In this document: piece by piece, positions 1 through 64,000 of the stretch
Numbering within the stretch: the stretch's first letter is position 1
How the letters are laid out: every line of letters begins with the position of its first letter
Source of the DNA: Ignavibacteriota bacterium
Lineage (GTDB): Bacteria > Bacteroidota > Ignavibacteria > UBA10030 > UBA6906
Assembly (NCBI GenBank): GCA_016218065.1
Contig: JACRFA010000003.1
Coordinates: forward strand, 10,090 to 74,089
Direction: 5' to 3'
DNA: 64,000 nucleotides
Translations under genes and position numbers: made by a program
Notes under the pieces: model-generated
What the model saw: only the letters and a program-made list of their open reading frames with translations
The model's database searches: none
What the model was told of the DNA's origin: nothing

Positions 1-633
1 CAGATTCTGATGCGCGTACTGCACCGCGGCGCAGACCGTCCGATAGAGCTGCAACCGATCATGAATGCTGAGTTTCTTTTCGTCGCAGTACGCATCGATG
101 GGGATACCATCAACGTACTCCATGACAAAGTAGGGAGTGCCCTGCCCGTCCGGTCGACGACTCGACTCGTTGAGCAGGCGGGCATCAGGCAGACTTCCGC
201 CGTCGAGCAGCTTGGCAATGTTCGGGTGATTCAATCGCGCAAGCGCCGAGCGTTCCGCATGAAAGCGACGAACAGTGTCTTCGGTTCCCAGCCCGCTTCT
301 GATGAGCTTGATTGCGACGCGCTGCTTGAATTCTGTTTCTCGCCGTCCTTCATACACAACGCCCATTCCGCCGCGGGCGATTTCCCGCACAATCGTGTAC
401 GCGCCGATGTTCTTGCCGAGCAGTGAAGAGTCGTCCGCCATCCAAAACTGAGTAGGCGCGAATCCCGCCTCATCATCACCCTCGGAGTATGAAGCCAGCA
501 ATGACTCGACCTCACTGCGCAGCTCGGCATCGCCGGCAATGTGCGCGTCGAGGAATCTCTCGCGTTCGTCGGCTGAAAGATCCTTCGCCGAAGTGAACAG
601 CTCTTTAACTTGTTGCCAGCGTTTGGGCGTCAT
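1..633 (-). CDS. Ser/Thr protein kinase, N-terminal part (gene runs off the left edge)
   Basis: Absent from the ORF track because it has no stop codon in the window. Reverse complement from ATG at 633-631 reads MTPKRWQQVKELFTSAKDLSADERERFLDAHIAGDAELRSEVESLLASY...IGAYTIVREIARGGMGVVYEG...VAIKLI...HPNIAKLLDGG...YFVMEYVDG...YAHQNL. It shows the glycine loop and VAIK lysine, and stays open to position 1. Confidence 0.85.
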   Translation of the reverse strand, partial: MTPKRWQQVKELFTSAKDLSADERERFLDAHIAGDAELRSEVESLLASYSEGDDEAGFAPTQFWMADDSSLLGKNIGAYTIVREIARGGMGVVYEGRRETEFKQRVAIKLIRSGLGTEDTVRRFHAERSALARLNHPNIAKLLDGGSLPDARLLNESSRRPDGQGTPYFVMEYVDGIPIDAYCDEKKLSIHDRLQLYRTVCAAVQYAHQNL

Positions 634-683
634 ATTAGTGAATTCTGATACCACTGTTCAGGCAAGTGTAATCTCTACTTGGA

Positions 684-1546
684 CCCCGTTGGGATTCTTG
701 CTCAAGCCCGAAGGCCTGCCTGCCGCAGGCAGGGCTTGTATGTGAATAACACCACATGCAATGCGGTGACGACAGGGAGCGCGGGGTTCGAACAACCCCA
801 GAGGGTTGAATCGATCACAGCAGATACTTTTCATCAAAGTCAATCCGATATTCCCTCAGCAGCTCAATGTACTCCTCGCGAAAGGTCTTCTTCCGATGAT
901 ATTCTTCTTGGTTCTTGATGTATTCCACCAGCACATCTTTCCTGTCAATCGAGTATGTGAACGCTCCATATCCATCCTGCCAGCCACCAAAACGAGGGAA
1001 GAGTTCCTTTTTCTTGATGAGCTCTGAACATGCGAGCTTGATGTCTTTTATCACGTCCGCCAAGGCAACTGAAGGATGAAGATGCGTGAGAATGTGCAGA
1101 TGGTCTTCGATTCCATTGATACGATAGAGGTGGCACCTGTTGTTCTTGAGGATCCCCCCAATGTATTTGTACAATTCTTCGCGGTGGTCTTTCACTAACG
1201 TGGGTTCGTGTCCCTTTGTCCCAAACACGATTTGATAGAGTATTTGAGTGTATGTGCTCACTTGAGGAGTCCGTCTCCTTCGGAAATGTCGAACTTAGGT
1301 TGCGAGTTTGTTGATTGGTGCTTTGTCTCTTTAGGTTGAACCCCGTTGGGGTTCAACTGTGCGTTCCTTTTCTTTTTCCCCAGACTTCGTCTCCGGCTAT
1401 GCACATTAAATCCCTTCGGGATTCTTGCGGAAACCTGCGGCCTGCAAGGATTCAACTTCTGCAAACTTCGTCGGTACGTGAATAACACCGCATACAATGC
1501 GGTCATGGCAAGACGCACACGCGTTGCGACCCAGGGTCGAATTGAT
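684..1546 (-). mobile_element. IS200/IS605-family-like insertion (tnpA only) bounded by two ~130-bp same-orientation hairpin-bearing flanks
   Basis: Flank copies 684-815 and 1411-1546 share three blocks. Block 1: YCCCKTYGGGATTCTTGC (684-701 / 1411-1428). Block 2: a 29-mer GTGAATAACACC[A/G]CAT[G/A]CAATGCGGT[G/C]A (742-770 / 1478-1506) containing the hairpin ACCGCAT-aca-ATGCGGT. Block 3: GGGT[T/C]GAAT[C/T]GAT (803-815 / 1534-1546). A Y1 transposase gene lies between them. Exact ends were not determined. Confidence 0.5.
815..1261 (-). CDS. tnpA: IS200-like Y1 (HUH) transposase, possibly a REP-associated tyrosine transposase
   Basis: 148 aa. Contains the HUH-like motif DHLHILTHL and GGWQDGYGAFTYS, typical of the Y1_Tnp (PF01797/COG1943) family as I recall it. 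Size is typical of IS200 TnpA. Confidence 0.85.
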   Translation of the reverse strand: MSTYTQILYQIVFGTKGHEPTLVKDHREELYKYIGGILKNNRCHLYRINGIEDHLHILTHLHPSVALADVIKDIKLACSELIKKKELFPRFGGWQDGYGAFTYSIDRKDVLVEYIKNQEEYHRKKTFREEYIELLREYRIDFDEKYLL

Positions 1547-1551
1547 TGCAG

Positions 1552-2109
1552 TTATGTTCCAATCTCCCTTTGCAACCACGCCTTTGCTACCGCCCATTCG
1601 CGTTTGATTGTCGCCGCGGAGAGAAGCATCGCTTCCGCGGTTTCTTCGATACTCAGTCCAGTAAAGAACCGTAGCTCAATGATCCTGCAGAGACGCTCGT
1701 CGAATGTTTCGAGCCGCGTCAATGCTTCTTCAAGCGCGAGAAGCTTCCCGTCGGTTTCATCGGAGAGGAGAATCCCTTCCGCAAGCGAAACACGCGTAAA
1801 CTCGCCGCCGCGTTTCTCTGCGTTCCGCCTGCGTGCCTGAGCGACAAGAATTTGCCGCATCGAGCGAGCCGCGATACCGAAAAAGTGCGCGCGGTTCTCC
1901 CACGAAATGTCCGACCCGATGAGCCGGATGTACGCTTCATGCACCAACTCAGTCGTTTGAAATGTTCGCTGCTGATATTCCTGCTGAAGATATCGCGAGG
2001 CAAGTTGCCGAAGTTCATCATACACCAATGGCAGAAGCCGCTCGAGCGCAGGTTTGCTGCCGCCGCGAACCTCTCGAAGTAGTTGGGTTATTTCATTACT
2101 GGAGATCAT
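1552..2109 (-). CDS. ECF-type RNA polymerase sigma factor (TIGR02999-like, kinase-associated type)
   Basis: N-terminus MISSNEITQLLREVRGGSKPALERLLPLVYDELRQLASRYL, region 2 HEAYIRL and region 4 HTH LSIEETAEAM. ATG at 2109 is preferred over the TTG at 2124 used by the ORF track. Confidence 0.85.
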   Translation of the reverse strand: MISSNEITQLLREVRGGSKPALERLLPLVYDELRQLASRYLQQEYQQRTFQTTELVHEAYIRLIGSDISWENRAHFFGIAARSMRQILVAQARRRNAEKRGGEFTRVSLAEGILLSDETDGKLLALEEALTRLETFDERLCRIIELRFFTGLSIEETAEAMLLSAATIKREWAVAKAWLQREIGT

Positions 2110-2165
2110 TTCGTTCAGAACCAATATCCCTCAAACTTAGTGCAAAATCAATGCGAGATGGTGAA

Positions 2166-2335
2166 GATTCCCCATCGAAACTGCCTAAGAACTGTCTTTC
2201 TGTCCCGACACAGTCGGGATCACAGAGGCGAATGCCGAAGGCATCCCTTCGGGAGAATCCAGAAACCCGTACTGGTCGAAGACTCGACTCGTCGAGATTC
2301 TTCTCCAAAGGAGTCTGGACTCCGTTGCTAATGAC
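2166..2335 (+). repeat. Mosaic hairpin repeat, copy A (inverted partner at 38485-38646)
   Basis: GATTCCCCATCGAAACTGCCTAAGAACTGTCTTTCTGTCCCGACA[C/T]AGTCGGGATC...GGTCGAAGACTCGACTCGTCGAGATTCTTC...GACTCCGTT..AATGAC aligns with the reverse complement of 38485-38646. Copy A carries an extra 23-nt hairpin, TGCCGAAGGCATCCCTTCGGGAG. Confidence 0.7.
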
Positions 2336-2375
2336 GTACATGAATTTGTCCTTCTGAGGCTCGTTTTTCAGAGCC

Positions 2376-2516
2376 GAAGAATCCAGAAACCCTGTCGTGC
2401 TCTGATCTGGATTCTTCACTTCGCTTCGCTCGTTCAGAATGACAAATGGGAACTGCACAGTCATTACCTCAAATAGCCACGCCGCTTCTTGGCGTGGTCA
2501 TGAAACTCAGAATGAC
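2376..2516 (+). repeat. Two further hairpin repeat units ending in GAATGAC
   Basis: An 11-bp stem GAAGAATCCAG (2376-2386) / CTGGATTCTTC (2407-2417) is followed by ACTTCGCTTCGCTCGTTCAGAATGAC. A mini-unit GTCATT (2460-2465)...AATGAC (2511-2516) follows, with central hairpin CCACGCC/GGCGTGG (2477-2483 / 2491-2497). Confidence 0.55.
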
Positions 2517-2781
2517 AATCAAAAGAGGTCAAGATGATCTTCTGGCGTTTTCGGGAATCTCCGAGGGGGGTGAGCCAATTTCCAATGATTTCGCGCATGA
2601 GCTAATGAGAAGGTCTCGAAAGATTGTTCATTCACATCCTGTTAGGTGGATAATGAAATCCTCTGCAACGATTGTCGGTACGTGGGGCAGCAGCAAGCAA
2701 AGTGTGCTTCTGTCGACTTCCTTGAGGACGGCTTTCATTATTCGAGAAAATTCATTCTCGCCAAATAGAAGGACAACACGA

Positions 2782-5700
2782 ATGACAGTGTTTGTTTTGA
2801 TACTTCTTCTTTCACTTTCGCTGCCGGCGTATGCGCAATGGCAACAGTTGAGCATTCCTACCACCGCGAATCCGGCAGCGATCAGCGCGCTCCTTCCCGG
2901 CACCGGCAGCGATCTGTACGCGAGCACGCCGACAGGCTTCTATCGCTCAACGAACTCCGGAGTGAATTGGGCACGAAGAGACAGCATCGCCTATAACTTC
3001 AATTCGTTGATTCTCTCTGATGGATTCATCTACGGCGGATATTCCAAGTATGTGATTCGGTCTTCCGATGAAGGCGTTACATGGCAATACGTCAGCGGTG
3101 TTTCGGGGAGTGCAATAAACGAAGTGATCAACAAGTTGTTCACGTTTCGCGGAAACCTCTACGCAAGCGTGCGCGGAAACGCGAGCGGCAATAGTCCCGG
3201 CATCTACATGTCAACCAACGGAGGAACGCTTTGGGAACCTCGCCGACAAGGATTACTTCCCGCCGATGTGAATGTCATTTCAATTGATTCGATGGGCACC
3301 ATGCTCTTCGCTATCGCCCAGCCCGGCAACAATGTGAATAATCGGCGACTCTATCGTTCCATCAACGGCGGATTGCTTTGGATTCCACTCAACGTGTCGG
3401 AGGCATCTCACCTCATGGGAGCAATTGCGGCAAAAGATACGCTGCTGTTCTGCCTCTATGCTTCCATCGGATCCGACGGCGGAGTGCTGGCAACGTCATC
3501 CGACAAAGGCGACTCATGGTCTTTGCGCACGGGCGTGGGGCCGCCGACTTTCAGCCCGACGAGTTTTGCACGCTTCGGTAACGACTTGTACTTCACAACC
3601 GACGGTACGGGACATCCCGGAGAAACGCCAGTGATGAAATCCACCGACGACGGCGCAAGCTTCGCGCCGTTTGTCGATGGGTTGCCACCGCCTTACGTGG
3701 TCGTGTCACGAGAGCTTGTGATCGGTGCCGGATATATCTACCTGAGAACAGCCGCGACGAACGCATGGCGGAGGACATTTCAGCCGCAGGGACAATTGCG
3801 AGTGACGGCTCCGGCGGCGGGCGATGTTGTGTTGGCTGATGCACACTACAGCATAACATGGCTGTCCTTGGGTGTTGATTCGATCAAGATCGAGTTCAGT
3901 TTGGACAACGGACTCTCATACCGGCAATTAGTTCGCAGTGTCGCTGCAAGTCAGACAAGTTATTCGTGGATGGTTCCCGATACGCTCACGACGCGGTGCA
4001 AGATTCGGGTGAGCGCAATTGAGAATGCTTCTCTCAACCATGTGGGAGGGCGGTTCAGCATCAAGGGATATCAGATTACCCGGCTCGATGCGGCCGGCGA
4101 CTATGAAGCGTTTGATCCGAAACTGCATGGCTGGAAATTTGGAAATAGCGGAGCGCAAATGTGGCCGCAATCCTGGTGGAGTCAATTTGATTACGCCGGT
4201 AACGATCCCAACACCGGACGGAAATATTTCTATCCGTTCGACGGCCTGCCGCGGATTCCATCCAGCACGTTTATCGATTGGCCGCTGTTCGTTCAAACGT
4301 TCCAGCCTCAACACTGTTACAAGTATGACGGCTGGGTGACGACAAAGGCGCTTGATGTGTGGTTTGGAGAAACAGACACGACATTTCACGGAAGCTGCGT
4401 GGGCTTCAGTGTCTCCGCGTTTCTCGCCTTCAATAGTCCCGCGACACTTCGCGATTCGTTTCCCTCCATTGGCAACTTCCAATATCTCAACCAGGTTCCG
4501 CTGAACAATGACACGAGAAAGATCGTCAACCAACTGTTTTTTCATCAGGTTGATCCCGACCATTATGCGTATGATGCCCAGCAAGAAATAAAGACTCCGC
4601 GCCAAACTTTGCAGGAATTGAAGGAGATGTTCTTCCCCGGTGTGGATGACAACAGAACGCTGAACATCAGAATTAAGGATCCGAGTTTTGCGCACTCAGT
4701 CATCGGCTACAGACTGAAACCGGAAAACCGCGCGCAAGGAATTTACAAGTTGTATCTTTACGATTCCATTACGCCGGATACCACCATCATCATCACGATC
4801 GATTCGTCGGTCAACGTATGGTCCGGTAGAATTCGGGCGTTCACGGATGGGCTGTATCTTTCGGAACCCGCCAGTACATTTCTCCGGCATCCACGGCTCC
4901 CGGGACAAAATGCCGGTGCGATGTTGGCCGGAACCGGCGGCATCAGGATGTACAATACGCCGAGAGCTTCTGTAACGATCACAGATCAGAACGGTCGCAC
5001 CATTGGTTTTACCGATTCTGCAGTCACGGAAAATATGCCGGGGGCTTTGGCAATTATTCCGCGTGTAGGAGAGTACCATCCGCCGACGGGTTATTTTGTG
5101 CCGGACGGATCGTACTCCATTCGACTCAACAACTTTGCAGATCGCTCATCTTACTTCACCTCATTCGGCGGCGTGGTCAGCTACAACTACAGGCGCTCTG
5201 GCGCACTTCCTTTTCAAACTGACAACTTGAATTTGTCTAACGGACTTTCGGTAAAGAACGGAGATAGCGTCGCAAAGGAAATCAATCTGAAGTCGAGTGT
5301 CTCTCTCGATACTCTTGAGATGACGTTTGAATTGACGCATGTCGTGAGTTCGTCAGGCGATTCTCTCCTGATACGCGGCGAAACCGGCGGCGATCTGATT
5401 GCGGAGAATCATGGGCATCAATCGTCCTATGATTTGAGTTTGATTCTGGGAAGCCCGATCCGGGCTGCTGCGTTTCGACACCCGGGGATTTCATTGGATT
5501 CCAACTCGTCGCATCGCATTGTCCCGTCATGGAGCAGTTCACTCATCCAGCCTGTGAAAATCTTTGTGGATCGAGGCAACAACGGGACAATCGATGATAC
5601 TCTGACCATCGACAATACACTCGACGTGGAGGAACACTCTGCACAAGAAACTCCGGGAAGATTCAATCTTTCGCAGAACTTCCCGAACCCTTTCAATCCG

Positions 5701-5919
5701 ACAACAGAGATCAGATTTCAGATATCAGAAGTCAGCCACGCAACGTTGAGAGTTTTCAATCTTCTCGGACAAGAAGTTGCAACGCTCGTGGATGAAAAGC
5801 TGAATGCCGGAAGTTATCAGGTTCAATTCAAAGCAAAGGGCTTAGCAAGCGGAGTTTACATGTATCGGCTTACCGCCGGCACTCAATCGATATCGAAAAA
5901 ACTTCTTCTCACAAAATAG
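2782..5919 (+). CDS. T9SS cargo: Asp-box (BNR-like) beta-propeller, Ig-like domain, papain-fold cysteine-peptidase-like domain and C-terminal sorting domain
   Basis: The ATG at 2782 gives signal peptide MTVFVLILLLSLSLPAYAQ; the ORF-track extension 2446-2781 is repeat-derived. Asp-box motifs STNSGVNW, SSDEGVTW, STNGGTLW, SSDKGDSW, STDDGASF. Putative Cys in HGSCVGFS and His in AHSVIGY. CTD is NFPNPFNPTTEIRF...YRLTAGTQSISKKLLLTK. Confidence 0.8.
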   Translation: MTVFVLILLLSLSLPAYAQWQQLSIPTTANPAAISALLPGTGSDLYASTPTGFYRSTNSGVNWARRDSIAYNFNSLILSDGFIYGGYSKYVIRSSDEGVTWQYVSGVSGSAINEVINKLFTFRGNLYASVRGNASGNSPGIYMSTNGGTLWEPRRQGLLPADVNVISIDSMGTMLFAIAQPGNNVNNRRLYRSINGGLLWIPLNVSEASHLMGAIAAKDTLLFCLYASIGSDGGVLATSSDKGDSWSLRTGVGPPTFSPTSFARFGNDLYFTTDGTGHPGETPVMKSTDDGASFAPFVDGLPPPYVVVSRELVIGAGYIYLRTAATNAWRRTFQPQGQLRVTAPAAGDVVLADAHYSITWLSLGVDSIKIEFSLDNGLSYRQLVRSVAASQTSYSWMVPDTLTTRCKIRVSAIENASLNHVGGRFSIKGYQITRLDAAGDYEAFDPKLHGWKFGNSGAQMWPQSWWSQFDYAGNDPNTGRKYFYPFDGLPRIPSSTFIDWPLFVQTFQPQHCYKYDGWVTTKALDVWFGETDTTFHGSCVGFSVSAFLAFNSPATLRDSFPSIGNFQYLNQVPLNNDTRKIVNQLFFHQVDPDHYAYDAQQEIKTPRQTLQELKEMFFPGVDDNRTLNIRIKDPSFAHSVIGYRLKPENRAQGIYKLYLYDSITPDTTIIITIDSSVNVWSGRIRAFTDGLYLSEPASTFLRHPRLPGQNAGAMLAGTGGIRMYNTPRASVTITDQNGRTIGFTDSAVTENMPGALAIIPRVGEYHPPTGYFVPDGSYSIRLNNFADRSSYFTSFGGVVSYNYRRSGALPFQTDNLNLSNGLSVKNGDSVAKEINLKSSVSLDTLEMTFELTHVVSSSGDSLLIRGETGGDLIAENHGHQSSYDLSLILGSPIRAAAFRHPGISLDSNSSHRIVPSWSSSLIQPVKIFVDRGNNGTIDDTLTIDNTLDVEEHSAQETPGRFNLSQNFPNPFNPTTEIRFQISEVSHATLRVFNLLGQEVATLVDEKLNAGSYQVQFKAKGLASGVYMYRLTAGTQSISKKLLLTK

Positions 5920-5930
5920 CGAGGAGAGAT

Positions 5931-6029
5931 ATGAAGAGAGTTCTTGTTGTTCTGCTCTTTGTTATCTCGATTTCCTCATACGCACAGCGGTCAAGAATGA
6001 TTCTGATTCTTGCACTCAACGTTTCTTAG
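5931..6029 (+). pseudogene. Remnant 5' end (signal peptide only) of another array paralogue
   Basis: A 32-codon ORF reads MKRVLVVLLFVISISSYAQRSRMILILALNVS*. The signal peptide and AQ cleavage site resemble those of the downstream paralogues (compare MNKVIITLLFIIPFSVHAQWSNDP at 7829). Similarity is lost and the frame breaks straight after the AQ. Confidence 0.4.
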
Positions 6030-6058
6030 CACATCACATCAACAACAAGAGAGATAAA

Positions 6059-7816
6059 ATGAGAGCCATTCTATCCGTCTTCGTTCTTCTTGCGTACGGA
6101 GTTCCGTGCTTCAGCCAGTGGTCAGGAAATCCGGCAGTTAACACACCGATATGCGTTGCATCCTCATTCCAAGATCTTCCTCAACTTGTTTCCGATGGAA
6201 ACGGTGGCGCTATTATCGTATGGGTTGACGGGCGAAACCCTCCCATCAATTCCAATGGAGATATCTACGCGCAACGTATTGGAGCAAATGGATTCGTTCA
6301 ATGGACTGCCGATGGCATTTCTGTTTGCGGTAATGGCGTTACGCAGAACAGACCGCAGATAGTTTCGGATGGAAACGGAGGGGCGATTATTGTCTGGGAA
6401 GATCTCCGGAACAATATCAACGCGAATGACATTTACGCGCAAAGAATCAATTCAAGCGGGGTCGTTCAATGGGTAGCAAATGGAGTTCCCGTTTGTACGG
6501 CGACAGCGAAGCAGGACCGTCCTATGATAGCGACCGATGGTGCGGGCGGCGCAATCATAACGTGGTATGATTATCGGAACAACTCTGCTCTTGCAAACAT
6601 TTACGCGCAACGGATTGACGCAAACGGAACGGCGCTTTGGACATTGAACGGTATTTCTGTTTGTCCCGCCACCATCAATCAGATCGATCCGAAGATCATT
6701 GCCGACGGTGCAGGCGGGGCGATTGTTGTGTGGAGCGATAATCGGTCGAATACCCAATCGGATATCTATGCGCAGCGCATTGCGGGAAGCGGCGTCATCA
6801 CATGGTCCACGAGCGGTCTTGGCATTTGCGTTTTGGGACGCCAACAATGGGCGCCTTCCATTGCGCCCGATGGAAGCGGCGGCGCGATTGTTGCCTGGGC
6901 GGATCAACGCGACACCATCAGTGTTCCTCGTACCGATGATGTATATGTTCAGCGGGTTGATTCAAACGGGAATCGTCTCTGGGCAGCCGGTGGAGTTCCG
7001 ATAAGCACTGGCGCCGGGAATCAAATGCGTCCGATTGTTTTGTCTTCCGGAGATGGTGGTGCAATTATTTCATGGAACGATACACGAAACGGCAGCAGCA
7101 ATCGCGATATCTACGCGCAGCGCGTTGGATCTTCCGGCTCGATCATTTGGTCGGCAAATGGAATTCCGATTTGTACTGCATCGAACGATCAGGATTGGGC
7201 AAATCCAATTTCCGACGGAAATGGCGGCGCGATCATCTCTTGGGAAGATGAACGGGCGGGAGGAACCAGTAGAAATGTGTATGCTCAACGCGTGAATGCA
7301 AACGGTGCTGTGCAGTGGACTGCGAACGGTGTTGCAACCAGTACAGCATCGGGTTACAAAAGTTTTTCACAGATTCTCCCGGTTGGTACTGGTGATGCGA
7401 TTATTACATGGGGAGATGAACGAAGCGGAAGTGATGATCGAAATATCTACGCTCAACGAATTAACGCGAACGGATCGCTGACGAGTGTTCGTTTCGCCGA
7501 AGAGTCTCCATCATCAATCTCATTGGAACAGAACTATCCCAACCCGTTTAACCCAAGCACGCGCATTCGGTTCTCGGTTGCTTTGGGGAATGGGAGAAGG
7601 GGAGAATCGTCCGATGGACTCTTTTCGGAGGAGAAGGTATTGTTGAAGGTGTACGATCTGTTGGGAAGGGAAGTGGCAACTTTGGTGAATGAGAATTTAA
7701 GCGCGGGAAGCCATCACGTACAATTCAACGCACAGGGACTTGCAAGCGGAGTTTACATTTATCGGCTTACCGCCGGCACTCAATCGATTTCGAAAAAACT
7801 TCTTCTCACCAAATAA
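6059..7816 (+). CDS. T9SS cargo, 8 x ~53-56 aa SDGxGGAIIxW / DIYAQR repeat protein (paralogue 1)
   Basis: Signal peptide ending FSQWSGNP, then eight repeats of the type P.IVSDGNGGAIIVW.D.RN....DIYAQRI...G...W..NG..VC.A, then a T9SS CTD. Long stretches are nearly identical in nucleotide sequence to 9554-11290. Confidence 0.85.
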   Translation: MRAILSVFVLLAYGVPCFSQWSGNPAVNTPICVASSFQDLPQLVSDGNGGAIIVWVDGRNPPINSNGDIYAQRIGANGFVQWTADGISVCGNGVTQNRPQIVSDGNGGAIIVWEDLRNNINANDIYAQRINSSGVVQWVANGVPVCTATAKQDRPMIATDGAGGAIITWYDYRNNSALANIYAQRIDANGTALWTLNGISVCPATINQIDPKIIADGAGGAIVVWSDNRSNTQSDIYAQRIAGSGVITWSTSGLGICVLGRQQWAPSIAPDGSGGAIVAWADQRDTISVPRTDDVYVQRVDSNGNRLWAAGGVPISTGAGNQMRPIVLSSGDGGAIISWNDTRNGSSNRDIYAQRVGSSGSIIWSANGIPICTASNDQDWANPISDGNGGAIISWEDERAGGTSRNVYAQRVNANGAVQWTANGVATSTASGYKSFSQILPVGTGDAIITWGDERSGSDDRNIYAQRINANGSLTSVRFAEESPSSISLEQNYPNPFNPSTRIRFSVALGNGRRGESSDGLFSEEKVLLKVYDLLGREVATLVNENLSAGSHHVQFNAQGLASGVYIYRLTAGTQSISKKLLLTK

Positions 7817-7828
7817 ACGGGAGAGACT

Positions 7829-9538
7829 ATGAACAAAGTTATCATTACTCTGCTGTTCATCATTCCGTTCAGTGTGCATGCACAGTGGTCAAATGACCCT
7901 TCGATCAACACGCCCATTTCCGATACGACGTCGGCAGGTTCGGCAACAGGTCCCAAAGCCATTTCCGACGGCAACGGCGGAGCAATTATTGTGTGGAGTA
8001 GAACCGAGATACGCGGCCAGCGTGTAAATGCTTCCGGTGATATGCTGTGGGGACAGTTTGGCAAGGAGGTTGGCAATTCACGCGATCCGGTTTTTCTATC
8101 CTCTCGCGTCAGCCCGGTTGTTGTCTCGGATGACAGCGGCGGAGCAATAATCGCGTACGCCGATTTGAATCAGAGGCGTATCATCGCTGCTTCGAGAGTC
8201 AGACCCGACGGATCAAAAGTATGGGATAGATTGATATGCTTTTCAACTGTCGGCGTGCGTACGAATCCCGCTATTTGCGGAGATGGGAATGGCGGTGCAA
8301 TCATCACGTGGGAAGACCTGCGCAACGGCACGAACAATTCGGACATCTACGCGCAACGCGTGCGCGCCAATGGAACGTTAGCTTGGGATTCGAGCGGCGT
8401 CGCCATCTGTACTGCTGTTCAAAACCAGACTGTTCCCCGCATTGCGTCGGACGGCATGGGCGGCGCCTACATTACGTGGGCTGATAATCGTATTCTGGAT
8501 TCGGACATTTATGCGCAGCGCGTGAACTCGCTCGGACAAACTCAACTGACGGCGAACGGGAGAAGAGTCTGTGTTATGAGCAACAATCCTGCAGGCAGTC
8601 CGAGAATCGTCGCGAGTTCTATCGGGACTGCAATTATTTGTTGGACGGATGGTCGTGAAGGCGGCACGTGGGATGTGTGGGCGCAAAAGGTAAATCCCGA
8701 TACAGTTGAATGGACGCTGAACGGCGTTCCTGTTTGTGTGCAGCCGAGAGCGCAATATAAACAGGACATGGTTTCGGATGGCGCGGGCGGCGCAATTATC
8801 GCATGGGATGACACGAGACGAATTTCTTTCAACGAGGTAGATGTGTACGCCCAACGAATCAGTTCAAACGGGGGATCACTCTGGACACAGAACGGCATTC
8901 CGGTTTGCACACGACCGGGAAATTCGGCGGCGGGTCTTTCTCTCACCCCCGACGGGAACAACGGCGCGGTCATCGCCTGGCAGGATTACAGAAACGCGAA
9001 TACTATAGATCTCTATGCTCAGATGGTCGATCGAAGCGGCGCAATCCGATGGACGGAAAACGGCGTCGCCATCAGCACTGCTCCGAGCTATCAGCAGCTT
9101 CCAACGGTTGCAATAGTCGCCAACCGCGGCGCTGTCTTTGCATGGGTTGACAATCGGCGTGTGCAATACACTGATATTTTCGGGCAAGGAGTTGATTCAA
9201 CGGGAGCGCTTGGCGGAACAACCGGTGTTCTTGAAATCGGAAGTGTGGTACCGGGAGATTTCTCACTCGAACAAAACTACCCCAACCCGTTCAACCCGAG
9301 CACGACCATAAGGTTCCAGATACCAGATGTCAGAAGTCAGAAGTCAGATGTCAGCCGCGTGACGTTAAAGGCGTACGATGTGTTGGGAAGAGAAGTCGCG
9401 ACGTTAGTGAATGAGAATCTGAGCGCGGGAAAATATGAAGCGACGTTCGATGCGAAAGGTTTTGCGAGCGGCGTGTACTTCTACCGTCTGACATCGGGCG
9501 GACAATCACTAACCCAAAAACTGCTTCTCACAAAATAA
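7829..9538 (+). CDS. T9SS cargo, same repeat family (paralogue 2, more divergent)
   Basis: Signal peptide MNKVIITLLFIIPFSVHAQ. Repeats contain SDGNGGAIIVW, DDSGGAIIAY, GDGNGGAIITW and DIYAQRV. CTD is NYPNPFNPSTTIRFQIPDVRSQKSDVSRVTLKAYDVLGREV. Confidence 0.85.
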   Translation: MNKVIITLLFIIPFSVHAQWSNDPSINTPISDTTSAGSATGPKAISDGNGGAIIVWSRTEIRGQRVNASGDMLWGQFGKEVGNSRDPVFLSSRVSPVVVSDDSGGAIIAYADLNQRRIIAASRVRPDGSKVWDRLICFSTVGVRTNPAICGDGNGGAIITWEDLRNGTNNSDIYAQRVRANGTLAWDSSGVAICTAVQNQTVPRIASDGMGGAYITWADNRILDSDIYAQRVNSLGQTQLTANGRRVCVMSNNPAGSPRIVASSIGTAIICWTDGREGGTWDVWAQKVNPDTVEWTLNGVPVCVQPRAQYKQDMVSDGAGGAIIAWDDTRRISFNEVDVYAQRISSNGGSLWTQNGIPVCTRPGNSAAGLSLTPDGNNGAVIAWQDYRNANTIDLYAQMVDRSGAIRWTENGVAISTAPSYQQLPTVAIVANRGAVFAWVDNRRVQYTDIFGQGVDSTGALGGTTGVLEIGSVVPGDFSLEQNYPNPFNPSTTIRFQIPDVRSQKSDVSRVTLKAYDVLGREVATLVNENLSAGKYEATFDAKGFASGVYFYRLTSGGQSLTQKLLLTK

Positions 9539-9553
9539 TACATGGGTTGACCT

Positions 9554-11290
9554 ATGAAAACCATGATTCTCATTCTCGCGTTTTGCGGTTCTGTTTTCAT
9601 CCACGCCCCCTTAGGACACGCGCAATGGTCTGGCAACCCAACGGTAAACACGCCGATATGTGAGGCGATCGAGTTTCAGGATATTCCTCAGATCGTTTCT
9701 GATGGAAGCGGCGGCGCGATTATTGTCTGGGTCGACGGACGTAACCCCCCGATCAATTCCAACGGCGATATCTATGCTCAACGCATTGGGGCAAATGGAA
9801 TTGTTCAGTGGACGAGTGATGGAATTTCTGTTTGCAGTAACGGCATCACGCAAAACAGGCCGCAGATAGTTTCCGACGGAAACGGAGGAGCGATTATTGT
9901 CTGGGAAGATTTGCGGAACAACATCAACGCGAACGATATCTACGCGCAACGAATCAATGCGAGCGGCGTTGTTCAATGGACGGCGAATGGGATTCCGGTT
10001 TGCACGGCGGTAGGAGGCCAGGACCGTCCTCAGATAGTGCACGACAATGCCGGTGGTGCAATCATAACGTGGTATGACAAAAGGAATAATTCCGTTACCC
10101 CAAACATTTACGCCCAACGGATTGACTCAAGCGGAACTGCACTCTGGACTGCGAACGGTGTTTCTGTTTGTCCCGCCACCATCAATCAGATCGATCCGAA
10201 GATCATAGCCGACGGTGCGGGCGGGGCAATTGTTGTGTGGAGCGATAATCGGTCGAATACCCAATCCGATATCTATGCGCAGCGCATTACGGGAAGCGGC
10301 GTCATCAAATGGTCCACGAGCGGACTTGGCATTTGCGTTTTGGGACGCCAACAATGGGCGCCTTCCATTGCGCCCGATGGAAGCGGCGGCGCGATTGTTG
10401 CCTGGGCGGATCAACGCGACACCATCAGTGTTCCCCGTACCGACGATGTTTATGTCCAACGTGTTGATTCAAACGGGAATCGTCTCTGGGCGGCGGGAGG
10501 CGCGCCCGTGAGCGTAGGCAGCGGCAATCAAATGCGTCCGATTGTTTTGCCTTTTGGAGATGGCGGAGCGATCATTTCATGGAATGATACACGGAATGGA
10601 AGTAGCAATCGCGATATCTACGTCCAACGGGTTGGCTCTTCCGGCTCGGCTATGTGGTCGCTCAATGGCGTTCCGATCTGCATTGCGGCAAACGATCAAG
10701 ATTGGGCGAATCCGATCTCCGACGGAAATGGCGGCGCAATAATTTCGTGGGAAGACGAACGGACGGGAGGCACCAGTAGAAATGTGTACGCACAACGCGT
10801 GAACGCAACCGGCGCGGTTCAGTGGACTCTGAACGGCGTAGCAATTGGGACTGCATCTGGCTACAAAAGCTTTTCACAGATTCTCCCGGTTGGCTCGGGT
10901 GATGGGATTATTACGTGGGGAGATGAACGAAGCGGAAGTGATGATCGCAATATCTTCGCTCAACGAATTAACGCGAACGGATCGCTGACGAGTGTTCGTT
11001 TCGCCGAAGAGTCTCCATCATCAATCTCATTGGAACAGAACTATCCCAACCCGTTCAACCCTTCCACCAAAATAGAATTCAGCATTCCTTCCGTAGGGAC
11101 GTTGCATGCAACGTCCCTACGTGTATACGATGTGTTGGGAAGAGAAGTCGCGACGCTGGTGAATGAGAATTTGCAGGCAGGAAAATATGAAGCGATCTTC
11201 GATGCGAAAGGTCTTGCGAGCGGAGTTTACATTTATCGGCTCACCGCCGGTACTCAATCGATTTCAAAAAAACTTCTTCTCACAAAATAG
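9554..11290 (+). CDS. T9SS cargo, same repeat family (paralogue 3, recent duplicate of 6059-7816)
   Basis: Collinear with 6059-7816 at an offset of about 3.5 kb. For example, 10161-10500 versus 6661-7000 differ by only scattered substitutions. CTD ends YRLTAGTQSISKKLLLTK. Confidence 0.85.
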   Translation: MKTMILILAFCGSVFIHAPLGHAQWSGNPTVNTPICEAIEFQDIPQIVSDGSGGAIIVWVDGRNPPINSNGDIYAQRIGANGIVQWTSDGISVCSNGITQNRPQIVSDGNGGAIIVWEDLRNNINANDIYAQRINASGVVQWTANGIPVCTAVGGQDRPQIVHDNAGGAIITWYDKRNNSVTPNIYAQRIDSSGTALWTANGVSVCPATINQIDPKIIADGAGGAIVVWSDNRSNTQSDIYAQRITGSGVIKWSTSGLGICVLGRQQWAPSIAPDGSGGAIVAWADQRDTISVPRTDDVYVQRVDSNGNRLWAAGGAPVSVGSGNQMRPIVLPFGDGGAIISWNDTRNGSSNRDIYVQRVGSSGSAMWSLNGVPICIAANDQDWANPISDGNGGAIISWEDERTGGTSRNVYAQRVNATGAVQWTLNGVAIGTASGYKSFSQILPVGSGDGIITWGDERSGSDDRNIFAQRINANGSLTSVRFAEESPSSISLEQNYPNPFNPSTKIEFSIPSVGTLHATSLRVYDVLGREVATLVNENLQAGKYEAIFDAKGLASGVYIYRLTAGTQSISKKLLLTK

Positions 11291-11304
11291 CGAGGGGTGT
11301 GTTT

Positions 11305-13050
11305 ATGAAAATGATGACTTCAATTCTTGTCCTCGCCGCAACACTCGGCGCACACGCTCAATTGGGCCACGCACAATGGTCAACCAACCCAACGGTGAAT
11401 ACTCGCATCTGCGCCGACACAGGTCGGCAGACGGCGCCCGCTATCATCAGCGATGGTGCAGGTGGTACTATTGTCACATGGGTTGATGGCCGTGCCGGAA
11501 CGCAACTTACCTACGATATCTACGCTCAACGGATTAATGCCGCCGGCGTTGTACAATGGACTACCAACGGTGTTGCGATTTGTACGGCTTCGAGCGATCA
11601 ATTGTCCCCGGTCATAACAAGCGATGGCGCCAACGGGGCGATCATCGCGTGGTACGACTTTCGCAACGGAACGGCGAACCTCGACATCTACAGTCAACGG
11701 GTCAACGCAGCGGGAGTTGTCCAATGGACTTCAAACGGTGTAGCTATCTGCACAGCAACAGCCAGCCAAATGTTTCCTCAACTCGTGAGTGACGGTGCAC
11801 AAGGAGCGATTATCACGTGGCATGATTTCCGCAACGGATCGGGGAACCTCGACATCTACTGCCAACGGGTCAACGCAGCAGGAGTTGTTCAATGGACTTC
11901 AAACGGTGTAGCTATCAGCACAGCAATACGCAACCAATTTTTTCCTCAACTCGTGAGTGACGGTGCACAAGGAGCGATCATCACGTGGTACGACTATCGC
12001 AACGGAACGGCGAACTCCGACATCTACAGCCAGCGGATTAGTGCTTCGGGAGTTGCACAATGGACCGCTGACGGTGTTGCCATTTGTACGGCTTCGAACC
12101 ACCAATTCTCACCGGAACTAATTAGTGATGGCGCCAGCGGGGCGATTGTCGCATGGACTGACTCTCGAAGCGGGAGTGACATCTACTCGCAGCGAGTTGA
12201 TTCAAGCGGGACTGTGCAATGGACTGCTAACGGTGTCGCGATCTGCTCAGCCGCAAATAGCCAATCTGAGCCACACCTCGCCAGTGACGGCGCCAATGGG
12301 GCGATTATTGTGTGGCTCGACTCTCGCAGCGGAACGGATGTGGACCTCTACAGTCAACGGATTACGGCAGCGGGAGCCGTGCAATGGACTGCTGACGGTG
12401 TCGCCATTTGTACAGCTTCGGGTGGTCAATTCACTCCGCTCATAACAAGTGATGGCGTCAACGGAGCGATCATCGCGTGGTATGACCGTCGCAGCGGAAG
12501 TGACGATATCTACGGCCAACGGATTGGTGCGGCGGGAGTTGTGCAATGGACTGCAAATGGGGTTGCGATTTGTAGCGCAACAAACGACCAGGAGTTTCCT
12601 TCCATTGTCGCTGAAGCAAGTGGCGGAGCAATCATCGCATGGTACGATGAACGGGCAAGCTCGTTCGGCGATATTTATGTCCAGAGGGTGAACCCCGATG
12701 GCTCGCTCGGAGGTCCAACTGCAGTGGACGAAATGGATGTTCCTCGCGCATTCACGCTCGAACAGAACTACCCCAACCCGTTCAACCCGTCCACGCGCAT
12801 TGCCTTCTCCCTGCCCGCCGCCCGCCTGCCAGAGGGACAGGGGCAGGCGGGGGTTCAAGGTTCAGGGTTCACGTCCCTCAGGGTGTATGATGTTTTGGGA
12901 CGCGAAGTCGCGACGCTGGTGAATGAGAATTTGAGCGCGGGAAGTTATGAGGTGATGTTCAATGCAAAGGGGCTCGCGAGCGGTGTGTACTTCTACAAAC
13001 TGCAAGTCGGAGAATTTTCTGAAACGAAACGCCTGCTATTGCTGCGATAA
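11305..13050 (+). CDS. T9SS cargo, same repeat family (paralogue 4)
   Basis: The ATG at 11305 sits 7 nt after GAGGGG; the ORF track starts at GTG 11299. Eight repeats of SDGA.GAII.W.D.R.G...DIYSQR....G.VQWT.NGVAICTA, then a T9SS CTD. Confidence 0.85.
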   Translation: MKMMTSILVLAATLGAHAQLGHAQWSTNPTVNTRICADTGRQTAPAIISDGAGGTIVTWVDGRAGTQLTYDIYAQRINAAGVVQWTTNGVAICTASSDQLSPVITSDGANGAIIAWYDFRNGTANLDIYSQRVNAAGVVQWTSNGVAICTATASQMFPQLVSDGAQGAIITWHDFRNGSGNLDIYCQRVNAAGVVQWTSNGVAISTAIRNQFFPQLVSDGAQGAIITWYDYRNGTANSDIYSQRISASGVAQWTADGVAICTASNHQFSPELISDGASGAIVAWTDSRSGSDIYSQRVDSSGTVQWTANGVAICSAANSQSEPHLASDGANGAIIVWLDSRSGTDVDLYSQRITAAGAVQWTADGVAICTASGGQFTPLITSDGVNGAIIAWYDRRSGSDDIYGQRIGAAGVVQWTANGVAICSATNDQEFPSIVAEASGGAIIAWYDERASSFGDIYVQRVNPDGSLGGPTAVDEMDVPRAFTLEQNYPNPFNPSTRIAFSLPAARLPEGQGQAGVQGSGFTSLRVYDVLGREVATLVNENLSAGSYEVMFNAKGLASGVYFYKLQVGEFSETKRLLLLR

Positions 13051-13185
13051 GTAAGATACGCCCCCAGTGCCATTGGGCTTGGAAGCAATGAATGTCTGAA
13101 GGCAAGTTTTGGCTCCCTCGCCTTGCCTCTTTCCATCTCCTTGCCTAATTTCTCACAGCATTGCAATTTCACTCGGGGGGAGTTT

Positions 13186-16100
13186 TTGAACATACACCGG
13201 ATTCGTTTCGCATTACCAGGTCTCGCGCTGCTCGCGTGCCTCCCCTGCGCTTCTTTATCTCAGCATTTCAGTTTTCCCATCGAACATATTGACACGGAGA
13301 ATGGCCTCTCACATAACACGGTCAGTTGTATCACGCAGGACTCCCGCGGTTTCATCTGGATCGGAACGATCGATGGGCTGAATCGATTTGACGGCTACAC
13401 GTGCCGCGTGTTCAAGCACGATCCGCTCAACCCGCATTCACTTTCCAGCAGCTTCATTCACAACATCTCGGAAGATCGCAACGGTACACTGTGGGTCACG
13501 ACGAGAGACGGCGGAGTGAATCGTTTCGACTATCGCGCCGAAACGTTCTCATCCTTTCAAAACAATCCCGCCGATACCACCACCATAGGCGGCAATAAAG
13601 CAGGCGCTGTGTTTCAGGATTCTCGCGGCATCTTATGGGTCACAACAGATGCGGGTCTTCATCGGTTTGACCACGCGGCGGGAACATTCACGCGCTTCTC
13701 TCACAATCCTGATGACGCGTCGTCGTTGAGCAATGATCAAGTAACCGGCATCGCCGAAGATCCCGATGGCACACTCTGGATTGCGACCGACGATGGATTG
13801 AATAAGTTTGATCCACGACGTGGAAAAGTGGTGCTCACCTTCCGCAGCCGCTCCGATGACCGGTCGCTGAGCGACAACAGACTTGTTGGCGTTCTTCTGG
13901 CGCGAAACGGAATGCTCTGGGTTGGCACACGCGGAAATGGCGTGAACATGTTGGACAGAACGTCGGGGACATTCAAACGGTTCACTCCTGATGCAAACAA
14001 CCCGCGTAAGCCAAGCAGCGAGTACGTTGCTCCGATGGTTGAAGATGAGAGAGGAAACATCTGGTGTGCAACGCACGACGGCGTAAATGTGTACGAGCTT
14101 GCGACCGGGATCTTTCATCGGCTTCCGCACGTTCCGAACTCCACTACTTCGATCTCGCACAGCATTATCAGCTCAATTCTTCTCGACACTGTTGGCGATG
14201 TGTGGATTGGAACATGGGGCGGCGGCGTGAACAAACTTGGTCGAAGGTTGCAAAAGTTCAGCGCGATTTCTTCACGAACTGCGCCCGGGGTTTTGCTGAA
14301 CGACTTTGTTCTTGCAATGATGGTGGACCATGAGGGCGCCTTGTGGGTGGGAACGGGCGACGGGTTGAGTCGCAACGTTGCGCGAAGCGGTCAGTCTGCC
14401 GCACCTTCCCAACACCTTCTGCGCAAGATGAGCGTTTGGTGTTTGATGCAAAACGCCGACTCGACGATCTGGGCGGGAACTGGCGATCGCGGGATCGCGA
14501 CATTTACTGCGAACGGGCTGCCTCTTCGGCAATTCGTTCTCGGCGATTCACTCGCGATTGCGGACAACACCATTCGTGCGCTGTTTCGTGATCGTCGCGG
14601 AGTGATTTGGGCAGGTACGCAAGCACACGGCGTCAACAGCTACGACGCCGCAACACGGCGGTGGACGCACTATCCCTTTGGGAAAACGGATGGCACGAGT
14701 GTAAGCGATGAACTGGTGTGGGCAATCAACGAAGACCACGACGGACATTTGTGGTTCGGAACGTATCTCGGCGGATTGAATGAATACGATCCGACGAGCA
14801 AAACGTTTTCATACTATCAACACCGCGCCAATGACTCAACATCGTTGGGGGCGAATGATGTTCGCACCATTTGCGTAACAAGAGCCGGCGAGCTTTGGAT
14901 TGGAACGTATGGCGGCGGCATTTGTCTGCTGAACAAAGCGACCGGAAGGTTTACGCGGGTAACCGAGCGGGATGGATTGGCGAATAATTTTGTGTACGGC
15001 ATACTTGAAGATGACGACGCCAACTTATGGATAAGCACAAACAAAGGGGTCTCGCGGTACAATCCCGCAGCACGAATATTCCGAAACTACACCGCACGCG
15101 ACGGATTGCAGAGTGACGAGTTCAATACCGGCGCGTACTTCAGAGACAGCACCGGCGAGTTGTTCTTCGGCGGCGTCGGCGGGCTGAATCGTTTCTTTCC
15201 TCATGAGGTGTACGAAAACAAACACGTGCCGCCTATTGTCCTTACGTCATTCAAGATTGTTGACAGAGAGCTGACAGGCAAATCACTTTCCTTGCTTGAT
15301 TCGGTTCAGCTCGACTACAGCGATGGATTCTTCTCGTTTGAGTTTGCCGCGCTGGATTATGTCGATCCGCTGCGAAACCAGTATGCGTACATGCTGGAAG
15401 GATTCGATCACGATTGGATATACTCGGGCGCTCGTCGGTACGTCAGCTACACAAACCTCGATCCTGGCAAATACACATTGCGCATGAAAGGCTCGAACAG
15501 CGATGGCGTGTGGAATGAGCAAGGGAAAAGCGTGCTTGTCACCATCGTGCCGCCGTTTTGGATGACAGCGTGGTTCAAGCTGATCGTTGGCGTTCTGATC
15601 GTCGGAACATTTGCAGGAACGGTCCGCTTCATTTCCACGCGCAAGCTGAAAGAACAGTTGCGTACACTGGAGAAGCAGCGCGCACTTCAGGAAGAACGGG
15701 AGCGGATTTCCCGCGACCTGCACGACAATGTCGGCGCGCAGCTTTCCACCATCATCACCGGACTGGAGCTTGCAGAAAAATACGAACAGAAAACCGATCA
15801 TGCGCGCAGCGAGAACCTTCTCGTCAACTTGAAAGATGACGCACGGCTCACCATGGCGCAGTTGCGCGAAACCATTTGGGCGTTAAGTTCGTCGTCGATG
15901 TCGTTGGTGGAATTCTTCGAAAGCATCGAAGCGTACGGCAAGAAGCAAGTGCAGCATCGCATATCGCCAAAGATTTGGTTTTTGTGCGAAGGGAAAGCAG
16001 ACGTCACGCTTTCATCGATACAGGTGCTGCATTTGTTCCGCATCGCGCAAGAAGCACTGACCAATGCACTAAAGCATGCCGATGCGCAGAATATTCACAT

Positions 16101-16311
16101 CGGATTCGAATGCAAGGAAAGGAGGCTGTTGCTTCGCGTAAAGGATGACGGCGTAATTCGGCAGGATCGGAAGGCGGATGAGTTTTCCGGCAGAGGATTG
16201 GCGAACATGGAGCGACGTGCACACGAGTTGAACGGGCGCTTCACCTTCTCACAATCTGAAGGAACGACGGTGGAGATCGAAATCCCGTTGGATGGAGAAT
16301 ACCCCAAGTGA
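13186..16311 (+). CDS. Sensor histidine kinase: two-component-regulator propeller repeats, Y_Y_Y domain, TM segment, HisKA_3 and HATPase_c
   Basis: Repeated ..LW[IV][GT]T..G[LV]N.[FY]D motifs (Reg_prop type). Y_Y_Y region is YAYMLEGFDHDW...YTNLDPGKYTL. TM segment WFKLIVGVLIVGTF. ERERISRDLHDNVGAQL (HisKA_3). ATPase region NALKHA...DDG...GRGLANM. The TTG at 13186 follows GGGGGAG; the ORF track begins at TTG 13123. Confidence 0.9.
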   Translation: MNIHRIRFALPGLALLACLPCASLSQHFSFPIEHIDTENGLSHNTVSCITQDSRGFIWIGTIDGLNRFDGYTCRVFKHDPLNPHSLSSSFIHNISEDRNGTLWVTTRDGGVNRFDYRAETFSSFQNNPADTTTIGGNKAGAVFQDSRGILWVTTDAGLHRFDHAAGTFTRFSHNPDDASSLSNDQVTGIAEDPDGTLWIATDDGLNKFDPRRGKVVLTFRSRSDDRSLSDNRLVGVLLARNGMLWVGTRGNGVNMLDRTSGTFKRFTPDANNPRKPSSEYVAPMVEDERGNIWCATHDGVNVYELATGIFHRLPHVPNSTTSISHSIISSILLDTVGDVWIGTWGGGVNKLGRRLQKFSAISSRTAPGVLLNDFVLAMMVDHEGALWVGTGDGLSRNVARSGQSAAPSQHLLRKMSVWCLMQNADSTIWAGTGDRGIATFTANGLPLRQFVLGDSLAIADNTIRALFRDRRGVIWAGTQAHGVNSYDAATRRWTHYPFGKTDGTSVSDELVWAINEDHDGHLWFGTYLGGLNEYDPTSKTFSYYQHRANDSTSLGANDVRTICVTRAGELWIGTYGGGICLLNKATGRFTRVTERDGLANNFVYGILEDDDANLWISTNKGVSRYNPAARIFRNYTARDGLQSDEFNTGAYFRDSTGELFFGGVGGLNRFFPHEVYENKHVPPIVLTSFKIVDRELTGKSLSLLDSVQLDYSDGFFSFEFAALDYVDPLRNQYAYMLEGFDHDWIYSGARRYVSYTNLDPGKYTLRMKGSNSDGVWNEQGKSVLVTIVPPFWMTAWFKLIVGVLIVGTFAGTVRFISTRKLKEQLRTLEKQRALQEERERISRDLHDNVGAQLSTIITGLELAEKYEQKTDHARSENLLVNLKDDARLTMAQLRETIWALSSSSMSLVEFFESIEAYGKKQVQHRISPKIWFLCEGKADVTLSSIQVLHLFRIAQEALTNALKHADAQNIHIGFECKERRLLLRVKDDGVIRQDRKADEFSGRGLANMERRAHELNGRFTFSQSEGTTVEIEIPLDGEYPK

Positions 16312-16343
16312 TGTATTGCGCAGCGGAGAACTTCACGTATATT
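16300..16343 (+). promoter_or_regulatory. 7-2-7 inverted-heptamer box directly abutting a putative promoter (site s1), upstream of the regulator gene
   Basis: TACCCCA-AG-TGATGTA (16300-16315), then TTGCGC (16316-16321), a 16-nt spacer, then TATATT (16338-16343). Sites s2-s4 have the same architecture. Confidence 0.5.
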
Positions 16344-16381
16344 GTGAGCGGTATTCCAACTTCACACAAACACTGAACTTG

Positions 16382-17077
16382 ATGGACGCTTCTTCTGACC
16401 AGAAAATCCGTATCGCCCTCGTTGAAGACAATGCAACGCTGCGGAAGCGATTCGAGGAGTACTTTTCGTTGTATGAGAGGATTGAGCTTGTTGCTTCGTA
16501 TGCATCCGGTGAAGCAGCGCTCAACAGCATCAAGAAGATGCAGCCGAGCCGCCTGCCGCACATCGTGTTGATGGATATTGAGCTTCCGAATATCTCCGGC
16601 ATCGAAACGACGCAGAAGTTGAAAGAGGAGTTCCCCGACATTGAGGTCATGATGCTGACGGTGTTTGAGGATCAGAACAAGATTCTGCAATCGATACAGG
16701 CCGGAGCGTCGGGGTATTTACTGAAGGATGAATCACCGGACAGCATCGTTGAGGCGTTGGAAGAATGCCTGCGCGGCGGCGCACCGATTTCGCAATCGCT
16801 TGCAAGAAAAGTTCTCGGTATGTTGCGCGCGCCATCGGCCGGCTCATCGGCAGCCACAATGACAAGCAGCGCCAATGAGGACTCATTTGACCTGAGCGAT
16901 CGTGAAATTGAATTGCTTCAGGGCCTGGTACAAGGAGAAGTCTATACAACGCTCGCCGCGAAATTCTTCATCAGTCCACACACCGTTCGCACGCACATCC
17001 GCAATATCTACAAGAAGCTTCAGGTACACAACCGCGCCCACGCCGTCCGCATCGCGATAGAGAAGAAGCTGGTGTAA
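16382..17077 (+). CDS. NarL/LuxR-family response regulator (REC plus HTH_LuxR)
   Basis: MDASSDQKIRIALVEDN...VLMDIELPNISG...LTVFED...GYLLKD, with C-terminal LSDREIELLQGLVQGEVYTTLAAKFFISPHTVRTHIRNIYKKLQV. ATG at 16382 is preferred over the ORF-track start at 16292. Confidence 0.9.
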   Translation: MDASSDQKIRIALVEDNATLRKRFEEYFSLYERIELVASYASGEAALNSIKKMQPSRLPHIVLMDIELPNISGIETTQKLKEEFPDIEVMMLTVFEDQNKILQSIQAGASGYLLKDESPDSIVEALEECLRGGAPISQSLARKVLGMLRAPSAGSSAATMTSSANEDSFDLSDREIELLQGLVQGEVYTTLAAKFFISPHTVRTHIRNIYKKLQVHNRAHAVRIAIEKKLV

Positions 17078-17092
17078 CCTCGCGATCCAGAA

Positions 17093-17136
17093 TACCTCAT
17101 CTGGACTATTGCCCGCCGAATAGCTCTCAGTATATT
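17093..17136 (+). promoter_or_regulatory. 7-2-7 box directly abutting a putative promoter (site s4), upstream of the cargo gene
   Basis: TACCTCA-TC-TGGACTA (17093-17108), then TTGCCC (17109-17114), a 16-nt spacer, then TATATT (17131-17136). The box ends 83 nt before the ATG at 17191. Confidence 0.55.
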
Positions 17137-17190
17137 TCTTCAGAACACACACCAATCTTTCTTCCATCCAACAAAAAAGGGGGAGCCTTT

Positions 17191-18462
17191 ATGCGACGTA
17201 TGATATTCTTTGCGCTGTCGATTTCTTTGATTTGCCAATTTGCTTGGGCGCAATGGCAACGCGTCACCAACGTGAACGCGGGTGCGACCGGCAGAGTTGC
17301 TTCTCACGGCAGCGCGGTGTTTCTCTACGGCTATGAAGGGGGATACAAACTCCATCGTTCCACGGATAATGGAACAACGTGGGTCGATATTTCTTCCAGT
17401 GCGACCGCGGCGTTTGTCGACATCTTCAGCTTCAACGGCATGTTGTACGCTTCTTATCTTAGCACCGTCTATACATCCACCGATCTCGGTCAAAGTTGGA
17501 CGCCGCTTTCGGGTGTTACTGTAACTGGCACCGGGGCGCTTCTCGGCTTTGCATCGGACGGAACGACGTTGTATGCATTCTCGAATCGCAAATCCGTTTT
17601 CAGATCCACGAACAACGGCGCGTCGTGGACGGAATTGCTCATCAATAGCACGGCAAACCTGCTCATTATTGATTTCGCTGCGCGCGGGAATCGCTACGCG
17701 GCAGTTGTTGCAAACGCAGGCGCTTATATCTCCGAAGACGCGGGCGCAACGTGGACACTCCGCAATCCGACAGTAGGTGCGGGCGGCATCTATGGTTTCA
17801 ACAATACTCTCTTCGGCCTCTCGTTTGGCGGCGGAGTGTTCACGATGCAAAACGGAAGTTCGAGTTGGATTGCTGCGAATAGCGGTGTGCCCAGCAACGG
17901 GTCGTTAGTCGTTCCGAGGGCGCCCGCGTCGCAGGGAAGCGCGATCTACTTGGGGTTTCAACAACTTGTTTCGAATTACGGCAGCGTTGTGAGATCAACC
18001 GACGGCGGCGCCTCGTGGACAGAGCTTGACACGGCCGGACTTCCTACGTCGGTTATTCCCGGAGTAGGGGGTACGCGCTATGTTGCAGCCACACCCACAC
18101 ACGTTTACTATTTCTACTACGGTGGTGCAACTCAAGTTGGCGTGTACAGGACGGCCGGTTTGCCGAGCGCAGTGCGCGAGGTTGCATCGGAAATTCCCAA
18201 TGGGTTTTCACTCGAACAGAATTATCCGAATCCGTTTAATCCGTCCACGCGCATCGCTTTCGCGGTTCAGGTTTCAGGGTTCACGTCCCTCAGGGTGTAC
18301 GATGTGTTGGGAAAGGAAGTGGCAACGTTGGTGAATGAGAACTTGAACGCGGGAAGTTACGAGACGACGTTTGATGCGTCCGGTTTGGCAAGCGGTGTGT
18401 ACTTCTATCGTCTGGAGGCTGGAGCGTTTTCACTGACCAAGCGGTTGATGTTGTTGCGTTGA
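17191..18462 (+). CDS. T9SS cargo, Asp-box/BNR-like beta-propeller (~420 aa)
   Basis: GGGGGAG Shine-Dalgarno site and a signal peptide ending AWAQ. Asp-box motifs STDNGTTW, STDLGQSW, STNNGASW, SEDAGATW, STDGGASW. CTD is NYPNPFNPSTRIAF...YRLEAGAFSLTKRLMLLR. Confidence 0.85.
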   Translation: MRRMIFFALSISLICQFAWAQWQRVTNVNAGATGRVASHGSAVFLYGYEGGYKLHRSTDNGTTWVDISSSATAAFVDIFSFNGMLYASYLSTVYTSTDLGQSWTPLSGVTVTGTGALLGFASDGTTLYAFSNRKSVFRSTNNGASWTELLINSTANLLIIDFAARGNRYAAVVANAGAYISEDAGATWTLRNPTVGAGGIYGFNNTLFGLSFGGGVFTMQNGSSSWIAANSGVPSNGSLVVPRAPASQGSAIYLGFQQLVSNYGSVVRSTDGGASWTELDTAGLPTSVIPGVGGTRYVAATPTHVYYFYYGGATQVGVYRTAGLPSAVREVASEIPNGFSLEQNYPNPFNPSTRIAFAVQVSGFTSLRVYDVLGKEVATLVNENLNAGSYETTFDASGLASGVYFYRLEAGAFSLTKRLMLLR

Positions 18463-18496
18463 CCGGGCGAAGGTCGGCAGTAGACTTGATTGCCTG

Positions 18497-18559
18497 AATC
18501 CCGTCTCGATGTTCCGAAGGAACTCCCTTTGAGAAAGTTGAGACGGGATTTTTGTTTTT
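18497..18559 (+). terminator. Rho-independent terminator candidate
   Basis: Stem GAATCCCGTCTC (18497-18508) pairs with GAGACGGGATT (18540-18550), followed by TTTTGTTTTT. The loop is long and contains an inner hairpin, GTTCC-gaa-GGAAC. Confidence 0.6.
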
Positions 18560-18626
18560 GCTGGTTCTTCACGCTAAGTACTTCTACGTTTCCTGCGTCC
18601 TCTCTACGCGAAATGTGAAAAACCGC

Positions 18627-18655
18627 TTGACAAATCAATTCCAACAGACTATATT
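18627..18655 (+). promoter_or_regulatory. Sigma70-type promoter of the TrmB-family gene
   Basis: TTGACA (18627-18632), a 17-nt spacer, then TATATT (18650-18655). Confidence 0.6.
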
Positions 18656-18697
18656 GTATCCCCATATATGGGATACAGCCCCTTCTTAAGGGATACA
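18655..18697. promoter_or_regulatory. Candidate operator: inverted repeat TGTATCCC / GGGATACA plus a third GGGATACA half-site
   Basis: TGTATCCC (18655-18662) and GGGATACA (18670-18677) overlap the -10 and start region. Another GGGATACA lies at 18690-18697, 20 bp further downstream. Confidence 0.5.
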
Positions 18698-18716
18698 AGA
18701 CAAAAAAGAGCCAAAT

Positions 18717-19550
18717 TTGAACGAACTGTCTGACAAACTCCAGGAACTCGGCCTGTCTGGAAGGGAAGCAGAGATATACATCGCTTTGCTGAAGAAGAAG
18801 GAAATGACCGCGCCCGACATAGCAAGAATCACTTCGGTGACCCGAACGAAGTCTTATGAAATACTGCAGAACCTCGTGAAGAAGAGAGTCTGCAACGAAA
18901 AATATCAGAACGGAAGCAAAGTATTCAGCAGCGTCGAACCCACAATTGCAATCCAGAATTTGCTGGCGGTATATGAAGAGGAGCTTACAAAGAAGAAAGT
19001 TCTGGCTGAGCAGGTCAGGGAAGCTTTGGCTGAGTTGCATAGAACAAAAGAACATAAGAACGAACCTCTAGACTACATAGAGGTGCTCAGCGATGTGAAG
19101 CAGATAGGCGAGAGGTGGATGAACATTCTCAAGAACACCAGGAGGGAGTTACTTGCTTTTACAAAACCCCCTTATGCCACGTCCTGGGAGGACAATCTCG
19201 AAGCGCTTGCGGCTTTGTTGAAAGGTAATACCATTGTCAGCAAATGTATCTACGAGTACAAGGGCCTTTCACCTGAACAACTAAAAGTCTTTACGGCGTC
19301 ACTTGAGGCATTCCAGGGCGCGGGTGAAGAAGTAAGAGCAACTGAAGAACTCCCATTGAAAGTGGTCATCAGCGATGAAACAACTACCATGCTGGCATTG
19401 AGCGATCGAATCTCTTTGCGGCCAAGCATTACAACTATGATTATTGATCATCCGAGTTTCGCAAAAGCGCAGAAGAAAATGTTCGAAAGTTACTGGGCCA
19501 ACGCACTTACTCTGGAAGAGTTCAAGAACATGGTCGCTAACCTGCAATAG
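18717..19550 (+). CDS. TrmB-family transcriptional regulator (N-terminal wHTH with a C-terminal effector-like domain)
   Basis: TTG start. N-terminus LQELGLSGREAEIYIALLKKKEMTAPDIARITSVTRTKSYEILQNLVKKRV matches the TrmB-type HTH as I recall it. The gene looks more A/T-rich than its neighbours. Confidence 0.75.
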   Translation: MNELSDKLQELGLSGREAEIYIALLKKKEMTAPDIARITSVTRTKSYEILQNLVKKRVCNEKYQNGSKVFSSVEPTIAIQNLLAVYEEELTKKKVLAEQVREALAELHRTKEHKNEPLDYIEVLSDVKQIGERWMNILKNTRRELLAFTKPPYATSWEDNLEALAALLKGNTIVSKCIYEYKGLSPEQLKVFTASLEAFQGAGEEVRATEELPLKVVISDETTTMLALSDRISLRPSITTMIIDHPSFAKAQKKMFESYWANALTLEEFKNMVANLQ

Positions 19551-19647
19551 TATTCGCATCGGGGCCTGTATATCATTCGACGGCGACGATATTTTCCATC
19601 GATCATTCAAACAGAGAACACAAACCGCGTACACCTAAGGAGGAGTT

Positions 19648-22600
19648 ATGAAGCGTCAGTTCACTCTAGTCACTATTCTGTTTCTAAGCATACTGTTTGC
19701 ATGCACCGCGATTGCACAACTCAGTGGCATAAAGACCATTGGCGGTGCGGCGCCCGATTATGCTTCAATCAAGGCGGCGCTGCTCGCATTGAAAGCCCAA
19801 GGAGTCACATCGCCCGGTGTCACGTTCGCGATTCGCACCGGTACATACGCGGAAGACTCGCTGATTGTGCGGACATCCACCGCGACCGCCGGATCTCCCA
19901 TTGTGTTCAAGCCGGATGTCGGAGCAACTGTGGTCATCAACGTTACTCCACCCTCAACGTCATTTAACTTTGCAATCAAAATTGACTCGACGAAGTATGT
20001 GACATTTCAAGGAAGCAATAACAACACGACCAGCCGTGATATGACCATCAACGCACTCGGCGCCAATGGCCGACAGGGTGTATGGTTCTTTGGAAACTGC
20101 AGCTACGGTTCTATCAAGAACTGCATCGTTACTGCACAAAGGGACGCGGCGTCGCCGTCTATTTCCTCGTATTGCATCAACTTTGAATCCTCCACGACGG
20201 GGAGCGGCAACGATGCCGACTTTGCGCTCATTGAAAACAACCTTACTCGTTACGCGTATTATGGGATCCGTTGCGTTGGAGTGAGAACCGGTGATTGCAT
20301 GGAGTCGCCGATCATACGAAACAATGTTGTTGATTCGGTTACCAATACCGGCATATATACCACCTCCACCAACTACGCGCTGATTCACGGGAACGATATC
20401 AACACGAAACGTGGCAGCGCAACAGGGCAATGGGGCATCCTCGTTAGCGGTGGCACGTTTAAGACGCGCGTCTACAATAATCGCGTGCACGATATGAACC
20501 AATTGGGCGCGTTCTTCACGTATGGCATCTATATCAATAGTGCTTCGGATCTTGGCCAGCAGAGCGTGTTTAACAACTTTGTGTGGAATCTGAACGTGCC
20601 AGCGTCCGGAGGCGGCACAATTTACGGAATCTACAGCGGCGCGACAAACCAGGCGATTCCCGATACATTCGCGTTTAACACCGTGTACCTTTCCGGTGGT
20701 GGTGCAGGATCAAAGACTTCGTACGCGTTTGGGAAAGCTTCGTCGGGCGCGCCAGTTGTTGCGTACAACAACATCTTCCAGAATTCCCGGAGCGATAGCG
20801 GCGGCATCTCGGCTGCAATCTACAAGAGCACTGCAGCAGCAGTCTTACTATCGAACAACAACAATCTGTATGTAGCTTCAACTTCAGCGGCAGATACGAC
20901 GCACGTTGTCGGTGCCATCGGCACGGTAAAATATCAGAAGATTCAAGATTGGCGCGCAGGAAATGGCAGCGACGTTCAGAGTTTCGATGAGAACACGCCG
21001 TTTCTCAGCGCGACCGACTTGCACATCCAAACAGGCGTTCCTACGCTGATCGAATCAGGGGCAATTCCGTTTGGAAACATCTCAATCGATATCGATGGGA
21101 ATGCAAGGCAGGTCAACTTCCCCGATGTGGGAGCTGATGAAGGCGGGTTCTCATTACTTGATCAGTCAGCTCCAACAATCGCTCACACTTTTCTTGGCGG
21201 TACTGCCTTTACTGGGAACCGAGTTGCTGTGGCGACGATTGCGGATCCGTCAGGGATTGCAACGGGGGCGGGTAGCCCGAGGTTGTGGCATAAGCGCTCA
21301 ACCGATGTATCCTTCACATCAATTGTTGCTGATTCGGTTCGTGGAAGCGCTTATTACTTTACCATCCCCGGACATCCCACGGGTACAACAGTTCAGTATT
21401 ATCTCGCAGCACAGGACGCATCTACCAACAACAATTTCGGTACGTTACCCGTTGGTGGATCTGGAATCAATCCACCTGGTTCAACACCGCCTGCGATTCC
21501 CATCAGTTACGTTGTGCAGGCACCTCTTGCATCTGGCACGTACACCATAGGTTCCGGTGGCAACTTCCCGACCTTGGACTCAGCGTTCAACAAGCTGCGC
21601 TTCGACGGTGTGGCAGGCACCGTGACATTCAACCTTATTGATTCATTGTATCTTGCACCGGGAAAACCGCTCCAGAACTTGCGGCTTGCTCAATCGAAGT
21701 TCACAACCGTCAACGGCGTTCGAGAAGATCTTGCCTTGCCGAGCGCCTATGAATACGATGCGCCCGATACTGTCGGCGCGCTCTCGCTACAGGGACCAAT
21801 TGTCGGAGCAAGCGCAACAAGTCGCGTCACGTTCCGGCCCGCTCCCGGCGTGAACGCGCGGCTCGTCGGAAATGGTGCATGGGTCGCACGCATGTTGGAT
21901 GCCAGCTATGTAACGTGGGACGGCATCAATGCAGGCGGGACGAGCCTTCGCGTCAATGCCACTGCGGGATATGGCATCGTCCTGGAAGGCAATTCCGATT
22001 TCTGTACCGTACAGAACATCTCCTTTGCGACACCGAGCTTTACTTCGATAGTTCTTCAAACCAGAACCGCGGATGCGCCGGACAGTATCATGATCAGGAA
22101 AAACACGGTGGGGGGATATTCGTTCAACGGCGTGTTTATGTCGGATTTGTTCCCCGGAGCAACCGGAATCTCACGGAACATTCGAGTGACGGACAATGAT
22201 TTTGGAACTGCCACTGACAGTATCGCGCAGGCCGGCATCATCTTCCAGTTTGTCAATGGACTGGTCATTGACAACAATCGTATCAGAAATGTTTACAAAA
22301 GTACCCTTGCGGGAAATACGCAAGGGATCGTTGGGCAGTTCCAATACTTCAACGCCAAGATCTACAGAAATATTATACGAGATATTAGCCGGCGATCGGG
22401 TTCAACTGCCTCATCGGTGTACGGCATCAACCTTTTTGGAGCGACACCTGATACGACAAACGTCGATATCTACAACAACATGATTTATGGTCTTGACAAT
22501 CAGTCGACAAGCACGAGCGGAATTGTCGGTGGTATTCAGGTGTCGACCGGAATCAATGATACTATCGCATACAACACGGTCTATCTTACCGGTAACGACG

Positions 22601-23385
22601 CGGCAGCAATTGTCACATCAGCGTTGAGGATAGGAAATCCAACCGCGGGGGCCCGCCAGGTGTGGCGTAACAACATTGCCATCAACGCTCGCATCACAAC
22701 AGGAACCGGGCGGGCAATTGCGTTTTACGTCGGCACAACAACCGGACAGTATTCGTCGAACTACAACGACTTGTACGTTCCAACGCGAACAGGGAGCCAT
22801 ATTGCTTCGGTGTTCTTCACCAACTACACGACGCTTGCTGCATGGCAAGCAACGGGCCCCGATGTCCAAAGCGTGAGCGTGATGGCAAATTTCCGTACTC
22901 CGGATTTGCACATCGACTCGACGATTGCTTCCCCCATAAACGCAGGAGCCACGCCTATCGCAGGTATCACGTCAGACTTCGATGGACAAACGCGTAGCGC
23001 AACAACACCGGACATCGGAGCGGATGAGATTGGTCCGATTACCGATGTGAACGATCAGACGCTGCTGCAAGCCCCGACTACGTATGCTTTGTATCAGAAC
23101 TATCCGAACCCGTTCAATCCGAGCACGACGATAAGATTCCAGATACCAGAGATCAGAGGTCAGACATCAGAGGTCGGTCGCGTGACGTTGAAGGTATACG
23201 ATGTGTTGGGAAAGGAAGTGGCAACTTTAGTGAATGAGAATCTGCCCGCGGGAACTTATGAGACAACGTTTGATGTGCGCCAAACAAACGGCGGGCAGGC
23301 GAACGGTTTGGCGAGCGGCGTATATTTCTACAGACTCACCGCCGGGGGGGTCTCAGATTCCAAACGATTATTGCTCCTGAAGTAG
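19648..23385 (+). CDS. T9SS cargo, very large right-handed parallel beta-helix repeat protein
   Basis: TAAGGAGGAG Shine-Dalgarno site and a signal peptide. Many N-rich turn motifs (NN.V.D, I..N.I) typical of PbH1 repeats. CTD is NYPNPFNPSTTIRFQIPEIRGQTSEVGRVTLKVYDVLGKEV. Confidence 0.85.
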   Translation: MKRQFTLVTILFLSILFACTAIAQLSGIKTIGGAAPDYASIKAALLALKAQGVTSPGVTFAIRTGTYAEDSLIVRTSTATAGSPIVFKPDVGATVVINVTPPSTSFNFAIKIDSTKYVTFQGSNNNTTSRDMTINALGANGRQGVWFFGNCSYGSIKNCIVTAQRDAASPSISSYCINFESSTTGSGNDADFALIENNLTRYAYYGIRCVGVRTGDCMESPIIRNNVVDSVTNTGIYTTSTNYALIHGNDINTKRGSATGQWGILVSGGTFKTRVYNNRVHDMNQLGAFFTYGIYINSASDLGQQSVFNNFVWNLNVPASGGGTIYGIYSGATNQAIPDTFAFNTVYLSGGGAGSKTSYAFGKASSGAPVVAYNNIFQNSRSDSGGISAAIYKSTAAAVLLSNNNNLYVASTSAADTTHVVGAIGTVKYQKIQDWRAGNGSDVQSFDENTPFLSATDLHIQTGVPTLIESGAIPFGNISIDIDGNARQVNFPDVGADEGGFSLLDQSAPTIAHTFLGGTAFTGNRVAVATIADPSGIATGAGSPRLWHKRSTDVSFTSIVADSVRGSAYYFTIPGHPTGTTVQYYLAAQDASTNNNFGTLPVGGSGINPPGSTPPAIPISYVVQAPLASGTYTIGSGGNFPTLDSAFNKLRFDGVAGTVTFNLIDSLYLAPGKPLQNLRLAQSKFTTVNGVREDLALPSAYEYDAPDTVGALSLQGPIVGASATSRVTFRPAPGVNARLVGNGAWVARMLDASYVTWDGINAGGTSLRVNATAGYGIVLEGNSDFCTVQNISFATPSFTSIVLQTRTADAPDSIMIRKNTVGGYSFNGVFMSDLFPGATGISRNIRVTDNDFGTATDSIAQAGIIFQFVNGLVIDNNRIRNVYKSTLAGNTQGIVGQFQYFNAKIYRNIIRDISRRSGSTASSVYGINLFGATPDTTNVDIYNNMIYGLDNQSTSTSGIVGGIQVSTGINDTIAYNTVYLTGNDAAAIVTSALRIGNPTAGARQVWRNNIAINARITTGTGRAIAFYVGTTTGQYSSNYNDLYVPTRTGSHIASVFFTNYTTLAAWQATGPDVQSVSVMANFRTPDLHIDSTIASPINAGATPIAGITSDFDGQTRSATTPDIGADEIGPITDVNDQTLLQAPTTYALYQNYPNPFNPSTTIRFQIPEIRGQTSEVGRVTLKVYDVLGKEVATLVNENLPAGTYETTFDVRQTNGGQANGLASGVYFYRLTAGGVSDSKRLLLLK

Positions 23386-23408
23386 ATTCGAGCGCGATTC
23401 CGGAGTAG

Positions 23409-23443
23409 AAGTCCCAAACCGAAAGGCTAGGGACTTTTTTTTT
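23409..23443 (+). terminator. Rho-independent terminator
   Basis: AAGTCCC (23409-23415), a 14-nt loop, GGGACTT (23430-23436), then a T-run extending to 23443. Confidence 0.7.
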
Positions 23444-23555
23444 ATCCCTTCCTTTTCCGTGTTCACAAAATTTTCGTTTCACAAACTCATTGAGCTTTTC
23501 TCCGCGCAAACGTACATTGTTAGTGCAATTCACTCAATTTTGTTCGGGGGAAACG

Positions 23556-25043
23556 ATGATATCATTTCTACGAGGTTTCAGTCTTTGCAAGACTTTGTTC
23601 TTGCTCTTGCTTTCCATGTCGCAAGCAGCAGCATGGCAGTTGAACTTTCCACAGGACACGGTCGCCTACAACGACAAGTTCAACAACAGACAAAGCATGG
23701 CGTTCGACTCAAAAGGAAAGGTTCATATCGCGTACAACGGACAGACAGGAACCGCTGCGGCTACTTCGGAGATCTATTATGTTGCCGAGAGCGGAGACTC
23801 GGTGTTGACGATTCAGGTAACAAACAACGCCGTTGACGATCACTACCCTACCATTTGTGTGGATCGGAGCGACAATGTCCACATTGTGTATGAAGTACGC
23901 GATGCTTCGAACTTGTTCCAGGTAGTGTACACACGTCTGCTCAACGGCGCATTCACCGCGCCGGTGTTTATCACACAAGGCGGGGTTAACAAAGCCACTC
24001 CCTATGGCGCAATCGGTCCCGACAGCGTGATGCACGTTGTCTATCATACTTATCCGCCCACCGGAACACAGTATGCGTACTACCGAAAATATGACTTGAG
24101 GGACTCCGCTCTTTCCGGGGAGCAACAGCTTACGGAGGCAGGAATAACGGGCGACTTCGATTCGGCGATTGCAACCGACACAGCCGGATATGTTCATATT
24201 GTCGCGAAGTCCGGTTCTGCGTTCGGCGGTCTGTTGAAGTACTTCACCAATCGCTCGGGCGCTCTCGTCGAGGTACCGACCGGCGTGACGGGCAACGTTG
24301 ACTATCCGAGAGTTCTGGTTGACAAGCGCAACGTCGTTCATATTCTCTATCGAAGCACCAGCGCGTTGCGGCTGTACACCGTCAACAATGCGACGGGCGT
24401 ATTCGGTACACCAATGCCGCTCACTCCAACCGGACAGCGCCCTGCAGGATACCACAATTTCGCGGTAGATGATGAGAGCCGATTGTATTTCGTGTATCAA
24501 TCGAGTTCGTCTTCGTCGGGAAAAGGATGGTATCTCGTGCATGGGAAGGCTGGCAGCTTCTCGGACACCACACTGGTGTCCGATCTTCCGCCGGGCTACG
24601 TCACACGGAACACTTCGGCAATTGCGGCGCGCGGCAGAGGCGAAATCGCTGTCACGTATTCCCCCGGTATTGTGCGGAGCGGTACTGCAATGTGCGACAT
24701 CTTCATGAAGCGCGGCGTGTTGTCAACAACAAACGTCTCGGGTGCGACGGGTCTTCCCTCGGCATTCGTGCTGCATCAGAACTATCCGAACCCGTTCAAT
24801 CCAAGTACAAGAATCAAATTCCGGATAGGAGATGTCGGAGGTCAGAGGTCGGAAGTCAGTCGCGTGATGTTGAAGGTGTACGATGTATTGGGACGCGAAG
24901 TCGCGACGCTGGTGGATGAGAATTTGAGCGCTGGAAAATATGAAGCCACGTTCGATGCGAAAGGTCTTGCGAGCGGCTTGTATTTCTACCGCCTCCAATC
25001 CGGCAGCTTTGTGGAAACGAAGAAGCTGATGGTGTTGCGATAG
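23556..25043 (+). CDS. T9SS cargo, ~7 repeats with VHIVY-type strands (propeller-like)
   Basis: The ATG at 23556 gives MISFLRGFSLCKTLFLLLLSMSQAAAW. Recurrent strands VHIAYNG, VHIVYEV, MHVVYHT, VHIVAKS, VHILYRS, LYFVYQS, IAVTYSP. T9SS CTD present. Confidence 0.8.
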   Translation: MISFLRGFSLCKTLFLLLLSMSQAAAWQLNFPQDTVAYNDKFNNRQSMAFDSKGKVHIAYNGQTGTAAATSEIYYVAESGDSVLTIQVTNNAVDDHYPTICVDRSDNVHIVYEVRDASNLFQVVYTRLLNGAFTAPVFITQGGVNKATPYGAIGPDSVMHVVYHTYPPTGTQYAYYRKYDLRDSALSGEQQLTEAGITGDFDSAIATDTAGYVHIVAKSGSAFGGLLKYFTNRSGALVEVPTGVTGNVDYPRVLVDKRNVVHILYRSTSALRLYTVNNATGVFGTPMPLTPTGQRPAGYHNFAVDDESRLYFVYQSSSSSSGKGWYLVHGKAGSFSDTTLVSDLPPGYVTRNTSAIAARGRGEIAVTYSPGIVRSGTAMCDIFMKRGVLSTTNVSGATGLPSAFVLHQNYPNPFNPSTRIKFRIGDVGGQRSEVSRVMLKVYDVLGREVATLVDENLSAGKYEATFDAKGLASGLYFYRLQSGSFVETKKLMVLR

Positions 25044-25318
25044 TCTTGGTGCGCGCGATTTCTTTCTCATGAAGTGACCTCACAAGTTCGATCCTCAATC
25101 AGGGTGAGTCAAGAAAGACTCTCCCCCTTTTTGTTGTTGTATTGCCTCCCTCGGGCCACCACGGCAGGGAATAGTTGAACGAGCGCAAGAAGACGTTGAT
25201 CCGCCTTCAACGCTTTCAAAGGGATCCAGTTGCATTTCTAACGACTTAACAACTAATTGTGTAAGACTATTCCTCTCTTTAGCACTCTCATCAGAGACGC
25301 GAAACGAAAACCTCATTC

Positions 25319-28300
25319 ATGGTTCAAAGAATTTTCCGACTCGTCGCCGTAAGCATCTTACTTACGCTGGATTTGAGCGCCCAAACCCGGCAAATCATAT
25401 TCGACTCCTTTGGCATTGAGCATGGATTATCGGAAGGCATCGTCCTTTCGGTTGTGCAGGATCGGCGAGGATTTTTGTGGTTCGCTACCGCCGATGGACT
25501 GAATCGTTTTGACGGATATTCATTCACGACATTTCGTACGAGTGCCCGCGACTCGTTCACCATCTCATCGAACTATGTCAACACGGTGTATGAAGATCGC
25601 AACGGGAATCTCTGGATTGGCTCGACCGGAGGTCTTGATGTTTTTGATCCGAAGACTGAACGATTTCATCGATACAATTTTTCTCCCCTCAAGAGTCCCA
25701 AGGGAAATTCGTTTTCCGTGATTCCCATATTTGAAGATTCCGATGGCGCAATTTGGATCGGAATTCTTGGAGGAGGTTTGACGAAATTGGTTCTTGGAAC
25801 GGAACACACATTCCCTCCGGAAATTGATCGCATCGAATCCTTTACGTACAAACCCGAAGACCCAATGAGTATCAGCAATAATCAAGTCTCTTCAATCGGC
25901 GAAGATGACAAGGGAAATCTTTGGGTTGGAACGTGGGAGGGTGGACTGAACATGTTGAACCGGACATCGAAGGCGTTCATGCATTTCCGTCACGAGAAAA
26001 ATAATTTAAACAGCCTCAGTCATGATTTCGTGCGCGTTGTGTATGCCGATGTCCATGGTGCGCTGTGGGTCGGAACGGAAGGAGGAGGACTCGACCGAAT
26101 TGCGAATCGCAAAGAAACCGGCAGACCAACGTTCACTCACTATCGGAATGAACAGAAAAAAGAGGGAACCCTTTCACACAATGTTGTCCGCGCGATTCAT
26201 GAGGACAAGCACGGGAATCTCTGGATAGGAACAGATGGCGGCGGAATTGATCTGTATGATCGCTCAAAGGATTCATTTGTCAATTTCCGGCGCGACGCGG
26301 CTTCCGCCGCAAGCATCGCCAGCAATCGCGTTGTCAGCATTTACGAAGATCCTTCGGGGTCGCTCTGGTTCGGGACGTGGGGGAATGGCGTCAGCCGGTT
26401 TTCTCCTGCGGCGGCCAAGTTCCGCAATGACGAAAATTTCGATGCCATGCTCACGCGGCTTACAAGCAGGTTCATACTTGCGCTCTACGAAGACTCACGC
26501 CATCGACTCTGGATTGGAACTCATGGAGGCGGGTTGAACATGTACGACGCAGCAACAAACAGCGTAACGCAGTACGTTCATGAACTGAAGAATCAACGAA
26601 GTCTGATCAACAATGTCGTTTGGAGCATCACGGAGGACAAGCGCGGCGACATTTGGATGACAACCGATCAGGGAGTTGAGCGGCTCTCGGTGCGTGATGG
26701 AACATTCTCTCACTTCCAACACAACCCCATAGACAGCAGCAGTCTGAGCGACAACTTTGTGAGCCGTATTCTTGCCGACCGTTCCGGCTTGATCTGGATT
26801 CTTGCACCGAATGCAGTAAACAAACTTGACCCTTCAACAGGAAGAGTTACTCGCTATCCGTTGATGACTTCCGACGGCGATTTACTCCCGAGCAACACCG
26901 TAAGCGCGTTGTATGAAGATCGCGCAGGCGAGTTGTGGCTCGGCATCGGCGGGCTTGCGCGTTTCGACATGGAAACCAGACGGATGATTCACTACAAACA
27001 CTCGTCAAGCGATTCACAAAGCATGAACGTTACGGTGAGCAGCATACTGCAAGACCGAAACGGTGCAATGTGGGTCTCGACATTTGGCTCCGGCGTGTAT
27101 TCGTATGATACAACGGGTGGGCAATCCGCACATTACTCCGAGAAGGAGGGTTTACCCAACGATGTTGTGTACGGGATACTCGAAGATGCGCGCGGCTTCC
27201 TGTGGATGAGCACCAACCGCGGGTTATCGAAATTTGATCCGGTTGCGAAGACATTTAAGAACTATGATGTTCACGACGGCTTGCAAAGCAACGAGTTTAA
27301 CCGCGGCGCTTACCTTGCGCTGAGCGATGGTCGGATGATGTTTGGAGGCATTAACGGAATCAATCGCTTCTTCCCCGACAGCATCCGCGACAACACACAC
27401 ATTCCGCCGGTTGTGCTCACGTCCTTCAAGAAGTTTGATGAAGTTGTGCAATTCGATTCCGCGATCTCAGCCATTCGGGCAATTGTTCTGAACTACAAAG
27501 AGAATTTCTTCTCGTTTGAATTTGCCTCGCTCGATTACGCAGAGCCGTCCAAGAACCTCTACATGTATATGCTTGATGGATTGGAACAATCGTGGTCGAA
27601 ACCGGGCACACGCAGAAGCGCGCGCTATACGAACGTCGATCCTGGCGAGTACGTCTTTCGTGTCCGCGGTTCAAACAACGATGGCACGTGGAATACCGAA
27701 GGGATCGCTGTGCGCGTCACGATCACGCCTCCGTTTTGGAGAACGTGGTGGTTTAGCGCTGCATCTGTTTTTGCCATTGCGGGAGTCTTTGGCGGTTCGA
27801 TACGCTACATTTCAACGCGTAAATTGAAAAGGCAATTGGAGGAACTGGAGCGCGAGCGCGCATTGCAACAGGAACGCGAACGCATATCGCGCGATTTGCA
27901 CGATCATGTTGGCGCTCAGCTTGTTAATATCATTTCCGGGTTGGATTTGGTAGGAAAGTATTCTCCGCCAACCGAGACGCGGGCGCAGCGTCTGCTTCAA
28001 TCACTGCAGCACGACGCGCGATCCAGCATTCTCCAACTTCGCGAAACTATCTGGGCAATCAAGACAAAAGCCATGACACTCGATGCGTTTGCCCAGCAGG
28101 TCGAAAACTATTCGCGCAAACAAATGGAATTCCAAACGGATGTTCAGCTTCATTTTGAATCGGACAGGTCCGTGTCGGTTGAATTGACGCCGGTTCAAGT
28201 GCTGAATTGCTTTCGCATAATCCAGGAAGCGTTGACGAATTGCGCCAAGCATGCCAATGCAGAAAATATTTGGGTGAAGCTTCGATGGGTGGAGAGCGGG

Positions 28301-28486
28301 AAACTTGTCGTGATTGTAAAGGATGATGGTGTTGGAGTGCATAAAACCGCGAATGAAGATCGCGTAGGCAATGGCCTTCTCAATATGAAACGACGAGCCG
28401 ACGAACTTGGCGGCACATTGCATTGGGAACCCACAGTCGGCACGGGAATGATCCTCAAGGTTGAGATTCCGATCGCAAAACCATAA
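25319..28486 (+). CDS. Sensor histidine kinase, paralogue of 13186-16311 (Reg_prop repeats, Y_Y_Y, TM, HisKA_3, HATPase_c)
   Basis: Same architecture as the first kinase. Contains GFLWFATADGLNRFDG and similar repeats, YMYMLDGLEQSW...YTNVDPGEYVF, ERERISRDLHDHVGAQL and NCAKHA...DDGVG...GNGLLNM. Confidence 0.9.
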   Translation: MVQRIFRLVAVSILLTLDLSAQTRQIIFDSFGIEHGLSEGIVLSVVQDRRGFLWFATADGLNRFDGYSFTTFRTSARDSFTISSNYVNTVYEDRNGNLWIGSTGGLDVFDPKTERFHRYNFSPLKSPKGNSFSVIPIFEDSDGAIWIGILGGGLTKLVLGTEHTFPPEIDRIESFTYKPEDPMSISNNQVSSIGEDDKGNLWVGTWEGGLNMLNRTSKAFMHFRHEKNNLNSLSHDFVRVVYADVHGALWVGTEGGGLDRIANRKETGRPTFTHYRNEQKKEGTLSHNVVRAIHEDKHGNLWIGTDGGGIDLYDRSKDSFVNFRRDAASAASIASNRVVSIYEDPSGSLWFGTWGNGVSRFSPAAAKFRNDENFDAMLTRLTSRFILALYEDSRHRLWIGTHGGGLNMYDAATNSVTQYVHELKNQRSLINNVVWSITEDKRGDIWMTTDQGVERLSVRDGTFSHFQHNPIDSSSLSDNFVSRILADRSGLIWILAPNAVNKLDPSTGRVTRYPLMTSDGDLLPSNTVSALYEDRAGELWLGIGGLARFDMETRRMIHYKHSSSDSQSMNVTVSSILQDRNGAMWVSTFGSGVYSYDTTGGQSAHYSEKEGLPNDVVYGILEDARGFLWMSTNRGLSKFDPVAKTFKNYDVHDGLQSNEFNRGAYLALSDGRMMFGGINGINRFFPDSIRDNTHIPPVVLTSFKKFDEVVQFDSAISAIRAIVLNYKENFFSFEFASLDYAEPSKNLYMYMLDGLEQSWSKPGTRRSARYTNVDPGEYVFRVRGSNNDGTWNTEGIAVRVTITPPFWRTWWFSAASVFAIAGVFGGSIRYISTRKLKRQLEELERERALQQERERISRDLHDHVGAQLVNIISGLDLVGKYSPPTETRAQRLLQSLQHDARSSILQLRETIWAIKTKAMTLDAFAQQVENYSRKQMEFQTDVQLHFESDRSVSVELTPVQVLNCFRIIQEALTNCAKHANAENIWVKLRWVESGKLVVIVKDDGVGVHKTANEDRVGNGLLNMKRRADELGGTLHWEPTVGTGMILKVEIPIAKP

Positions 28487-28530
28487 TACCTCCTTTGGGG
28501 TATTGTGAACTACACGGCATTCCGTACTTT
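28487..28530 (+). promoter_or_regulatory. 7-2-7 box directly abutting a putative promoter (site s2), upstream of the regulator gene
   Basis: TACCTCC-TT-TGGGGTA (28487-28502) begins 1 nt after the kinase stop codon. It is followed by TTGTGA (28503-28508), a 16-nt spacer and TACTTT (28525-28530). The ATG lies at 28537. Confidence 0.55.
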
Positions 28531-28536
28531 CTTACT

Positions 28537-29220
28537 ATGACACCAATCAAAGTTGCCTGCGTCGAAGACAATACCTCGCTGCGAAAACGGTTCGAAGAAC
28601 AATTTGAATTCTTCGATGACATTCAGCTTGTTGCGACATTTGCAACGGGCGAGGCCGCGCTCAATGCGCTCCGAAAATCCGCTCCGAGCAAACTTCCGGA
28701 TATTGTTCTGATGGATATCGAACTGCCCGGCATGTCGGGCATCGACACAACCATTGCAATCAAAGAACTGTTTCCGGACATCGATGTCATGATGTTTACT
28801 GTTTTTGAGGATGAACTAAAAATCTTTCACGCCATTCAGGCCGGCGCCGCGGGCTATCTGCTGAAAGATGATCCGATTGAAGATGTTGCGCAAGCAATTC
28901 GCGAACTCCACGCCGGCGGCGCGCCGATGTCGCAATCAATCGCGCGTACGGTTCTGTCATTTCTGCGGACAAGGAATAACATGTCCGGAAAGGATTCGTT
29001 GATCGGGTCGGTTCACGAACCCGTTGAGTTCGACCTTTCGGTTCGTGAACTTGAATTGCTGCAAGGATTGGTGCAGGGAGAAACGTATCAGACTCTTGCA
29101 AAGAAACTCTTCATCTCCCCGCACACCGTAAAGACGCATATCAAAAACATCTACAAGAAACTTCACGTTCACTCGCGGGCGCTTGCTGTTCGTGTTGCGT
29201 TGGATAGAGGCTTGGTGTAG
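28537..29220 (+). CDS. NarL/LuxR-family response regulator, paralogue of 16382-17077
   Basis: MTPIKVACVEDN...VLMDIELPGMSG...FTVFED...GYLLKD, with C-terminal LSVRELELLQGLVQGETYQTLAKKLFISPHTVKTHIKNIYKKLHV. Confidence 0.9.
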   Translation: MTPIKVACVEDNTSLRKRFEEQFEFFDDIQLVATFATGEAALNALRKSAPSKLPDIVLMDIELPGMSGIDTTIAIKELFPDIDVMMFTVFEDELKIFHAIQAGAAGYLLKDDPIEDVAQAIRELHAGGAPMSQSIARTVLSFLRTRNNMSGKDSLIGSVHEPVEFDLSVRELELLQGLVQGETYQTLAKKLFISPHTVKTHIKNIYKKLHVHSRALAVRVALDRGLV

Positions 29221-29250
29221 CAGTTCCAAAATTATTTCGGTCACATTCAA

Positions 29251-29297
29251 ATCCTGTTCTCACATTCAATAACGTGAGAACAGGATTTTTTGTTTTT
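29251..29297 (+). terminator. Rho-independent terminator
   Basis: ATCCTGTTCTCAC (29251-29263), a 10-nt loop, GTGAGAACAGGAT (29274-29286), then TTTTTTGTTTTT. Confidence 0.8.
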
Positions 29298-29313
29298 GTG
29301 AGTGATGCTAAAT

Positions 29314-29357
29314 TACCCCCAATGGGGTATTGAGCGGACTTTCGGTAATCCTATTTT
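29314..29357 (+). promoter_or_regulatory. 7-2-7 box directly abutting a putative promoter (site s3), upstream of the cargo gene
   Basis: TACCCCC-AA-TGGGGTA (29314-29329), then TTGAGC (29330-29335), a 16-nt spacer, then TATTTT (29352-29357). The box ends 82 nt before the ATG at 29411. Confidence 0.6.
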
Positions 29358-29410
29358 GAGACAAGACAATTCGAATTCACATTTCTCCAACACCAAAACA
29401 GAGGTTACCC

Positions 29411-30676
29411 ATGAAGAGAACACTTACCGCACTGACACTGAGCGCTATGCTTGTTATACAATCGTCCGCCCAATGGGTGGCAACAAACGGGCCGTTCGGT
29501 GGAGCTGTCCGCAAACTTGCTGTCATTGGAACAAATCTCTTCGCTGCAACGGACAACGTCGGCGTTTCTCTCTCGACCAACAATGGCACAAGTTGGACAG
29601 TGGTCAACACAGGTCTGCCGGCGAATCCTCTTGTCCATACTCTTGTGGCCAGTGGTACGAATCTCTTCGCATCGGTTTCAGCACGCGGGGTGTATCACTC
29701 CACCGACAGTGGCACAAGTTGGACTGCAATCAATAACGGCTTGACGAACACGAATGTGATGGCTCTCGCGGTAAGCGGCACGAATCTCTTTGTTGCAACT
29801 ATGGGCGGCGTTTTTCGTTCGACCGACAACGGCGCAAACTGGACATTGGGCAGCACTGACTTAACAGGCACAAGTGTTCCGTCACTTGCCATCAGCGGCT
29901 CGAATGTCTTTGCAGGAACGGATGGACGCGGCGTCTTTCTCTCGACCAACAACGGCGTTAACTGGGCAGCGGCAAACAACGGCTTTCCTTCTCCGGCAAC
30001 CACAACTGTGCATTCGCTTCTCGCGAGCGCCGAAAATGTTTTTGCAGGATATCACCGCGGCGTTGTTCTATCAACTAACAATGCCTCAACCTGGGCAGCG
30101 ACGAACACCGGCTTTCCGAATGCAACCATAAACGTCATGTCTCTTGTCGCCAGTGGTGGAAATCTCTTCGCTGCAACATCAGGCAGTGGCGTTTTTCGAT
30201 CAACCAACAACGGCGCAAGTTGGGCAACGTTCAACACCGGGTTGTTGAACACTACGGTGATGTCTCTTGCCGTTGTCGGTACGGAACTCTTCGCCGGAAC
30301 GTTTGGCAGCGGAGTGTGGAGACAAGCCATTCCGACCGGTGTAAAAGAAGTGAGTGGAACGAATCCTGAAACATTTTCGCTCGAACAAAACTATCCGAAT
30401 CCGTTTAACCCAAGTACAAGAATCAAATTCCGGATAGGAGATGTCGGAGGTCAGAGGCCCACACTGAGCGTAGCCGAAGGGTCGGAAGTCAGTCGCGTGA
30501 TGTTGAAGGTGTACGATGTATTGGGACGCGAAGTCGCGACGCTGGTGGATGAAGAATTGGAGGCGGGAAGCTACGAAGTGAATTTCGATGCACGCGATCT
30601 CGCGAGCGGCGTATATTTCTACCGAATGACCGTACACGGTTTTGCAGACACCAGAAGGCTTTTGCTTCTGCGCTAA
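29411..30676 (+). CDS. T9SS cargo, Asp-box/BNR-like beta-propeller (~420 aa), counterpart of 17191-18462
   Basis: Signal peptide ending SSAQW. About 47-aa repeats of the form G.NLFA.T...GVF.STNNG.SW...N.G. (STNNGTSW, STDSGTSW, STDNGANW, STNNGVNW, STNNASTW, STNNGASW). T9SS CTD present. Confidence 0.85.
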   Translation: MKRTLTALTLSAMLVIQSSAQWVATNGPFGGAVRKLAVIGTNLFAATDNVGVSLSTNNGTSWTVVNTGLPANPLVHTLVASGTNLFASVSARGVYHSTDSGTSWTAINNGLTNTNVMALAVSGTNLFVATMGGVFRSTDNGANWTLGSTDLTGTSVPSLAISGSNVFAGTDGRGVFLSTNNGVNWAAANNGFPSPATTTVHSLLASAENVFAGYHRGVVLSTNNASTWAATNTGFPNATINVMSLVASGGNLFAATSGSGVFRSTNNGASWATFNTGLLNTTVMSLAVVGTELFAGTFGSGVWRQAIPTGVKEVSGTNPETFSLEQNYPNPFNPSTRIKFRIGDVGGQRPTLSVAEGSEVSRVMLKVYDVLGREVATLVDEELEAGSYEVNFDARDLASGVYFYRMTVHGFADTRRLLLLR

Positions 30677-30857
30677 CTCGGGAAGACGACTTGTTTGCAG
30701 TTACATTTGCGGACGGAAGCGGTGGTGAAGTTTCTCAAGAAGTGAGGGACGCAAAAGCGGATAAGTGGAGAGATGCATTGGTGAGCATCTGGAGAATCGG
30801 TATGCTGATCGCGATGGATTTCGTTCACGCGCTTTTGTACATTGTTGAGAGCCGATA

Positions 30858-31256
30858 GTGGCCAAACATTGGAACTCGACGATGAAAGAACCTCTCAGAT
30901 ATTTAGCAAACGCAAAAGAGACTTTAGGCAAGTCAGCTATCGAGGATGGTAGATACGCCGACGACAAGTATGTGAAGTCAGCATGCGGGATCGCCTACCT
31001 GGGTGTGCTGAAAGCGATTGATCAGTTTCTGCTCAAGAAAGGAGTCGGAACTAAGACGCTTCCCAGGAAAGTGGAGGAGTACGAAAAGGCTCTACGCAAA
31101 TACGCAGCGCAGCACAATGGCAAGTTGCTGAAAGCATTCGGCGATATCTATGAGGAACTCCATATTGCCGGTTACTATCGAGGCAATCTTCACAGAGTGG
31201 ACGTGGTGAAGGCAGCCCTTCGCGGAGCGGAAGAGTTCATCAAGAAACTGAATTAA
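30858..31256 (+). CDS. Small helical protein resembling the DUF5618 family
   Basis: KEPLRYLANAKETLGKSAIEDGRYADDKYVKSACGIAYLGVLKAID...LHIAGYYRGNL matches my memory of DUF5618 proteins. This was not verified by a search. The GTG at 30858 is the ORF-track start; ATG 30882 (MKEPLRY) is an equally plausible start. Confidence 0.55.
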   Translation: MAKHWNSTMKEPLRYLANAKETLGKSAIEDGRYADDKYVKSACGIAYLGVLKAIDQFLLKKGVGTKTLPRKVEEYEKALRKYAAQHNGKLLKAFGDIYEELHIAGYYRGNLHRVDVVKAALRGAEEFIKKLN

Positions 31257-31338
31257 TGTCCCCCCTACACTATAAGCTGCAGGTAAGAGAATTCCACTTA
31301 GACAAAACGAATGCTCTTGTTGCTATACGTCGTCAAGA

Positions 31339-31503
31339 TTGAGCCACAGATTTTACAGATTGTACCGATTGATTTCTCCACCTGTCTGAGGCAATCTGTG
31401 TAATCTGTGGTTATCAAACCCTGAGTGAGTTGAGCCACAGATTTCACAGATTACACTGATTGATTTCCTATCTGAGTCAATCTGTGTAATCTGTGGCTAT
31501 CAA
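31339..31503. repeat. Two tandem ~91-bp hairpin units made of 9-nt CACAGATTN periodic arms
   Basis: Unit 1 spans 31339-31417 and unit 2 spans 31430-31503. Each reads TTGAGCCACAGATTT[T/C]ACAGATT...GATTTC...CAATCTGTGTAATCTGTGG[T/C]TATCAA. The left and right arms are imperfect inverted repeats. The array abuts the MCP stop codon (31500-31502). Confidence 0.7.
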
Positions 31504-33269
31504 TAACCCTGAACGAGGCTTCCTTCAGTTCCCACTGCAATCTCTGATGTCGGTTGATGGCGGCGAGCGACATGCTGATGCTGCGGAGCGCGCACTCCGC
31601 CATGATTCATCAAATTGAATCTGGATACAAGGCTTTGGAGGTTCTCGGTCAGTTTGTTCAGGTCCTCTGCTGACCGCGCGATCTGCTGCACGCCTGAAGC
31701 AGTCTGAGCTGTTACGCTGCGGATTCCTTCGACGTTCATCGAAATTTCTCCGCTTGCGCTGGATTGCTCCTCACTGGCAGCCGCGATTTGTGCGACCATG
31801 TCGGTCACTTGCTGCGAGATGTCCACAATCTCATTGAGCGATGCACCGGCCTTGTCTGCGCGTTCAATGCCTTCTTGCGCCTGATGTTGCCCTTTCTCCA
31901 TTGAACTGACTGCCTCGCTCGTATCCGTTTGGATCTTCTTGATCATCTGGGCGATTTCCTTTGTTGCGTGCGATGTGCGTTCGGCCAGTCTTCTCACTTC
32001 ATCGGCAACAACCGCAAACCCGCGCCCCTGTTCGCCGGCTCGAGCGGCTTCGATTGCGGCGTTGAGTGCAAGCAGGTTGGTTTGATCTGCAATATCGTTG
32101 ATGACGCCGATGATCTGGCCAATCTGCTCGCTGGATTTTCCGAGCTGTGAAACGGTGCGCGCAGATTGCTGTACTGCTTCGGCGATCTGCTTCATGCCGG
32201 TGATCGTGTCGGTGACGACGCTGCCTCCGCGCAATGCAGCTTCGCGCGCTCGCTTTGCCGTCTCTGCCGCTTCGACCGCGTTTTGCGAGTTCTCGGCGAT
32301 CGTCTTCGTCATCTCTTCGACGGCGCTTGCGACTTCGTCCGACTGACTGGATTGCTCGTTGGTGCCGGCCGCCATTTGCTCGGTGCTTGAGCTGATCTCG
32401 GCCGTTGCGCTCGCGACTGCTCCCGATGCCTCAGTCACATGCAGCAGTGTTTCGCGAATCGATCTGACAAACGCATCAAACGAGCGCTGGAGGTCGCCGA
32501 TCTCATCCTTGCGCATTGTGTCGAACTGCGAATTCAAGTCGGCGTTTGCGATATTGGTGACAACAGCTTCGATTGGTTTGCGAATGGACGATGCAAAGAA
32601 CAACATTACAACAACCACGCCGGCGATGACAAGCGTCGCGGCGATTGCAAGAATTATCGAGTCGCGCTCGATAATTCCTTCGGTGCGGGCTTCCGTCTCC
32701 CCATTGAACTTGTTCACCAGCACCACGAGTTGATCAATGGCTTGCCGATGGTCTTCATAGAGTTGTTTCATCTCGCCTGTAAGAAGCTGGCGCGCTCTCT
32801 CTCTATTTTGCGCGCGCAATGCCGAAAGAAACACTCCATCGCGCAGCTCGATGAACTTGACGGCAGGATCATAAGCCGCTGACAAGAGCAAGTCCTTCAT
32901 CGCGCCGCTCGGCAGCTCGCTCTCCCAGTAATCGTGTCTGTCGTAAAACTCCTTCCGAAGGGAATTCGCTTTCACGACGAGTGACTCCAACTTCTGCGGA
33001 TTCGTCTCGTCAAGCATCTGATATGTCACGAGATATGTCTCGACCAGGTATTCAGGGGGCGGGAGAATATCCGCCACCAAATCTTTTCCGCGAACGACTT
33101 CGGCATACATGGGACCATTCACCTGAACATTGGTCAGAAGGGAATAGAAGAATATGCCAATGCCTATCAGGCCAAACGCGATCAGGCCCGCCAGCAGGGC
33201 AAACTTTTTCGAAAGTTTGATATTGTTGAGAAAGGCTGTCACTGCAGAACTCCAGATTGTTAAACTCAC
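31500..33269 (-). CDS. Methyl-accepting chemotaxis protein (N-terminal TM, helical sensor domain, TM, HAMP, MA signalling domain)
   Basis: Contains the highly conserved signalling hairpin [37 protein letters not shown], two TM segments and a HAMP-like IRKPIEAV region. Confidence 0.9.
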
Positions 33270-33325
33270 TATGAATGCAAAACCCCAAACTGCACCACGC
33301 GCCCCATCCCCCCCATAAGAAATGG

Positions 33326-33990
33326 TTAAGACTCTATCACCACCCCCGCTAGAAGTGTTGATTGCGATGCGGCGAATTGTTGCTGCCCGAGATCAAACAC
33401 ACTCTGATTTGAAAAATCATGACGAAGTTCCAAACGTGTCAGCACAAAGGCCAGAGGCCGCATCTCCACCGTCAGAGTTCCTTCACCGAGCCGCTGCGCA
33501 ACGCCGCTTGACCATCCATCACGATCATGAAATTCCTCAAAGCGAACTGCTACTGCGATATCCGATGTAACACTGTATCTGCCCATCACCGAGACTCCGT
33601 CCCACACAGCAAGGGCATCTCCGGATCTCTCATATCCGTAATCATAGTTGAGGTTGACGTACAACTGCTCCGTGATTTGCCAGTTGGCAATGAATCGACA
33701 GAACCGCTCACCTGCATCCACGGCAAAGCCTCCGCTACAGTTGGTGCGCCTCCGTCAGTGTGTTGTTGACCGTCGTCTTGCGGAGGCTTGGCGTCATTGG
33801 GTGCGAAAGTGGAATCCTCTTCGTCGGCGCTTGCTATGGTGTTAGTGAAAACGTCTTCCGAAGACGTCGGTGCAGTTAGGATTTGCTCGGATGTTGCGGT
33901 GGGAGCTTTCTCTGCTGGGTATGCGCGCATCTGAAACATCAGAAGTGCGGCGGATATGGCTATGCCGGTAGATCGTGCAACGCAGTTCAT
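33326..33990 (-). pseudogene. Frameshifted and possibly truncated outer-membrane beta-barrel (OmpL/Porin_10-like C-terminus)
   Basis: ORF 33586-33990 encodes a signal peptide (MNCVARSTGIAISAALLMFQ) and an acidic linker. ORF 33326-33721 is in another frame and encodes alternating-pattern strands ending ELRHDFSNQSVF...[11 protein letters not shown]. The two frames overlap around 33722-33757, consistent with a single-nt indel. The combined length of about 220 aa is short for this porin type. Confidence 0.45.
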
Positions 33991-34502
33991 GGGAGATCCC
34001 GTTGTTCAATCAGAATATTGTCGACCTACCATCCTCAACGCAAACGCGATGCCAGTTATGTTGTCCACACTAGAGGGGCGAAAGCCAATTCAGTTCACGG
34101 TAAAGTATTGATCAAGGTAGAGAAGTGACCACGTGCTCAATATTGCGCAGTCTCCGACCGGTCGTCGGTGATATGAAATGCGCATTGCTTTGCTTAATCG
34201 CGAGCTCGCGATGATAGCGCGACGATGGAGTGTAATGCGTGACTGGTCTCATCGATTCTGATTCACTTCTTGATTCTCGAATGTCATTGCCGTATCATTG
34301 TACTGCAAAAGCCGTTCTCTGATAGCGTGAGTTGATGATGTATGTGTGGTAGCGGCTTTCCTCCTTTCAGTCTTGTCTCCCCCGCCCGCTTTTCCAATCC
34401 ATCAGATTCTCTTTCTTTCAAAAAGGTAATCGAGCTATAGTGTTCGGACGTTGAACGTTCTTTGTCCAACGAACTTTCATCATTTTATCATTCGGAGTTC
34501 TT

Positions 34503-36104
34503 ATGAAAACTCGGATAGCATTCGTGTGCCTGACAGTACTCTTTGCGCTGGCATTGAGTCGCGTGCAGAGTTTTTCTCAATCATCAACAAACTCGGTGAT
34601 CGCGCCCTATTCATGGGATATGAGTCCTGCGGCTGTGAAGACATTCATGGCGAAAGAGCAACTCAAAACGGAGAAGGAAGATGAACTCTCCTTTCTTGAA
34701 TCAGGAAACAGCGGGCATCAGATCACTTTCGAATTCCTGCGAGGCAAGCTCAGTCGAATAATGCACAAGCACGCATTTCAGGGCAATGTAGATATTGCAG
34801 AGAAAGACTACTTCAAGAGTAAAGAATCCTTCGATGCAAAACTCGGAGATCCGTCAAACGAGATGGACTCCGACCCATGGCCCCTTTTCTGGTGGGTGTA
34901 CGACAGCGTGGAGGTTTACATGGCTCCTCTGAGCGACTCGTATTTGATTACCTACAGGAATTTACGTCTTCAACAATTGGCAGCAGCGAAAAGCGACTCG
35001 TTAAAGAACGCCGCCGCAGCGATTGAATCCGACAAGATTGCCTTTCAGGATACTTTCGACTCGAACAAGAATGGATGGACGGTTGGTACAACGGCGGAAT
35101 ACAAGGCGGAGATTATTCAAGGAGCGTACATCATAGAAAACCTCGCGGAGAAATCGATTCAGGCATTCTGGCGCAAAGTTGCTCTCGATACAACAAAAGA
35201 TTTCTCGATCGAGGTTTCTACAAAATGGCTCGACGGCACGAACAAGTCCGGCTACGGACTCATCTGGAATCATGATGACTGGCCCAACACCAGGCAATTT
35301 CTGATCAACGCAAACGGCTCCTTCCGGCTTTGGGACATGAAGAATGGCAACGGCGGAAGTAAGGACTGGGTGACCACAGAAATCATCAACAAAGAGGGTG
35401 AAAATAAACTGAAGGTGAAGCGGGAGGGAAATAACATTCTCTACTACATCAACGGCAACCTTGTGTTTCGAAACGCATACCGGGGTTTCTACGGCAACAA
35501 CTTTGGTGTGTATGTGTTCAACGAGCAGAAAGTGCAGTTCGATGATTTCGTTGTAACAAAGGAGCCAGGCACGGCAACGCCTGTCCGCCTCAAACCATCG
35601 TTCGGCAATCTCACGATCTACACACCCGTACCATCGTTAACGCCCTTGCAAATTCACATCGAACATGTCATGACAGTCGATGATCTTCAAGAACGACTCA
35701 ACGCGATCTCGAATAACAAGCCCTCGCAGTTTGGCGACGCGTCCGGACACTACGCGTTGCTCGGAGGAACTCTTGACCTGGCGGAGGGAAGTTTACCGGT
35801 GAACGATTCGTACGATGGAACCAACGGGAACAATAACGAACCAATCTCATCCTCGATGCCTAACAATATCAAGGGTCTCGCAGTCGGGCCGTTTGCCGGA
35901 ACGAACTGGAACAACGACATTCCCAACCAATTCAGCCCAACGCAAAGTGGCGACTATTACTATTCGGTCAATCTTCCTTATGGGAAATACAAAGTATCGT
36001 ACTCATTCTTTGAGGGAGACGCGCTGTCGTACAGCAGCGCATTCGGTCAGAGTGTTATCGAGATCAACAGCGCGAGCAAGGTGATTCCGGTTTCGAAGAG
36101 ATAA
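34503..36104 (+). CDS. Secreted hypothetical protein with a central concanavalin/LamG-like (DUF1080-like) jelly-roll region
   Basis: Signal peptide MKTRIAFVCLTVLFALALSRVQSFSQ. The central region FQDTFDSNKNGW...GYGLIWN...NKLKVKREGNNILYYINGNLV...VQFDDFVV resembles lectin/glucanase-fold domains. That assignment is inference only. Confidence 0.7.
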   Translation: MKTRIAFVCLTVLFALALSRVQSFSQSSTNSVIAPYSWDMSPAAVKTFMAKEQLKTEKEDELSFLESGNSGHQITFEFLRGKLSRIMHKHAFQGNVDIAEKDYFKSKESFDAKLGDPSNEMDSDPWPLFWWVYDSVEVYMAPLSDSYLITYRNLRLQQLAAAKSDSLKNAAAAIESDKIAFQDTFDSNKNGWTVGTTAEYKAEIIQGAYIIENLAEKSIQAFWRKVALDTTKDFSIEVSTKWLDGTNKSGYGLIWNHDDWPNTRQFLINANGSFRLWDMKNGNGGSKDWVTTEIINKEGENKLKVKREGNNILYYINGNLVFRNAYRGFYGNNFGVYVFNEQKVQFDDFVVTKEPGTATPVRLKPSFGNLTIYTPVPSLTPLQIHIEHVMTVDDLQERLNAISNNKPSQFGDASGHYALLGGTLDLAEGSLPVNDSYDGTNGNNNEPISSSMPNNIKGLAVGPFAGTNWNNDIPNQFSPTQSGDYYYSVNLPYGKYKVSYSFFEGDALSYSSAFGQSVIEINSASKVIPVSKR

Positions 36105-36266
36105 GAGTCGGCCGGAAATGCTATAGTTCACTCATGTTATCTGTTCACTTCTGTCCTAAGAACCCTTGCAAATTTGCAAATCCTTGATTGCTACATGAAT
36201 GGTGTTTACCTTCAGTTGGTTGCGATGGCAACCATCCCCCATAAGAACTCACCACCAGGAGCAATC

Positions 36267-37220
36267 ATGAAACCTTCTCTGTTCGTCTGGTTGTGGATAA
36301 TTCTTTTCCCGCTCTCAGCCCTATCGCAGACCGAAGGGAAAATCATTTTCTCTAACCAGTTGATCGATCCGGCGAAACCAGAAAAAACTCTCCAGGAGTT
36401 CAAGGCCGGAGATCCCATCTATGCGATGGCATTCGTGCCCAAGTCATTTGCGGCCATCATCAAGAACGAGACCGCGAAGAAAACCTCGGTCGAAATTTTT
36501 CTCTACGTCATCAAACCCCCGCTCTATTCGTATCAGCAACCGAGTGAGAATCAACTCGTCTTCAGCACGCTGTGGATCTCAGGGAAAGCAATGCAGAACA
36601 CAAAACTTCCGTTGGACATTGTTCCCCAGGCGAGTAGCATGACAGCCTACGGAACATCAGATCTGACCTACACGAAGTTCGGCCAGCAGTTTGACGGTCC
36701 GGTAAAATTTGCCGAGGCGCTCTCCGGACTGGAAAGAGGAAAGCATACGATCATGGTCAAGCTCAACTGTAACTATGAGTCTGTTGCAGAGGGTCAGTTC
36801 ACAATTGAAGGGACGGATTTCTCCGTGTACAAGAATCTGTCAGACAAACTCAACGCGGCGGCAGCCGGCATACAAACCCAAAGCGCGACAGTGCCGAAGC
36901 CGGCTATGACTGATGCGAAACTCGAAGCGGAAATGCTCGACGCATTGAAGAGTTCACAGACATTCAAAACCCGGATGCAAGGCGCCGTGCTCAAGCTGGT
37001 GATCACCGATCCTGACTGGAGTATTCGGAGGCACGAGATTTCCGGCGCGATTTTGCATCGGTACATTCGGGCTGCGGTGGCAGTCAAGGAAGGTGGAGGA
37101 ACGTGCCGTGTGTGGCCGCTCGTAACATTCCAGCAGGACTACGTTGGCAATCGATTTCAGAAAGCCAAGTTTGATGGAGTCGGCGACCCATACCAGATTC
37201 CCTGTGAGAACGTAAAGTAG
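36267..37220 (+). CDS. Secreted hypothetical protein
   Basis: The ATG at 36267 gives signal peptide MKPSLFVWLWIILFPLSALSQ. No family was recognised. The ORF-track start at 36174 lacks a signal peptide. Confidence 0.65.
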   Translation: MKPSLFVWLWIILFPLSALSQTEGKIIFSNQLIDPAKPEKTLQEFKAGDPIYAMAFVPKSFAAIIKNETAKKTSVEIFLYVIKPPLYSYQQPSENQLVFSTLWISGKAMQNTKLPLDIVPQASSMTAYGTSDLTYTKFGQQFDGPVKFAEALSGLERGKHTIMVKLNCNYESVAEGQFTIEGTDFSVYKNLSDKLNAAAAGIQTQSATVPKPAMTDAKLEAEMLDALKSSQTFKTRMQGAVLKLVITDPDWSIRRHEISGAILHRYIRAAVAVKEGGGTCRVWPLVTFQQDYVGNRFQKAKFDGVGDPYQIPCENVK

Positions 37221-37382
37221 GCAAGGTATCGCGTTTGCCAGTGTCATGGACGGCAGGCGGGGATCGGGGGGTTAGCGCGGATTGTTGCCAACCCACCAGC
37301 AATCGCTCCTCACCGAGAGGTCTGGCCGAAAAGCCCTGATGGAAGAAAACCGCCAAGGCTCCTCCGAAAGGAGTCCTTCGGA

Positions 37383-37447
37383 CAAGACGCCAAGGTACTG
37401 AAACGCAATCGATTTTAAGATTTTCTCTGAAAACACTTGGCGTCTTG
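37383..37447. repeat. Long-loop hairpin within a repeat-rich intergenic region
   Basis: Perfect 12-bp arms CAAGACGCCAAG (37383-37394) and CTTGGCGTCTTG (37436-37447). Small hairpins of the dispersed family flank it (CTCCTCCGAAAGGAG; GTCATCTCGAC at 37601). Confidence 0.4.
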
Positions 37448-37888
37448 GTCTACGACTCGTCTACGACCCGTAGGGTAGAGCGGTAATTTTTTTTTATGAT
37501 GGGTATTCGGCTGCGCTTCTAGTAGCAGGATGTTGAAAAAGAAAGAAACGATCCACGCAGGCGTGAACTTCGTGGATAAGAATAGAGGTTTTTCATCAGC
37601 GTCATCTCGACGGCCGTCAGGCCGCGTGTTTCTATTCCTTTTCTAAAAATCAGAATTCAGATGATGAACAGCGCAGTACTGCCTGTTCGACGAATGGAGT
37701 CTCCGACGAGTAGCCAAGGCAGACAGGGATTGGAGGATGCTGCAAATTCGGTTTCATCCCTTGCAACAGAAAGATGCGTTCAGTAGCTTAAGACGGGGGA
37801 GCCATCCGCGAGTTTGTCCATCATCCTTCCCCTGTTCTTTCCCAAATCCCTTTCGTAATCATCCAAACGAAAAAACACAGGAGGATTT

Positions 37889-38323
37889 ATGATTCGAACG
37901 CATTACTATATCATCGTGCTTGCCGCCGTGCTTATGATTTCCGGCTGCAAGAAAGATGAGGCAACGACGCCCACGGAGAATCAATTCACCAATGGCTTGA
38001 CGCTTGGTACAGGAATGAATGCCAGCACGTTTCAGGTGACTGGCGAGACAACAACGTTCACGCGCGTCGGGGGCACGGTGATGGTGTACTGGCGACTTGA
38101 ATCGGCGACCGACATGGCAGGATCGCAAGTGAAGATTCGTCTGGACAAACAGACGAGCGGCGTGTATGCGCCATTCGACAGCGCCACCTATAACAACCCG
38201 CAATCCACCGGCCACATCATGCTCTCTTCATTGAGCGTGACTTCGATCGGAACATACCGCGCGACGGGAGTATTGATCACCGGAACGAAAGTGGTCGCTT
38301 CGAAGGACTTTACTGTTCAGTAG
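37889..38323 (+). CDS. Small lipoprotein, function unknown
   Basis: AGGAGG Shine-Dalgarno site. Lipobox LMISGC within MIRTHYYIIVLAAVLMISGCKKDE. Confidence 0.7.
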   Translation: MIRTHYYIIVLAAVLMISGCKKDEATTPTENQFTNGLTLGTGMNASTFQVTGETTTFTRVGGTVMVYWRLESATDMAGSQVKIRLDKQTSGVYAPFDSATYNNPQSTGHIMLSSLSVTSIGTYRATGVLITGTKVVASKDFTVQ

Positions 38324-38381
38324 ATGTGCGGCTTGATGCGAAGAAGCCAACGTGATGTAAGGTGAAGTATGTTTGATTCGA

Positions 38382-38414
38382 TGAGGGCGGCAGGGAGTCG
38401 CCCTCACTTTTTTT
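38382..38414 (+). terminator. Rho-independent terminator
   Basis: TGAGGGCG (38382-38389), a 9-nt loop, CGCCCTCA (38399-38406), then a T-run at 38408-38414. Confidence 0.7.
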
Positions 38415-38484
38415 CGTGGAGTCCTTCCTGGTGAACTTGGAGATTCCCGAAAACGTCGGGGAAACATGTTGACTTTTTTTTATT

Positions 38485-38646
38485 GTCATTCTGAACGGAG
38501 TCCCAACTTCCTTCCATGTTGGGACGGAGTGAAGAATCTCGACGAGTCGAGTCTTCGACCAGAACAGGTTACTGGATTCTTCGCCTCTGAGATCCCGACT
38601 ATGTCGGGACAGAAAGACAGTTCTTAGGCAGTTTCGATGGGGAATC
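38485..38646 (-). repeat. Mosaic hairpin repeat, copy B (inverted copy of 2166-2335)
   Basis: Its reverse complement aligns with 2166-2335 over most of its length. Shared strings include CCCATCGAAACTGCCTAAGAACTGTCTTTCTGTCCCGACA and GGTCGAAGACTCGACTCGTCGAGATTCTTC. Confidence 0.7.
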
Positions 38647-38731
38647 TCCACTGGTGAACGTATTGATTTGCAGTGGGGAATACGGTACATTTTCATAGTC
38701 ATCTCAAACTTAAACAACGTGCTCTCACCTC

Positions 38732-41470
38732 GTGCGGCAGTCCAGCGTCTTTTGGTTCCTTCTATCCGCGATCCTCTGTTGTCTCTTCGAAGTTCAGGGT
38801 CAGACGAAGATAACGTATCGTCCCCGATTTGATTCGACGGCGACGCCTCGATTTTCCTTCTATCCATTTCGTGTTCAGAAACGTCCGCGTGTCGGCGTAG
38901 TGCTGAGTGGCGGCGGCGCCCGCGGCGCGGCGCAGATCGGCGTGTTGCGAGTTCTCGAACAGAACGACGTGCCCGTCGATTTCATCTCGGCGACAAGTAT
39001 GGGAGCAATCATCGGCGGTCTCTACGCTTCGGGCTATTCGACATCCGAAATCGAAAGTCTCGCGCTCGGCACAGATTGGAATGAATTGCTCTCGCTCTCC
39101 GATGCGGCAAGCAGGCGAGATCTCGCGATCGATCAAAAGCTTGCCGCCGATTGGAGTTTTCTCGTCGTTCGATTTCAAGGACTGAGTCCCGTTATTCCGC
39201 GTGCGGTGTCGTCGGGCATGCGGCTCATGAATTTTCTCAGCGAGCAGACGCTGCAAGCCGTGTACCATCCCAACCCGACATTCGACAATCTCAAGGTCCG
39301 ATTTCGCGCCGTCACAACCGATCTGGTTTCGGGCAAGCGCATTGTGCTCGATCATGGCTCGTTGGCGGAGGCGCTGCGGGCAAGTTCTACCGTGCCGTTG
39401 CTGTTCAATCCCATCGAGAAAGATTCGATGCGTCTGGTGGATGGAGGACTTGTTACGAACATTCCGGTTGATATCGCAAAGTACGCCGGCTGCGATCTGA
39501 CGATTGCAGTGAACACAACGAGCGGCCTCCGATACATGGATGAATTGCGCGCGCCCTGGCAAACTGCCGATCAGATCATGGGCATCATGATGCAGCTCTC
39601 CAATCAGGAACAGCTCAAGATGTCCGACGTCGTCATTACGCCGATGGTGGGACGACATTTGTCTTCGGACTTCTCGGGCATCGACTCGCTGATCAGAGCG
39701 GGTGAGCACGCCACAGCGTTGCATCTCGACTCGATACGCACTCTCTACGACCGCGCTCTGGCTCACATGGATTCGGTCGAGGAAAACGAAGAACTGATGT
39801 TTGCCGATATCCTTGCGGAGTTTGAAGGCGATGACGGTCCCGACTCACTCATTCTGAAAATCAAGAACGAAGCGTATGCCGGAGCATTGACATCGCGCCA
39901 AATCCGACATCATATCCGTACGCTGTACGACACAGGCAATTTCTCCGATGTCGAAGTTGACGTGTTCCCGGATGACCGTCCTATCAGAGTCGTCTATCGA
40001 CTGAAGGCGCATCCCGTCGTGCGCAACGTGGTATTCACCGGGAATGATCGTGTTACCATTGACAGCCTCAGCGCGGAATTCCGTCCGCTAATCAATCGCG
40101 TGCTAAATGAGAAGAAACTCAGTGAGTCAGTTGAGGGCATGCTGCGCCTCTACCGGAAGCTCGGCTGCTCACTGGCGCGAGTATCGACCGCCTCGTTTGA
40201 TACGTCGTCGGGCGTGCTGTCGGTGACGATCAATGAAGGCTCCATCGAAACCATCGACGTGAAAGGCGGAGAGCGAACGGAGCGATCGTTTGTGCTGCGC
40301 GAATTCAACATGAAGCCGGGCGAAGTGTTCACGATCGGGAAAGCCGAGACTGGCCTGACGAATCTCAACAGCACAAACATTTTTGAGTACGCGTATCTCG
40401 AAGTGTCGTACGTTAATCGTCAACCTCTTCTCACAATTCGACTCGCTGAGTTACCCTCGCAGTTGATTCGCTTCGGATTGCGGCTCGATGACGAACGGAG
40501 AATGCAGGGGACGATCGACATCCGTGACGAAAATTTCCGCGGCATCGGCACAGAACTTGGGCTTACACTTGCGGGCGGCAGCAGAAATGGGGCTGCGAAT
40601 CTGGAGTTCAGATCGAACCGGCTGTTTAGTCCGTTGTTTACGTTCAACATCGGAGCGTTTGCGAGCATCTATAATAGTAACGTGTACACCGACGATCCGA
40701 ACGAGAAACGGCCGCGTCGCTACAATCGCGTGCTGACAGGCGAGTACTCCGACATCCGGTGGGGTGGACGCATCGTTGTTGGCGCGCAACTGGAGCGTTT
40801 GGGCGGGACCACGCTGGAGTGGTCGCTGCAAGATGCGCGGATCAGGAGCGTCGAGAATGCAAATGGATTGGAGGAACACTACACGCTTTCGCTCCTCAAG
40901 TTCGGCACCGTCATCGACAGCCGCAACTCCGTGCCGTTCCCGACCTCCGGCATCAATCTGAAATTGTCGTACGAGGTCGCCTCGACGAATCTTTTGAGCG
41001 ACGTCGGCTACAACGCGTTGCGGTTCATGTACGAGAGTTACTCGTCGTGGGGGAGATGGATTACGTTTCACCCGCGCTTCTCGTTCGGCTTTGCCGATAT
41101 CACGATGCCGTTGGGACAACAGTTCAGACTCGGAGGCCGCGAATCCATGTTCGGCACACGCGAAGACGACCGGCGCGGCAGGCAGATGCTTGCAGCCAAC
41201 TTTGAATTTCGGTATCGTCTTCCCATCGACTTCGTGTTCGACAGCTACTTCAAAATACGGTACGATATCGGCGCCATCTCGGAGATTCCCGAGCAGATCA
41301 AGTTCAAGCTGTTCCGTCACGGCATCGGAGCGGAGCTTGCATTTGATACGCCGATCGGCCAATCGGCGTTTGCCGTAGGAAAAAGTTTTTACGTCGCGCG
41401 CAATCTTCCGAACAGTCCAATCCAGGAAGGGCCGCTTCTCTTCTACTTTGTCTTGGGCTACGAGCTGTAG
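38732..41470 (+). CDS. Patatin-like phospholipase fused to POTRA and an Omp85-type beta-barrel (PlpD-like, type Vd secretion architecture)
   Basis: Oxyanion motif SGGGARG, nucleophile elbow ATSMG, catalytic Asp in VDGGLVTNIP. A POTRA-like region follows (VVFTGNDRVTIDSL...INEGSIETIDVKGG), then a long beta-barrel region. GTG start. Confidence 0.85.
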   Translation: MRQSSVFWFLLSAILCCLFEVQGQTKITYRPRFDSTATPRFSFYPFRVQKRPRVGVVLSGGGARGAAQIGVLRVLEQNDVPVDFISATSMGAIIGGLYASGYSTSEIESLALGTDWNELLSLSDAASRRDLAIDQKLAADWSFLVVRFQGLSPVIPRAVSSGMRLMNFLSEQTLQAVYHPNPTFDNLKVRFRAVTTDLVSGKRIVLDHGSLAEALRASSTVPLLFNPIEKDSMRLVDGGLVTNIPVDIAKYAGCDLTIAVNTTSGLRYMDELRAPWQTADQIMGIMMQLSNQEQLKMSDVVITPMVGRHLSSDFSGIDSLIRAGEHATALHLDSIRTLYDRALAHMDSVEENEELMFADILAEFEGDDGPDSLILKIKNEAYAGALTSRQIRHHIRTLYDTGNFSDVEVDVFPDDRPIRVVYRLKAHPVVRNVVFTGNDRVTIDSLSAEFRPLINRVLNEKKLSESVEGMLRLYRKLGCSLARVSTASFDTSSGVLSVTINEGSIETIDVKGGERTERSFVLREFNMKPGEVFTIGKAETGLTNLNSTNIFEYAYLEVSYVNRQPLLTIRLAELPSQLIRFGLRLDDERRMQGTIDIRDENFRGIGTELGLTLAGGSRNGAANLEFRSNRLFSPLFTFNIGAFASIYNSNVYTDDPNEKRPRRYNRVLTGEYSDIRWGGRIVVGAQLERLGGTTLEWSLQDARIRSVENANGLEEHYTLSLLKFGTVIDSRNSVPFPTSGINLKLSYEVASTNLLSDVGYNALRFMYESYSSWGRWITFHPRFSFGFADITMPLGQQFRLGGRESMFGTREDDRRGRQMLAANFEFRYRLPIDFVFDSYFKIRYDIGAISEIPEQIKFKLFRHGIGAELAFDTPIGQSAFAVGKSFYVARNLPNSPIQEGPLLFYFVLGYEL

Positions 41471-41506
41471 AAGCGCCGTTCTTTTCGTGAATGAATGTTT
41501 CAGGCT

Positions 41507-41723
41507 GTTGAAAAAGGCTCTCATGTCATTCCGATGGAGCGCTTCGACTTTGCTCAGCACAGGCTGCGCGACTGAGGAATCTCTCCCTTTTGGGATCAGA
41601 TTCTCCCGAGGGGATGCCTTCGGCACTCACCCCGCCAAAGAGCGTCGGGGTTCGTCCTGCCGAAGGCATCACTTCGTGAGAAGGACCTCTTTGGGGGAAT
41701 GACATTGACCTCAGTTTTTCAAC
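41507..41723. mobile_element. MITE-like 217-bp element with ~26-bp terminal inverted repeats
   Basis: The left end is GTTGAAAAAGGCTCTCATGTCATTCC (41507-41532). The reverse complement of the right end (41696-41723) is GTTGAAAAACTGAGGTCAATGTCATTCC. An internal 11-bp stem pairs GATGCCTTCGG with CCGAAGGCATC. Confidence 0.5.
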
Positions 41724-41743
41724 AACCTGTTAGGGAACGCACC

Positions 41744-43483
41744 GTGAGATTGTTGATCGCCGCTTGTTTCATCCTCCTCTTCGCTTTCGTTCAACACCAT
41801 CTTGCCGCACAGACATTGCAACTGCGGTTCACGTCTTCCGATCAGATCATCCTCAATCCCGAACGCGGACTCTACGATGTCGAAGTGACCGGAATGGTTG
41901 TCGGACGAATCACGCCGTATCAGCGGCTCGATCTAGCTGAGCTGAGAAAGATTCGTCAATCGTGCACGCTGCTGTTCCGATATTTTGGTCTGAAGGAGTG
42001 GCGCACCAGTGAGCTTCCTCTTCATATCCTGCAAAACATCTCCGACGACTTTGCGGCAATTCGTTCGGCGGGACTCAAATGCATTCCCCGCTTCACCTAC
42101 TCGGCAGAAATCGGTGAGCCTGATGCGACGCTCCCGATTATTCTTCGACACATTGATCAGCTGAGGCCGATTCTCCGTCAGAACAAAGATGTCATTGCAG
42201 TGCTGCAGGCGGGCTTCATTGGGGCGTGGGGCGAGTGGCACAACTCGACCTCGGGCAACATGGCGCTGGAAAACCGAAGAGCAGTGTTGATGCGTTTGCT
42301 CGAAGCGATGCCGACCGATAGAATGCTTCAGGTGCGAACGCCCTGGCACAAGCAAGAAGTTCTTTCGCTGCGATTTGACACAAGCGCGGCCATCACCGCG
42401 GCTCAAGCCTTCTCAGGCTCGGCTGTTGCGCGCATCGGCCATCACAATGATTGCTTTCTCGCGGATGCGAGCGACATGGGAACGTACTGGCACAACGGCG
42501 CGATCGACACTGCCGGAGCGAAAGCGTATCTGCGACTCGACAACCGCTTTGCGCCGATGGGAGGCGAGACATGTCAGCTCAGCGAGTACTCACTCTGCCC
42601 GATTGCGCTTTCCGAGATGAAGCGTCTGCGCTGGTCGTTTCTCAATCGCGGCTACAACGAAAAGGTGATCGGCGGCTTTACGGTCGGAGGCTGCATGACG
42701 GAGATCGAGCGAAGGCTGGGCTATCGGATTTCTGCGCTCTCCGGCGAAGTGAGTTCCGCGACGGCGCAAAGAGGCAGCTTGCAGTTCCGACTTCGATTGA
42801 CGAACTCCGGCTGGGCATCGCCATTCAACCGACGCGCTGTTGAGTTGGTGATGAGGAATAGGTCTGACGGGAAAACATTTCGCGCGGGGCTTTCTGCTGA
42901 TCCGCGATTCTGGCTCACTGGCGATACAGTGAGCATCGACGCGTCCGTCGGAGTTCCCGTGTCAATGGCCAGTGGCCTCTATTCACTTTTCCTGCATCTC
43001 GCTGATCCTGAGCCGCTGCTGCACAACAGGCCGGAGTATTCACTTCGTCTTGCAAACGACAACGTCTGGGATTCAACCACAGGCTGGAACCGGCTCGCAG
43101 ATTCTATCCTGATTGATCCGTCGGCAAGCGGAAGTGTCTATAACGGAACGACATGGTTTGAACCCATCTCGCGCACGAGCGGTTCAGCGGCGCCGAGCCT
43201 CTTCGGGCTGCTGCAAAACTATCCTAATCCCTTCAACTCCTCTACAACAATTTCTTTCGTGAACTCCGAGGCAGGGAAAGTCACGCTGCGCGTGTTTGAT
43301 CTTTCCGGCAAACGCGTGGCGACACTCTATAATGATTCTCTTCCTTCGTCGCCGCTGCCGTACACTCTCGAGTGGGACGCGTCGCGCTTTGCCAGCGGCG
43401 TCTATGTTGTTCAGCTTACCTCCATCCCCGCAAACGGTGCACCGTCTCTCTTCGATGCACGAAAGATACTGCACGTGAAGTAG
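41744..43483 (+). CDS. T9SS cargo, DUF4874/DUF4832-like (glycoside-hydrolase-like) protein
   Basis: VLQAGFIGAWGEWHNS is the motif I associate with DUF4832. The CTD is a divergent variant (NYPNPFNSSTTISF...VFDLSGKRVATL). The GTG at 41744 gives VRLLIAACFILLFAFVQHHLAAQ. The ORF-track ATG at 41699 lies inside the repeat terminus. Confidence 0.7.
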   Translation: MRLLIAACFILLFAFVQHHLAAQTLQLRFTSSDQIILNPERGLYDVEVTGMVVGRITPYQRLDLAELRKIRQSCTLLFRYFGLKEWRTSELPLHILQNISDDFAAIRSAGLKCIPRFTYSAEIGEPDATLPIILRHIDQLRPILRQNKDVIAVLQAGFIGAWGEWHNSTSGNMALENRRAVLMRLLEAMPTDRMLQVRTPWHKQEVLSLRFDTSAAITAAQAFSGSAVARIGHHNDCFLADASDMGTYWHNGAIDTAGAKAYLRLDNRFAPMGGETCQLSEYSLCPIALSEMKRLRWSFLNRGYNEKVIGGFTVGGCMTEIERRLGYRISALSGEVSSATAQRGSLQFRLRLTNSGWASPFNRRAVELVMRNRSDGKTFRAGLSADPRFWLTGDTVSIDASVGVPVSMASGLYSLFLHLADPEPLLHNRPEYSLRLANDNVWDSTTGWNRLADSILIDPSASGSVYNGTTWFEPISRTSGSAAPSLFGLLQNYPNPFNSSTTISFVNSEAGKVTLRVFDLSGKRVATLYNDSLPSSPLPYTLEWDASRFASGVYVVQLTSIPANGAPSLFDARKILHVK

Positions 43484-43615
43484 CGCTCACCTGTCACCGA
43501 ACCTCTCTCTGTCACCGCTCTGCAGTCGTTCAACTGTGACTGCAATTACTTTTTGTTGCGATTTTTTTTTGCAACATGATACGGCAAGCAAACCGCACAT
43601 CTTAAACACGCTCAC

Positions 43616-45955
43616 ATGAGAACCGAAACAGAATACAATTTGCGGCGCGTGCAGGCACACCAACCGCTGATCAGAGATTATCCGGCGGTGTTACTGCGCG
43701 GCAAGTGGATCATTCTTGGCGTGACGTTCTTGTCGCTCGTCGCGGCGTTCGTCTTCACGAAACTACGCCAACCGACGTATCAGGCAAGTACGGCCGTCAT
43801 GATTCAGACCCGCATTGCGGAATCCGGCGGGTTGTTTATTCCCGCGGTCGGGAGCGCTATCGTGACGAACATTCGCCAAAACGAACTGGAGATTCTACGC
43901 TCGCAATCGCTCGCCGAGTCGGTTGCCCGACGATTGATCCGCCAGATGTATATCGACTCGTCGGCACGACAAATGATCGATATTATCCTTCCGGCGGAAG
44001 ACGATAAGGGCAAGCGCACCGTGGCGTCGGTCGAGCAAGTCGTGAAGCGGCTTTCGACGGCTGTAGATTTTGTGACGGTTCGTGAATCCGATGTGATTAA
44101 GATTATCGCGAAGAGCAAGGACGCGAGGGAAGCAGCATTGCTGGCAAATACGTTCACCGCCGAATACTACAATCGGAACGTGTATAAGAGCCGCGAGAAG
44201 TCACGGACGCTCCGCGAATTCTTGCAGACACAAGTCAATGAGCAGCGGACGAATCTCGACCGCCTGGAAGGCGCTTTGCAATCGTATATGGAGAAGAAGG
44301 GGATTGTCTCTCTCGACGAAGAATCGCGACGAATGATCGAACAGCTTTCACAACTCGAAGCGAATCGAGACGCCACGGATATCTCGTTGAAGACGATCGA
44401 ACGAACTCTCTCATTCTACAGAATGGAATTGCCGCAACAGGAACGAATGCTTGCCAACTCGATCGTGGGTGCGAGCGATCCGTATATCCAGAATCTTCAG
44501 GGTCAGCTTGCGTCGCTGGAAGTTCAGCGCGATGTCGCAATATCCAAGAATCCGCTGCTGGCCGGAAAGGAAGTCTTCAGCGACAAGTTGCGCGAAGTCG
44601 ATCAGCAGATTCAATCACTACAGGAAAAACTGAGGCTGCGCACGAAGGACTACATCGAAACGCTTGTGCCCTCCCCGGCCAATGTACAAGATCAAGCCTC
44701 GATCAATCCGTCTGCCTACCTCCGACAGGTGAAGCAACGCATTCTGGAGACGCAGGTTGAAATACAAGCGCTGACCGCAAAGAAAGAAGCGCTCAACCGC
44801 GTCGTTGCGGAGTATGAAGAACAGTTTGAGAAAATTCCCGGAAGAAATATTCAATACGCACGATTGGAACGCGGACGACAGGGAACGGAGAAGTTATTCA
44901 TTGTCTTGAATGATAAGTTGAACGAAGCGAACATCTCCGAGCAGTCGCAGTTCGGGCATATCGATATCATCGATCAAGCTGCTGTGCCGACCGATCCGTC
45001 AAGTCCAAACTTATTGTTGAATCTCGCGCTCGGCTTCGCGCTGGGATTCTTCATGAGCATTGTGATTGTTGTGGGACGCGAATATCGCGACGTCAGAATT
45101 CATACGCCGGAAGATCTGAAGCTCAAGGGACATTTCCCCGCAGCGGTCGTGACCAACATGAATTCAGAGATCAGGCGCTTCGATGGCAACCGCGTGCTCT
45201 CGACGTATGGGCGTCCCGTCGATCCGCATTTGCTGACGCTTGCCGATTCGTTTTCGCCTGTTGCTGAGTCGTACAGGAAACTGCGGACGACAGTGCAGTT
45301 TGATCGCGCGGACAAACGCCCGCAGTCGATTCTTGTCTCCAGCGCGAATAGCGGCGAGGGGAAGTCAACGACGGCCTCGAATCTTGCCGTTGCGTATGCG
45401 CAGTCCGGCCTGATGACGTTGCTGGTCGACTGCAACTTGCGGCGACCGCGGCAGCACGGCATATTCGATGTGTATCAGACTCCCGGACTCACGGAACTGC
45501 TGACCGGTCGAGCGGGGTACGACAATGTGGTTCAAATGACGGCGCAAGATCATCTGCATATTCTTTGCTCAGGGTCGGCGATCGCGCATCCGGCAGAACT
45601 ACTCAGCTCGGATCAAATGAAGGACTTGCTGGAACAGGCAAAAGTCGAATACGACGTCATCGTTCTCGACTCTCCGCCAATCCTTTCCGTTGCCGATGCA
45701 AGTATTCTCTCGACGTGTGTTGATTGCACCATCATGGTTGTTGCAGCAGGCGTGACGCGCATGGAAGAGTTGGAGCGCAGCATCGAAATGTTCGGCGCGG
45801 TGAGTTCTTCGCTTCCGAAATTTGTGCTGAACATGTTTGATCAACAACGTGCATACGGAATTTCGTACAAGCGATCCGGCTACAGTTATTATGGCGACGC
45901 AAAGAGGAAAAAGCGAAGAAGCGAACGTACATCCACCGAACAGAAAACTACATAG
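43616..45955 (+). CDS. Polysaccharide co-polymerase / tyrosine autokinase (Wzz domain plus CpsD-like P-loop; Wzc/GumC-like)
   Basis: Two TM segments flank a long coiled-coil region. Walker A is SANSGEGKST and Walker B-like is VIVLDSPP. The C-terminal tail is Tyr-rich (YGISYKRSGYSYYG). Confidence 0.9.
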   Translation: MRTETEYNLRRVQAHQPLIRDYPAVLLRGKWIILGVTFLSLVAAFVFTKLRQPTYQASTAVMIQTRIAESGGLFIPAVGSAIVTNIRQNELEILRSQSLAESVARRLIRQMYIDSSARQMIDIILPAEDDKGKRTVASVEQVVKRLSTAVDFVTVRESDVIKIIAKSKDAREAALLANTFTAEYYNRNVYKSREKSRTLREFLQTQVNEQRTNLDRLEGALQSYMEKKGIVSLDEESRRMIEQLSQLEANRDATDISLKTIERTLSFYRMELPQQERMLANSIVGASDPYIQNLQGQLASLEVQRDVAISKNPLLAGKEVFSDKLREVDQQIQSLQEKLRLRTKDYIETLVPSPANVQDQASINPSAYLRQVKQRILETQVEIQALTAKKEALNRVVAEYEEQFEKIPGRNIQYARLERGRQGTEKLFIVLNDKLNEANISEQSQFGHIDIIDQAAVPTDPSSPNLLLNLALGFALGFFMSIVIVVGREYRDVRIHTPEDLKLKGHFPAAVVTNMNSEIRRFDGNRVLSTYGRPVDPHLLTLADSFSPVAESYRKLRTTVQFDRADKRPQSILVSSANSGEGKSTTASNLAVAYAQSGLMTLLVDCNLRRPRQHGIFDVYQTPGLTELLTGRAGYDNVVQMTAQDHLHILCSGSAIAHPAELLSSDQMKDLLEQAKVEYDVIVLDSPPILSVADASILSTCVDCTIMVVAAGVTRMEELERSIEMFGAVSSSLPKFVLNMFDQQRAYGISYKRSGYSYYGDAKRKKRRSERTSTEQKTT

Positions 45956-45962
45956 TCGGCAC

Positions 45963-46460
45963 ATGAAGATCACGGCAACATGTCTCTTGTTCATTGCGTT
46001 AGCGGGCGCAGCAGACGCTCAGATTGGCAATAGCAATTTCTCGACAACAGTCCCTAACGCGCAAGCGGGGGCGTACTACTACGTCGCACGTCCCAATGAA
46101 ATGACCATGCAGGTCAACATCTGGGGGTTCGTGCAGCATCCGGGTAGATACGAAGTCGCGACCGCAACGGATCTTGTGCAGTTGCTTTCTTATGCCGGCG
46201 GACCAACGCCCGATGCCGATATCGAAGACGTGAAAATCACACGCATCATCCGAAAGGACGGGCATGTTTTCGTCAAAGAACTGCGGCTCGACATGGAGCG
46301 CCTTGATCGGGTGGACGAAGGGAAGCTCATGCTGCAACCGGGCGACACGATCTTCATCGATCATACGTCGTGGGTGACAGTACGCGATATTGTCGGCGTC
46401 GTGACCACTGCCGCGATCGTTACGGCTGCCGTCGCGCAAGTGTTGAACTACACGAAGTAA
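45963..46460 (+). CDS. SLBB-domain polysaccharide export protein (short Wza-like)
   Basis: The ATG at 45963 gives MKITATCLLFIALAGAADAQ. VNIWGFVQHPGRYEV...LVQLLSYAGGPT fits an SLBB domain. The C-terminus has a hydrophobic segment. Confidence 0.7.
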   Translation: MKITATCLLFIALAGAADAQIGNSNFSTTVPNAQAGAYYYVARPNEMTMQVNIWGFVQHPGRYEVATATDLVQLLSYAGGPTPDADIEDVKITRIIRKDGHVFVKELRLDMERLDRVDEGKLMLQPGDTIFIDHTSWVTVRDIVGVVTTAAIVTAAVAQVLNYTK

Positions 46461-46748
46461 TGTTCGATCGAGAGGCTGATCTCAGGCTCGTGAGACGACG
46501 TGCTGCTTTGCTCCTTCACAATGAGAAGTCTCGATGCGGGTGGAGTCGGTGGTGTTACCCATGTGTGTTACTATATGTGATGATGGTGAAAGCGTGATGG
46601 GCATTGCAAATAAAAATCTGAACACCTATCTTACGCCGTGTTCTGTGAATTGTGAATTGATAGTCGTGCCCCTCGTAAGTGGCCCGCATCTATTTCAAGG
46701 GGAAATTCGCAACACGAACACTCCTTCACGACATGGATTGCGGGCTTC

Positions 46749-48272
46749 ATGATTTCGTCATCGACGGCTCCTCATACGCAACGCGAAGAGATCCTCAAGC
46801 GCACCTTCTCCGGTGCGAAGTGGATGTTGTATCTCTCCGGCTCTGCCCTCGTCGCGGGCTTCTGCACCAATGTTCTTCTTGGCCGGCTGGGCGCCGAAAT
46901 GCTCGGCCTGTACACTCTCCTGATGCTCATCGTCAGCATGATTCAGACGTTCTTCGTTTTCGGAGCGTCGAATGTGCTCGTCAATTATCTTCCCAATCTG
47001 CAGCGTGAGAACAAGCCGAAGTTCATACTGAGCTACAGCGTACTTGTCTATGGCGTGGGAGCGATGTTGCTCGGCATCTGTCTCCTCTTCCCGCAGGTGA
47101 TGGGTCTTGTGTTCAAGAGTGAGTTGAACATTTCGACCTCACTGTATCTGATCGTGCTGGTTCCCATCCTCCTTGCGCAAGTATTAGTCTGGGCGATTTT
47201 GCAAGCTGAGCTGGAGGGAACAGTGCTTGCGATCTCGCAGAATGCCGTCTCGTGGTTCTATCTTGTTACGGTTGCGCTGCTCTTCGTAACCGGATTTCTC
47301 ACCAGCGAATCTTCGGGTAGCTATCTGTTCACGGCGATCGTTGCAGCGAACGTGATCGCGTTTCTGATCGGGATCGTCTATGTGCGTCGCGAATATCTTC
47401 CCACCGGATCGTTTGCGGGCAGTTGGTTTCTTCCAAAGGGATTCTGGTCGTTCACGCTTGCCCTGCACTTCGGCACGCTCTTCAATTTTTTGATTACGAA
47501 TGCTGCGCCGATGTTCGTTGTCCGAGAGTTGAGTTTGCGCGACCTGGGATATTATCGCGCGGCCGCGGTGTTTGCCGGCTTCGTTCCCTGGGTGCCGTCG
47601 GTGTTTGATCGCTCGTTCTATCCGTCGTTCTGTAATCTCGTCAGCAAGAAGCTTCCGACGCACGATGTCTATGGGAAATTCGCCCGCCTCAACGCGATGA
47701 GCAGCGGCATTGTTGCGCTGACGATTCTGCTGTTTGCGCGGGAGTTTCTGAGTGTGTTCGGGAAAGAATTCAGCGACAGCTCATACATTATGCTCGCATT
47801 GCTTGCGATCGGGTACGTCGTCTCGACGCCATTTGTGTCGATCAACTTCGCGCTCGTCACAGCGCATTTGAAGACGCCACACACAATGGCTGCCTATGCC
47901 ATCACCGCCTTCTGTGGAATCGTACTCTTCAGCATTCTCGCTCCGGCGTATGGCCTGCTCGGGATCGGCATCGCCTTCATCGGCCTCCAAATTGTTTTGC
48001 TGGCTTTCAGCATCGGGTTGACTTGGCATTTTACGAGATCGCAGTTTCCGTTGCGGGCATTTGCCATTACGCTGCTTGTGACTGCAGTCGGAAGTTGTGG
48101 AGCGTACTATTTCGGAACAGTCTCGCTGCTCAACACGGCAATCAAGGCCGGGATGTTCGTTCTGTTCTTTGTCAGTCTCATCGCGACGCGACTGATCACG
48201 ATAGATGAAGTGAAGGAAATGCTGCGTGTGCTCTTGCCCCAATCACGGACCATTGGAGTGCAGGAGCAATGA
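46749..48272 (+). CDS. Oligosaccharide flippase (Wzx/MOP superfamily)
   Basis: About 500 aa with many predicted TM helices. Its position is typical of Wzx in a Wzx/Wzy-type locus. Confidence 0.8.
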   Translation: MISSSTAPHTQREEILKRTFSGAKWMLYLSGSALVAGFCTNVLLGRLGAEMLGLYTLLMLIVSMIQTFFVFGASNVLVNYLPNLQRENKPKFILSYSVLVYGVGAMLLGICLLFPQVMGLVFKSELNISTSLYLIVLVPILLAQVLVWAILQAELEGTVLAISQNAVSWFYLVTVALLFVTGFLTSESSGSYLFTAIVAANVIAFLIGIVYVRREYLPTGSFAGSWFLPKGFWSFTLALHFGTLFNFLITNAAPMFVVRELSLRDLGYYRAAAVFAGFVPWVPSVFDRSFYPSFCNLVSKKLPTHDVYGKFARLNAMSSGIVALTILLFAREFLSVFGKEFSDSSYIMLALLAIGYVVSTPFVSINFALVTAHLKTPHTMAAYAITAFCGIVLFSILAPAYGLLGIGIAFIGLQIVLLAFSIGLTWHFTRSQFPLRAFAITLLVTAVGSCGAYYFGTVSLLNTAIKAGMFVLFFVSLIATRLITIDEVKEMLRVLLPQSRTIGVQEQ

Positions 48273-49651
48273 ACCCGATGCGCATCTATATCATGATTGG
48301 CAGTGTCATCCTGAGCGCGATGCTATTCTTTGCCATTGCCGTTGCTGAGGTCAATCCCGATTACGTTGCGATGGTGTTCGTCGTATTGCTCGCGATTGCC
48401 GCTATGAAAGATCTCCGCGTGCTGCTTGTCGGATGGTTCTTGATGTCGCCGTACCTTTCCCCCTTTGGGTTGAAGGGAGCGGCAAACATCGCAAGCAATT
48501 TTTCGCACAACGTCATCGTGCCGGTAATCGCCATCGCCATCTTGTCCGCAGTGTTCCTCCGATATCGGACAATCAAAGTGAGCAAAGTGGATTTGCTGTG
48601 GGTGGCATTCATCGCCTACTCATTTGTGTCGTCGTTCCTTGCAACCCAGGGGCGCTACGACGATATGAGGATGATCTATCTGATCTACGCGCTTCCGTTC
48701 CTGTTGTTCATCGTCATCAGAAACATTCACGTGGACAGCATCCTGCTGAAGATGTTTGCCTACGCAGCGATCTTCCATCTGGTGATGCTTCTCTTGATTT
48801 TTGTGTATGAGACGCTCACGGGAGAAGTACTCTATATGTCTCAGTTGGATTGGAACGATGTTGGTCTTCGTCGCCGATTCGCAGGGCCTTTCGGCAGCCC
48901 GATCATCGTGGGCATCTTCATTCCCATTGTGTTTCTCTTTATCTATCAGGGATTTCGTTTCAACGTGATTCCGCGTATGGTGATGTGGGGAAGCGCCGTC
49001 ATCTCGGCATTGCTCATCCTTGTTACGTTTACGAGATCGGTCTGGCTGGGCGCCTTCGCGGCGTTTCTGTACATCTTGTACCGGACGAGTGAGCAGGGCG
49101 CAGAAAAGCTCATCCGCGTGGCATTGTTCATCGTGGTTGTGGGGGTGATTGTTGGCGTCATCACCTACGCATCGCCCGCGGTGCAGGAACGTCTCACGGG
49201 AGAGGAGAATGCAAACTTCCGCATTGTAATGGCGCAGGCGAGCATCAACATGATTCTCGACAGCCCATTTGTAGGCTGGGGCGCCGGAACGTTCGACGAA
49301 GTGTCCGATCGTTACCTGTTTGATGCACTCGGCGTGTACATCACGAAGGACACATCTCACGTCACGATCTTGACAATTCTCGCCGAGCTTGGGATTGTTG
49401 GAGCTGTCTTCTATCTATCGTTTTTCATTTTCAGTTTGAGAAGGAAGGGAGTTCGGATTACCGATCTGTCGGGCGACGACCGGCTGATCGTAGCAATCAA
49501 CATCGCGTGCGTCATTTCATTTGTCATCAACGCATTTCTCATCGACATGCGGTTCTATTCAGTAGCCTATGCCTGGCTTTTTGTGAATCTCGGCTTTATC
49601 GACAATATCTATCGCGACAACTCAACGATCGAGGGCTACAAGTATGCATAG
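48269..49651 (+). CDS. O-antigen ligase/polymerase family membrane protein (Wzy-like)
   Basis: Polytopic membrane protein with a large loop. Contains FTRSVWLGAF, typical of the Wzy_C domain. ATGA overlap with the preceding gene. Confidence 0.75.
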   Translation: MNPMRIYIMIGSVILSAMLFFAIAVAEVNPDYVAMVFVVLLAIAAMKDLRVLLVGWFLMSPYLSPFGLKGAANIASNFSHNVIVPVIAIAILSAVFLRYRTIKVSKVDLLWVAFIAYSFVSSFLATQGRYDDMRMIYLIYALPFLLFIVIRNIHVDSILLKMFAYAAIFHLVMLLLIFVYETLTGEVLYMSQLDWNDVGLRRRFAGPFGSPIIVGIFIPIVFLFIYQGFRFNVIPRMVMWGSAVISALLILVTFTRSVWLGAFAAFLYILYRTSEQGAEKLIRVALFIVVVGVIVGVITYASPAVQERLTGEENANFRIVMAQASINMILDSPFVGWGAGTFDEVSDRYLFDALGVYITKDTSHVTILTILAELGIVGAVFYLSFFIFSLRRKGVRITDLSGDDRLIVAINIACVISFVINAFLIDMRFYSVAYAWLFVNLGFIDNIYRDNSTIEGYKYA

Positions 49652-50837
49652 CACGTCGAGTATGTCGGGCAAACCTCTGCGCATCATGCTGATCTCCGAT
49701 TACCCCTACAAGGGAGTTATCATCGGCGGACTCGAATCGGCGGTGCAGATCCTGGCAAAGGCGCTCTCAGAATTGCAGGCCGTGGAGAAAGTTCTCGTCG
49801 TGAATTTCCGGACCAATATTGACCGCGATGAAACCGTCGCCATCAACGACAAGCTGGATATTGCGTACGTGATCGGTCAAAAACATTATGCGCTTCCAAC
49901 CAAATCGTACTTCGATCTGGTGAACGCACGGCGGATTGCCGCGCAATTCCGGCCGGATGTTGTGCACGGCCAAGGCACCGGAATGCAGGGAGACATTGCC
50001 ACGAGGCTCGGCTATCCGTCGGCTGTGACGATTCACGGCGTTGGCGTGTTCGAAGCGGAGTTGCGCGAGAAGCATCATCGCTTCATCGGCCCAATCCGCG
50101 TTCGGCTGACCAAGGAGATGACAAAACGCGTCGAGCATTCTGCTCATGTGATGATTTCGATTTCTGAATTTGATCGCGAGTATCTTGCACAAACGCGTTC
50201 CTCAAATGTCGTCGGCATTCCAAACGCAGTCCGATCGGAATTTTTCGAGAGACTACCCGCGCCTGCGAATGGCAAACGTATTCTGTTCGGCGGGCTCATC
50301 ATCCTTCGGAAGAACGTTGCCGGTTTGATTCGAGCCTTTGCGCGTGTGAAGCAGGCTGTTCCTGATGCCGTACTCGACATCGTGGGTCTCGCTCCTGATG
50401 CCGCGTACTACAAGGAAGTTCAATCTGCCATGGAAGATTCGTTGCGCGAGAGCGTGATCTTTCATGGCGGGGTGAACGGAGATGCGCTCGTGCAGCTCAT
50501 GAACGGCGCGAGCGTATCTGTTCTCTTTTCGATTTACGAGAACCTGCCGTGCATCATTGCCGAGTCGCTCGCGTTGGGGAAGCCCGTCGTTTCTTCGCGC
50601 GTTGGCTCGATACACGAGATGGTGCGTGACGGGTACAACGGATTTCTTGTCGAATCGGAAAACGAAGCAGCGCTCGCAGAGCGTCTGATCCTGCTGCTCA
50701 ATGATGAACAGCTTCGGCTGAACATGGGTTGCCGCGGTCGCGAGCTTGCGATTGAGCGCTGGCTTCCCGAGAAAGTCGCGAACGACACCGTGAGTGCGTA
50801 TCGCCAGGCTATTGCTGTAGCTGCGTCGAATGCCTGA
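49644..50837 (+). CDS. Glycosyltransferase family 4
   Basis: GT-B fold pattern: N-terminal LRIMLISDYP...GG, and C-terminal E(x7)E-type region YENLPCIIAESLALGKPVVSSRVGSIHEMV. Confidence 0.85.
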   Translation: MHSTSSMSGKPLRIMLISDYPYKGVIIGGLESAVQILAKALSELQAVEKVLVVNFRTNIDRDETVAINDKLDIAYVIGQKHYALPTKSYFDLVNARRIAAQFRPDVVHGQGTGMQGDIATRLGYPSAVTIHGVGVFEAELREKHHRFIGPIRVRLTKEMTKRVEHSAHVMISISEFDREYLAQTRSSNVVGIPNAVRSEFFERLPAPANGKRILFGGLIILRKNVAGLIRAFARVKQAVPDAVLDIVGLAPDAAYYKEVQSAMEDSLRESVIFHGGVNGDALVQLMNGASVSVLFSIYENLPCIIAESLALGKPVVSSRVGSIHEMVRDGYNGFLVESENEAALAERLILLLNDEQLRLNMGCRGRELAIERWLPEKVANDTVSAYRQAIAVAASNA

Positions 50838-50907
50838 CGCAGCTGTACTACTTGCAAGCGGAAACTCCGCTGCAGACTGCTGTTGAAAATGAACAAAGGG
50901 ACAAACT

Positions 50908-51621
50908 ATGATAGTCAAAAAGCCAAAGACAGCCGAGATGAACCCGGGTCCGGGGTTCCGGATTCGGTGCAACGACTCGCGTCCACCGCAGGATGTCATC
51001 GACGGGTTCCGCGACTTTCCTTCGCCGGATGTTTCGGATATCATGAACCGCTTGTACACAATGACGCGTGAGATCAAGAATCTCACCAATCCCGATCTGA
51101 CGATTCTGGGTCCGGCGTGCACTGTGCGCGTGTTTCCGGGCGACAACCTCATGGTGCACAAGTCGCTCGACATTGCGAAGCCGGGCGACGTTATTGTTGT
51201 CGACGCGGGCGGATCGCCGATGAACGCTGTGCTCGGCGATCTGGTTTCGACGAAGGCCCGCCATCGCGGCATCACAGGGTTTGTTGTAGATGGACTGGTA
51301 CGCGACATCGAAGGTATTCTTGAATTGAGAATGCCGGTGTTCGCCCGCGGCGTTACGCCCATTGGTCCGCTGCATCGCGGTCCCGGCGAAGTCAACTACC
51401 CGATTCAGTGCGGCGGCATTGTTGTGCATCCCGGCGACATTGTCATGGGCGACATGAATGGCGTCGTCATCGTGCCGCAGGAAGTTGCACTCTCGGTGTT
51501 GACGCAATTGAGAAATCGGAAGGAAGGAGAAGCCGCATATTTGCAGGCGGTGAAGCGCGGCGAGTTCTCCAACGAGTGGGTTGATAAGATGCTGGATGAA
51601 GCCGGCTGCATACGAAATTGA
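50908..51621 (+). CDS. RraA-like protein (RraA / 4-hydroxy-4-methyl-2-oxoglutarate aldolase / oxaloacetate decarboxylase family)
   Basis: GDVIVVDAGG...AVLGDLVSTKARHRGITGFVVDGLVRD...PVFARG...GDIVMGDMNGVVIVP is characteristic of PF03737-type proteins. Confidence 0.8.
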   Translation: MIVKKPKTAEMNPGPGFRIRCNDSRPPQDVIDGFRDFPSPDVSDIMNRLYTMTREIKNLTNPDLTILGPACTVRVFPGDNLMVHKSLDIAKPGDVIVVDAGGSPMNAVLGDLVSTKARHRGITGFVVDGLVRDIEGILELRMPVFARGVTPIGPLHRGPGEVNYPIQCGGIVVHPGDIVMGDMNGVVIVPQEVALSVLTQLRNRKEGEAAYLQAVKRGEFSNEWVDKMLDEAGCIRN

Positions 51622-52691
51622 ATCCTTCACTGATCCGCGCAACTCGTGGACTGTATTATCTGCGTGAAGTGTGGAACAAAGTCGTCCATCCGGCTTCACG
51701 CAGGAATGAACATGCGCGGTCGGAATTCTACGAGCGCTTGTGGCGCACGGCAGCGGAGCAGATCGGTGCGACATTCAAGGCGTTCGGCGATGGCTATTTC
51801 GAAATCCGCTTGCGCGGCCGGCGCACATTGATCTGGCAGGGTTTGGTTCAGGTCGACGATCCCGTCACGCTCAAGCTGGCGGGCAACAAACCGATGGTGC
51901 ATAAGCTGCTTGCGGAGAAAGGGATTCGAGTTCCGCGGCATGCTGTATTTACGGTTGACGCGTTGGCGGCGGCGAAGCAATTTCTGTATGCATCAGGCGG
52001 CGCGTGTGTTGTGAAGCCGGCAGCCGACACAGGCGCTGGCGACGGCGTGACTACTCACGTCCGCACAGAAAGTGAGCTTCATCGTGCGATTGCGTTTGCG
52101 TCGATCTTCAGCTCGACATTGATGATCGAAGAGCAGATACGCGGCGACTCGTACCGACTTTTGTATTTTGATGGAACGCTGCTGCATGCTCTTCATCGAA
52201 AACCGCCGCATGTTGTCGGGGATGGTAAATCAACTGTTCGTCAGTTGATTGCTGCTGAGAACAACAAGCGGCAACACAATGCAGGCAGCGCCGCGGTCAC
52301 TCGATTGCATCTTGACCCCGATTGCACTGCAACGTTGCGCGCATCCGGGCTGAGTGTGCATTCGGTTCTCCCGCGCGGGCAAGAGATCGCGGTGAAAACC
52401 GTTGTGAATGAAAACTCAAAGGAAGATAACCTGACGGTGACTTCATTAATCGAAGAGCAGCTCATACGCGAGGGCGCATTGGCGGCAGAGACGCTGGGCA
52501 TTCGGCTTGCTGCCGTTGACGTCATCACATCAAATCCATCACTCTCTCTTGCAGAGGCAAACGGAGCCGTTATCGAAGTGAATACAACACCCGGTCTTCA
52601 TCATCACTACAATGTTGCCAATCCGGAACTACGCGATTGTATCGCAGCGCCGATCTTGCGGACGCTGCTCGGCGAAACGGAGCGTGGATAA
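51618..52691 (+). CDS. ATP-grasp ligase resembling the N-terminal ATP-grasp module of cyanophycin synthetase
   Basis: DKPMVHKLLAEKGIRVPRH...VVKPA..TGAGDGV...MIEEQIRGDSYRLLYFDG.LLHALHRKPPHVVGDGKSTVRQLI...AVDVI...GAVIEVNTTPGLHHH. The start is a TTG overlapping the upstream stop codon and is uncertain. Confidence 0.75.
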   Translation: MNPSLIRATRGLYYLREVWNKVVHPASRRNEHARSEFYERLWRTAAEQIGATFKAFGDGYFEIRLRGRRTLIWQGLVQVDDPVTLKLAGNKPMVHKLLAEKGIRVPRHAVFTVDALAAAKQFLYASGGACVVKPAADTGAGDGVTTHVRTESELHRAIAFASIFSSTLMIEEQIRGDSYRLLYFDGTLLHALHRKPPHVVGDGKSTVRQLIAAENNKRQHNAGSAAVTRLHLDPDCTATLRASGLSVHSVLPRGQEIAVKTVVNENSKEDNLTVTSLIEEQLIREGALAAETLGIRLAAVDVITSNPSLSLAEANGAVIEVNTTPGLHHHYNVANPELRDCIAAPILRTLLGETERG

Positions 52692-53942
52692 ATGCTCTTC
52701 CTGACCTCAATCAACTCGTCCCTTCCGCCTGCGATCTTGCTCGGCGGCGGCGCCAATGCGCTCTCGGCTGCACGCAGTTTGCGTCGCCAGGGCATTGCCG
52801 TGTACTCGCTCGGAAATGTTCCCGACGTCGCATTCAGCCGTTGTTGTGTCAGAATTCCCACGCCGGTTGGCGGCAATATTCAGCAACAGTGGTATGTGTG
52901 GCTTGACGACACGGGGAGAAAGAAGTTCAAGGGAGCGGCCATCATTCCGTGCGGTGATGATGGATTGGAATTCGTCGCGAGAAATCGCGTTGCATTTGGT
53001 GAAGACTTTCTGATCTACGAAGCGAACGACGATGTGTTGCTCGCCATGCTCGACAAGGCAGCGTCCTACAAGCTGGCGAAGAACGTTGGTGTGCCCGGTC
53101 CTGAAACGTGGGTCGTGAATACGCATGAGGATCTTCTGACAGTGCTGAACTCCGTGAAATATCCGTGCGGACTGAAGCCGAGAGTCTCCCATGAATTCAA
53201 AAAATATTTTCCACAAAAGCTCTTTGTCGCGAATGATGCGAACGAGCTGACAGCAGCGTTTGAGAAAGTCAATCGGTTCAATCTCGAAATGATCGTGACG
53301 GAATTGATTCCCGGCGGCGACAACGGATACTGCAGCTACTACACCTATCTGGATGAACGAGGCGAGCCGCTGTTTCACTTCACCAAACGAAAGCTTCGCC
53401 AGTATCCGAATGGTTTCGGTTTCGGCACGTATCACCTCACGGATTGGAATCCCGAAGTTGCCAAACTGGGGCTTCAATATTTTCAGGGAATTGGTTTGCG
53501 CGGACTCGCGAACGTGGAATTCAAACGCGATCCCCGTGACAGCAAACTCAAGCTCATCGAATGTAACCATCGCTTCACAGAAGCAAACGAGCAGGTGATG
53601 ATCGCGGGACTTGATCTCGCGCTGTTGGTGTATAATCGACTCACCGGCAGGCCTTTGCCTCGACTCGATTCGTACAGGCGAAACGTTGCGTTGGCAAAAC
53701 CGTGGCAAGACGTTCTTGCGTTTCACGGTCTTTTCAGAAGAGGTGAGATTTCGTTGGGCGAATGGCTGAAGAGCATCGCTCATGTTCCTCATCTACTCTA
53801 TTTCAAATGGTGGGATCCGATGCCGTCGTTCCATCAGAGCTATCTCTTCCTGAAACGGCAGGTGGGCAAAGTGACTGCTCGATTTGAAAGCCGCGTATCC
53901 TCGGCAACAACCATTCTGGCAACGAACAAAGCGACGAGGTAG
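52692..53942 (+). CDS. ATP-grasp carboxylate-amine ligase (COG3919-like)
   Basis: N-terminal Rossmann-like AILLGGGANALSAARSLRRQGIAVYSL. ATP-grasp core reads YPCGLKPRVSHEFKK...LEMIVTELIPGGDN...GLANVEFKRDPRDSKLKLIECNHRF. Confidence 0.75.
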   Translation: MLFLTSINSSLPPAILLGGGANALSAARSLRRQGIAVYSLGNVPDVAFSRCCVRIPTPVGGNIQQQWYVWLDDTGRKKFKGAAIIPCGDDGLEFVARNRVAFGEDFLIYEANDDVLLAMLDKAASYKLAKNVGVPGPETWVVNTHEDLLTVLNSVKYPCGLKPRVSHEFKKYFPQKLFVANDANELTAAFEKVNRFNLEMIVTELIPGGDNGYCSYYTYLDERGEPLFHFTKRKLRQYPNGFGFGTYHLTDWNPEVAKLGLQYFQGIGLRGLANVEFKRDPRDSKLKLIECNHRFTEANEQVMIAGLDLALLVYNRLTGRPLPRLDSYRRNVALAKPWQDVLAFHGLFRRGEISLGEWLKSIAHVPHLLYFKWWDPMPSFHQSYLFLKRQVGKVTARFESRVSSATTILATNKATR

Positions 53943-53946
53943 GAGA

Positions 53947-55011
53947 ATGGCTGCAAGCATGATCGAAATTCCCGAGAGCAAGGTTGTCGGGCAACAGAAC
54001 CTTGAAGACTTCGCGACAAAATTGTTGCAGGCGGTTGCTGTTCCACCGGATGAAGCGCGAGCTGTTGCGACGGCGCTCGTGTGGTCGGATCTGCGAGCAC
54101 GGTTTCCGCAGGGCGTCAGCCGGTTGCCGGTGTTCATACAACGAGTACAACGACAGTTGATCACGACGCCCGCCCGTCTGGGATGGACGACGGTAGCCCC
54201 GGCCGCGGCGATGTTAGACGCGCAAAACGCGTTTGGCCACATTGCCGGAAGCGCGGCGATGCGCAAAGCGATTGAGTTGGCAAAGCAGAACGGCATCGGA
54301 GCAGTGACAGTAAGCCATAGCAATCTCTATGGCGCGGCTGCATACTTCGTCTCGCTCGCTGCCGATGAACGTTGCATCGGCTTCACGTGCACGAACGCAG
54401 TCGCTAAAGTCGCGCCGTATGGCGGCATGCGAGCAGTCTTTGGAACGAATCCGCTTGCGTTCGGTTGTCCCACGTCGTCGGGAGTTCCGATTCTGATCGA
54501 TCTATCAACGAGCGCGCTCGCGGGTTCAGTCGCGCGCAATCTCGGAGAGACCGGCGGTTCGCTCCCCGAAGGCGTCGCACTCAACAAGAACGGATTCCCG
54601 ACAACGAATCCTGCAGACTTGAGTCAGGGATGTTTGTTGCCGGCGGCGGGACCGAAGGGATTTGGTTTGGGGATGATGGTGGATATTTTGTGCGGAGTCT
54701 TATCCGGCGCGGCAATGAGTCACGAAGTCGGTTCTATGTACAACACGTGGGACAAGCCCGTGAACACCGGGCATTTCTGTGGCGCAATCGATATCGGAAA
54801 ATTTCAAAACGTCGACGCGTTTCTTCAGCGCATCGATGCGATGATCGAGTGGGTACGGGCGGCCGGACCCGACGGCGAGGTCCGCTTCCCCGGAGAAATT
54901 CGCGGCGAGCACGCGGCAATGTACGCGCGCACTGGAATTCCATTGCCGCCGGAAACGGTGAAGCCGCTGGAGAAACTCGCGCACGAACTTACTGTTGCAG
55001 CGCCGTGGTGA
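53947..55011 (+). CDS. Ldh_2-family oxidoreductase (malate / L-lactate / sulfolactate dehydrogenase family 2)
   Basis: AGGAG Shine-Dalgarno site before the ATG at 53947. Contains NAFGHIAGSAAMRKAIELAKQNGIGAVTVSHSNLYGAAAYF...NPLAFG.P...PILIDLSTS...GPKGFGLGMMVDIL. Confidence 0.8.
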   Translation: MAASMIEIPESKVVGQQNLEDFATKLLQAVAVPPDEARAVATALVWSDLRARFPQGVSRLPVFIQRVQRQLITTPARLGWTTVAPAAAMLDAQNAFGHIAGSAAMRKAIELAKQNGIGAVTVSHSNLYGAAAYFVSLAADERCIGFTCTNAVAKVAPYGGMRAVFGTNPLAFGCPTSSGVPILIDLSTSALAGSVARNLGETGGSLPEGVALNKNGFPTTNPADLSQGCLLPAAGPKGFGLGMMVDILCGVLSGAAMSHEVGSMYNTWDKPVNTGHFCGAIDIGKFQNVDAFLQRIDAMIEWVRAAGPDGEVRFPGEIRGEHAAMYARTGIPLPPETVKPLEKLAHELTVAAPW

Positions 55012-55068
55012 ACGAAGCATGAGATCAAGACATAATTCATCATTCATCCCCAACAACGTGAGGTCACT

Positions 55069-56046
55069 ATGAACAACATGTTTAGCTTCGTTGCCGCCGA
55101 CTATGCAACACAGTTCGCCGAGCACGGATTCGTACACGTGCGCGGCGGGTTGACGAAAGAGTTTTACGACTTGCTCGCGAAGCAAGTCGACCGGGAAGCC
55201 AACAGGCTGAAGGACTGGGCGATTGGCAATAAGCAACAGAGTTTGTATGAGTTTCCCGAGACCGCCGACTACTATCGGCAATTGATGTCCACCATCGGCA
55301 GCGTATGCGGACTCGATCCCGAAACGCTGGCGCTCTCAGAGCGGCACATCAAGGTGTACGAGTCCGACGCGAATCCCAATCCTCAGGCGCACAAAGACCG
55401 GTATGCGTCGGAGATCTCAGTTGGCTTTTCGGTGACGGTGCCGGCAGGATCGCGACTCGTGATGTATCCGTACGACGAGCTTTGGGTGAATCCGTACAAC
55501 ACATGGGCCCGCTTGCGGGCGAGTTTGTCCGAAGATCAGATGCCCGAGAAGCGTTTGGTAGATGCGAAGAAGATCGTCATCGAAGACAAGCCGGGCGATG
55601 TGATGATCTTCCGCGGGAATTCCATCTGGCATCTTCGCGAAAATCCCGCAAACACGACCAACTTGTATCTGAAATTGAATTCGTTCAACTGCGATCCGCT
55701 CGGAGAAGATCCGTACACGACGCAAGTCCGCACGCAGACGCTTGCGCTGCTACGGAGTCCCGACGAAATTCTGAAGCGGCTCATCCCGCTTGTTGGCCGT
55801 CGAGTTGATTACTTCAACCAACAGCTTTCACGCGATTGGCAACCGGCGCATGAGGTGGTGTTCTGGGGTGAGCGCGCACTGAAACTGAATCCGTATGAAA
55901 TGAACGCGCTGAAAGTGTTGGAGTGGAACAAAACTGTCGGCAACGTGCTGTCGATCGTCAACGGAACGAGTGAGTCCACCGGTCTTGCCACAATCCGCCG
56001 ATTAGCGTCGGAAGGTGTCATCGATCTCTTTGAATCCCGAGACTAA
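55069..56046 (+). CDS. Hypothetical protein: possible Fe(II)/2-oxoglutarate (PhyH-like) dioxygenase with a C-terminal winged-helix/PqqD-like region
   Basis: Candidate HxD (AHKDRYASE) and distal His (NSIWHLREN). The C-terminal ~80 aa read VVFWGERALKLNPYEMNALKVLEWNKTVGNVLSIV...LATIRRLASEGVIDL. The assignment rests on motif recognition alone. Confidence 0.45.
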   Translation: MNNMFSFVAADYATQFAEHGFVHVRGGLTKEFYDLLAKQVDREANRLKDWAIGNKQQSLYEFPETADYYRQLMSTIGSVCGLDPETLALSERHIKVYESDANPNPQAHKDRYASEISVGFSVTVPAGSRLVMYPYDELWVNPYNTWARLRASLSEDQMPEKRLVDAKKIVIEDKPGDVMIFRGNSIWHLRENPANTTNLYLKLNSFNCDPLGEDPYTTQVRTQTLALLRSPDEILKRLIPLVGRRVDYFNQQLSRDWQPAHEVVFWGERALKLNPYEMNALKVLEWNKTVGNVLSIVNGTSESTGLATIRRLASEGVIDLFESRD

Positions 56047-56063
56047 GCGTAGGATCACAGAAG

Positions 56064-57224
56064 GTGTTGAAGCGAAGAAATGCAATCGGCAGACCCAAGG
56101 TCGCGATTCTCACAAACTATCCGTATGACGGTGTGAGTTTCACGGGCGGAGTGGAGACGGCGACGGCGGGTCTGCTTGAAGGTCTGCAGAAATTTGCCGG
56201 CGAATTTGACTTGCACGTTTTTGCGTTGGCGCGCGAACTCGACCGGCACACAGTCGAGGAACGCAACGGAATGACGTTTCATTTCATCGCCATTCCGTCG
56301 GTGTGGTACGCCCGCCCTCACCTCCTGCCAAATGTCCTGACTGCGCGTGCACAATTGAAGAAACTACAACCCGACCTCGTTCATTGCCAGGATAATATGG
56401 CGCTCGCGCTCGGGGCTATCTCTTCTCATGTTCCGCGAAAAGTCTTCACTGTGCATGGCATCAAATCTGTAGAATCGAAGCTCTGGCAAGGCCCCGAATA
56501 TTGGAGCCACCAGACTGATGCGCTTCTTGAACGATGGGTGCGGCAGCGATTCGATCAGGTGATCACGATTTCGCCGTACGTTGATCGCTTTCTGCCCATA
56601 CACGTCAGGAAGTATCACATCACGAATCCGGTGCGGAAAGTTTTTTTTGAGAATCCCCAATCGGGCGATGGTTCTCGCCGGCTGCTGTTCGTGGGAGCGC
56701 TTACGCGTCTCAAGCGACCGATGGATATCTTGCGATCTTTCGGATTGGTGAAGAAGAAGCTCGCAGATGCTTCGCTGACTATTATCGGCGTGCCGGAAGA
56801 CAAGGGCTATGAACATGAGATGAAGGGATTGATTGCAACCCGGAAGCTTCGCGATGTTGAGATGCTTGGAGCTAGAACTCAGTCGGAGGTCGCCGCGCTC
56901 ATGCGCCGGTCATCAGCGCTTGTCTTAGCGTCGGTTCAGGAGAACACGCCGATGGTGATCGCCGAAGCGATGGCGAGCGGATTGCCTGTGATTGCGTCGC
57001 GTGTCGGCGGCGTTCCGTTGATGGTTAGTGATCGCAAAGATGGACTGCTGTTTGAGTGCGGCGACATTGATCAGCTCTCAAACCTCATGATGGAAGTACT
57101 CGAAGACGAAGCCTTGCGTGCGATGCTTTCGAAGAACGGCAAGGCGCGAGCAGCCGCCGTTTACTCTGCCGACGCGGTTGCCTGTGCCACGGTCCAAGTC
57201 TATCGCACGATACTGAATACATAA
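56064..57224 (+). CDS. Glycosyltransferase family 4
   Basis: VAILTNYPYDGVSFTGGVE..., with C-terminal ENTPMVIAEAMASGLPVIASRVGGVPLMV. Confidence 0.85.
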   Translation: MLKRRNAIGRPKVAILTNYPYDGVSFTGGVETATAGLLEGLQKFAGEFDLHVFALARELDRHTVEERNGMTFHFIAIPSVWYARPHLLPNVLTARAQLKKLQPDLVHCQDNMALALGAISSHVPRKVFTVHGIKSVESKLWQGPEYWSHQTDALLERWVRQRFDQVITISPYVDRFLPIHVRKYHITNPVRKVFFENPQSGDGSRRLLFVGALTRLKRPMDILRSFGLVKKKLADASLTIIGVPEDKGYEHEMKGLIATRKLRDVEMLGARTQSEVAALMRRSSALVLASVQENTPMVIAEAMASGLPVIASRVGGVPLMVSDRKDGLLFECGDIDQLSNLMMEVLEDEALRAMLSKNGKARAAAVYSADAVACATVQVYRTILNT

Positions 57225-57230
57225 AGAGCT

Positions 57231-59462
57231 ATGCGTAAACCCGTTGTTGCACATGCTATTCGCGGTTATCTGGCCACGACAGAAACATTCGTCGGAAACC
57301 AGGTGACGACACTTTTACAGTACGACCCTGTTGTCTTGTGTCATCATCGCGGGCCGAATGCATCGTACGACATTAATGCGATGCATGTCATGGCAGAGCA
57401 CGCGGGCATTCTCGGGAAGCTCTCCTACCAGATGCTGCGAACACTTTCGCAGAGTGAAATCCGCACTGCTGTTGATTGGCTGAGAAAACAGAATCCTGCT
57501 CTCTGGCATTTTCATTTTGGCGTCGATGCGGCGTACTTCCTTCCGCTCTATCGCCGACTCGGCATTCCGGCAGTTGTGTCGCTTTATGGGTACGACGTCT
57601 CGTCGTTCCCGAACAAGATTGGAGGACTGGGAAAGCAATTCATGCGCCCGATGTTTCGCGAGATGGATTGTTTCCTGGCGATGTCGGAGGACATGAAGCG
57701 CGATGCGGTAGCAAGCGGCGCACCCGATGCGAAAGTGATTGTTCATTATCATGGCATCAATACGCAACGCTTTCGATTTGATGAGCGTTCGTACGCATCA
57801 CGCTCGCCATTCACGATCCTCTGCGTCGGAACATTGGAACCGAAGAAGGGGCAGCACCATTTGGTGAAGGCGCTTGCGGAACTCCGGCGAGAGCGACCGG
57901 ACATTCCTGCCCGCGTTGTGCTCGTCGGGACTGGGCCGTTGCAGAGTGAACTCGACGCGCTCGTCCGTCAATTCAATCTCCAACTCCATGTGGAGTTTGC
58001 CGGCTATGTGCCGCACACAAACGGCCGGCTGGAACAATACTACCAGAACGCCGATGTCTTCGTTCACTTCAGCACAACGCAGCCGGACAACGACAAGGAG
58101 GGAATTCCGGGAACGCTTGTCGAGGCCATGGCCTCCGGGTTGCCGGTCGTAACAACACGACATGCGGGCATTCCTGAAGTCGTGACGAACAATGTGAACG
58201 GCATTCTACTGGATGAGCAGGACACAGCGGGAATCGCCGGCGCATTAGTCAGGCTCTACGATTCCGAAAATCTTCGCTCGGCGCTCGGCAGGGCAGCAGC
58301 GCTTCACGCACATCAGAATCTCGATTATCGCTCGAAGACATCGGCGCTCGAATGCATCTACGAACGTGTCGTCTGCGCGCACCGTGAGAAGCTGGATCCG
58401 ATGCCGACTGTTACGATGAAAACACCGCGCAGCAAAATCTACAACATGTTGCCCCAGCGTGCGAAAGTTGTCGCGTCGGAGATGGCATTTCGATTTGCCA
58501 ATCGTCCCTACGTCCATCACAATAAGAGATATCATCCAGCGAACGGACTGGAGCGCGGCGTCGTGACGATTTCCGTTGACTTCGAACTTGCGTGGGGGTG
58601 GCAGTACGCGAAAGGACTCAGCCAGGATTGTGTCAAGATCGGCCTGCGTGAACGTGCACAGGTGCCGCTGATTCTCGCGAAGATGGATGAGTACAACATC
58701 CCTGTCACGTGGGCAACGGTGGGACATCTATTCTTGTCGAGTTGCTCCCGCGACGCCAACGGTGTTGCTCATTCCGAGTTGTATCAAATTCCACATTTTG
58801 AAAATGAGTACTGGAAGTTCACGTCCGGCGATTGGTATCAACACGATCCGTGCACGAACGTCCATCAGGATCCTGCGTGGTACGCGCCCGATCTGATCGA
58901 AATGATACTTCACGCAAAAGCAACGCACGAGATCGGCTGTCACAGCTTCTCGCATGAAGGCTTCGGGCCGTACTGTCCGAACGATGTTGCCGAAAGTAAG
59001 ATCGATGCATGTCTGAAGGTGATGAAGCCGTTCGGCATTACGCCGCGCACGTGGGTCTTTCCCGGAAACGACGTTGGCAATTTCGAAGCGCTTGCCCGAA
59101 AGGGAATGAGAACTGTCCGTTCATTCCCCATTCAACCCGCCGAGATCAGTCTTCCGATCAAACGAAGAGACGGCATGTGGGATATTCACGAATCGACGCC
59201 GATTGACCTTGAGGGTGATGGATGGGATTTGGATGAGCGACTCGGACGGCTCAAGAAATTCGTGGACAAAGCCGCTGAGACGAAGCTCGCCGCGCATATC
59301 TGGTTTCATCCATCGCTACGCGCAGAGCAGTTGCAGAACCTGTTGTTTCCATTGCTTCGCTATTGTGCAGAGCAACGAGAGAAAGGCGTGATTGATGTGT
59401 TGACTAACGACGACCTGGTCACCGCCACCGAACAAGCGCTTCTCAGAGAGGGGAAACTCTGA
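57231..59462 (+). CDS. Bifunctional fusion: GT4 glycosyltransferase (N-terminal) and polysaccharide deacetylase/CE4-like domain (C-terminal)
   Basis: The N-terminal half has GIPGTLVEAMASGLPVVTTRHAGIPEVV. The C-terminal half has VVTISVDFELAWGW, NIPVTWATVGHLF and EIGCHSFSHE, which are NodB-type motifs. Confidence 0.8.
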   Translation: MRKPVVAHAIRGYLATTETFVGNQVTTLLQYDPVVLCHHRGPNASYDINAMHVMAEHAGILGKLSYQMLRTLSQSEIRTAVDWLRKQNPALWHFHFGVDAAYFLPLYRRLGIPAVVSLYGYDVSSFPNKIGGLGKQFMRPMFREMDCFLAMSEDMKRDAVASGAPDAKVIVHYHGINTQRFRFDERSYASRSPFTILCVGTLEPKKGQHHLVKALAELRRERPDIPARVVLVGTGPLQSELDALVRQFNLQLHVEFAGYVPHTNGRLEQYYQNADVFVHFSTTQPDNDKEGIPGTLVEAMASGLPVVTTRHAGIPEVVTNNVNGILLDEQDTAGIAGALVRLYDSENLRSALGRAAALHAHQNLDYRSKTSALECIYERVVCAHREKLDPMPTVTMKTPRSKIYNMLPQRAKVVASEMAFRFANRPYVHHNKRYHPANGLERGVVTISVDFELAWGWQYAKGLSQDCVKIGLRERAQVPLILAKMDEYNIPVTWATVGHLFLSSCSRDANGVAHSELYQIPHFENEYWKFTSGDWYQHDPCTNVHQDPAWYAPDLIEMILHAKATHEIGCHSFSHEGFGPYCPNDVAESKIDACLKVMKPFGITPRTWVFPGNDVGNFEALARKGMRTVRSFPIQPAEISLPIKRRDGMWDIHESTPIDLEGDGWDLDERLGRLKKFVDKAAETKLAAHIWFHPSLRAEQLQNLLFPLLRYCAEQREKGVIDVLTNDDLVTATEQALLREGKL

Positions 59463-61336
59463 TGTGCGGCATTGCGGGAATATTTCACTATGACGCGCAG
59501 GAGCGAATCGACCGGCGTCTTCTCGAGTCGATGACTTCCACCATGGCGCACCGCGGGCCCGATGGTCATGGGTTTTACTATTCGCAGAACGGAAAGCTGG
59601 GATTTGGGCATCGCCGTCTTTCCATTATCGATCTCAGCACCGGCGACCAACCGATGTGCAACGAAGACGGCACGGTATGGATCACGTTCAACGGCGAGAT
59701 CTACAATTATCGCGAACTTCGTTCTCAGCTCAAGACGTGTGGGCACACATTCAAAACTGAGAGCGACACGGAAGTAATCATTCATGCCTACGAACAATGG
59801 GGTGAAGAGTGCGTTACGCGGTTCAACGGCATTTTTGGATTTGGTATCTGGGATGATAAGCGGCAGCGTCTCTTTCTTGCACGCGATCATTTTGGCGTGA
59901 AGCCGCTCTACTATCACGACAACGGCCATAGCGTTCTCTTTGCGTCGGAGATGAAGGCGATCGTGCATGACAAGCGCGTGTCGCGCTGCATTGACTACGA
60001 TGCCATGCACCTATGTCTCACGTTGCGCCACACGCCGTCGCCGTGGACTTTGTTTCGCAGCATCCGCAAGCTTCCGCCATCGTCCTCCATGATTGTGGAT
60101 CATCAAGGTGTGCGAACGATGTGTTACTGGAACCAGGCGCCGTTCATCAATCACAACAAACGTGAAGCTGAGTGGATTGAGGAACTTGCGAGCGCGTACC
60201 CCGCAGCGGTGAAGCGGCAGATGGTGAGCGATGCGCCCATCGGGCTTTCGTTGAGCGGCGGAGTGGATTCGAATACGCTGCTGTCGCTCATGAGCCAGGC
60301 GCAAAGTCATGTTCATACGTTTACTGTTGGATTTGAAGGCGCCGCAGAGCGCGATGACGAGCTGCATAACGCAGAAGCGGCGTCGCAATTCTACCAGGCA
60401 GATTTCGAGGGACGCAAAGTGAACGAGGACGATTACATCTCGTTCATGAACTCATATCTCTGGCATCTTGAAGAGCCGGTCGGCAACGAGTCCGCGGCAG
60501 CGTACTATTTTGTTGCGCAGCTTGCGAGCAAAAAGGTGAAAGTGCTGCTGAGTGGTCAGGGTGCAGACGAGCCGTTTGCCGGGTACGGCAGACATCTTGC
60601 AGCGCAGTATCTGCCGTATCTCCAATGGATCTCGCCCGGAGTTGCGCGGTCGTTGAGCACGTTTGTCGCGCCGCTATTCCGGAACAACGAAACGCCGGGC
60701 CGACTGCTCGATGCGCTCTCGCAGAAGAATGAAATCTGCCAGTTCTTGAGTACCTATAGCATCAACACGGAGGCAATGCGCACGCAGCTCTTCAATCCTG
60801 ATTTCGCAGTCAGAAGTGCGCCATCGGTGCTGACGGATTATGTGCGGTCGCAGTTGGCTCGAGCGCCCATGGGCACGACGCTGGAGAAGATGACCTACAT
60901 CGACAGCCGCACGTCGTTGAGCGACAATCTGCTGATGTGCGGCGATAAGATGGGAATGGCGGCGAGTGTTGAGATGCGCGTTCCGTTCCTCGATCTTGAA
61001 ATCATGAAAATCGCCGAGTCGATTCCGGGATCATTTAAGATTGGCAACTTCAAGAACAAAGTGATCCACAAGAAAGTGTGCGAGCGATGGCTTCCGCCCG
61101 CCGTCGTTCATCGACGCAAAATCGGATTCAATGAAGCGATGGGGAAATGGATGCGGCGCAATCTCGACGGCGCATTGTCGGAATTGATTGCGAGTCGCGA
61201 CTCGATCACAGCGACGATGCTCAATCCGGCGTACGTGCAACAGCTCCGCCAGGAACATGCATCCGGCAAAGCCGATCACCAACGATTTCTCTTTTTACTC
61301 CTTTCGATTGAGACATGGCGAAAGGTGTTCGCATGA
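59462..61336 (+). CDS. asnB: Asparagine synthase (glutamine-hydrolysing) family amidotransferase
   Basis: MCGIAGIF N-terminal nucleophile, GHRRLSIIDLS, and SLSGGVDS PP-loop. Confidence 0.9.
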   Translation: MCGIAGIFHYDAQERIDRRLLESMTSTMAHRGPDGHGFYYSQNGKLGFGHRRLSIIDLSTGDQPMCNEDGTVWITFNGEIYNYRELRSQLKTCGHTFKTESDTEVIIHAYEQWGEECVTRFNGIFGFGIWDDKRQRLFLARDHFGVKPLYYHDNGHSVLFASEMKAIVHDKRVSRCIDYDAMHLCLTLRHTPSPWTLFRSIRKLPPSSSMIVDHQGVRTMCYWNQAPFINHNKREAEWIEELASAYPAAVKRQMVSDAPIGLSLSGGVDSNTLLSLMSQAQSHVHTFTVGFEGAAERDDELHNAEAASQFYQADFEGRKVNEDDYISFMNSYLWHLEEPVGNESAAAYYFVAQLASKKVKVLLSGQGADEPFAGYGRHLAAQYLPYLQWISPGVARSLSTFVAPLFRNNETPGRLLDALSQKNEICQFLSTYSINTEAMRTQLFNPDFAVRSAPSVLTDYVRSQLARAPMGTTLEKMTYIDSRTSLSDNLLMCGDKMGMAASVEMRVPFLDLEIMKIAESIPGSFKIGNFKNKVIHKKVCERWLPPAVVHRRKIGFNEAMGKWMRRNLDGALSELIASRDSITATMLNPAYVQQLRQEHASGKADHQRFLFLLLSIETWRKVFA

Positions 61337-62508
61337 ATCGACGGCCGCTCCGCGTAGCCATGGTTGCTTACGCAAACTACTTCACCGATGCGCGCATCAA
61401 GAACTACGTCGACGCGCTGCTTGATGCCGGCGCTTCAGTGGATGTGTTCGCTCTCGGGCGAGAACGCGGCGAGCAGCAGTTTGGAAATCTTTACGTTAAG
61501 AATGTGGGAGTGAAGTACACGGGCGCCGGCGCGGTCGGATACATTACGGCGCAACTTGTTTTTCTCGTGCAGGCAATAGTGCATCTGGCCCGCAGATCTA
61601 TGAAAGGAAAGTACGATATCATTCACGCGCACAACATGCCCGACGTGATTGCGCTCGCAGGCTTGCCTTTCAAGCTTTTCGGCACGAAGGTCATTCTCGA
61701 TGTACACGACACGATGCCGGAAGCGTATGCGACGAAGTATGGCTATGCCCTCGACGGCTGGCCTGTGAAGCTGCTCATCGGCGAAGAGTTGGTTTCAGCA
61801 TTCTGCTCCGACCGAGTGATTACCACAAACCGAATGCACAAGGAAGTCCTTGCCGGGCACGGCATTCCGGATCGGAAGATCGATCTGATCTACAATGTCG
61901 GTAACGGAAAAATCTTCAAGCCGCGACGTCACTCGCAGAACGGAAGCGAGTTGTGGCTTGGGTATCACGGCACCGTGGCGCGTCGGCTCGGCGTGCTGCT
62001 GATTGTTGACGCGTTGGCATTGGTGAAGAGTGAATGTCCGGGTGTTCGCTTCCTGTGTGTGGGGGAAGGAGATGATCGCGATGAGATGGAGCGACGCGCC
62101 AATGAAAAAGGCGTTGCCGATATGATCGAGTGGCGTCCGTTCACCGATGTTGAAAAGCTTCCAGAGGTTCTGCAGAAGGTTCAGGTCGGCGTCATCGGCA
62201 ACCTGCGCGATACGGAGATGAAGCGCAACTACATGCTGCCGGTGAAGATGTTGGAGTACGCGGCAATGGAGATTCCGACCATCGTGCCACGCTTGAAGAT
62301 CATCGAGCGATACTTCGATGATTCATCGGCGTTCTTCTACGAGACTGATGACGCGTGCTCGCTTGCGCAAGTGATTCGGTCAATCTACAATGACCGCGGC
62401 TTGATTTGTAGTCGCGTTGATGGATTGCGACGGTTCAATGTCGAGTACAATTGGGATGTCATGGCGAAGCGCTATCTGACCATGATCGGGGAGCTTGTCG
62501 GGTCATGA
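61333..62508 (+). CDS. Glycosyltransferase (GT4/GT-B type)
   Basis: The ATG at 61333 forms an ATGA overlap with the asnB stop codon. Contains RVAMVAYANYFTDARI..., HAHNMPD and MLEYAAMEIPTIVPRL. Confidence 0.8.
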   Translation: MNRRPLRVAMVAYANYFTDARIKNYVDALLDAGASVDVFALGRERGEQQFGNLYVKNVGVKYTGAGAVGYITAQLVFLVQAIVHLARRSMKGKYDIIHAHNMPDVIALAGLPFKLFGTKVILDVHDTMPEAYATKYGYALDGWPVKLLIGEELVSAFCSDRVITTNRMHKEVLAGHGIPDRKIDLIYNVGNGKIFKPRRHSQNGSELWLGYHGTVARRLGVLLIVDALALVKSECPGVRFLCVGEGDDRDEMERRANEKGVADMIEWRPFTDVEKLPEVLQKVQVGVIGNLRDTEMKRNYMLPVKMLEYAAMEIPTIVPRLKIIERYFDDSSAFFYETDDACSLAQVIRSIYNDRGLICSRVDGLRRFNVEYNWDVMAKRYLTMIGELVGS

Positions 62509-63548
62509 TGAAGAAGGGCGTTCACATAATCGATCCCTGCACATCGGACCTCTGGCTTCGCTTCGTGAGCGATCATCCGCAGGCAAGCATCTTTCATCAT
62601 CCTGTCTGGATGCGCATGTTGCGCGATACCTACGACTACAAGTTCTTCGCCGTTTGTCAAAGCGATGGTGAGAACATCGTTGCAGGAATTCCGTTCGCCG
62701 ATATCCGAAGCATGCTCACGGGCAAGCGATGGGTGTCGCTGCCGTTCTCGGACTTCTGTCGGCCATTGCTGCCGCCCGACGAAACCGACGCGACGGAAGA
62801 GCTTGTCGAATATTTGCGCCCGCATCTTGGCCGCGACGTCCCCAAGATCGAAATCCGTTGGGACATCAAGACAACGACACAGCACTACGCTGATGCGTCA
62901 TTCGTCCATCACACTCTTGCGTTGCATGGAGACGCTGATGCTGTCTTCAAGACGTTTGATAAATCAAAAGTCCAGCGCGACGTGCGCAAAGCCGAGCGTG
63001 ATGGCATCGTCGTGAAGCGCTGCTCGTCACTCGATGACTTTCTGCATTTCTATCGACTGCAGGTGACGACGAGAAAGCGGCATGGCGTTCCCGCACAGCC
63101 GTTGAAATTCTTCAAAGCGGTGTGGGAACAGATTCTTCAGTCCGGCTTTGGATTTGCAACGCTTGCCTACAAGGATGATCGCTTGCTCGGCGGCGCAGTC
63201 TTCTTCCATTTTGGAAAGACCATGTACTACAAATATGGGGCGTCGGATTTTTCGTTGAAGGCGTTGCATCCGAACCACGCATTGCTGTGGGACGCAATTC
63301 GCAACGCCTCCACCGATGGTTATACGACGTTCGACTTTGGCCGATCGGAAATCGAGAACGAAGGGCTCCGGCGTTTCAAGAATGGCTGGGGAACGACAGA
63401 GAGCGCATTGCACTATACGGTGTTTTCCACTGATGCACCGAAAGCCGGTCCGTCAAGAATGAAGGGTGTCATGGAGGCGGTCATTCGGAACTCGCCCGAC
63501 TTTGTCTGCGTGTTGAGCGGCAACGTGTTGTACAAACATTTTGCGTGA
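62505..63548 (+). CDS. FemAB-like / GNAT (Acetyltransf_6-type) family protein
   Basis: The ATG at 62505 forms an ATGA overlap with the upstream stop codon. Contains WLRFVSDHPQASIFHHPVWMRML, LLGGAVFFHFGKTMYYKYGASD, LLWDAIRNA...GYTTFDFGRSE...GLRRFKNGWG. Confidence 0.7.
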   Translation: MMKKGVHIIDPCTSDLWLRFVSDHPQASIFHHPVWMRMLRDTYDYKFFAVCQSDGENIVAGIPFADIRSMLTGKRWVSLPFSDFCRPLLPPDETDATEELVEYLRPHLGRDVPKIEIRWDIKTTTQHYADASFVHHTLALHGDADAVFKTFDKSKVQRDVRKAERDGIVVKRCSSLDDFLHFYRLQVTTRKRHGVPAQPLKFFKAVWEQILQSGFGFATLAYKDDRLLGGAVFFHFGKTMYYKYGASDFSLKALHPNHALLWDAIRNASTDGYTTFDFGRSEIENEGLRRFKNGWGTTESALHYTVFSTDAPKAGPSRMKGVMEAVIRNSPDFVCVLSGNVLYKHFA

Positions 63549-63554
63549 ACCCCG

Positions 63555-64000
63555 ATGAGAACTGACAATCCTACGATCATAGAAGAGCCGACGCGATCGC
63601 CTGCGCATCCGGACGAGTACTACTTGTTTGAACGCTACAAGCAGCCGGGAAAGAAGCGACTGGCGCTCGCGGCGTATTACGCGATGCGGCCCTTCATGCC
63701 GAGAAATCTGCAACTTGCGTTGCGACGGATCTACGCAAAGAAACAAGCACAGACTTCGTTTCCCGCGTGGCCGATTGAAACGATACTCGTTGACCGCGCC
63801 AACGCGAAATTGCGAAGCTGCATTCAGCAAGATCCGGCGGGCAAGATTCCTTTGATCAACTACTGGCCCGGCCAGGCTCGTGCAGCAGTAACACTCACGC
63901 ATGATGTTGAGTGGGACTATGGCGTGCGGAACATTCCGCGTGTACGCGCCGTCGAACAAAAGTACGGTTTCGTCTCCTCGTGGAATTTCGTTCCGGAGCG
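63555..64000 (+). CDS. Polysaccharide deacetylase-like protein, N-terminal part (runs off the right edge)
   Basis: Absent from the ORF track because it has no stop codon in the window. From the ATG at 63555 it reads MRTDNPTIIEEP...NYWPGQARAAVTLTHDVEWDYGVRNIPRVRAVEQKYGFVSSWNFVPE, and it stays open to 64000. Confidence 0.6.
   Translation, partial: MRTDNPTIIEEPTRSPAHPDEYYLFERYKQPGKKRLALAAYYAMRPFMPRNLQLALRRIYAKKQAQTSFPAWPIETILVDRANAKLRSCIQQDPAGKIPLINYWPGQARAAVTLTHDVEWDYGVRNIPRVRAVEQKYGFVSSWNFVPE

Follow-up and report, generated by a model that had tools for sequence, protein, structure and literature searches.

Four tandem genes (g1 to g4) of an uncultured Ignavibacteriota bacterium were found to encode proteins in which a signal peptide is followed by eight copies of a ∼56-aa repeat and a T9SS type-A sorting domain (CTD), and each mature protein is predicted to fold as a single closed eight-bladed β-propeller. 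The repeat defines a very large, unnamed family that has no Pfam model and is related to one curated propeller repeat. We propose that the products are secreted surface propellers with a binding role, whose genes have a history of single duplications and gene conversion; this proposal as a whole is held with slightly better than even confidence, and its structural and secretory part is considered highly probable.

Organization of the array

The array was located on the plus strand at positions 6059 to 13050 of the window, the term used here for the whole 64-kb stretch of DNA that was analysed. The four genes are tightly packed, with spacers of 8 to 15 nt that were devoid of terminator-like sites, and, judged by their spacing, are probably co-transcribed (Table 1). 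A scan for sigma-70 promoters and terminators detected no enrichment relative to shuffled sequences and was uninformative for this phylum. For g4, the ATG at 11305, 7 to 8 nt downstream of a Shine-Dalgarno-like GAGGGG motif, is a likelier start than position 11299. An HMM of the repeat, derived from the window itself, had exactly eight matches per protein in g1 to g4 and no further match in the 64 kb. The ORFs, the repeat HMM and above-cut-off matches to PF18962 and TIGR04183 were in full agreement with the architecture proposed for all four proteins in an initial annotation of this DNA. Repeat 2 of g2 was degenerate (13.9 bits) yet still legible: VSPVVVSDDSGGAIIAYADLNQRRIIAASRVRPDGSKVWDRLIC. 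Neighbouring repeats of g4 were 85% identical at the DNA level (11620-11837 versus 11788-12005).

Table 1. Coordinates of the four genes, their encoded domains and the g1/g3 conversion tracts
Feature	Position	Strand	Details
g1	6059-7816	+	ORF, 585 aa
g1 signal peptide	aa 1-19		predicted cleavage between ...CFS and QW
g1 repeats (n = 8)	nt 6173-7528		repeat-HMM domains of 68-95 bits
g1 T9SS type-A CTD	aa 493-582		37.9 bits (PF18962) and 37.6 bits (TIGR04183), each exceeding its cut-off
g2	7829-9538	+	ORF, 569 aa
g2 signal peptide	aa 1-18		predicted cleavage between ...VHA and QW
g2 repeats (n = 8)	nt 7955-9259		domain bits 49.7, 13.9, 86.8, 75.9, 64.8, 77.8, 71.8, 53.0
g2 CTD	aa 484-566
g3	9554-11290	+	ORF, 578 aa; close paralogue of g1
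g3 signal peptide	aa 1-23		predicted cleavage between ...GHA and QW
g3 repeats (n = 8)	nt 9680-11035		repeat HMM
g3 CTD	aa 497-575
g4	11299-13050	+	ORF, 583 aa
g4 signal peptide			predicted cleavage between ...GHA and QW
g4 repeats (n = 8)	nt 11428-12756		repeat HMM; highly regular
g4 CTD	aa 491-580
Conversion tract 1 (g1/g3)	6654-6927, partner 10161-10434	+	110-nt identical run at 6818-6927
Conversion tract 2 (g1/g3)	7450-7548, partner 10957-11055	+	99-nt identical run, from the end of repeat 8 into the CTD linker

Predicted secretion and T9SS sorting

Reading of the N-terminal sequences indicated a basic n-region, a hydrophobic h-region and an A or S followed by QW at the cleavage site. Gln was the residue after the predicted cleavage site in four of four proteins, and its presence at the mature N terminus agrees with the Bacteroidetes "Q-rule." A Q-value of 77% has been obtained for Ignavibacterium album, and a T9SS is possibly present in the Ignavibacteriae (PMC5837995).

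The CTDs of the four proteins scored 30.3 to 40.5 bits against PF18962 (cut-off, 27) and 30.9 to 42.8 bits against TIGR04183 (cut-off, 23), and could be aligned with the PDB CTD chains of the characterised type-A cargo proteins RgpB, PorZ and PorU. The passenger, in contrast, was unrelated to that of any studied T9SS cargo; PorZ contains two seven-bladed propellers, which belong to a different family. We infer that the g1 to g4 products are actually secreted and anchored at the surface. In the proposed pathway, they would be exported by Sec, with cleavage exposing the N-terminal Gln, and the mature protein would fold as one closed propeller. The T9SS would move the protein across the outer membrane by means of the type-A CTD, which, by analogy with studied T9SS cargo, would then be removed as the protein became attached to the cell surface. 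The T9SS machinery genes (PorK/L/M/N, SprA, PorU and PorV) were absent from the 64-kb window.

The repeat unit and its predicted fold

The repeat had a period of 53 to 59 aa, corresponding to a unit of ∼56 aa and a DNA period of 168 nt. The computed consensus, xQxxPxIxSDGxGGAIIxWxDxRxGxxxxDIYAQRVxAxGxxxWTxNGVxICxA, matched the pattern given initially, and the W, D, R and Q residues were invariant across 30 repeats. One conserved Cys per repeat had also been described, and this was correct for five to seven of the eight positions in each protein, with S, G or T occupying the remainder. As these substitutes occurred in several blades, the Cys is unlikely to function as a thiol or in a disulfide.

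An AF2 model of g4 had a mean pLDDT of 85.9 (>90 over the repeats) and a pTM of 0.76. DSSP analysis of this model detected eight sets of four strands (8 + 7 + 7 + 4 residues) followed by a β-sandwich CTD, and a helix at residues 2 to 20. The best Foldseek matches of the model were all propellers, and these matches were generic (∼10% identity and a TM score normalised to the query of ≤0.45). The number of repeats per protein in 120 homologues was 8 to 9 in 57 and 14 to 16 in 61; this quantisation at 8 or 16 indicated that one propeller comprises eight repeats. Furthermore, the N-terminal QW..NP.VNT.IC.A segment, which was confidently modelled, corresponds to the last part of the repeat unit, an element that repeat 8 lacks; the two ends of the chain thus fall at one and the same position within the unit, which is what a closed ring would lead one to expect. 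The modelling and the repeat counts lent weight to an early guess of an eight-bladed propeller, and each of the four products is predicted to form a single closed ring of this type.

The distribution of conserved residues was examined in 24 full-length homologues. All of the invariant columns were repeat-motif positions, and no blade-specific conserved residues were detected in this set. Each blade shared the same polar and aromatic residues, within the motifs W-x-D-x-R, D-I-Y-x-Q-R and G-x-x-x-W. Two loops, s4-s1 and s2-s3, were the main sites of variability; they differed among blades and among paralogues and, by the topology of a β-meander, are on one face.

Relationship to known families

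A Pfam search with g1 to g4 and with eight concatenated copies of the consensus produced no real match; hits to DUF1505, DUF4114, Vein_beta-barrel and others were judged spurious, and none passed individually. Searches of PDB sequences with one protein or with a 24-sequence profile matched the CTD alone (FlgD and PorU). Literature searches on eight-bladed propellers and the T9SS retrieved no paper describing this repeat family, and the NCBI name of the g1-type protein, "T9SS type A sorting domain-containing protein," refers only to the CTD. The g1 product itself had a 100% identical counterpart at NCBI (P0256), encoded by an Ignavibacteriae MAG. An exact-sequence search of contigs with g1 gave no match, and a scan of genome contigs, in which the CTD peptide pattern predominated, yielded full-length identities of no more than 41%. 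The family comprised 27,743 clusters at 50% identity, all uncharacterised, from many phyla or groups, including FCB-group bacteria, Margulisbacteria, Chloroflexota and Asgard archaea.

Only one curated repeat model, NCBIfam TIGR04275 (beta_prop_Msarc), matched the repeat with real statistical support. The match to g4 was 77.6 bits (E = 4.3e-22; six matched stretches) and those to g1, g2 and g3 were 15.0, 13.8 and 18.7 bits, all below the 85-bit cut-off, while 22 of the 24 family members had significant matches (best E = 2.7e-26). The claim that the repeat belongs to no named family was thus upheld for Pfam but needs qualification in respect of TIGR04275. The TIGR04275 model has 40 positions, matched at 3 to 32 only, versus a unit of 56 aa in g1 to g4, and that family is likewise without an assigned function. 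By the curated rule the four proteins are non-members; the match supports a probable β-propeller ancestry of their repeat. No well-characterised domain matched the repeat in these searches, and a repeated fold was predicted.

Several other families resembled g1 to g4 in part. Proteins with SBBP repeats (PF06739) and a T9SS CTD share the architecture of a signal peptide, eight repeats of 54 to 55 aa and a type-A CTD, and their genes adjoin a g1 to g4 homologue in the same gene arrays of a related MAG (L083). The SBBP blade has the same pattern, h-x-h-x-D-x-x-G-x-h-h-h ... D-h-x-x-x-h ... G-x-x-x-W, and an hhalign comparison of the repeat profile with eight SBBP blades gave the same register over 41 columns, a result that was not significant (probability, 1.3%; P = 0.04). 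Alignment of the profile to a complete SBBP protein was likewise in register and without significance. The signature residues differed, being GGAII-W-D-R and DIYAQR in g1 to g4 and GNVYVTG and DYATIKY in SBBP. SBBP identity was rejected, as no match to PF06739 was obtained at E ≤ 1 for the four proteins or at E ≤ 10 for the eight-copy consensus.

Weak matches over several repeats were also detected to NCBIfam NF053835, "PDIAV motif-containing lipoprotein" (E = 2e-7 for g1; alignment of g2 to model positions 42 to 323; 8 of 24 family members, best E = 1e-9). The model length of 458, or ∼8 × 56, suggests a similar eight-repeat propeller. Membership was rejected because the scores were 19 to 31 bits versus a cut-off of 90 bits and because g1 to g4 carry SPase I sites, with no lipobox before the mature N terminus, and end in a T9SS CTD. 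A literature search on this family yielded nothing relevant.

A PQQ-dependent eight-bladed dehydrogenase was similarly rejected, as there were zero matches to the PQQ repeats (PF01011 and PF13360) and no PQQ enzyme among the top 50 Foldseek matches. The Trp-docking motif of the PQQ enzymes is A-x-D-x-x-x-G-x-x-x-W, whereas the equivalent A-Q-R-V-x-A-x-G-x-x-x-W motif of g1 to g4 has one residue more and no Asp.

Members of the family currently take their names from the T9SS tail or from faint, spurious matches (DUF1491, Lipoprotein_15 and DUF4114). Pfam has no model for this well-defined repeat with its predictable eight-bladed propeller fold, although the clusters that contain it number in the tens of thousands and come from many uncultured phyla; a formal family definition would correct a large number of metagenome annotations. 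Current understanding is not overturned by these findings.

Candidate functions of the propellers

The best Foldseek matches of the g4 model were the seven-bladed lectins of the PLL/PHL/CV39L group (PDB 6gxs, 5mxg and 8q83; E = 3e-10 to 5e-8; TMt, 0.60 to 0.68), with CV39L (6gxs) first (E = 3e-10; TMt, 0.68) and PHL and PLL5 next. These lectins are multivalent, each interface between blades harbouring one binding site. They are also secreted, highly symmetric propellers, but have no T9SS CTD. Membership of this group was rejected on the basis of blade number (seven versus eight), an identity of 8 to 12% and the absence of a PDB sequence match, the likeness being limited to fold and symmetry.

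The fusion partners seen in 13 longer family members were PKD, Big, FG-GAP, Laminin_G_3, HYR, LTD, DUF11 and CTD domains. Symmetric conservation, these partners and the nearest folds together point, somewhat short of an even chance, to a lectin- or adhesin-like function in multivalent surface binding. The propeller would then act as a non-enzymatic multivalent binding module, and the four paralogues would offer three or four distinct binding surfaces; a dosage or specificity expansion of this putative function by the array is possible. A bolder extension, which we regard as doubtful, is that the GGAII-W-D-R / DIYAQR family constitutes a new class of multivalent lectin or adhesin in which a ring has as many as eight equivalent sites, and that arrays provide a panel of specificities for environmental glycans or for cell binding. 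If the proteins are multivalent binders, they would constitute a module for surface recognition that is widespread among environmental FCB-group bacteria, and their high symmetry would make them an attractive protein scaffold.

An enzymatic role was also considered, in which the proteins would be new glycoside hydrolases, polysaccharide lyases or other hydrolases with a central active site, secreted for polymer degradation from a polymer-utilisation island. The Foldseek matches included many propeller enzymes (sialidases, GH43, GH145 BT3686, PL25 ulvan lyase, PL42, S9 peptidases and DPP4), but all of these had five to seven blades and ∼10% identity. Several T9SS cargo genes of the BNR/Sortilin-like type are found in the island around the array, together with two genes for Reg_prop/Y_Y_Y sensor kinases, and the upstream gene has a weak match to NF045728, a glycosylhydrolase family (E = 1.6e-10; below cut-off). 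An association of BNR-CTD genes with family members was seen again in two other contigs (L081 and L082). Against these observations, no match to a CAZy-type or peptidase model of Pfam or NCBIfam rose above noise, and no catalytic domain was present among the fusion partners in the small sample of 13 proteins. Furthermore, the lack of blade-specific conserved residues in the 24 homologues means that the proteins are without what an asymmetric active site would need. An enzymatic role was consequently judged unlikely.

The symmetrically conserved residues could be purely structural, serving as inter-blade salt bridges or in Trp docking. Abundant, ligand-less propellers might then form an outer layer of the cell or hold other T9SS cargo as a scaffold, with the conserved residues required for stability of the fold only. 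Highly symmetric conservation is typical of fold-determining motifs, and the free exchange of Cys for S, G or T is as expected for a packing position. The family is also very abundant, often with at least two propellers per chain fused to Ig-like spacers. Nothing specific to self-assembly was detected, however, and the presence of four divergent paralogues under purifying selection, with separate g1-like and g2-like lineages also retained in L083, suggested differentiated roles. A coat or scaffold was considered quite improbable, and multivalent binding was retained as the preferred, if tentative, function.

Duplication and gene conversion

Comparison of g1 and g3 detected 85% amino acid identity and 81 to 82% nucleotide identity, with a dS of ∼0.67 and a dN/dS of 0.16, indicative of purifying selection. 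The collinearity of these genes at ∼3.5 kb, with near-identity over hundreds of nucleotides, had been recognised at the outset and was confirmed, with an offset of exactly 3507 nt; the partner of 6661-7000 is 10168-10507 (94.1% identical), and the coordinate first assigned to it was 7 nt out of register. Two tracts of significant gene conversion were detected. In tract 1, identity was 94 to 97% per 100 nt and pS was 0.05 to 0.12, as compared to ∼80% and 0.45 to 0.78 elsewhere in the pair. The longest identical run between the genes, 110 nt, exceeded the null maximum of 77 nt in 2,000 codon-column permutations. The near-identical stretches had been taken as a sign of recent duplication; they are conversion tracts, and the term "recent" fits only those two. 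These results indicated that g1 and g3 are an old, lineage-specific duplicate patched by gene conversion, and the array provides a clean small case of a tandem duplicate kept partly identical by this process.

The initial annotation had described g2 and g4 as more divergent and the array as recently duplicated as a segment. The divergence of g2 and g4 was substantiated (46% amino acid identity), but only g1 and g3 were close, and dS was saturated for all other pairs. A two-gene duplication of g1 and g2 to produce g3 and g4 was rejected, as the similarity between g2 and g4 does not exceed that of either gene to g1/g3; g2 and g4 are ancient paralogues. The array grew through duplications of single genes, with g2, g4 and the g1/g3 ancestor being ancient, and g1 and g3 still exchange sequence by gene conversion. 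The syntenic site in the related contig L081 has one copy versus four in the window, and hence copy number varies.

Exchange of segments between paralogues could also be a means of varying an exposed antigen or receptor, for example in escape from phages or predators, and surface variation had been suggested for this array. The two conversion tracts and the variation in copy number are in keeping with such a system. Conversion between g1 and g3, however, homogenises these genes rather than diversifying them, and the saturated dS of the remaining pairs and the low dN/dS of g1/g3 also argue against it. Replacements between g1 and g3 showed no excess in the variable loops (14/124 versus 33/320 elsewhere; Fisher p = 0.73), and silent or truncated cassettes, invertible promoters and recombinase genes were absent from the region next to the array. 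A surface-variation system was thus considered very improbable, and the preferred history remained one of single-gene duplications with conversion between g1 and g3. The g2 orthologue in L083 had 55% identity to g2 and was likewise degenerate in repeat 2.

The four tandem genes and their repeat

The genes g1 to g4 lie in tandem between 6059 and 13050, with intergenic gaps of 12, 15, and 8 nt (g1/g2, g2/g3, and g3/g4, respectively). The likelier start of g4 is an ATG at 11305, which has a suitably spaced GAGGGG motif upstream. A full-length protein identical to g1 (100%) is present in NCBI (P0256) on an 86-kb contig of an Ignavibacteriae MAG and is named "T9SS type A sorting domain-containing protein."

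Features of the window by position
Feature	Position	Strand	Description
IS200/RAYT-like gene	815-1261	-	resembles tyrosine transposase by eye
ECF-like gene	1552-2124	-	resembles ECF-type sigma factor by eye
Cargo gene	2446-5919		T9SS cargo, upstream of array
Short ORF	~5931-6029	+	in the 139-nt spacer before g1
g1	6059-7816	+	ORF, 585 aa
g2	7829-9538	+	ORF, 569 aa
g3	9554-11290	+	ORF, 578 aa
g4	11299-13050	+	ORF, 583 aa
Kinase	13123-16311		Reg_prop/Y_Y_Y/HisKA_3 (HATPase), paralogue of 25319-28486
Response regulator	16292-17077		LuxR type
Cargo gene	17191-18462		T9SS cargo, BNR/Sortilin-like
Regulator	18717-19550		TrmB type
Cargo gene	19648-23385	+	T9SS cargo, 1245 aa
Cargo gene	23490-25043		T9SS cargo
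Kinase	25319-28486		Reg_prop/Y_Y_Y/HisKA_3 (HATPase), paralogue of 13123-16311
Cargo gene	29411-30676		T9SS cargo, BNR/Sortilin-like
Patatin/Omp85-like gene	38732-41470	+	912 aa
Exopolysaccharide cluster	43616-61336	+	biosynthesis genes

All four proteins had a predicted signal peptide, with predicted cleavage leaving Gln-Trp at the mature N terminus, and a C-terminal type-A T9SS sorting domain (CTD) scoring above the curated Pfam and NCBIfam cut-offs. Eight units per protein were spaced at 53 to 59 aa when anchored on the [IV]Y[AS]Q motif; a repeat HMM found exactly 8 domains in each of g1 to g4 but no domain in the remaining ORFs of the window, and DNA repeat finding gave a period of 168 nt. 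These results confirmed the architecture given in the initial annotation (signal peptide, eight repeats, and CTD). Alignment of 30 repeats yielded essentially the consensus already proposed, xQxxPxIxSDGxGGAIIxWxDxRxGxxxxDIYAQRVxAxGxxxWTxNGVxICxA, in which W, D, R, and Q were invariant, but the Cys previously assigned to every repeat was replaced by S, G, or T in several blades. Repeat 2 of g2 was degenerate (13.9 bits) but readable.

Predicted fold

An AlphaFold2 model of g4, generated with a 24-sequence alignment, had a mean pLDDT of 85.9 and a pTM of 0.76, with pLDDT values above 90 throughout the repeats. Eight sets of four strands (8, 7, 7, and 4 residues) were followed by a beta-sandwich CTD. 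The mature N terminus, QW..NP.VNT.IC.A, copied the end of the repeat unit, exactly the part missing from repeat 8; the chain therefore starts and finishes at one position within the unit, which is what a closed ring should show. In the model, this segment could be either a classical velcro strand or strand A of blade 1. Among the best 120 hits, 57 had 8 or 9 repeats, 61 had 14 to 16, and only 2 fell between, and a search with a repeat-only profile gave repeat numbers of 8, 16, about 25, and 37. These homologue counts independently support a structural unit of eight repeats and, together with the repeated fold predicted for g4, bear out the earlier guess of an 8-bladed propeller. Foldseek comparison of the model with the PDB returned only beta-propellers, at identities of 8 to 14%. 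The top matches were the seven-bladed lectins CV39L (6gxs, E = 3.4e-10, TMt 0.68), PHL, and PLL5, followed by sialidases and GH43, GH145, PL25, PL42, and DPP4-type propellers.

Recognition and spread of the family

The repeat had been described as unrecognised, which held for Pfam and the PDB but not for NCBIfam. In Pfam searches with the four proteins and the eight-fold consensus, the CTD alone passed; partial matches (DUF1505, DUF4114, and others) were rejected, lacking individually significant stretches. PDB sequence and profile searches likewise matched the CTD and nothing in the repeat. The NCBIfam beta-propeller repeat TIGR04275 detected g4 at E = 4.3e-22 (77.6 bits; cut-off, 85) and matched 22 of 24 family members (best E = 2.7e-26), and NF053835 ("PDIAV motif-containing lipoprotein," NCBIfam) gave weak matches spanning several repeats. 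Profile-profile comparison with SBBP (PF06739) blades, taken from a neighbouring gene within a related locus, indicated a shared register but was not significant (probability, 1.3%). No curated family's own membership threshold was reached by the repeat, and sequence comparison places it as a distinct, uncurated lineage of the beta-propeller superfamily, nearest to TIGR04275.

When the repeat-only profile was used for counting, with CTD matches excluded and clustering at the 50% identity level, the family comprised 27,743 representative clusters at E <= 1e-3, 16,624 at <= 1e-10, and 7,859 at <= 1e-30. Named relatives, from Ignavibacteriae, Bacteroidota, Krumholzibacteria, Eisenbacteria, Margulisbacteria/Saganbacteria, Chloroflexota, and Lokiarchaeia/Helarchaeota MAGs, were all labelled "hypothetical" or by their CTD or FlgD-Ig tail. 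In 13 longer members, the extra domains (PKD, Big_5/Big_13, FG-GAP, Laminin_G_3, HYR, LTD, DUF11/DUF7619, InlB-B-like, and CTD) are extracellular adhesion or spacer modules, with no catalytic domain among them. The fold, secretion route, and tandem-paralogue evolution are of known kinds; what is new is a very abundant repeat lineage without a curated model or a studied member.

Evolution of the array

Protein identity was 85% between g1 and g3 and 44 to 51% for every other pair. The array had been read as a recent segmental duplication, a view not upheld by synonymous divergence, which was saturated for all pairs except g1/g3 (dS, 0.67; dN, 0.107). Identity between these two genes was mosaic, at ~80% generally, 94 to 97% over 6654-6927, and 92 to 96% over about 7360-7550. 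Two uninterrupted stretches of identity, 110 nt (6818-6927) and 99 nt (7450-7548) long, exceeded the null maximum of 77 nt (2000 codon-column permutations), and synonymous divergence in the tracts dropped to 0.05 to 0.18. Such tracts are the hallmark of gene conversion acting on an older duplicate and do not indicate recent duplication. Because g2 and g4 do not pair as duplicates, a segmental duplication of two genes was not supported. Within g4, neighbouring 168-nt blades (11620-12173) had DNA identities of 85% and 71%, whereas blades of g1 to g3 were much less alike, pointing to recent amplification, homogenisation, or intragenic conversion of blades. Such homogenisation and amplification is known propeller behaviour (PMC9218822).

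In a related locus, L081, an orthologue of the gene upstream of the array (66.5% over 765 aa) is followed by one family member (82% to g3 and 77% to g1), a BNR-CTD gene, and a Reg_prop kinase. The copy-number comparison proposed in the initial annotation therefore shows variation between relatives at this syntenic site, with one copy within the 8 kb of L081 versus four here, although the L081 genome may carry further copies elsewhere. A second locus, L083, carries four consecutive CTD genes (SBBP-type, g2-like, SBBP-type, and g1-like, in that order), preceded by genes for an ECF sigma factor and for Ser/Thr kinases. Its g2-like protein (55% identity) has the same degenerate repeat 2, and its g1-like protein is 64% identical. 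The g1-like and g2-like lineages are old and separately maintained, and their separate retention argues for differentiated roles. The interleaved SBBP-type (PF06739) T9SS cargo genes of L083 lie at 4444-6108 and 7897-9990, the first encoding eight repeats of 54 to 55 aa each, and propeller lineages are mixed within the same array.

Variable face and proposed function

High-entropy repeat positions were located in the s4-s1 and s2-s3 loops, which share one face of a beta-meander, and the s1-s2 turn (SDGxGG), strand s3 (DIYAQR), and the G of the s3-s4 loop were conserved. That the array is a variation system, a possibility raised for the surface proteins in the initial annotation, seems very unlikely. 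Replacements in the old pairs were enriched on the variable face (68 to 77% versus 45 to 54%; p 2e-5 to 9e-4), but those between g1 and g3 were not (11% versus 10%; p = 0.73). With a g1/g3 dN/dS of 0.16, this pattern provided no evidence of ongoing diversification.

In the proposed mechanism, the proteins would undergo Sec export and signal-peptide cleavage leaving an N-terminal Gln (the Q-value of Ignavibacterium album is 77% [PMC5837995]), folding to an eight-bladed ring, and, by analogy with studied type-A cargo, T9SS-dependent translocation and surface attachment. This structural and secretory part is proposed with high confidence. More tentatively, the most likely function of the passenger domain is that of a putative multivalent binder, whose repeated sites would be built from the aromatic and charged residues conserved in every blade, with specificity tuned by the variable loops on the same face. 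On the boldest reading, which seems rather unlikely, the family would be a widespread and new class of propeller lectins or adhesins with eight sites each. Less probably than the binder reading, the propellers could be enzymes; every invariant column of the 24-sequence full-length alignment was a repeat-motif position, and the lack of any blade-specific conserved residue in it disfavours a single asymmetric active site. They could also, again less probably, be ligand-less structural coat proteins.

Genomic context

The array is located in a ~30-kb island of T9SS cargo genes, among which the two kinase genes and the LuxR- and TrmB-type regulator genes are interspersed. The transposase-like and ECF-like genes lie just upstream of the island, much as an ECF sigma factor and Ser/Thr kinases come before the homologous array in L083; another CTD protein and the exopolysaccharide cluster lie further downstream, and no T9SS machinery gene was found within the 64-kb window. 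The first kinase gene overlaps the response regulator gene by 20 nt, and L081 too has a Reg_prop kinase near its single propeller gene; a regulatory link of these kinases to cargo genes is possible. Only the CTD of the 1245-aa cargo protein was recognisable (Pfam and NCBIfam). In the 912-aa protein, a patatin-like phospholipase region at the N terminus is joined to an Omp85/BamA-like barrel at the C terminus. The exopolysaccharide cluster encodes a Wzc-like tyrosine autokinase, several GT4 glycosyltransferases, and an AsnB-like amidotransferase; ORFs 46749-48272, 48269-49651, and 34503-36104 had no family match.

The short ORF before g1 has GGAGAG ahead of it and encodes MKRVLVVLLFVISISSYAQRSRMILILALNVS, a signal-peptide-like sequence that is complete, ends in YA|Q, and soon meets a stop codon. 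Possible readings are a tiny leader peptide or a remnant of the 5' end of a cargo gene since lost. The CTD tails of g1, g3, and the unrelated upstream cargo gene have almost the same final 26 residues, GLASGVY[MI]YRLTAGTQSISKKLLLTK, and are 74 to 79% identical in DNA (5745-5929 versus 7642-7826 and 11116-11300); exchange or homogenisation of CTDs between different cargo genes of this genome is possible.

Follow-up and report, generated by a model that had tools for sequence, protein, structure and literature searches.

Candidate NarL-type operators overlapping the -35 region of regulator and T9SS cargo promoters in an Ignavibacteriota bacterium

Background

NarL and NarP of E. coli belong to a family of response regulators with a REC and a GerE domain that is partnered by HisKA_3 kinases, and the 16-bp core of their sites consists of two heptamers in inverted orientation with a 2-bp gap between them (the 7-2-7 arrangement). 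The heptamer consensus of NarL is TACYYMT. An optimal E. coli NarL 7-2-7 site, TACCCCTAAAGGGGTA, has been engineered, natural 7-2-7 sites lie at approximately -40 to -49 (napF) and -38 to -47 (yeaR), and at some such sites, for example at frdA, NarL represses (PMC4549865).

We analyzed a stretch of 64,000 nt (hereafter the window) from an Ignavibacteriota bacterium (assembly GCA_016218065.1, contig JACRFA010000003.1, positions 10,090-74,089 of the forward strand). It contains four boxes with the same 16-bp core and separation as the NarL/NarP sites, next to genes for the same family of regulator and the same class of kinase. The boxes are identical to the engineered optimal site at 14-15 of 16 positions (PMC4549865), and their centre, about 42-44 bp 5' of the predicted start, is similar to that at yeaR and napF. 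Several features differ from the E. coli system. NarX and NarQ are nitrate sensors, whereas the kinases here would sense through a beta-propeller/Y_Y_Y region; position 7 of the NarL heptamer is T, whereas here it is mostly A; the palindrome here is extended to 20 bp (AAT...ATT) and fused to a TTG; and the NarL targets are respiratory genes, whereas the putative targets here are the regulator gene and a T9SS cargo gene. The system appears to work as NarL does at a 7-2-7 site, yet orthology with the Nar systems was not found and it is not a Nar system.

Other described systems share individual traits with this locus. The lux box, an inverted repeat of 20 bp with its centre at -42.5, mediates class II-type activation by LuxR, a regulator controlled by acyl-homoserine lactone. 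The box described here is likewise a 20-bp palindrome over the -35 region, suited to a dimer with a GerE/LuxR-type HTH and with a predicted centre at -42.5, but LuxR answers the lactone rather than phosphorylation and its half-sites are unrelated in sequence to ours. In VraSR/LiaRS and DosRS a NarL-family regulator binds palindromes near its own gene and produces positive feedback. Palindromic sites near the regulator gene are found here too, and VraR is the closest solved homologue; however, in those systems the autoregulated promoter precedes the entire operon, or the regulator is encoded first, whereas here the promoter is internal and lies past the kinase gene. The hybrid two-component systems of Bacteroides have the same periplasmic sensor, a Reg_prop beta-propeller with Y_Y_Y, but they are fused proteins with an AraC output, whereas the proteins here are separate, with a HisKA_3 transmitter and a GerE/LuxR output.

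Results and discussion

Genes of the two modules

The window carries two modules on the + strand, each formed by a sensor histidine kinase gene, a response regulator gene and a cargo gene: HK1 (13123..16311), RR1 (16382..17077) and cargo 1 (17191..18462) in the first, and HK2 (25319..28486), RR2 (28537..29220) and cargo 2 (29411..30676) in the second. Pfam assigned Reg_prop beta-propeller repeats, Y_Y_Y, HisKA_3 and HATPase_c to HK1, and the same architecture to HK2; the real start of HK1 may lie some codons 3' of 13123. In cargo 1 a signal peptide is combined with a BNR/Asp-box beta-propeller, which has a distant similarity to Ycf48 and GH74, and with a C-terminal sorting domain for T9SS; the beta-propeller of cargo 2 is BNR/sortilin-like, and this protein also carries a T9SS sorting domain. 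Comparison of the cargo with solved structures gave a weak Ycf48/GH74 BNR-repeat likeness alone and revealed no function. The modules are paralogous, with protein identities of 38% (HK1/HK2), 61% (RR1/RR2) and 37% (cargo 1/cargo 2), and a gene for a TrmB-type regulator lies between them (18717-19550).

The two regulators had been called NarL/LuxR-type, and Pfam confirmed this: Response_reg and GerE match with E-values of 4.7e-23 and 2.6e-16 in RR1 and of 2.3e-20 and 1.6e-17 in RR2. Both are paired with kinases that carry HisKA_3 and HATPase_c, the class that accompanies NarL/FixJ regulators. The GerE domains, a LuxR-type HTH, have the recognition helices SPHTVRTHIRNIYKKL in RR1 and SPHTVKTHIKNIYKKL in RR2.

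An intrinsic terminator follows RR2 (29251..29298, + strand), with a 13-bp stem, a 10-nt loop and a T-tract; the segment 29221-29313, which includes it, folds with -30 kcal/mol (z = -5.85). A generic scan overlooked this terminator because of the 10-nt loop, and direct folding confirmed it. Because this strong terminator stands between RR2 and the box s3 described below, cargo 2 requires a promoter of its own.

Sequence and position of the four boxes

The original prediction placed NarL-type boxes at 16300, 17093, 28487 and 29314, each next to the -35 element of a promoter. All four sites are present there, with the promoter elements as described. The two inverted heptamers with a 2-bp spacer were found as predicted, but the palindrome spans 20 bp and not 16, with the form AATACCnC-N4-GnGGTATT. 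The box does touch the TTG element, and more exactly overlaps it by 2 bp, the final two T's being common to both; a -10/-7-like element comes next, and its register is the same in all 25 sites (the four of the window and 21 in orthologous loci).

Box s1 (16298..16318, + strand) is the 20-bp palindrome AATACCCCAAGTGATGTATT with an added G that completes the TTG at 16316-16318 (-33/-35). Its core, TACCCCA-AG-TGATGTA (16300-16315), is followed by TTGCGC (16316-16321), a 16-nt spacer and TATATT (16338-16343), and the HK1 stop codon TGA (16309-16311) lies inside the box. Box s4 (17091..17111, + strand; AATACCTCATCTGGACTATT plus G) begins 14 nt past the RR1 stop codon and ends 83 nt 5' of the cargo 1 ATG (17191); its core, TACCTCA-TC-TGGACTA (17093-17108), precedes TTGCCC, a 16-nt spacer and TATATT (17131-17136). 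Box s2 (28485..28505, + strand; AATACCTCCTTTGGGGTATT plus G) has its first two bases within the HK2 stop TAA (28484-28486), so that the core, TACCTCC-TT-TGGGGTA (28487-28502), comes directly past the stop, with TTGTGA, a 16-nt spacer and TACTTT (28525-28530) after it. Box s3 (29312..29332, + strand; ATTACCCCCAATGGGGTATT plus G) is the best match of the window, with the core TACCCCC-AA-TGGGGTA (29314-29329), TTGAGC, a 16-nt spacer and TATTTT (29352-29357). The right half-sites of s1 and s4 are degenerate (GATGTA and GGACTA). The DNA flanking the four boxes has no alignable similarity.

Conservation in orthologous loci and occurrence by chance

The orthologous loci came mostly from exact-protein look-ups; four of them (L085, L086, L087 and L092) were obtained from a metagenome profile search with a 35-sequence alignment, which otherwise mostly recovered generic NarL-family peptides. 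A search of genome contigs with an alignment of RR1 and RR2 gave, among the matches listed, regulators of at most 48% identity, and the strict box was absent at the equivalent positions.

We found the gene order kinase, NarL-family regulator, T9SS beta-propeller protein in at least 13 independent loci of Ignavibacteriota and Bacteroidota; all of them have the box between the kinase and regulator genes, and nearly all have another before the gene of the secreted protein. A box is present at the kinase/regulator junction in L081, L082, L084, L165, L167, L169, L171, L173, L174, L176, L178, L085, L086 and L092, where the regulators are 43-74% identical to RR1. A second box stands 5' of a T9SS BNR/sortilin-type cargo gene in L081, L165, L167, L169, L173 (twice), L174 (once), L178 and L085; L174 has one further box before an unannotated gene, and in L086 and L176 a box is also found just 3' of the regulator gene. 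The predicted pairing, with one box before the regulator and another before the neighbouring cargo gene, is repeated in no fewer than 13 independent orthologous loci, in which the flanks of the boxes are unconserved. Because related genomes retain the same layout of box, promoter and gene, the boxes are very probably DNA-binding sites of the regulators themselves.

It had been proposed to scan with a PWM for background occurrence of the motif. We built the PWM from the 21 sites of the orthologous loci, leaving out the four of the window, and scanned the 64-kb window with it. The top four distinct sites were s3 (30.3 bits), s2 (28.0), s1 (25.8) and s4 (21.3), the ranked list also including three reverse-strand readings of these same palindromes, while the next unrelated match reached 9.3 bits; all four boxes are therefore more than 10 bits above other matches. 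Maxima in 50 shuffles averaged 12.6 bits, the largest being 20.6. The pattern TACCYCNNNTGRNNTATTG, with one mismatch permitted, has exactly four matches in the window, all on the + strand, where 0.03 are expected from shuffles; this second test is circular, because the pattern came from these four sites. No box was found 5' of HK1 or HK2, nor, in the PWM scan of the window, before the five T9SS genes at 2446-13050.

The paralogy of the modules could suggest that the boxes resemble each other as a remnant of module duplication, or else by chance. The DNA around them is unalignable, however, the kinase stop codons are differently placed relative to the box, and the box is kept in distant genomes; chance is opposed by the low expected number of matches and by the gap between the boxes and the background of the orthologue-built PWM. 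Comparison with orthologues has in practice refuted this explanation, and its probability is negligible.

We also scanned about 790 kb from the surroundings of more distant regulator genes, and four of the five PWM matches of at least 17 bits adjoin regulator genes. The fifth, at L035 916, is unexplained.

Promoter architecture and predicted starts

The 21 orthologous sites give an information profile of AA-TACCnC-nnnT-GnGGTATTG, 21 uninformative positions and then A41, T44, T45 and T46. Conservation is 19/21 for G19, 17/21 for A41, 21/21 for T44, 15/21 for T45 and 13/21 for T46, and G47 is not conserved. The distance from the box to T44 is the same in 25 of 25 sites, window and orthologous. 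The fixed spacing of the conserved box, A41 and T44-46 therefore indicates a promoter in a fixed register.

In Flavobacterium psychrophilum the TAnnTTTG box spans -12 to -5 (PMC9723704). The promoters here may resemble this FCB (Bacteroidetes) type, with -33 TTG and -7 TAnnTTTG, and appear to fit it better than TTGACA/TATAAT. The likeness to the Bacteroidetes sigma-A promoters (-33 TTTG/-7 TAnnTTTG) consists of the TTG and, 21 nt on, A-nn-TTT (A41, T44-46), but conservation does not extend to the last G of the -7 box, the window sites have their TA one position earlier than the TAnnTTTG register, and these four could just as well be taken for TAnnnT -10 hexamers behind a 16-nt spacer. Of the four promoters, a generic sigma-70 scan recognised that of s4 alone (TTGCCC-16-TATATT), and the Ignavibacterial consensus may differ from the one it assumes. 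The -35 hexamers of the four promoters match TTGACA poorly, which suggests activator dependence.

The -10/-7-like elements, all on the + strand, are TATATTGT (16338..16345) for the internal RR1 promoter, TATATTTC (17131..17138) for cargo 1, TACTTTCT (28525..28532) for the internal RR2 promoter and TATTTTGA (29352..29359) for cargo 2, with predicted starts near 16350-16352, near 17143-17145, at the RR2 ATG itself (28537, box position 51) and near 29364-29366, respectively. The regulator transcript is thus predicted to be leaderless for RR2 and for most orthologous regulators; RR1, unlike most orthologues, would have a leader of about 32 nt from its predicted start. The predicted 5' UTR of cargo 1 is about 47 nt and holds a Shine-Dalgarno-like GGGGGAG.

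With the box centre at position 8.5, the box is centred at -42.5 if T44 is -7 and at -43.5 if A41 is -11, a numbering that depends on the predicted start. The position had been described as activator-like, and the overlap with the -35 region together with this centre agrees with a class II arrangement, for which a centre near -41.5 to -43.5 is expected.

Half-site symmetry and co-variation with the regulators

The inverted-heptamer 7-2-7 layout is present in all four window sites and in the 21 orthologous ones. Of the 25 sites, 22-23 have complementary bases at each of the symmetric pairs 1/16, 3/14, 4/13 and 6/11, and the 10-bp spacing of the symmetric half-sites is what one would expect of a dimer with a GerE-type HTH. 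In the 21 orthologous sites the heptamer consensus is T-A-C-C-n-C with C3 and C4 invariant (21/21), in agreement with TACYYM apart from a G or A at position 5 of some sites. Position 7 does not follow the T of NarL-type heptamers (A in 12/21, T in 2/21), and position 10 is T in 16/21.

A palindrome at the 3' end of the kinase mRNA, or in the 5' flank of the next gene, might instead work as RNA, by terminating or attenuating transcription or by marking a processing site. Predicted stable hairpins at s2 and s3 (-13.6 and -8.9 kcal/mol) are in keeping with this, but s1 has no fold and s4 forms a different hairpin, a U-tract is absent 3' of the palindrome, and only 13 of 25 sites have a Watson-Crick match at the variable pair 5/12, 10 others being outright mismatched there without compensating changes. 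Such a role would also leave the conserved -10/-7 element at its fixed distance unexplained. On the folding of s1-s4 and the uncompensated pair 5/12 we rejected a hairpin or terminator, which we regard as highly improbable.

Over residues 7-230 the solved homologues of the full-length regulator are VraR (2.4e-24) and NarL (7.6e-23), and also ChrA and DesR; the C-terminal domain by itself matches ChrA, LiaR/VraR-type domains, GerE and NarL. RR1 and RR2 are only 27-29% identical to E. coli NarL, and in alignment with it RR2-type recognition helices retain Lys at the positions of K188 and K192. The DNA-contact roles of these two NarL residues are known from NarL-DNA structures.

The half-site was observed to vary with the regulator clade while the frame stays. 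Chitinophagaceae regulators with the helix SISTxRTH are accompanied by AATCAT-N8-(A/C)CGATTG, with frame and distance to the ATG unchanged; the second module of L171 has AATGAC-N8-GTCATTG, and L092, whose helix is SPFTV, has TACTCC/GGAGCA. This shift of the half-site with the recognition helix is difficult to reconcile with binding by another transcription factor, or with an alternative-sigma promoter element, whose proximity to regulator genes would be coincidental. The TrmB-type gene between the modules offers a candidate for such a factor, but in at least 13 loci no gene other than that of the regulator is found with the box every time, strong matches in the 790 kb of control loci adjoin genes of the same family in four cases of five, and two-fold symmetry is unexpected for a sigma-factor element. 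The TrmB-type regulator as the box-binding protein was rejected, its gene being absent from the orthologous loci, and we hold the explanation as a whole to be quite improbable.

Cross-regulation between the two modules is likely, because the recognition helices of RR1 and RR2 are near-identical and the box type is common to both; control of each module by its own regulator alone would be inseparable from it.

Proposed mechanism

We consider each of the four sites to be the operator of a NarL-family response-regulator dimer, probably phosphorylated RR1 or RR2, which would activate transcription in the class II manner, and we give this reading a probability of about 0.75. It is the interpretation of the original prediction, supported by comparison: the sites themselves, their register and conservation, their co-variation with the regulator clade and the family of the regulators are observed, and from them we infer binding by RR1 or RR2, the sense of the regulation and the starts. 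The signal would be sensed by the propeller/Y_Y_Y kinase, and the regulator dimer would occupy the 20-bp inverted repeat. As the last two bases of the box are the TT of the TTG and the -10/-7 element follows at a fixed distance, this dimer would be centred at about -42.5 to -43.5, from where it could touch RNA polymerase in the way known from class II promoters. The first promoter of each module, inside the kinase-regulator pair, would transcribe the regulator gene alone, with little or no leader for RR2 and most orthologues, resulting in positive feedback that raises the level of the regulator relative to the kinase. The second would transcribe the adjacent gene for the T9SS-exported beta-propeller protein.

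An operator over the -35 region might also repress. The same protein and DNA would then give negative autoregulation, with the dimer blocking RNA polymerase at -33/-35 and the cargo kept off until a signal arrives. The 2-bp overlap of box and TTG is compatible with such blocking, and NarL does repress at some 7-2-7 sites, such as frdA (PMC4549865). A repressor, however, would tolerate variable placement, whereas the spacing from box to -10/-7 is invariant in 25 of 25 sites, as is typical of activators that contact polymerase; the centre near -42.5 agrees with the 7-2-7 sites 5' of the napF and yeaR starts (PMC4549865), and the weak -35 hexamers suggest dependence on an activator. We therefore regard repression as unlikely and favour class II activation.

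Wider meaning

The mechanism itself is textbook, a response regulator on a class II palindrome with autoregulation, while the signalling system is unstudied: our literature searches did not find a study of the family of propeller/Y_Y_Y kinases with NarL-type regulators. The box provides a concrete cis-regulatory code for this family, which is widespread in Ignavibacteriota and Bacteroidota, and would tie it directly to a class of type IX-secreted proteins. The NarL-type half-site TACCCC is nearly unchanged in a distant phylum whose regulators share just 27-29% identity with NarL. An internal, regulator-only promoter, predicted to be mostly leaderless, is an unusual form of feedback that would alter the regulator-to-kinase ratio on induction.

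We tentatively suggest, while thinking it rather doubtful, that the box is one case of a design of the FCB superphylum, with the frame AATnnn-N8-nnnATT-G-N21-A-nn-TTT, an inner triplet co-evolving with the recognition helix and a leaderless regulator-only feedback switch that drives a T9SS propeller protein. In that case one could tell from sequence which genes are directly controlled by thousands of two-component systems, as yet uncharacterised, of uncultured Ignavibacteriota and Bacteroidota, and paralogous modules with a common box, as in the window, would form a cross-regulated hub. The inner triplets, read in this frame, are ACC here, CAT/CGx in Chitinophagaceae and GAC in the second module of L171.

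In the cultured Imperialibacter roseus (L180; CP136051.1) the box and an identical recognition helix occur together with a TPR-type kinase, the adjacent BNR cargo gene being absent. Its regulator gene lies at about 5196570-5197292, with one box at about 5196505 and another some 2 kb further upstream, near 5194450, next to the gene for a giant T9SS protein. It is a model for the box-regulator pair and not for the whole module.

Two paralogous modules and their boxes

On its + strand the window carries two paralogous modules of three genes, each composed of a sensor kinase gene (HK1, 13123-16311; HK2, 25319-28486), a response regulator gene (RR1, 16382-17077; RR2, 28537-29220) and a cargo gene (cargo 1, 17191-18462; cargo 2, 29411-30676). 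Both kinases contain Reg_prop beta-propeller repeats, Y_Y_Y, HisKA_3 and HATPase_c domains, and both cargo proteins combine a BNR/sortilin-like beta-propeller, with weak Ycf48/GH74 BNR-repeat similarity, with the Por_Secre_tail sorting domain of type IX secretion (T9SS). The regulators had been described as NarL/LuxR-type, which their domains (REC and GerE, the LuxR-type HTH) and their best solved matches (VraR, NarL, ChrA and DesR) bear out. Between the modules, the kinases share 38% protein identity, the regulators 61% and the cargo proteins 37%.

The original prediction placed a NarL-type 7-2-7 box directly ahead of a promoter at four sites, before RR1 (s1), cargo 1 (s4), RR2 (s2) and cargo 2 (s3), and re-reading the window confirmed all four sequences exactly. 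A pattern derived from s1-s4 matches only these four places, with 0.03 matches expected from shuffles. Because the pattern came from the sites themselves this test is circular; an independent position weight matrix, built from 21 sites that orthologous loci carry in other genomes, was therefore run over the 64-kb window. This matrix ranks s1-s4 as the top four distinct sites (30.3, 28.0, 25.8 and 21.3 bits in rank order), with three readings of these palindromes on the reverse strand interspersed among them, so the motif does stand above background in the window. The best unrelated match scores 9.3 bits, and the maxima of 50 shuffles have a mean of 12.6 bits and a largest value of 20.6. The sequence flanking the four sites cannot be aligned between them. 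As the HK1 stop codon falls inside s1 and s2 starts immediately 3' of the HK2 stop codon, coding constraint does not explain the sequence the boxes share.

Other genes surround the modules. Directly 5' of HK1, at 2446-13050, are five successive genes for T9SS-sorted proteins (1157, 585, 569, 578 and 583 aa), of which the final four resemble tandem paralogues; the matrix scan of the window placed no box ahead of any of them. A TrmB-type transcriptional regulator gene (18717-19550) lies between cargo 1 and the gene for a 1245-aa T9SS protein (19648-23385); considered as a binder of the box, it was rejected because it is not conserved beside orthologous modules. Just 3' of module 2, on the opposite strand, is a methyl-accepting chemotaxis protein gene (31500-33269, HAMP and MCPsignal), and an ORF at 38732-41470 joins a patatin-like phospholipase domain to POTRA and Omp85 domains.

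Conservation in other genomes

Metagenomes contain many close relatives of RR1 (43-81% identity). We compared the genomic context of twelve of them and of four more loci from a metagenome scan, and most have the order kinase (Reg_prop/Y_Y_Y/HisKA_3), regulator, T9SS cargo of the BNR/sortilin/DUF6242 type. Every locus with such a kinase has a box 45-67 nt ahead of the start codon of the regulator (105 nt in one locus, L081), where it overlaps or abuts the kinase gene's 3' end. In nearly all, a second box lies 4-212 nt past the regulator stop codon and ahead of the cargo gene, and further cargo genes are also preceded by boxes in two loci (L173 at 8524, L174 at 5979). Three loci with no cargo gene 3' of the regulator (L082, L084 and L171) have the regulator box only. 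Among the genes of these loci, only that of the regulator is invariably present alongside the box.

An information profile over the 21 sites outside the window shows conservation of AA-TACCnC-nnnT-GnGGTATTG, followed by 21 positions without information and then by A41 (17/21), T44 (21/21), T45 (15/21) and T46 (13/21), numbered along the box and downstream. The element is thus a 20-bp palindrome, AATACC-N8-GGTATT, which leaves only the G of the promoter TTG outside the symmetry, with a -10/-7-like element in invariant register.

Such a palindrome might instead be the stem of a selected RNA hairpin, and s2 and s3 are able to fold as hairpins. However, s1 gives no fold and s4 a different one, and no U-tract lies 3' of the palindrome. 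Of the symmetric pairs, only positions 5/12 vary; among 25 sites this pair is Watson-Crick in 13, G-U in 2 and mismatched in 10, with no compensation. This pattern fits two degenerate half-sites contacted by protein rather than a selected stem.

Promoter geometry and predicted transcripts

The register between box and promoter is strictly fixed in 25 of 25 sites. If the window sites are read as TAnnnT hexamers with T44 at -7, +1 falls at box position 51 and the palindrome is centred at -42.5; the lux box is centred at -42.5. Setting A41 to -11 gives +1 at position 52 and a centre at -43.5, the sigma-A -7 box of Flavobacterium psychrophilum, TAnnTTTG, spanning -12 to -5 (PMC9723704). At the napF and yeaR promoters, 7-2-7 sites lie at about -40 to -49 and -38 to -47 (PMC4549865). 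A repressor bound at the box would also be compatible with the sequence alone, but the fixed register favours an activator that contacts the polymerase.

The regulator start codon is at box position 51-55 in 11 of the 16 regulator-upstream sites (51 for RR2), from which an internal promoter would give a leaderless or near-leaderless regulator transcript. This would be unusual, since leaderless mRNAs make up only about 5.5% of the F. psychrophilum transcripts (PMC9723704). RR1 is exceptional, with a predicted leader of ~32 nt. Cargo start codons lie at box positions 72-140. An intrinsic terminator follows RR2 (29251-29298; 13-bp stem at 29251-29286, 10-nt loop, T-tract to 29298), and the segment 29221-29313 folds at -30 kcal/mol (z = -5.85). 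The length of the loop hid it from a generic terminator scan; direct folding confirmed it. With this strong terminator ahead of s3, cargo 2 must use its own promoter. The interval between RR1 and s4 contains no equivalent terminator.

Regulator specificity and comparison with NarL

The half-site varies with the regulator clade while the frame is unchanged. Regulators with the recognition helix SPHTV[KR]TH accompany AATACC, the SPFTV regulator of locus L092 accompanies TACTCC/GGAGCA, and Chitinophagaceae regulators with SISTxRTH accompany AATCAT-N8-(A/C)CGATTG. The last type lies 54 nt before the regulator ATG in L003 and L035, and also 3' of the regulator gene in L002, L003 and L035 (L003 ~1568 and ~2313; L035 ~2944 and ~3812; L002 ~3661). 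A second kinase-regulator module in the L171 contig has AATGACTCAAACGGGTCATTG at its junction (8328-8348), where the 20-bp frame plus G and the -7 register are unchanged (A41 and T44-45 are present) but the half-site differs. This frame seems to recur with different half-sites throughout the FCB group.

The regulators are genuine members of the NarL family. In an alignment with E. coli NarL (from NC_000913.3), the recognition helix reads TVKTHIKNIYKKL against TVKVHVKHMLKKM; RR2-type proteins retain Lys at the positions of K188 and K192, which contact bases in NarL-DNA structures, and RR1 has Arg in its place. Since the helices of RR1 and RR2 are near-identical and the four boxes form one class, RR1 and RR2 could each act at any of the four promoters, and any insulation between the modules must reside in kinase-regulator pairing. 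Right half-sites tend to be more degenerate in the RR1 clade (GATGTA, GGACTA, GAAGTA, GAGGTA) than in the RR2-like clade (GGGGTA), a weak trend in few sequences.

The optimal NarL 7-2-7 site engineered for crystallography and EMSA is TACCCCTAAAGGGGTA (PMC4549865), to which s3 (TACCCCCAATGGGGTA) is identical at 14 of 16 positions and the L173 box at 4679 (TACCCCGAAAGGGGTA) at 15 of 16. We infer that the box functions as NarL 7-2-7 operators do, from a class II position, bound by a NarL-family regulator that controls its own gene. The modules are nevertheless not part of a Nar system: RR1 and RR2 share only 27-29% identity with NarL, sensing falls to a propeller/Y_Y_Y kinase, the box departs from the NarL consensus at heptamer position 7, and the predicted targets are the regulator's own gene and a gene for T9SS cargo. 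The literature searched contained no description of this two-component family or its box. Its notable features are the deep conservation of a NarL-type half-site, a predicted internal promoter for the regulator alone, mostly leaderless, and the direct link from box to type IX secretion cargo.

Boxes beside more distant regulators

In ~790 kb around more distant regulators there are five sites of at least 17 bits, four of which (L091, L094, L095 and L098) adjoin genes for regulators from the same wider family. The fifth, a 21-bit box-like match (AAAAACACCAATGGGGTATTG, L035 at 916), is ~2 kb 5' of a Chitinophagaceae-clade regulator and is unexplained. A Verrucomicrobia subdivision 3 MAG (L022) has a perfect palindrome, TACCTCAATTGAGGTA, at 3714-3729, roughly 70-130 nt past a NarL-family regulator gene whose product shares 39% identity with RR1; boxes of this type may occur outside the FCB group as well. 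The cultured Cytophagia strain Imperialibacter roseus (L180, CP136051.1) has the same type of recognition helix but a TPR-type kinase. Its box TTTACCCCAAATTGGGTATTG (4934-4954), ahead of the regulator gene, is accompanied by A41, T44-46 and G47, and a second, AATACCGTCTTCGGGGTATAT (~2880-2900), lies in a divergent region adjoining the gene for a 4161-aa T9SS protein. Being cultured and box-bearing, it is a practical organism for experiments on the box.

Follow-up and report, generated by a model that had tools for sequence, protein, structure and literature searches.

In a 64-kb window (the whole stretch of DNA that was analyzed) of the 5.17-Mb genome of an uncultured Ignavibacteria bacterium, a gene for a response regulator is flanked by two palindromic boxes, and in the reading that we favor, to which we assign a probability of roughly 65%, these boxes are operators of that adjacent NarL/FixJ-type regulator, each joined to a core promoter of housekeeping type; the circuit would be activated by the partner kinase, and the message of the regulator gene itself would be leaderless or nearly so. 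The features of this locus (module 2) and the equivalent promoters of a second module (module 1) in the same window are as follows.

25319-28486, + strand: sensor histidine kinase 2 (HK2; 1055 aa), with Reg_prop beta-propellers, Y_Y_Y, HisKA_3 and HATPase_c domains (Pfam).
28487-28502, no strand: box s2, TACCTCCTTTGGGGTA, predicted operator of the REC-GerE regulator, with its center about -42.5 from the predicted start at 28537.
28503-28508, + strand: -35-like hexamer TTGTGA, immediately 3' of box s2; nearly all Ignavibacteria-type orthologs have TTG right after the box, and the tRNA promoters of this genome use TTGnnn.
28525-28530, + strand: -10-like hexamer TACTTT, separated from TTGTGA by a 16-nt spacer and from the ATG at 28537 by 6 nt (cttact).
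28537-29220, + strand: response regulator 2 (RR2; 227 aa, REC plus GerE/LuxR HTH; Pfam); the ATG at 28537 is also the predicted transcription start.
29249-29297, + strand: intrinsic terminator after the regulator 2 gene, a 15-bp stem (29249-29288) followed by the T-run TTTTTTGTTTTT (-22.2 kcal/mol, z -5.35).
29314-29329, no strand: box s3, TACCCCCAATGGGGTA, a perfect 6-4-6 palindrome and predicted operator of the cargo-2 promoter; cargo-side boxes are also found in orthologs.
29330-29357, + strand: cargo-2 core promoter, TTGAGC, 16 nt, then TATTTT (29352-29357), with a predicted start near 29364.
29411-30676, + strand: cargo 2, a secreted BNR/Asp-box (sortilin-like) beta-propeller with a type IX secretion C-terminal sorting domain (Pfam).
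16300-16343, + strand: module 1 regulator promoter, box s1 TACCCCAAGTGATGTA (16300-16315), TTGCGC, 16 nt, then TATATT (16338-16343).
17093-17136, + strand: module 1 cargo promoter, box s1b TACCTCATCTGGACTA (17093-17108), TTGCCC, 16 nt, then TATATT (17131-17136); the cargo 1 ATG is at 17191.

RR2 shows both family features of a NarL/FixJ regulator, a receiver domain (Pfam Response_reg, E 2.3e-20) and a C-terminal four-helix HTH (Pfam GerE, E 1.6e-17), and its acidic pocket (E10, D11), phospho-acceptor (D60), T88 and K110 are invariant in three paralogs. Its relatives with solved structures are ChrA, LiaR/VraR and NarL.

The initial annotation had described boxes s2 and s3 as near-perfect 6-4-6 palindromes, and direct reading confirms both the coordinates and the symmetry: the half-sites of s2, TACCTC and TACCCC, differ at one position, and those of s3 at none. 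A better description of the boxes, judging from their sequence, is AATACCYC-N4-GRGGTATT, a palindrome of 20 bp that belongs to the NarL 7-2-7 type. The s2 palindrome extends to the 20-mer AATACCTCCTTTGGGGTATT (28485-28504), so that the stop codon of the HK2 gene (TAA, 28484-28486) abuts the box and overlaps its extended form. Positions 1-6 (TACCYC) fit the NarL heptamer TACYYMT, and in the 7-2-7 register the two arms of s3 are exact inverted repeats; in an operator matrix built from 28 sites of other genomes, the AA/TT flanks carry 1.1-1.2 bit and position 7 carries 0.58 bit.

Raw counts are a weak argument that these boxes are more than functionless chance palindromes: the genome has just two copies of the perfect form TACCCC-N4-GGGGTA, against 0-1 for permuted half-sites, numbers too small to inform. 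With up to one mismatch, TACCNCNNNNGNGGTA has three matches in the window against 0.45 expected, a count reached in 0 of 100 shuffles. A weight matrix trained solely on the boxes of other genomes (the same 28 foreign sites) places the four boxes of the window 2nd, 4th, 7th and 9th in the whole genome; seven sites genome-wide score at least 23 bits, whereas the best site of the control, the reversed matrix, reaches 17.7 bits. Position, orientation and sequence of the boxes are conserved over dozens of genomes, and this ortholog comparison already refutes a chance origin, which we give practically no weight and, on these comparisons, regard as excluded.

The comparison of orthologous loci that the initial annotation had proposed as a check, with loss of the palindromes as the outcome that would count against it, finds them retained. 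TACC-N8-GGTA stands upstream of the regulator in all 11 order-level orthologs (at least 46% identical to RR2) for which upstream sequence was available, most of the more distant regulators at or above that identity, as far as Balneolaceae, keep it, and only one of about 55 regulator loci below 46% identity has such a box in that zone, although many of the compared loci are phylogenetically related and these counts are not counts of independent events. Other paralogous kinase-regulator pairs of the same genome carry their own palindrome, about 50 nt before the regulator ATG and again just downstream of the regulator (for example TGACGTGGATGCGTCA / TGACGTGGATACGTCA and TCACCCATATGGGTAA / TTACCCATTTGGGTAA), and the recognition helices likewise differ between paralogs. 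The palindromes are thus very probably binding sites of the adjacent regulator itself, as far as can be read from the sequence. Likeness of the recognition helix proved a weak argument for specificity, since LiaR, VraR and ChrA share TVKTH yet bind other sites, and only the second lysine is specifically shared between RR2 and NarL.

The boxes are tied to promoter-like hexamers in a geometry that is kept almost to the base pair. All four boxes of the window, and two further ones in the same genome (C43:13645 and C249:5715), are followed by TTG and, exactly 22 nt beyond the box, by TAnnTT. Across many genomes, nAnnnT begins at offset 38 or 39 from the box, that is, a fixed 22-23 nt beyond it, in 39 of 47 distinct sites (about 4 of 47 at other offsets), and the fuller TAnnTT does so in 20 of the 47 (0-2 at other offsets). 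The same hexamers recur in front of tRNA genes of this genome, 20 of 43 of which have TTGnnn-N17-TA(T/C)(A/C)TT upstream; the spacer is 17 nt in all 20 of these and 16 nt in the box promoters. The -10 assignment of the initial annotation is well borne out by this fixed distance and this match. The resemblance to the genome's tRNA promoters (TTGnnn-N17-TATATTG), together with the fixed spacing, places the center of the box near -42.5, a value that assumes a +1 located 7 nt after the -10. On that assumption the geometry would agree with class II-like activator-dependent promoters, in which the activator site is centered at about -41.5 to -43.5, against or across a weak -35, with a recognizable -10.

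A generic sigma-70 consensus scan made a single call, the module 1 cargo promoter (TTGCCC-16-TATATT), and none at the s2 and s3 promoters, where the -35-like hexamers fall below threshold. The missing call at s2 might be taken to mean that the regulator binds the boxes and acts negatively there, its dimer at s2 occluding a promoter or blocking read-through from the kinase gene (autorepression), so that the regulator would be made only from a leadered bicistronic transcript. A box that abuts a -35-like element could indeed repress instead of activate, and s2 sits at the junction of kinase and regulator genes that have no terminator between them. Weak -35 hexamers are, however, typical of activator-dependent promoters, and the missed calls are what such promoters would lead one to expect. 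A roadblock, moreover, needs neither a -10-like hexamer at a fixed distance, which most sites have, nor an ATG held at 50-53 nt (see below), and the same composite precedes the cargo genes behind a strong terminator, a place where nothing but a promoter would be meaningful. The boxes also take up the same place relative to the -35 element as the activating NarL site of Escherichia coli yeaR, a single 7-2-7 site centered at -43.5 directly upstream of the -35, from which NarL acts by non-canonical class II activation (PMC10853779). We therefore consider autorepression unlikely and activation the more natural reading of the boxes.

The initial annotation had noted that the proposed -10 ends only 6 nt before the ATG of regulator 2, which implies a leaderless or nearly leaderless message; the positions are confirmed (TACTTT, 28525-28530; ATG, 28537), and the comparison of loci now lends the implication good support. 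Among 49 distinct loci, the distance from the start of the box to the regulator ATG is 50 nt in 8, 51 in 8, 52 in one and 53 in 9, so that 26 of the 49 pile up within 4 nt; the start codon is ATG in all 26, the remaining loci lie at 55-99 nt, and none falls reliably below 50 nt. From the start of the -10 to the ATG there are 11-15 nt in 25 loci and exactly 12 nt in nine, whether the -10 stands at offset 38 or 39. The copies with 78-80% identity, C43 in the same genome and L020 in a genome of the same genus, have an in-frame stop inside the -10 hexamer, which leaves the aligned ATG as their only possible start.

Between the -10 and the ATG of the regulator genes there is no room for a Shine-Dalgarno-like motif. 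Genome-wide, the distance from the end of the -10 to the ATG has two modes: 24 cases cluster at 5-9 nt, and a trough over 10-22 nt sets them apart from the majority, which begins at 23 nt. A leaderless class thus appears to exist in this genome. A crude -10 profile upstream of open reading frames whose first ATG lies at most 30 nt from an in-frame stop was discarded, being swamped by TAA/TAG stops with a 3-nt periodicity; the same profile shows a Shine-Dalgarno-like peak at -10/-11, which indicates that the organism does use Shine-Dalgarno sequences for some genes. In Bacteroidetes the -7 box spans -12 to -5 (PMC9723704), which would likewise put +1 at 28537. The lower bound of the box-to-ATG spacing thus coincides with the predicted transcription start, and from this we infer a regulator 2 message that is leaderless or has a leader of at most 3 nt. 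Exact leaderlessness does not appear to be universal in the family, as the ATG stands 3 nt further on, at offset 53, in nine loci, and in module 2 as well the start could lie 1-3 nt upstream of the A. The regulator of module 1 departs from the pattern: box s1 overlaps the stop of kinase 1, the ATG is at 16382, and the predicted leader is about 32 nt.

The promoters and operators might also be real while regulator 2 is transcribed from a start several nucleotides further upstream, or from a different place altogether, with a short conventional leader, the tight spacing reflecting nothing but compaction of the gene junction. The nine loci at offset 53 and others at 55-57 would fit such a leader, start-site choice may vary by about 2 nt, and short or absent leaders are rare in mapped Bacteroidetes: 3.7% of 5' UTRs are shorter than 10 nt in Bacteroides thetaiotaomicron (PMC7366714), and 5.5% of mRNAs are leaderless in Flavobacterium psychrophilum (PMC9723704). 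Compaction, however, would not by itself make the lower bound of the spacing coincide with the +1 predicted from the -10, nor keep the 12-nt distance when the -10 shifts by 1 nt, and the regulator genes lack the Shine-Dalgarno-like motif that the cargo genes have. A conventional leader accordingly seems improbable to us, and one of up to 3 nt would in any case be functionally near-leaderless. The regulator 2 gene resembles the leaderless genes of Bacteroidetes in its -10/-7 box starting 12 nt before an AUG start codon without a Shine-Dalgarno sequence; it differs in that leaderlessness is here predicted to be conserved within one regulator family and to go together with an activator site.

On the cargo side, the terminator at 29249-29297 is strong and box s3 lies 3' of it, in agreement with the earlier proposal that cargo 2 has its own regulated promoter. 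The cargo-2 leader is predicted to be about 47 nt long, with GAGG at 29401-29404, and a GGAG-like (Shine-Dalgarno-like) motif precedes 15 of 16 cargo genes. The box-to-ATG distance of the cargo genes, which had been proposed to be conserved, does agree between the two modules (83 nt, 17108 to 17191, and 82 nt, 29329 to 29411), but the agreement does not extend beyond the closest relatives: measured from the start of the box, the distance ranges from 81 to 211 nt across orthologs.

The palindromes could also be RNA hairpins (a terminator, an attenuator or a 3'-end stabilizer of the kinase message) and not protein-binding DNA. As RNA, box s2 does fold into an 11-bp hairpin (-13.6 kcal/mol, z -3.8), and a look-alike elsewhere in the genome (C260:8779) may be a terminator. 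The equivalent boxes of module 1 do not fold, however (s1, -2.9 kcal/mol, z +0.7), no T-run follows box s2, and box s3 already lies downstream of a genuine terminator. The half-site sequence TACCYC, and not merely its pairing, is conserved across classes, and every regulator paralog has a palindrome of its own. We have rejected the hairpin reading as very improbable and retain that of protein-binding operators. An Rfam search gave zero families at threshold, the one weak match below the gathering cutoff being the terminator after the regulator 2 gene, read on the opposite strand. The look-alike itself has the stop of an outer-membrane protein gene 5 nt before it and TTTTG directly after it.

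Several known systems share parts of this design. With the E. coli NarL/NarP sites this system has in common the regulator family (REC plus GerE HTH), the palindrome register (TACCCC-N4-GGGGTA can be written TACCCCn-N2-nGGGGTA), the site set directly against the -35 element as at yeaR, and Lys188 and Lys192 of the recognition helix (TVKTHIK in RR2, TVKVHVK in NarL, from an alignment extended ungapped). It differs in that RR2 has Thr in place of Val189 of NarL, conservation is slight at the seventh heptamer position but present in the AA/TT flanks, the kinase carries a periplasmic propeller/Y_Y_Y sensor and not the NarX nitrate sensor, secreted type-IX proteins together with the regulator's own gene are the predicted targets, the phylum is another one, and the core promoter reads TTGnnn-N16/17-TAnnTT(G).

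The Bacillus subtilis degS-degU operon also has a kinase gene followed by a regulator gene; an internal promoter lies immediately in front of degU (PMC12826050), and DegU-P autoregulates degU (Ogura and Tsukahara, 2010, as cited in PMC12826050). There, as predicted here, a NarL-family regulator downstream of its kinase is supplied by read-through plus its own internal, positively autoregulated promoter, and feedback raises the regulator and not the kinase; operator sequence and sensor type differ. We know of no description of the degU message as leaderless.

Comparable glycan sensors of Bacteroidota are the hybrid two-component systems of Bacteroides and the one-component BguR, which consists of a propeller, Y_Y_Y, a transmembrane helix and GerE (bioRxiv 10.64898/2026.01.10.698779). 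The likeness lies in the periplasmic Reg_prop propellers and Y_Y_Y domain and, for BguR, in the GerE output domain and the predicted operator in an intergenic region beside the regulated genes. The present system, unlike these sensors, is a classical two-protein one (a HisKA_3 kinase and a separate REC-GerE regulator), and its predicted targets are single secreted proteins and not polysaccharide utilization loci.

Taken together, in the operator-promoter reading, the propeller/Y_Y_Y kinase would phosphorylate the regulator, whose dimer would bind the boxes and recruit RNA polymerase as NarL does at yeaR, turning on two promoters. One, past the terminator, would drive the secreted type-IX cargo gene through its Shine-Dalgarno-like leader; the other, at the extreme end of the kinase gene, would drive the regulator gene itself, from a message whose first nucleotide would be the A of the AUG or lie no more than 3 nt from it. 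Positive feedback would then reach the regulator but not the kinase, and read-through of the kinase transcript would provide the basal supply of regulator. No new mechanism is needed for this, as operator, class II-like activation, internal autoregulated promoter and leaderless mRNA are all known; the layout, kept across many related bacteria, would be an uncharacterized member of a known regulatory kind, assembled from familiar parts.

A wider reading, which we put forward only tentatively and hold to be the less probable one, is that the order of kinase, box, promoter, leaderless regulator, box and cargo is the ancestral design of the whole propeller/Y_Y_Y two-component family of the Bacteroidota group, Ignavibacteria and Balneolales included. 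In each genome, ten or more paralogs might have evolved 6-4-6 palindromes of their own with the geometry kept to the base pair, giving mutually insulated regulator/operator pairs, and the regulator-only feedback might run through a leaderless message with an initiation route unlike that of the read-through transcript. RR2 and RR3, whose DNA-binding helices are identical while their kinases are only 32% identical, would under such a design merge two signals on one operator set.

Kinases of the propeller/Y_Y_Y type paired with NarL-type regulators occur abundantly in Ignavibacteria and elsewhere in the Bacteroidota group and are, to our knowledge, so far unstudied. The boxes offer a sequence handle on the regulons of these systems and a first testable circuit for the family, the regulon predicted here being secreted type-IX proteins with one target elsewhere in the genome, and their base-pair-exact geometry provides a rule by which promoters and starts of transcription can be predicted. 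Because the 50-53-nt spacing is conserved, there is a strong comparative case for leaderless or near-leaderless translation of the regulator in a group in which such messages make up only about 4-5%. Paralog-specific palindromes in an identical geometry may be useful for work on GerE-HTH specificity and for orthogonal switches and, if the design is indeed ancestral, would amount to a natural set of regulator/operator pairs suited to deciphering a recognition code of the GerE-HTH.

Two paralogous modules of three genes apiece lie on the + strand of the window; by Pfam assignment, each comprises a kinase of ~1050 aa (Reg_prop propellers, Y_Y_Y, HisKA_3 and HATPase_c), a REC-GerE response regulator of the NarL/FixJ type, and a "cargo" protein of ~420 aa, a secreted BNR/Asp-box propeller that bears a sorting domain for type IX secretion. 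The initial annotation had placed palindromic boxes (s2 and s3) before the regulator and cargo genes of module 2 and suggested an almost leaderless regulator message; its coordinates for the boxes, the -10-like hexamers and the ATG were all exact on direct reading, and the terminator that it placed before s3 is indeed a strong intrinsic one (hairpin 29249-29288 plus T-run, -22.2 kcal/mol, z -5.35).

Features of module 2 (window positions)
25230-25259: candidate kinase promoter, TTGCAT-N18-TAATTG, ~60 nt before the kinase ATG
25319-28486, + strand: kinase 2
28487-28502: box s2, TACCTCCTTTGGGGTA, beginning directly after the kinase stop codon
28525-28530: TACTTT, -10-like hexamer of s2; six bases, then the regulator ATG at 28537
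28537-29220, + strand: regulator 2
29314-29329: box s3, TACCCCCAATGGGGTA
29352-29357: TATTTT, -10-like hexamer of s3
29411-30676, + strand: cargo 2

A degenerate form of the box has three matches in the window, where 0.45 would be expected, and 0 of 100 shuffles attain that count. We then scanned the entire 5.17-Mb assembly with a weight matrix trained on boxes of other genomes alone, using the reversed matrix as control: seven sites reach at least 23 bits (best reversed-matrix score, 17.7 bits), and the four boxes of the window, including those of module 1, rank 2nd, 4th, 7th and 9th. Four sites elsewhere in the genome also score highly.

High-scoring boxes outside the window
C43:13645: before the regulator gene of a third module
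C249:5715: before genes for a lipoprotein and a PQQ-like propeller
C260:8779: 3' of an outer-membrane protein gene
C58:6637: no role assigned

The palindromes that had drawn attention to module 2 are kept at orthologous loci. Among regulator loci gathered from 339 same-order genomes and a species-level genome collection, TACC-N8-GGTA precedes the regulator gene in all 11 order-level orthologs having upstream sequence and in most remoter relatives (Melioribacteraceae, Balneolaceae and one Imperialibacter genome included) down to ~46% regulator identity, many relatives carrying a second copy 3' of the regulator, before a secreted-protein gene; below 46%, just 1 of ~55 loci has the box in the same zone. 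Other propeller-kinase/regulator pairs of this genome (C168:3439, C293:4529, C288:3851, C234:26154, C68:1701 and C1:27354) each have a 6-4-6 palindrome of their own in the two corresponding positions, ~50 nt 5' of the regulator ATG and/or just 3' of the regulator, for instance TGACGT-N4-GCGTCA, TCACCC-N4-GGGTAA, TCACAC-N4-GTGTTA, TGACTC-N4-GAGTCA, TACCAT-N4-ATGGTA and TCCCAT-N4-ATGGGA.

Palindromes of paralogous pairs, one pair per line
TGACGTGGATGCGTCA at -51; TGACGTGGATACGTCA 3' of the regulator gene
TCACCCATATGGGTAA and TTACCCATTTGGGTAA
TCACACGTTTGTGTTA at -50
TAGCCCAAACGGGTCA at -50; TGACTCAGATGAGTCA

The recognition helices differ among these paralogues as well, and the fact that regulator and palindrome vary together is the strongest argument available for the boxes as the regulators' predicted operators. 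Regulator 2 (TVKTHIK, vs TVKVHVK in NarL) retains the lysines equivalent to NarL Lys188 and Lys192, but TVKTH is common to LiaR, VraR and ChrA, so the helix by itself is not diagnostic.

An RNA role for the boxes is unlikely: the module-1 boxes have no fold (-2.9 kcal/mol, z +0.7), conservation extends to the half-sites' sequence and not just to their pairing, and there is no match to any family in Rfam. One look-alike is probably a terminator hairpin, namely the perfect palindrome TACCCCAAACGGGGTA at C260:8779-8794 (L014:1501-1519), which lies 5 nt past an outer-membrane beta-barrel gene's stop codon, is followed by TTTTG and lacks a -10 at the customary spacing; this cautions against predicting the regulon from the motif only.

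Each box appears to be part of a composite promoter. TTG directly follows the 16-mer in 6/6 sites (the four window boxes, C43 and C249), and a TAnnTT-type hexamer begins exactly 22 nt past the box (TATATT, TATATT, TACTTT and TATTTT in the window, TAATAT in C43, TAGATT in C249). Across related genomes, nAnnnT stands at offset 38/39 from the first base of the box in 39 of 47 distinct sites (about four at each other offset) and TAnnTT in 20 of 47 (0-2 elsewhere). For calibration, TTGnnn-N17-TA(T/C)(A/C)TT(G) lies just 5' of 20 of the 43 tRNA genes of this genome (e.g., C131:3665, C12:3204 and C225:1251), a housekeeping consensus of TTGnnn-N17-TATATTG or TATCTTG; this consensus is intermediate between the sigma-70 -10 and the Bacteroidetes TAnnTTTG -7 box. 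Judged by their match to the tRNA promoters, the hexamers beside the boxes are promoter elements native to this organism. At the boxes they are separated by a spacer of 16 nt and the -35 hexamers are weak, as is usual in activator-dependent promoters. With the T of the -10 set at -12, the box extends from -50 to -35 (centre -42.5) and abuts the -35 element; the Bacteroidetes -7 box model, with TAnnTTTG at -12 to -5 (PMC9723704), yields the same transcription start.

For regulator 2, the start so predicted is 28537, the A of its ATG. That start codon is secure by comparison: copies 78-80% identical, on C43 and in a same-genus genome (L020), have an in-frame stop codon inside the -10 hexamer, so the aligned ATG is the sole possible start there. 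Among 49 distinct regulator loci, the ATG lies 50 nt from the first base of the box in 8, 51 in 8, 52 in 1 and 53 in 9, the remainder spreading over 55-99 nt; no reliable case falls below 50 nt (two start calls are doubtful), and the pile-up coincides with the lower bound given by the predicted transcription start. The intervening stretch is otherwise without sequence conservation, yet the -10 begins exactly 12 nt before the ATG in nine loci, whether at offset 38 or 39. Together they suggest that the spacing is under selection; such a pattern would be expected of a leaderless gene and needless if the box acted on read-through alone. For cargo genes the separation from the box is 81-211 nt, predicted leaders are mostly 31-89 nt long, and 15/16 bear a GGAG-like motif 5-12 nt ahead of the ATG; the module 1 regulator, its ATG 82 nt from the box, has a predicted leader of ~32 nt. 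Provided that the promoter is real, we consider it probable (about 0.65-0.7) that the regulator 2 message is leaderless or has a leader of at most 3 nt. Since leaderless messages and very short leaders make up just 3.7-5.5% of mRNAs in mapped Bacteroidetes transcriptomes (PMC7366714, PMC9723704), such a family-wide preference is notable. When the whole genome was scanned for TTGnnn-N16/17-TAnnTT followed by a long ORF, the gap between the end of the -10 and the ATG proved bimodal: 24 cases have 5-9 nt, the bulk have 23 nt or more, and the range of 10-22 nt forms a trough. The short class, some two dozen candidate leaderless genes, includes several other response regulator paralogues.

The kinase would probably be expressed from its own promoter, with read-through giving basal regulator. 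Upon a signal, a phosphorylated regulator dimer may occupy s2 and s3; at s3 it would switch on the cargo promoter, and at s2 the internal promoter, raising the level of the regulator with that of the kinase unchanged. No box was found 5' of the kinase 2 gene, so this feedback would leave the kinase out.

The regulator of the third module (C43:13645-14384; L001:1501-2240) is 80% identical to regulator 2 (vs window 28487-29220) and repeats its 50-nt box-to-ATG distance (TAATAT, 6 nt, ATG). Their final 34 residues, with the DNA-binding and dimerisation helices, are identical, so regulators 2 and 3 should read the same predicted operators; their kinases are only ~32% identical, and two different sensors thus probably converge on one predicted operator set. 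A likely additional target is the orphan box-promoter TACCTCCTTTGGGGTATTGTGA (C249:5697-5715, minus strand; L003:1501-1519), 22 nt of which are identical to s2, 5' of genes for a 258-aa lipoprotein and a 758-aa PQQ-like propeller. Regulator 1 (16382-17077) has Arg for Lys at both recognition-helix positions (TVRTHIR), and the module-1 boxes (16300-16315 and 17093-17108) have degenerate right halves (GATGTA and GGACTA).

All of the parts are of known kinds, while the system itself is uncharacterised. The box-against--35 arrangement is like that of E. coli yeaR, where a single NarL 7-2-7 site centred at -43.5, just 5' of the -35, acts by non-canonical class II activation (PMC10853779), and the regulators' output is like that of NarL. 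The proposed circuit logic is that of B. subtilis degS-degU, in which an internal promoter lies directly 5' of an autoregulated degU (PMC12826050). Bacteroides hybrid two-component systems have the same sensor architecture, as does the one-component BguR, which was described recently (bioRxiv 10.64898/2026.01.10.698779). What the present analysis contributes is evidence from spacing for a leaderless message, a calibration against tRNA promoters and the palindromes specific to each paralogue; across the whole family, this looks like a shared layout in which each paralogue has predicted operators of its own.
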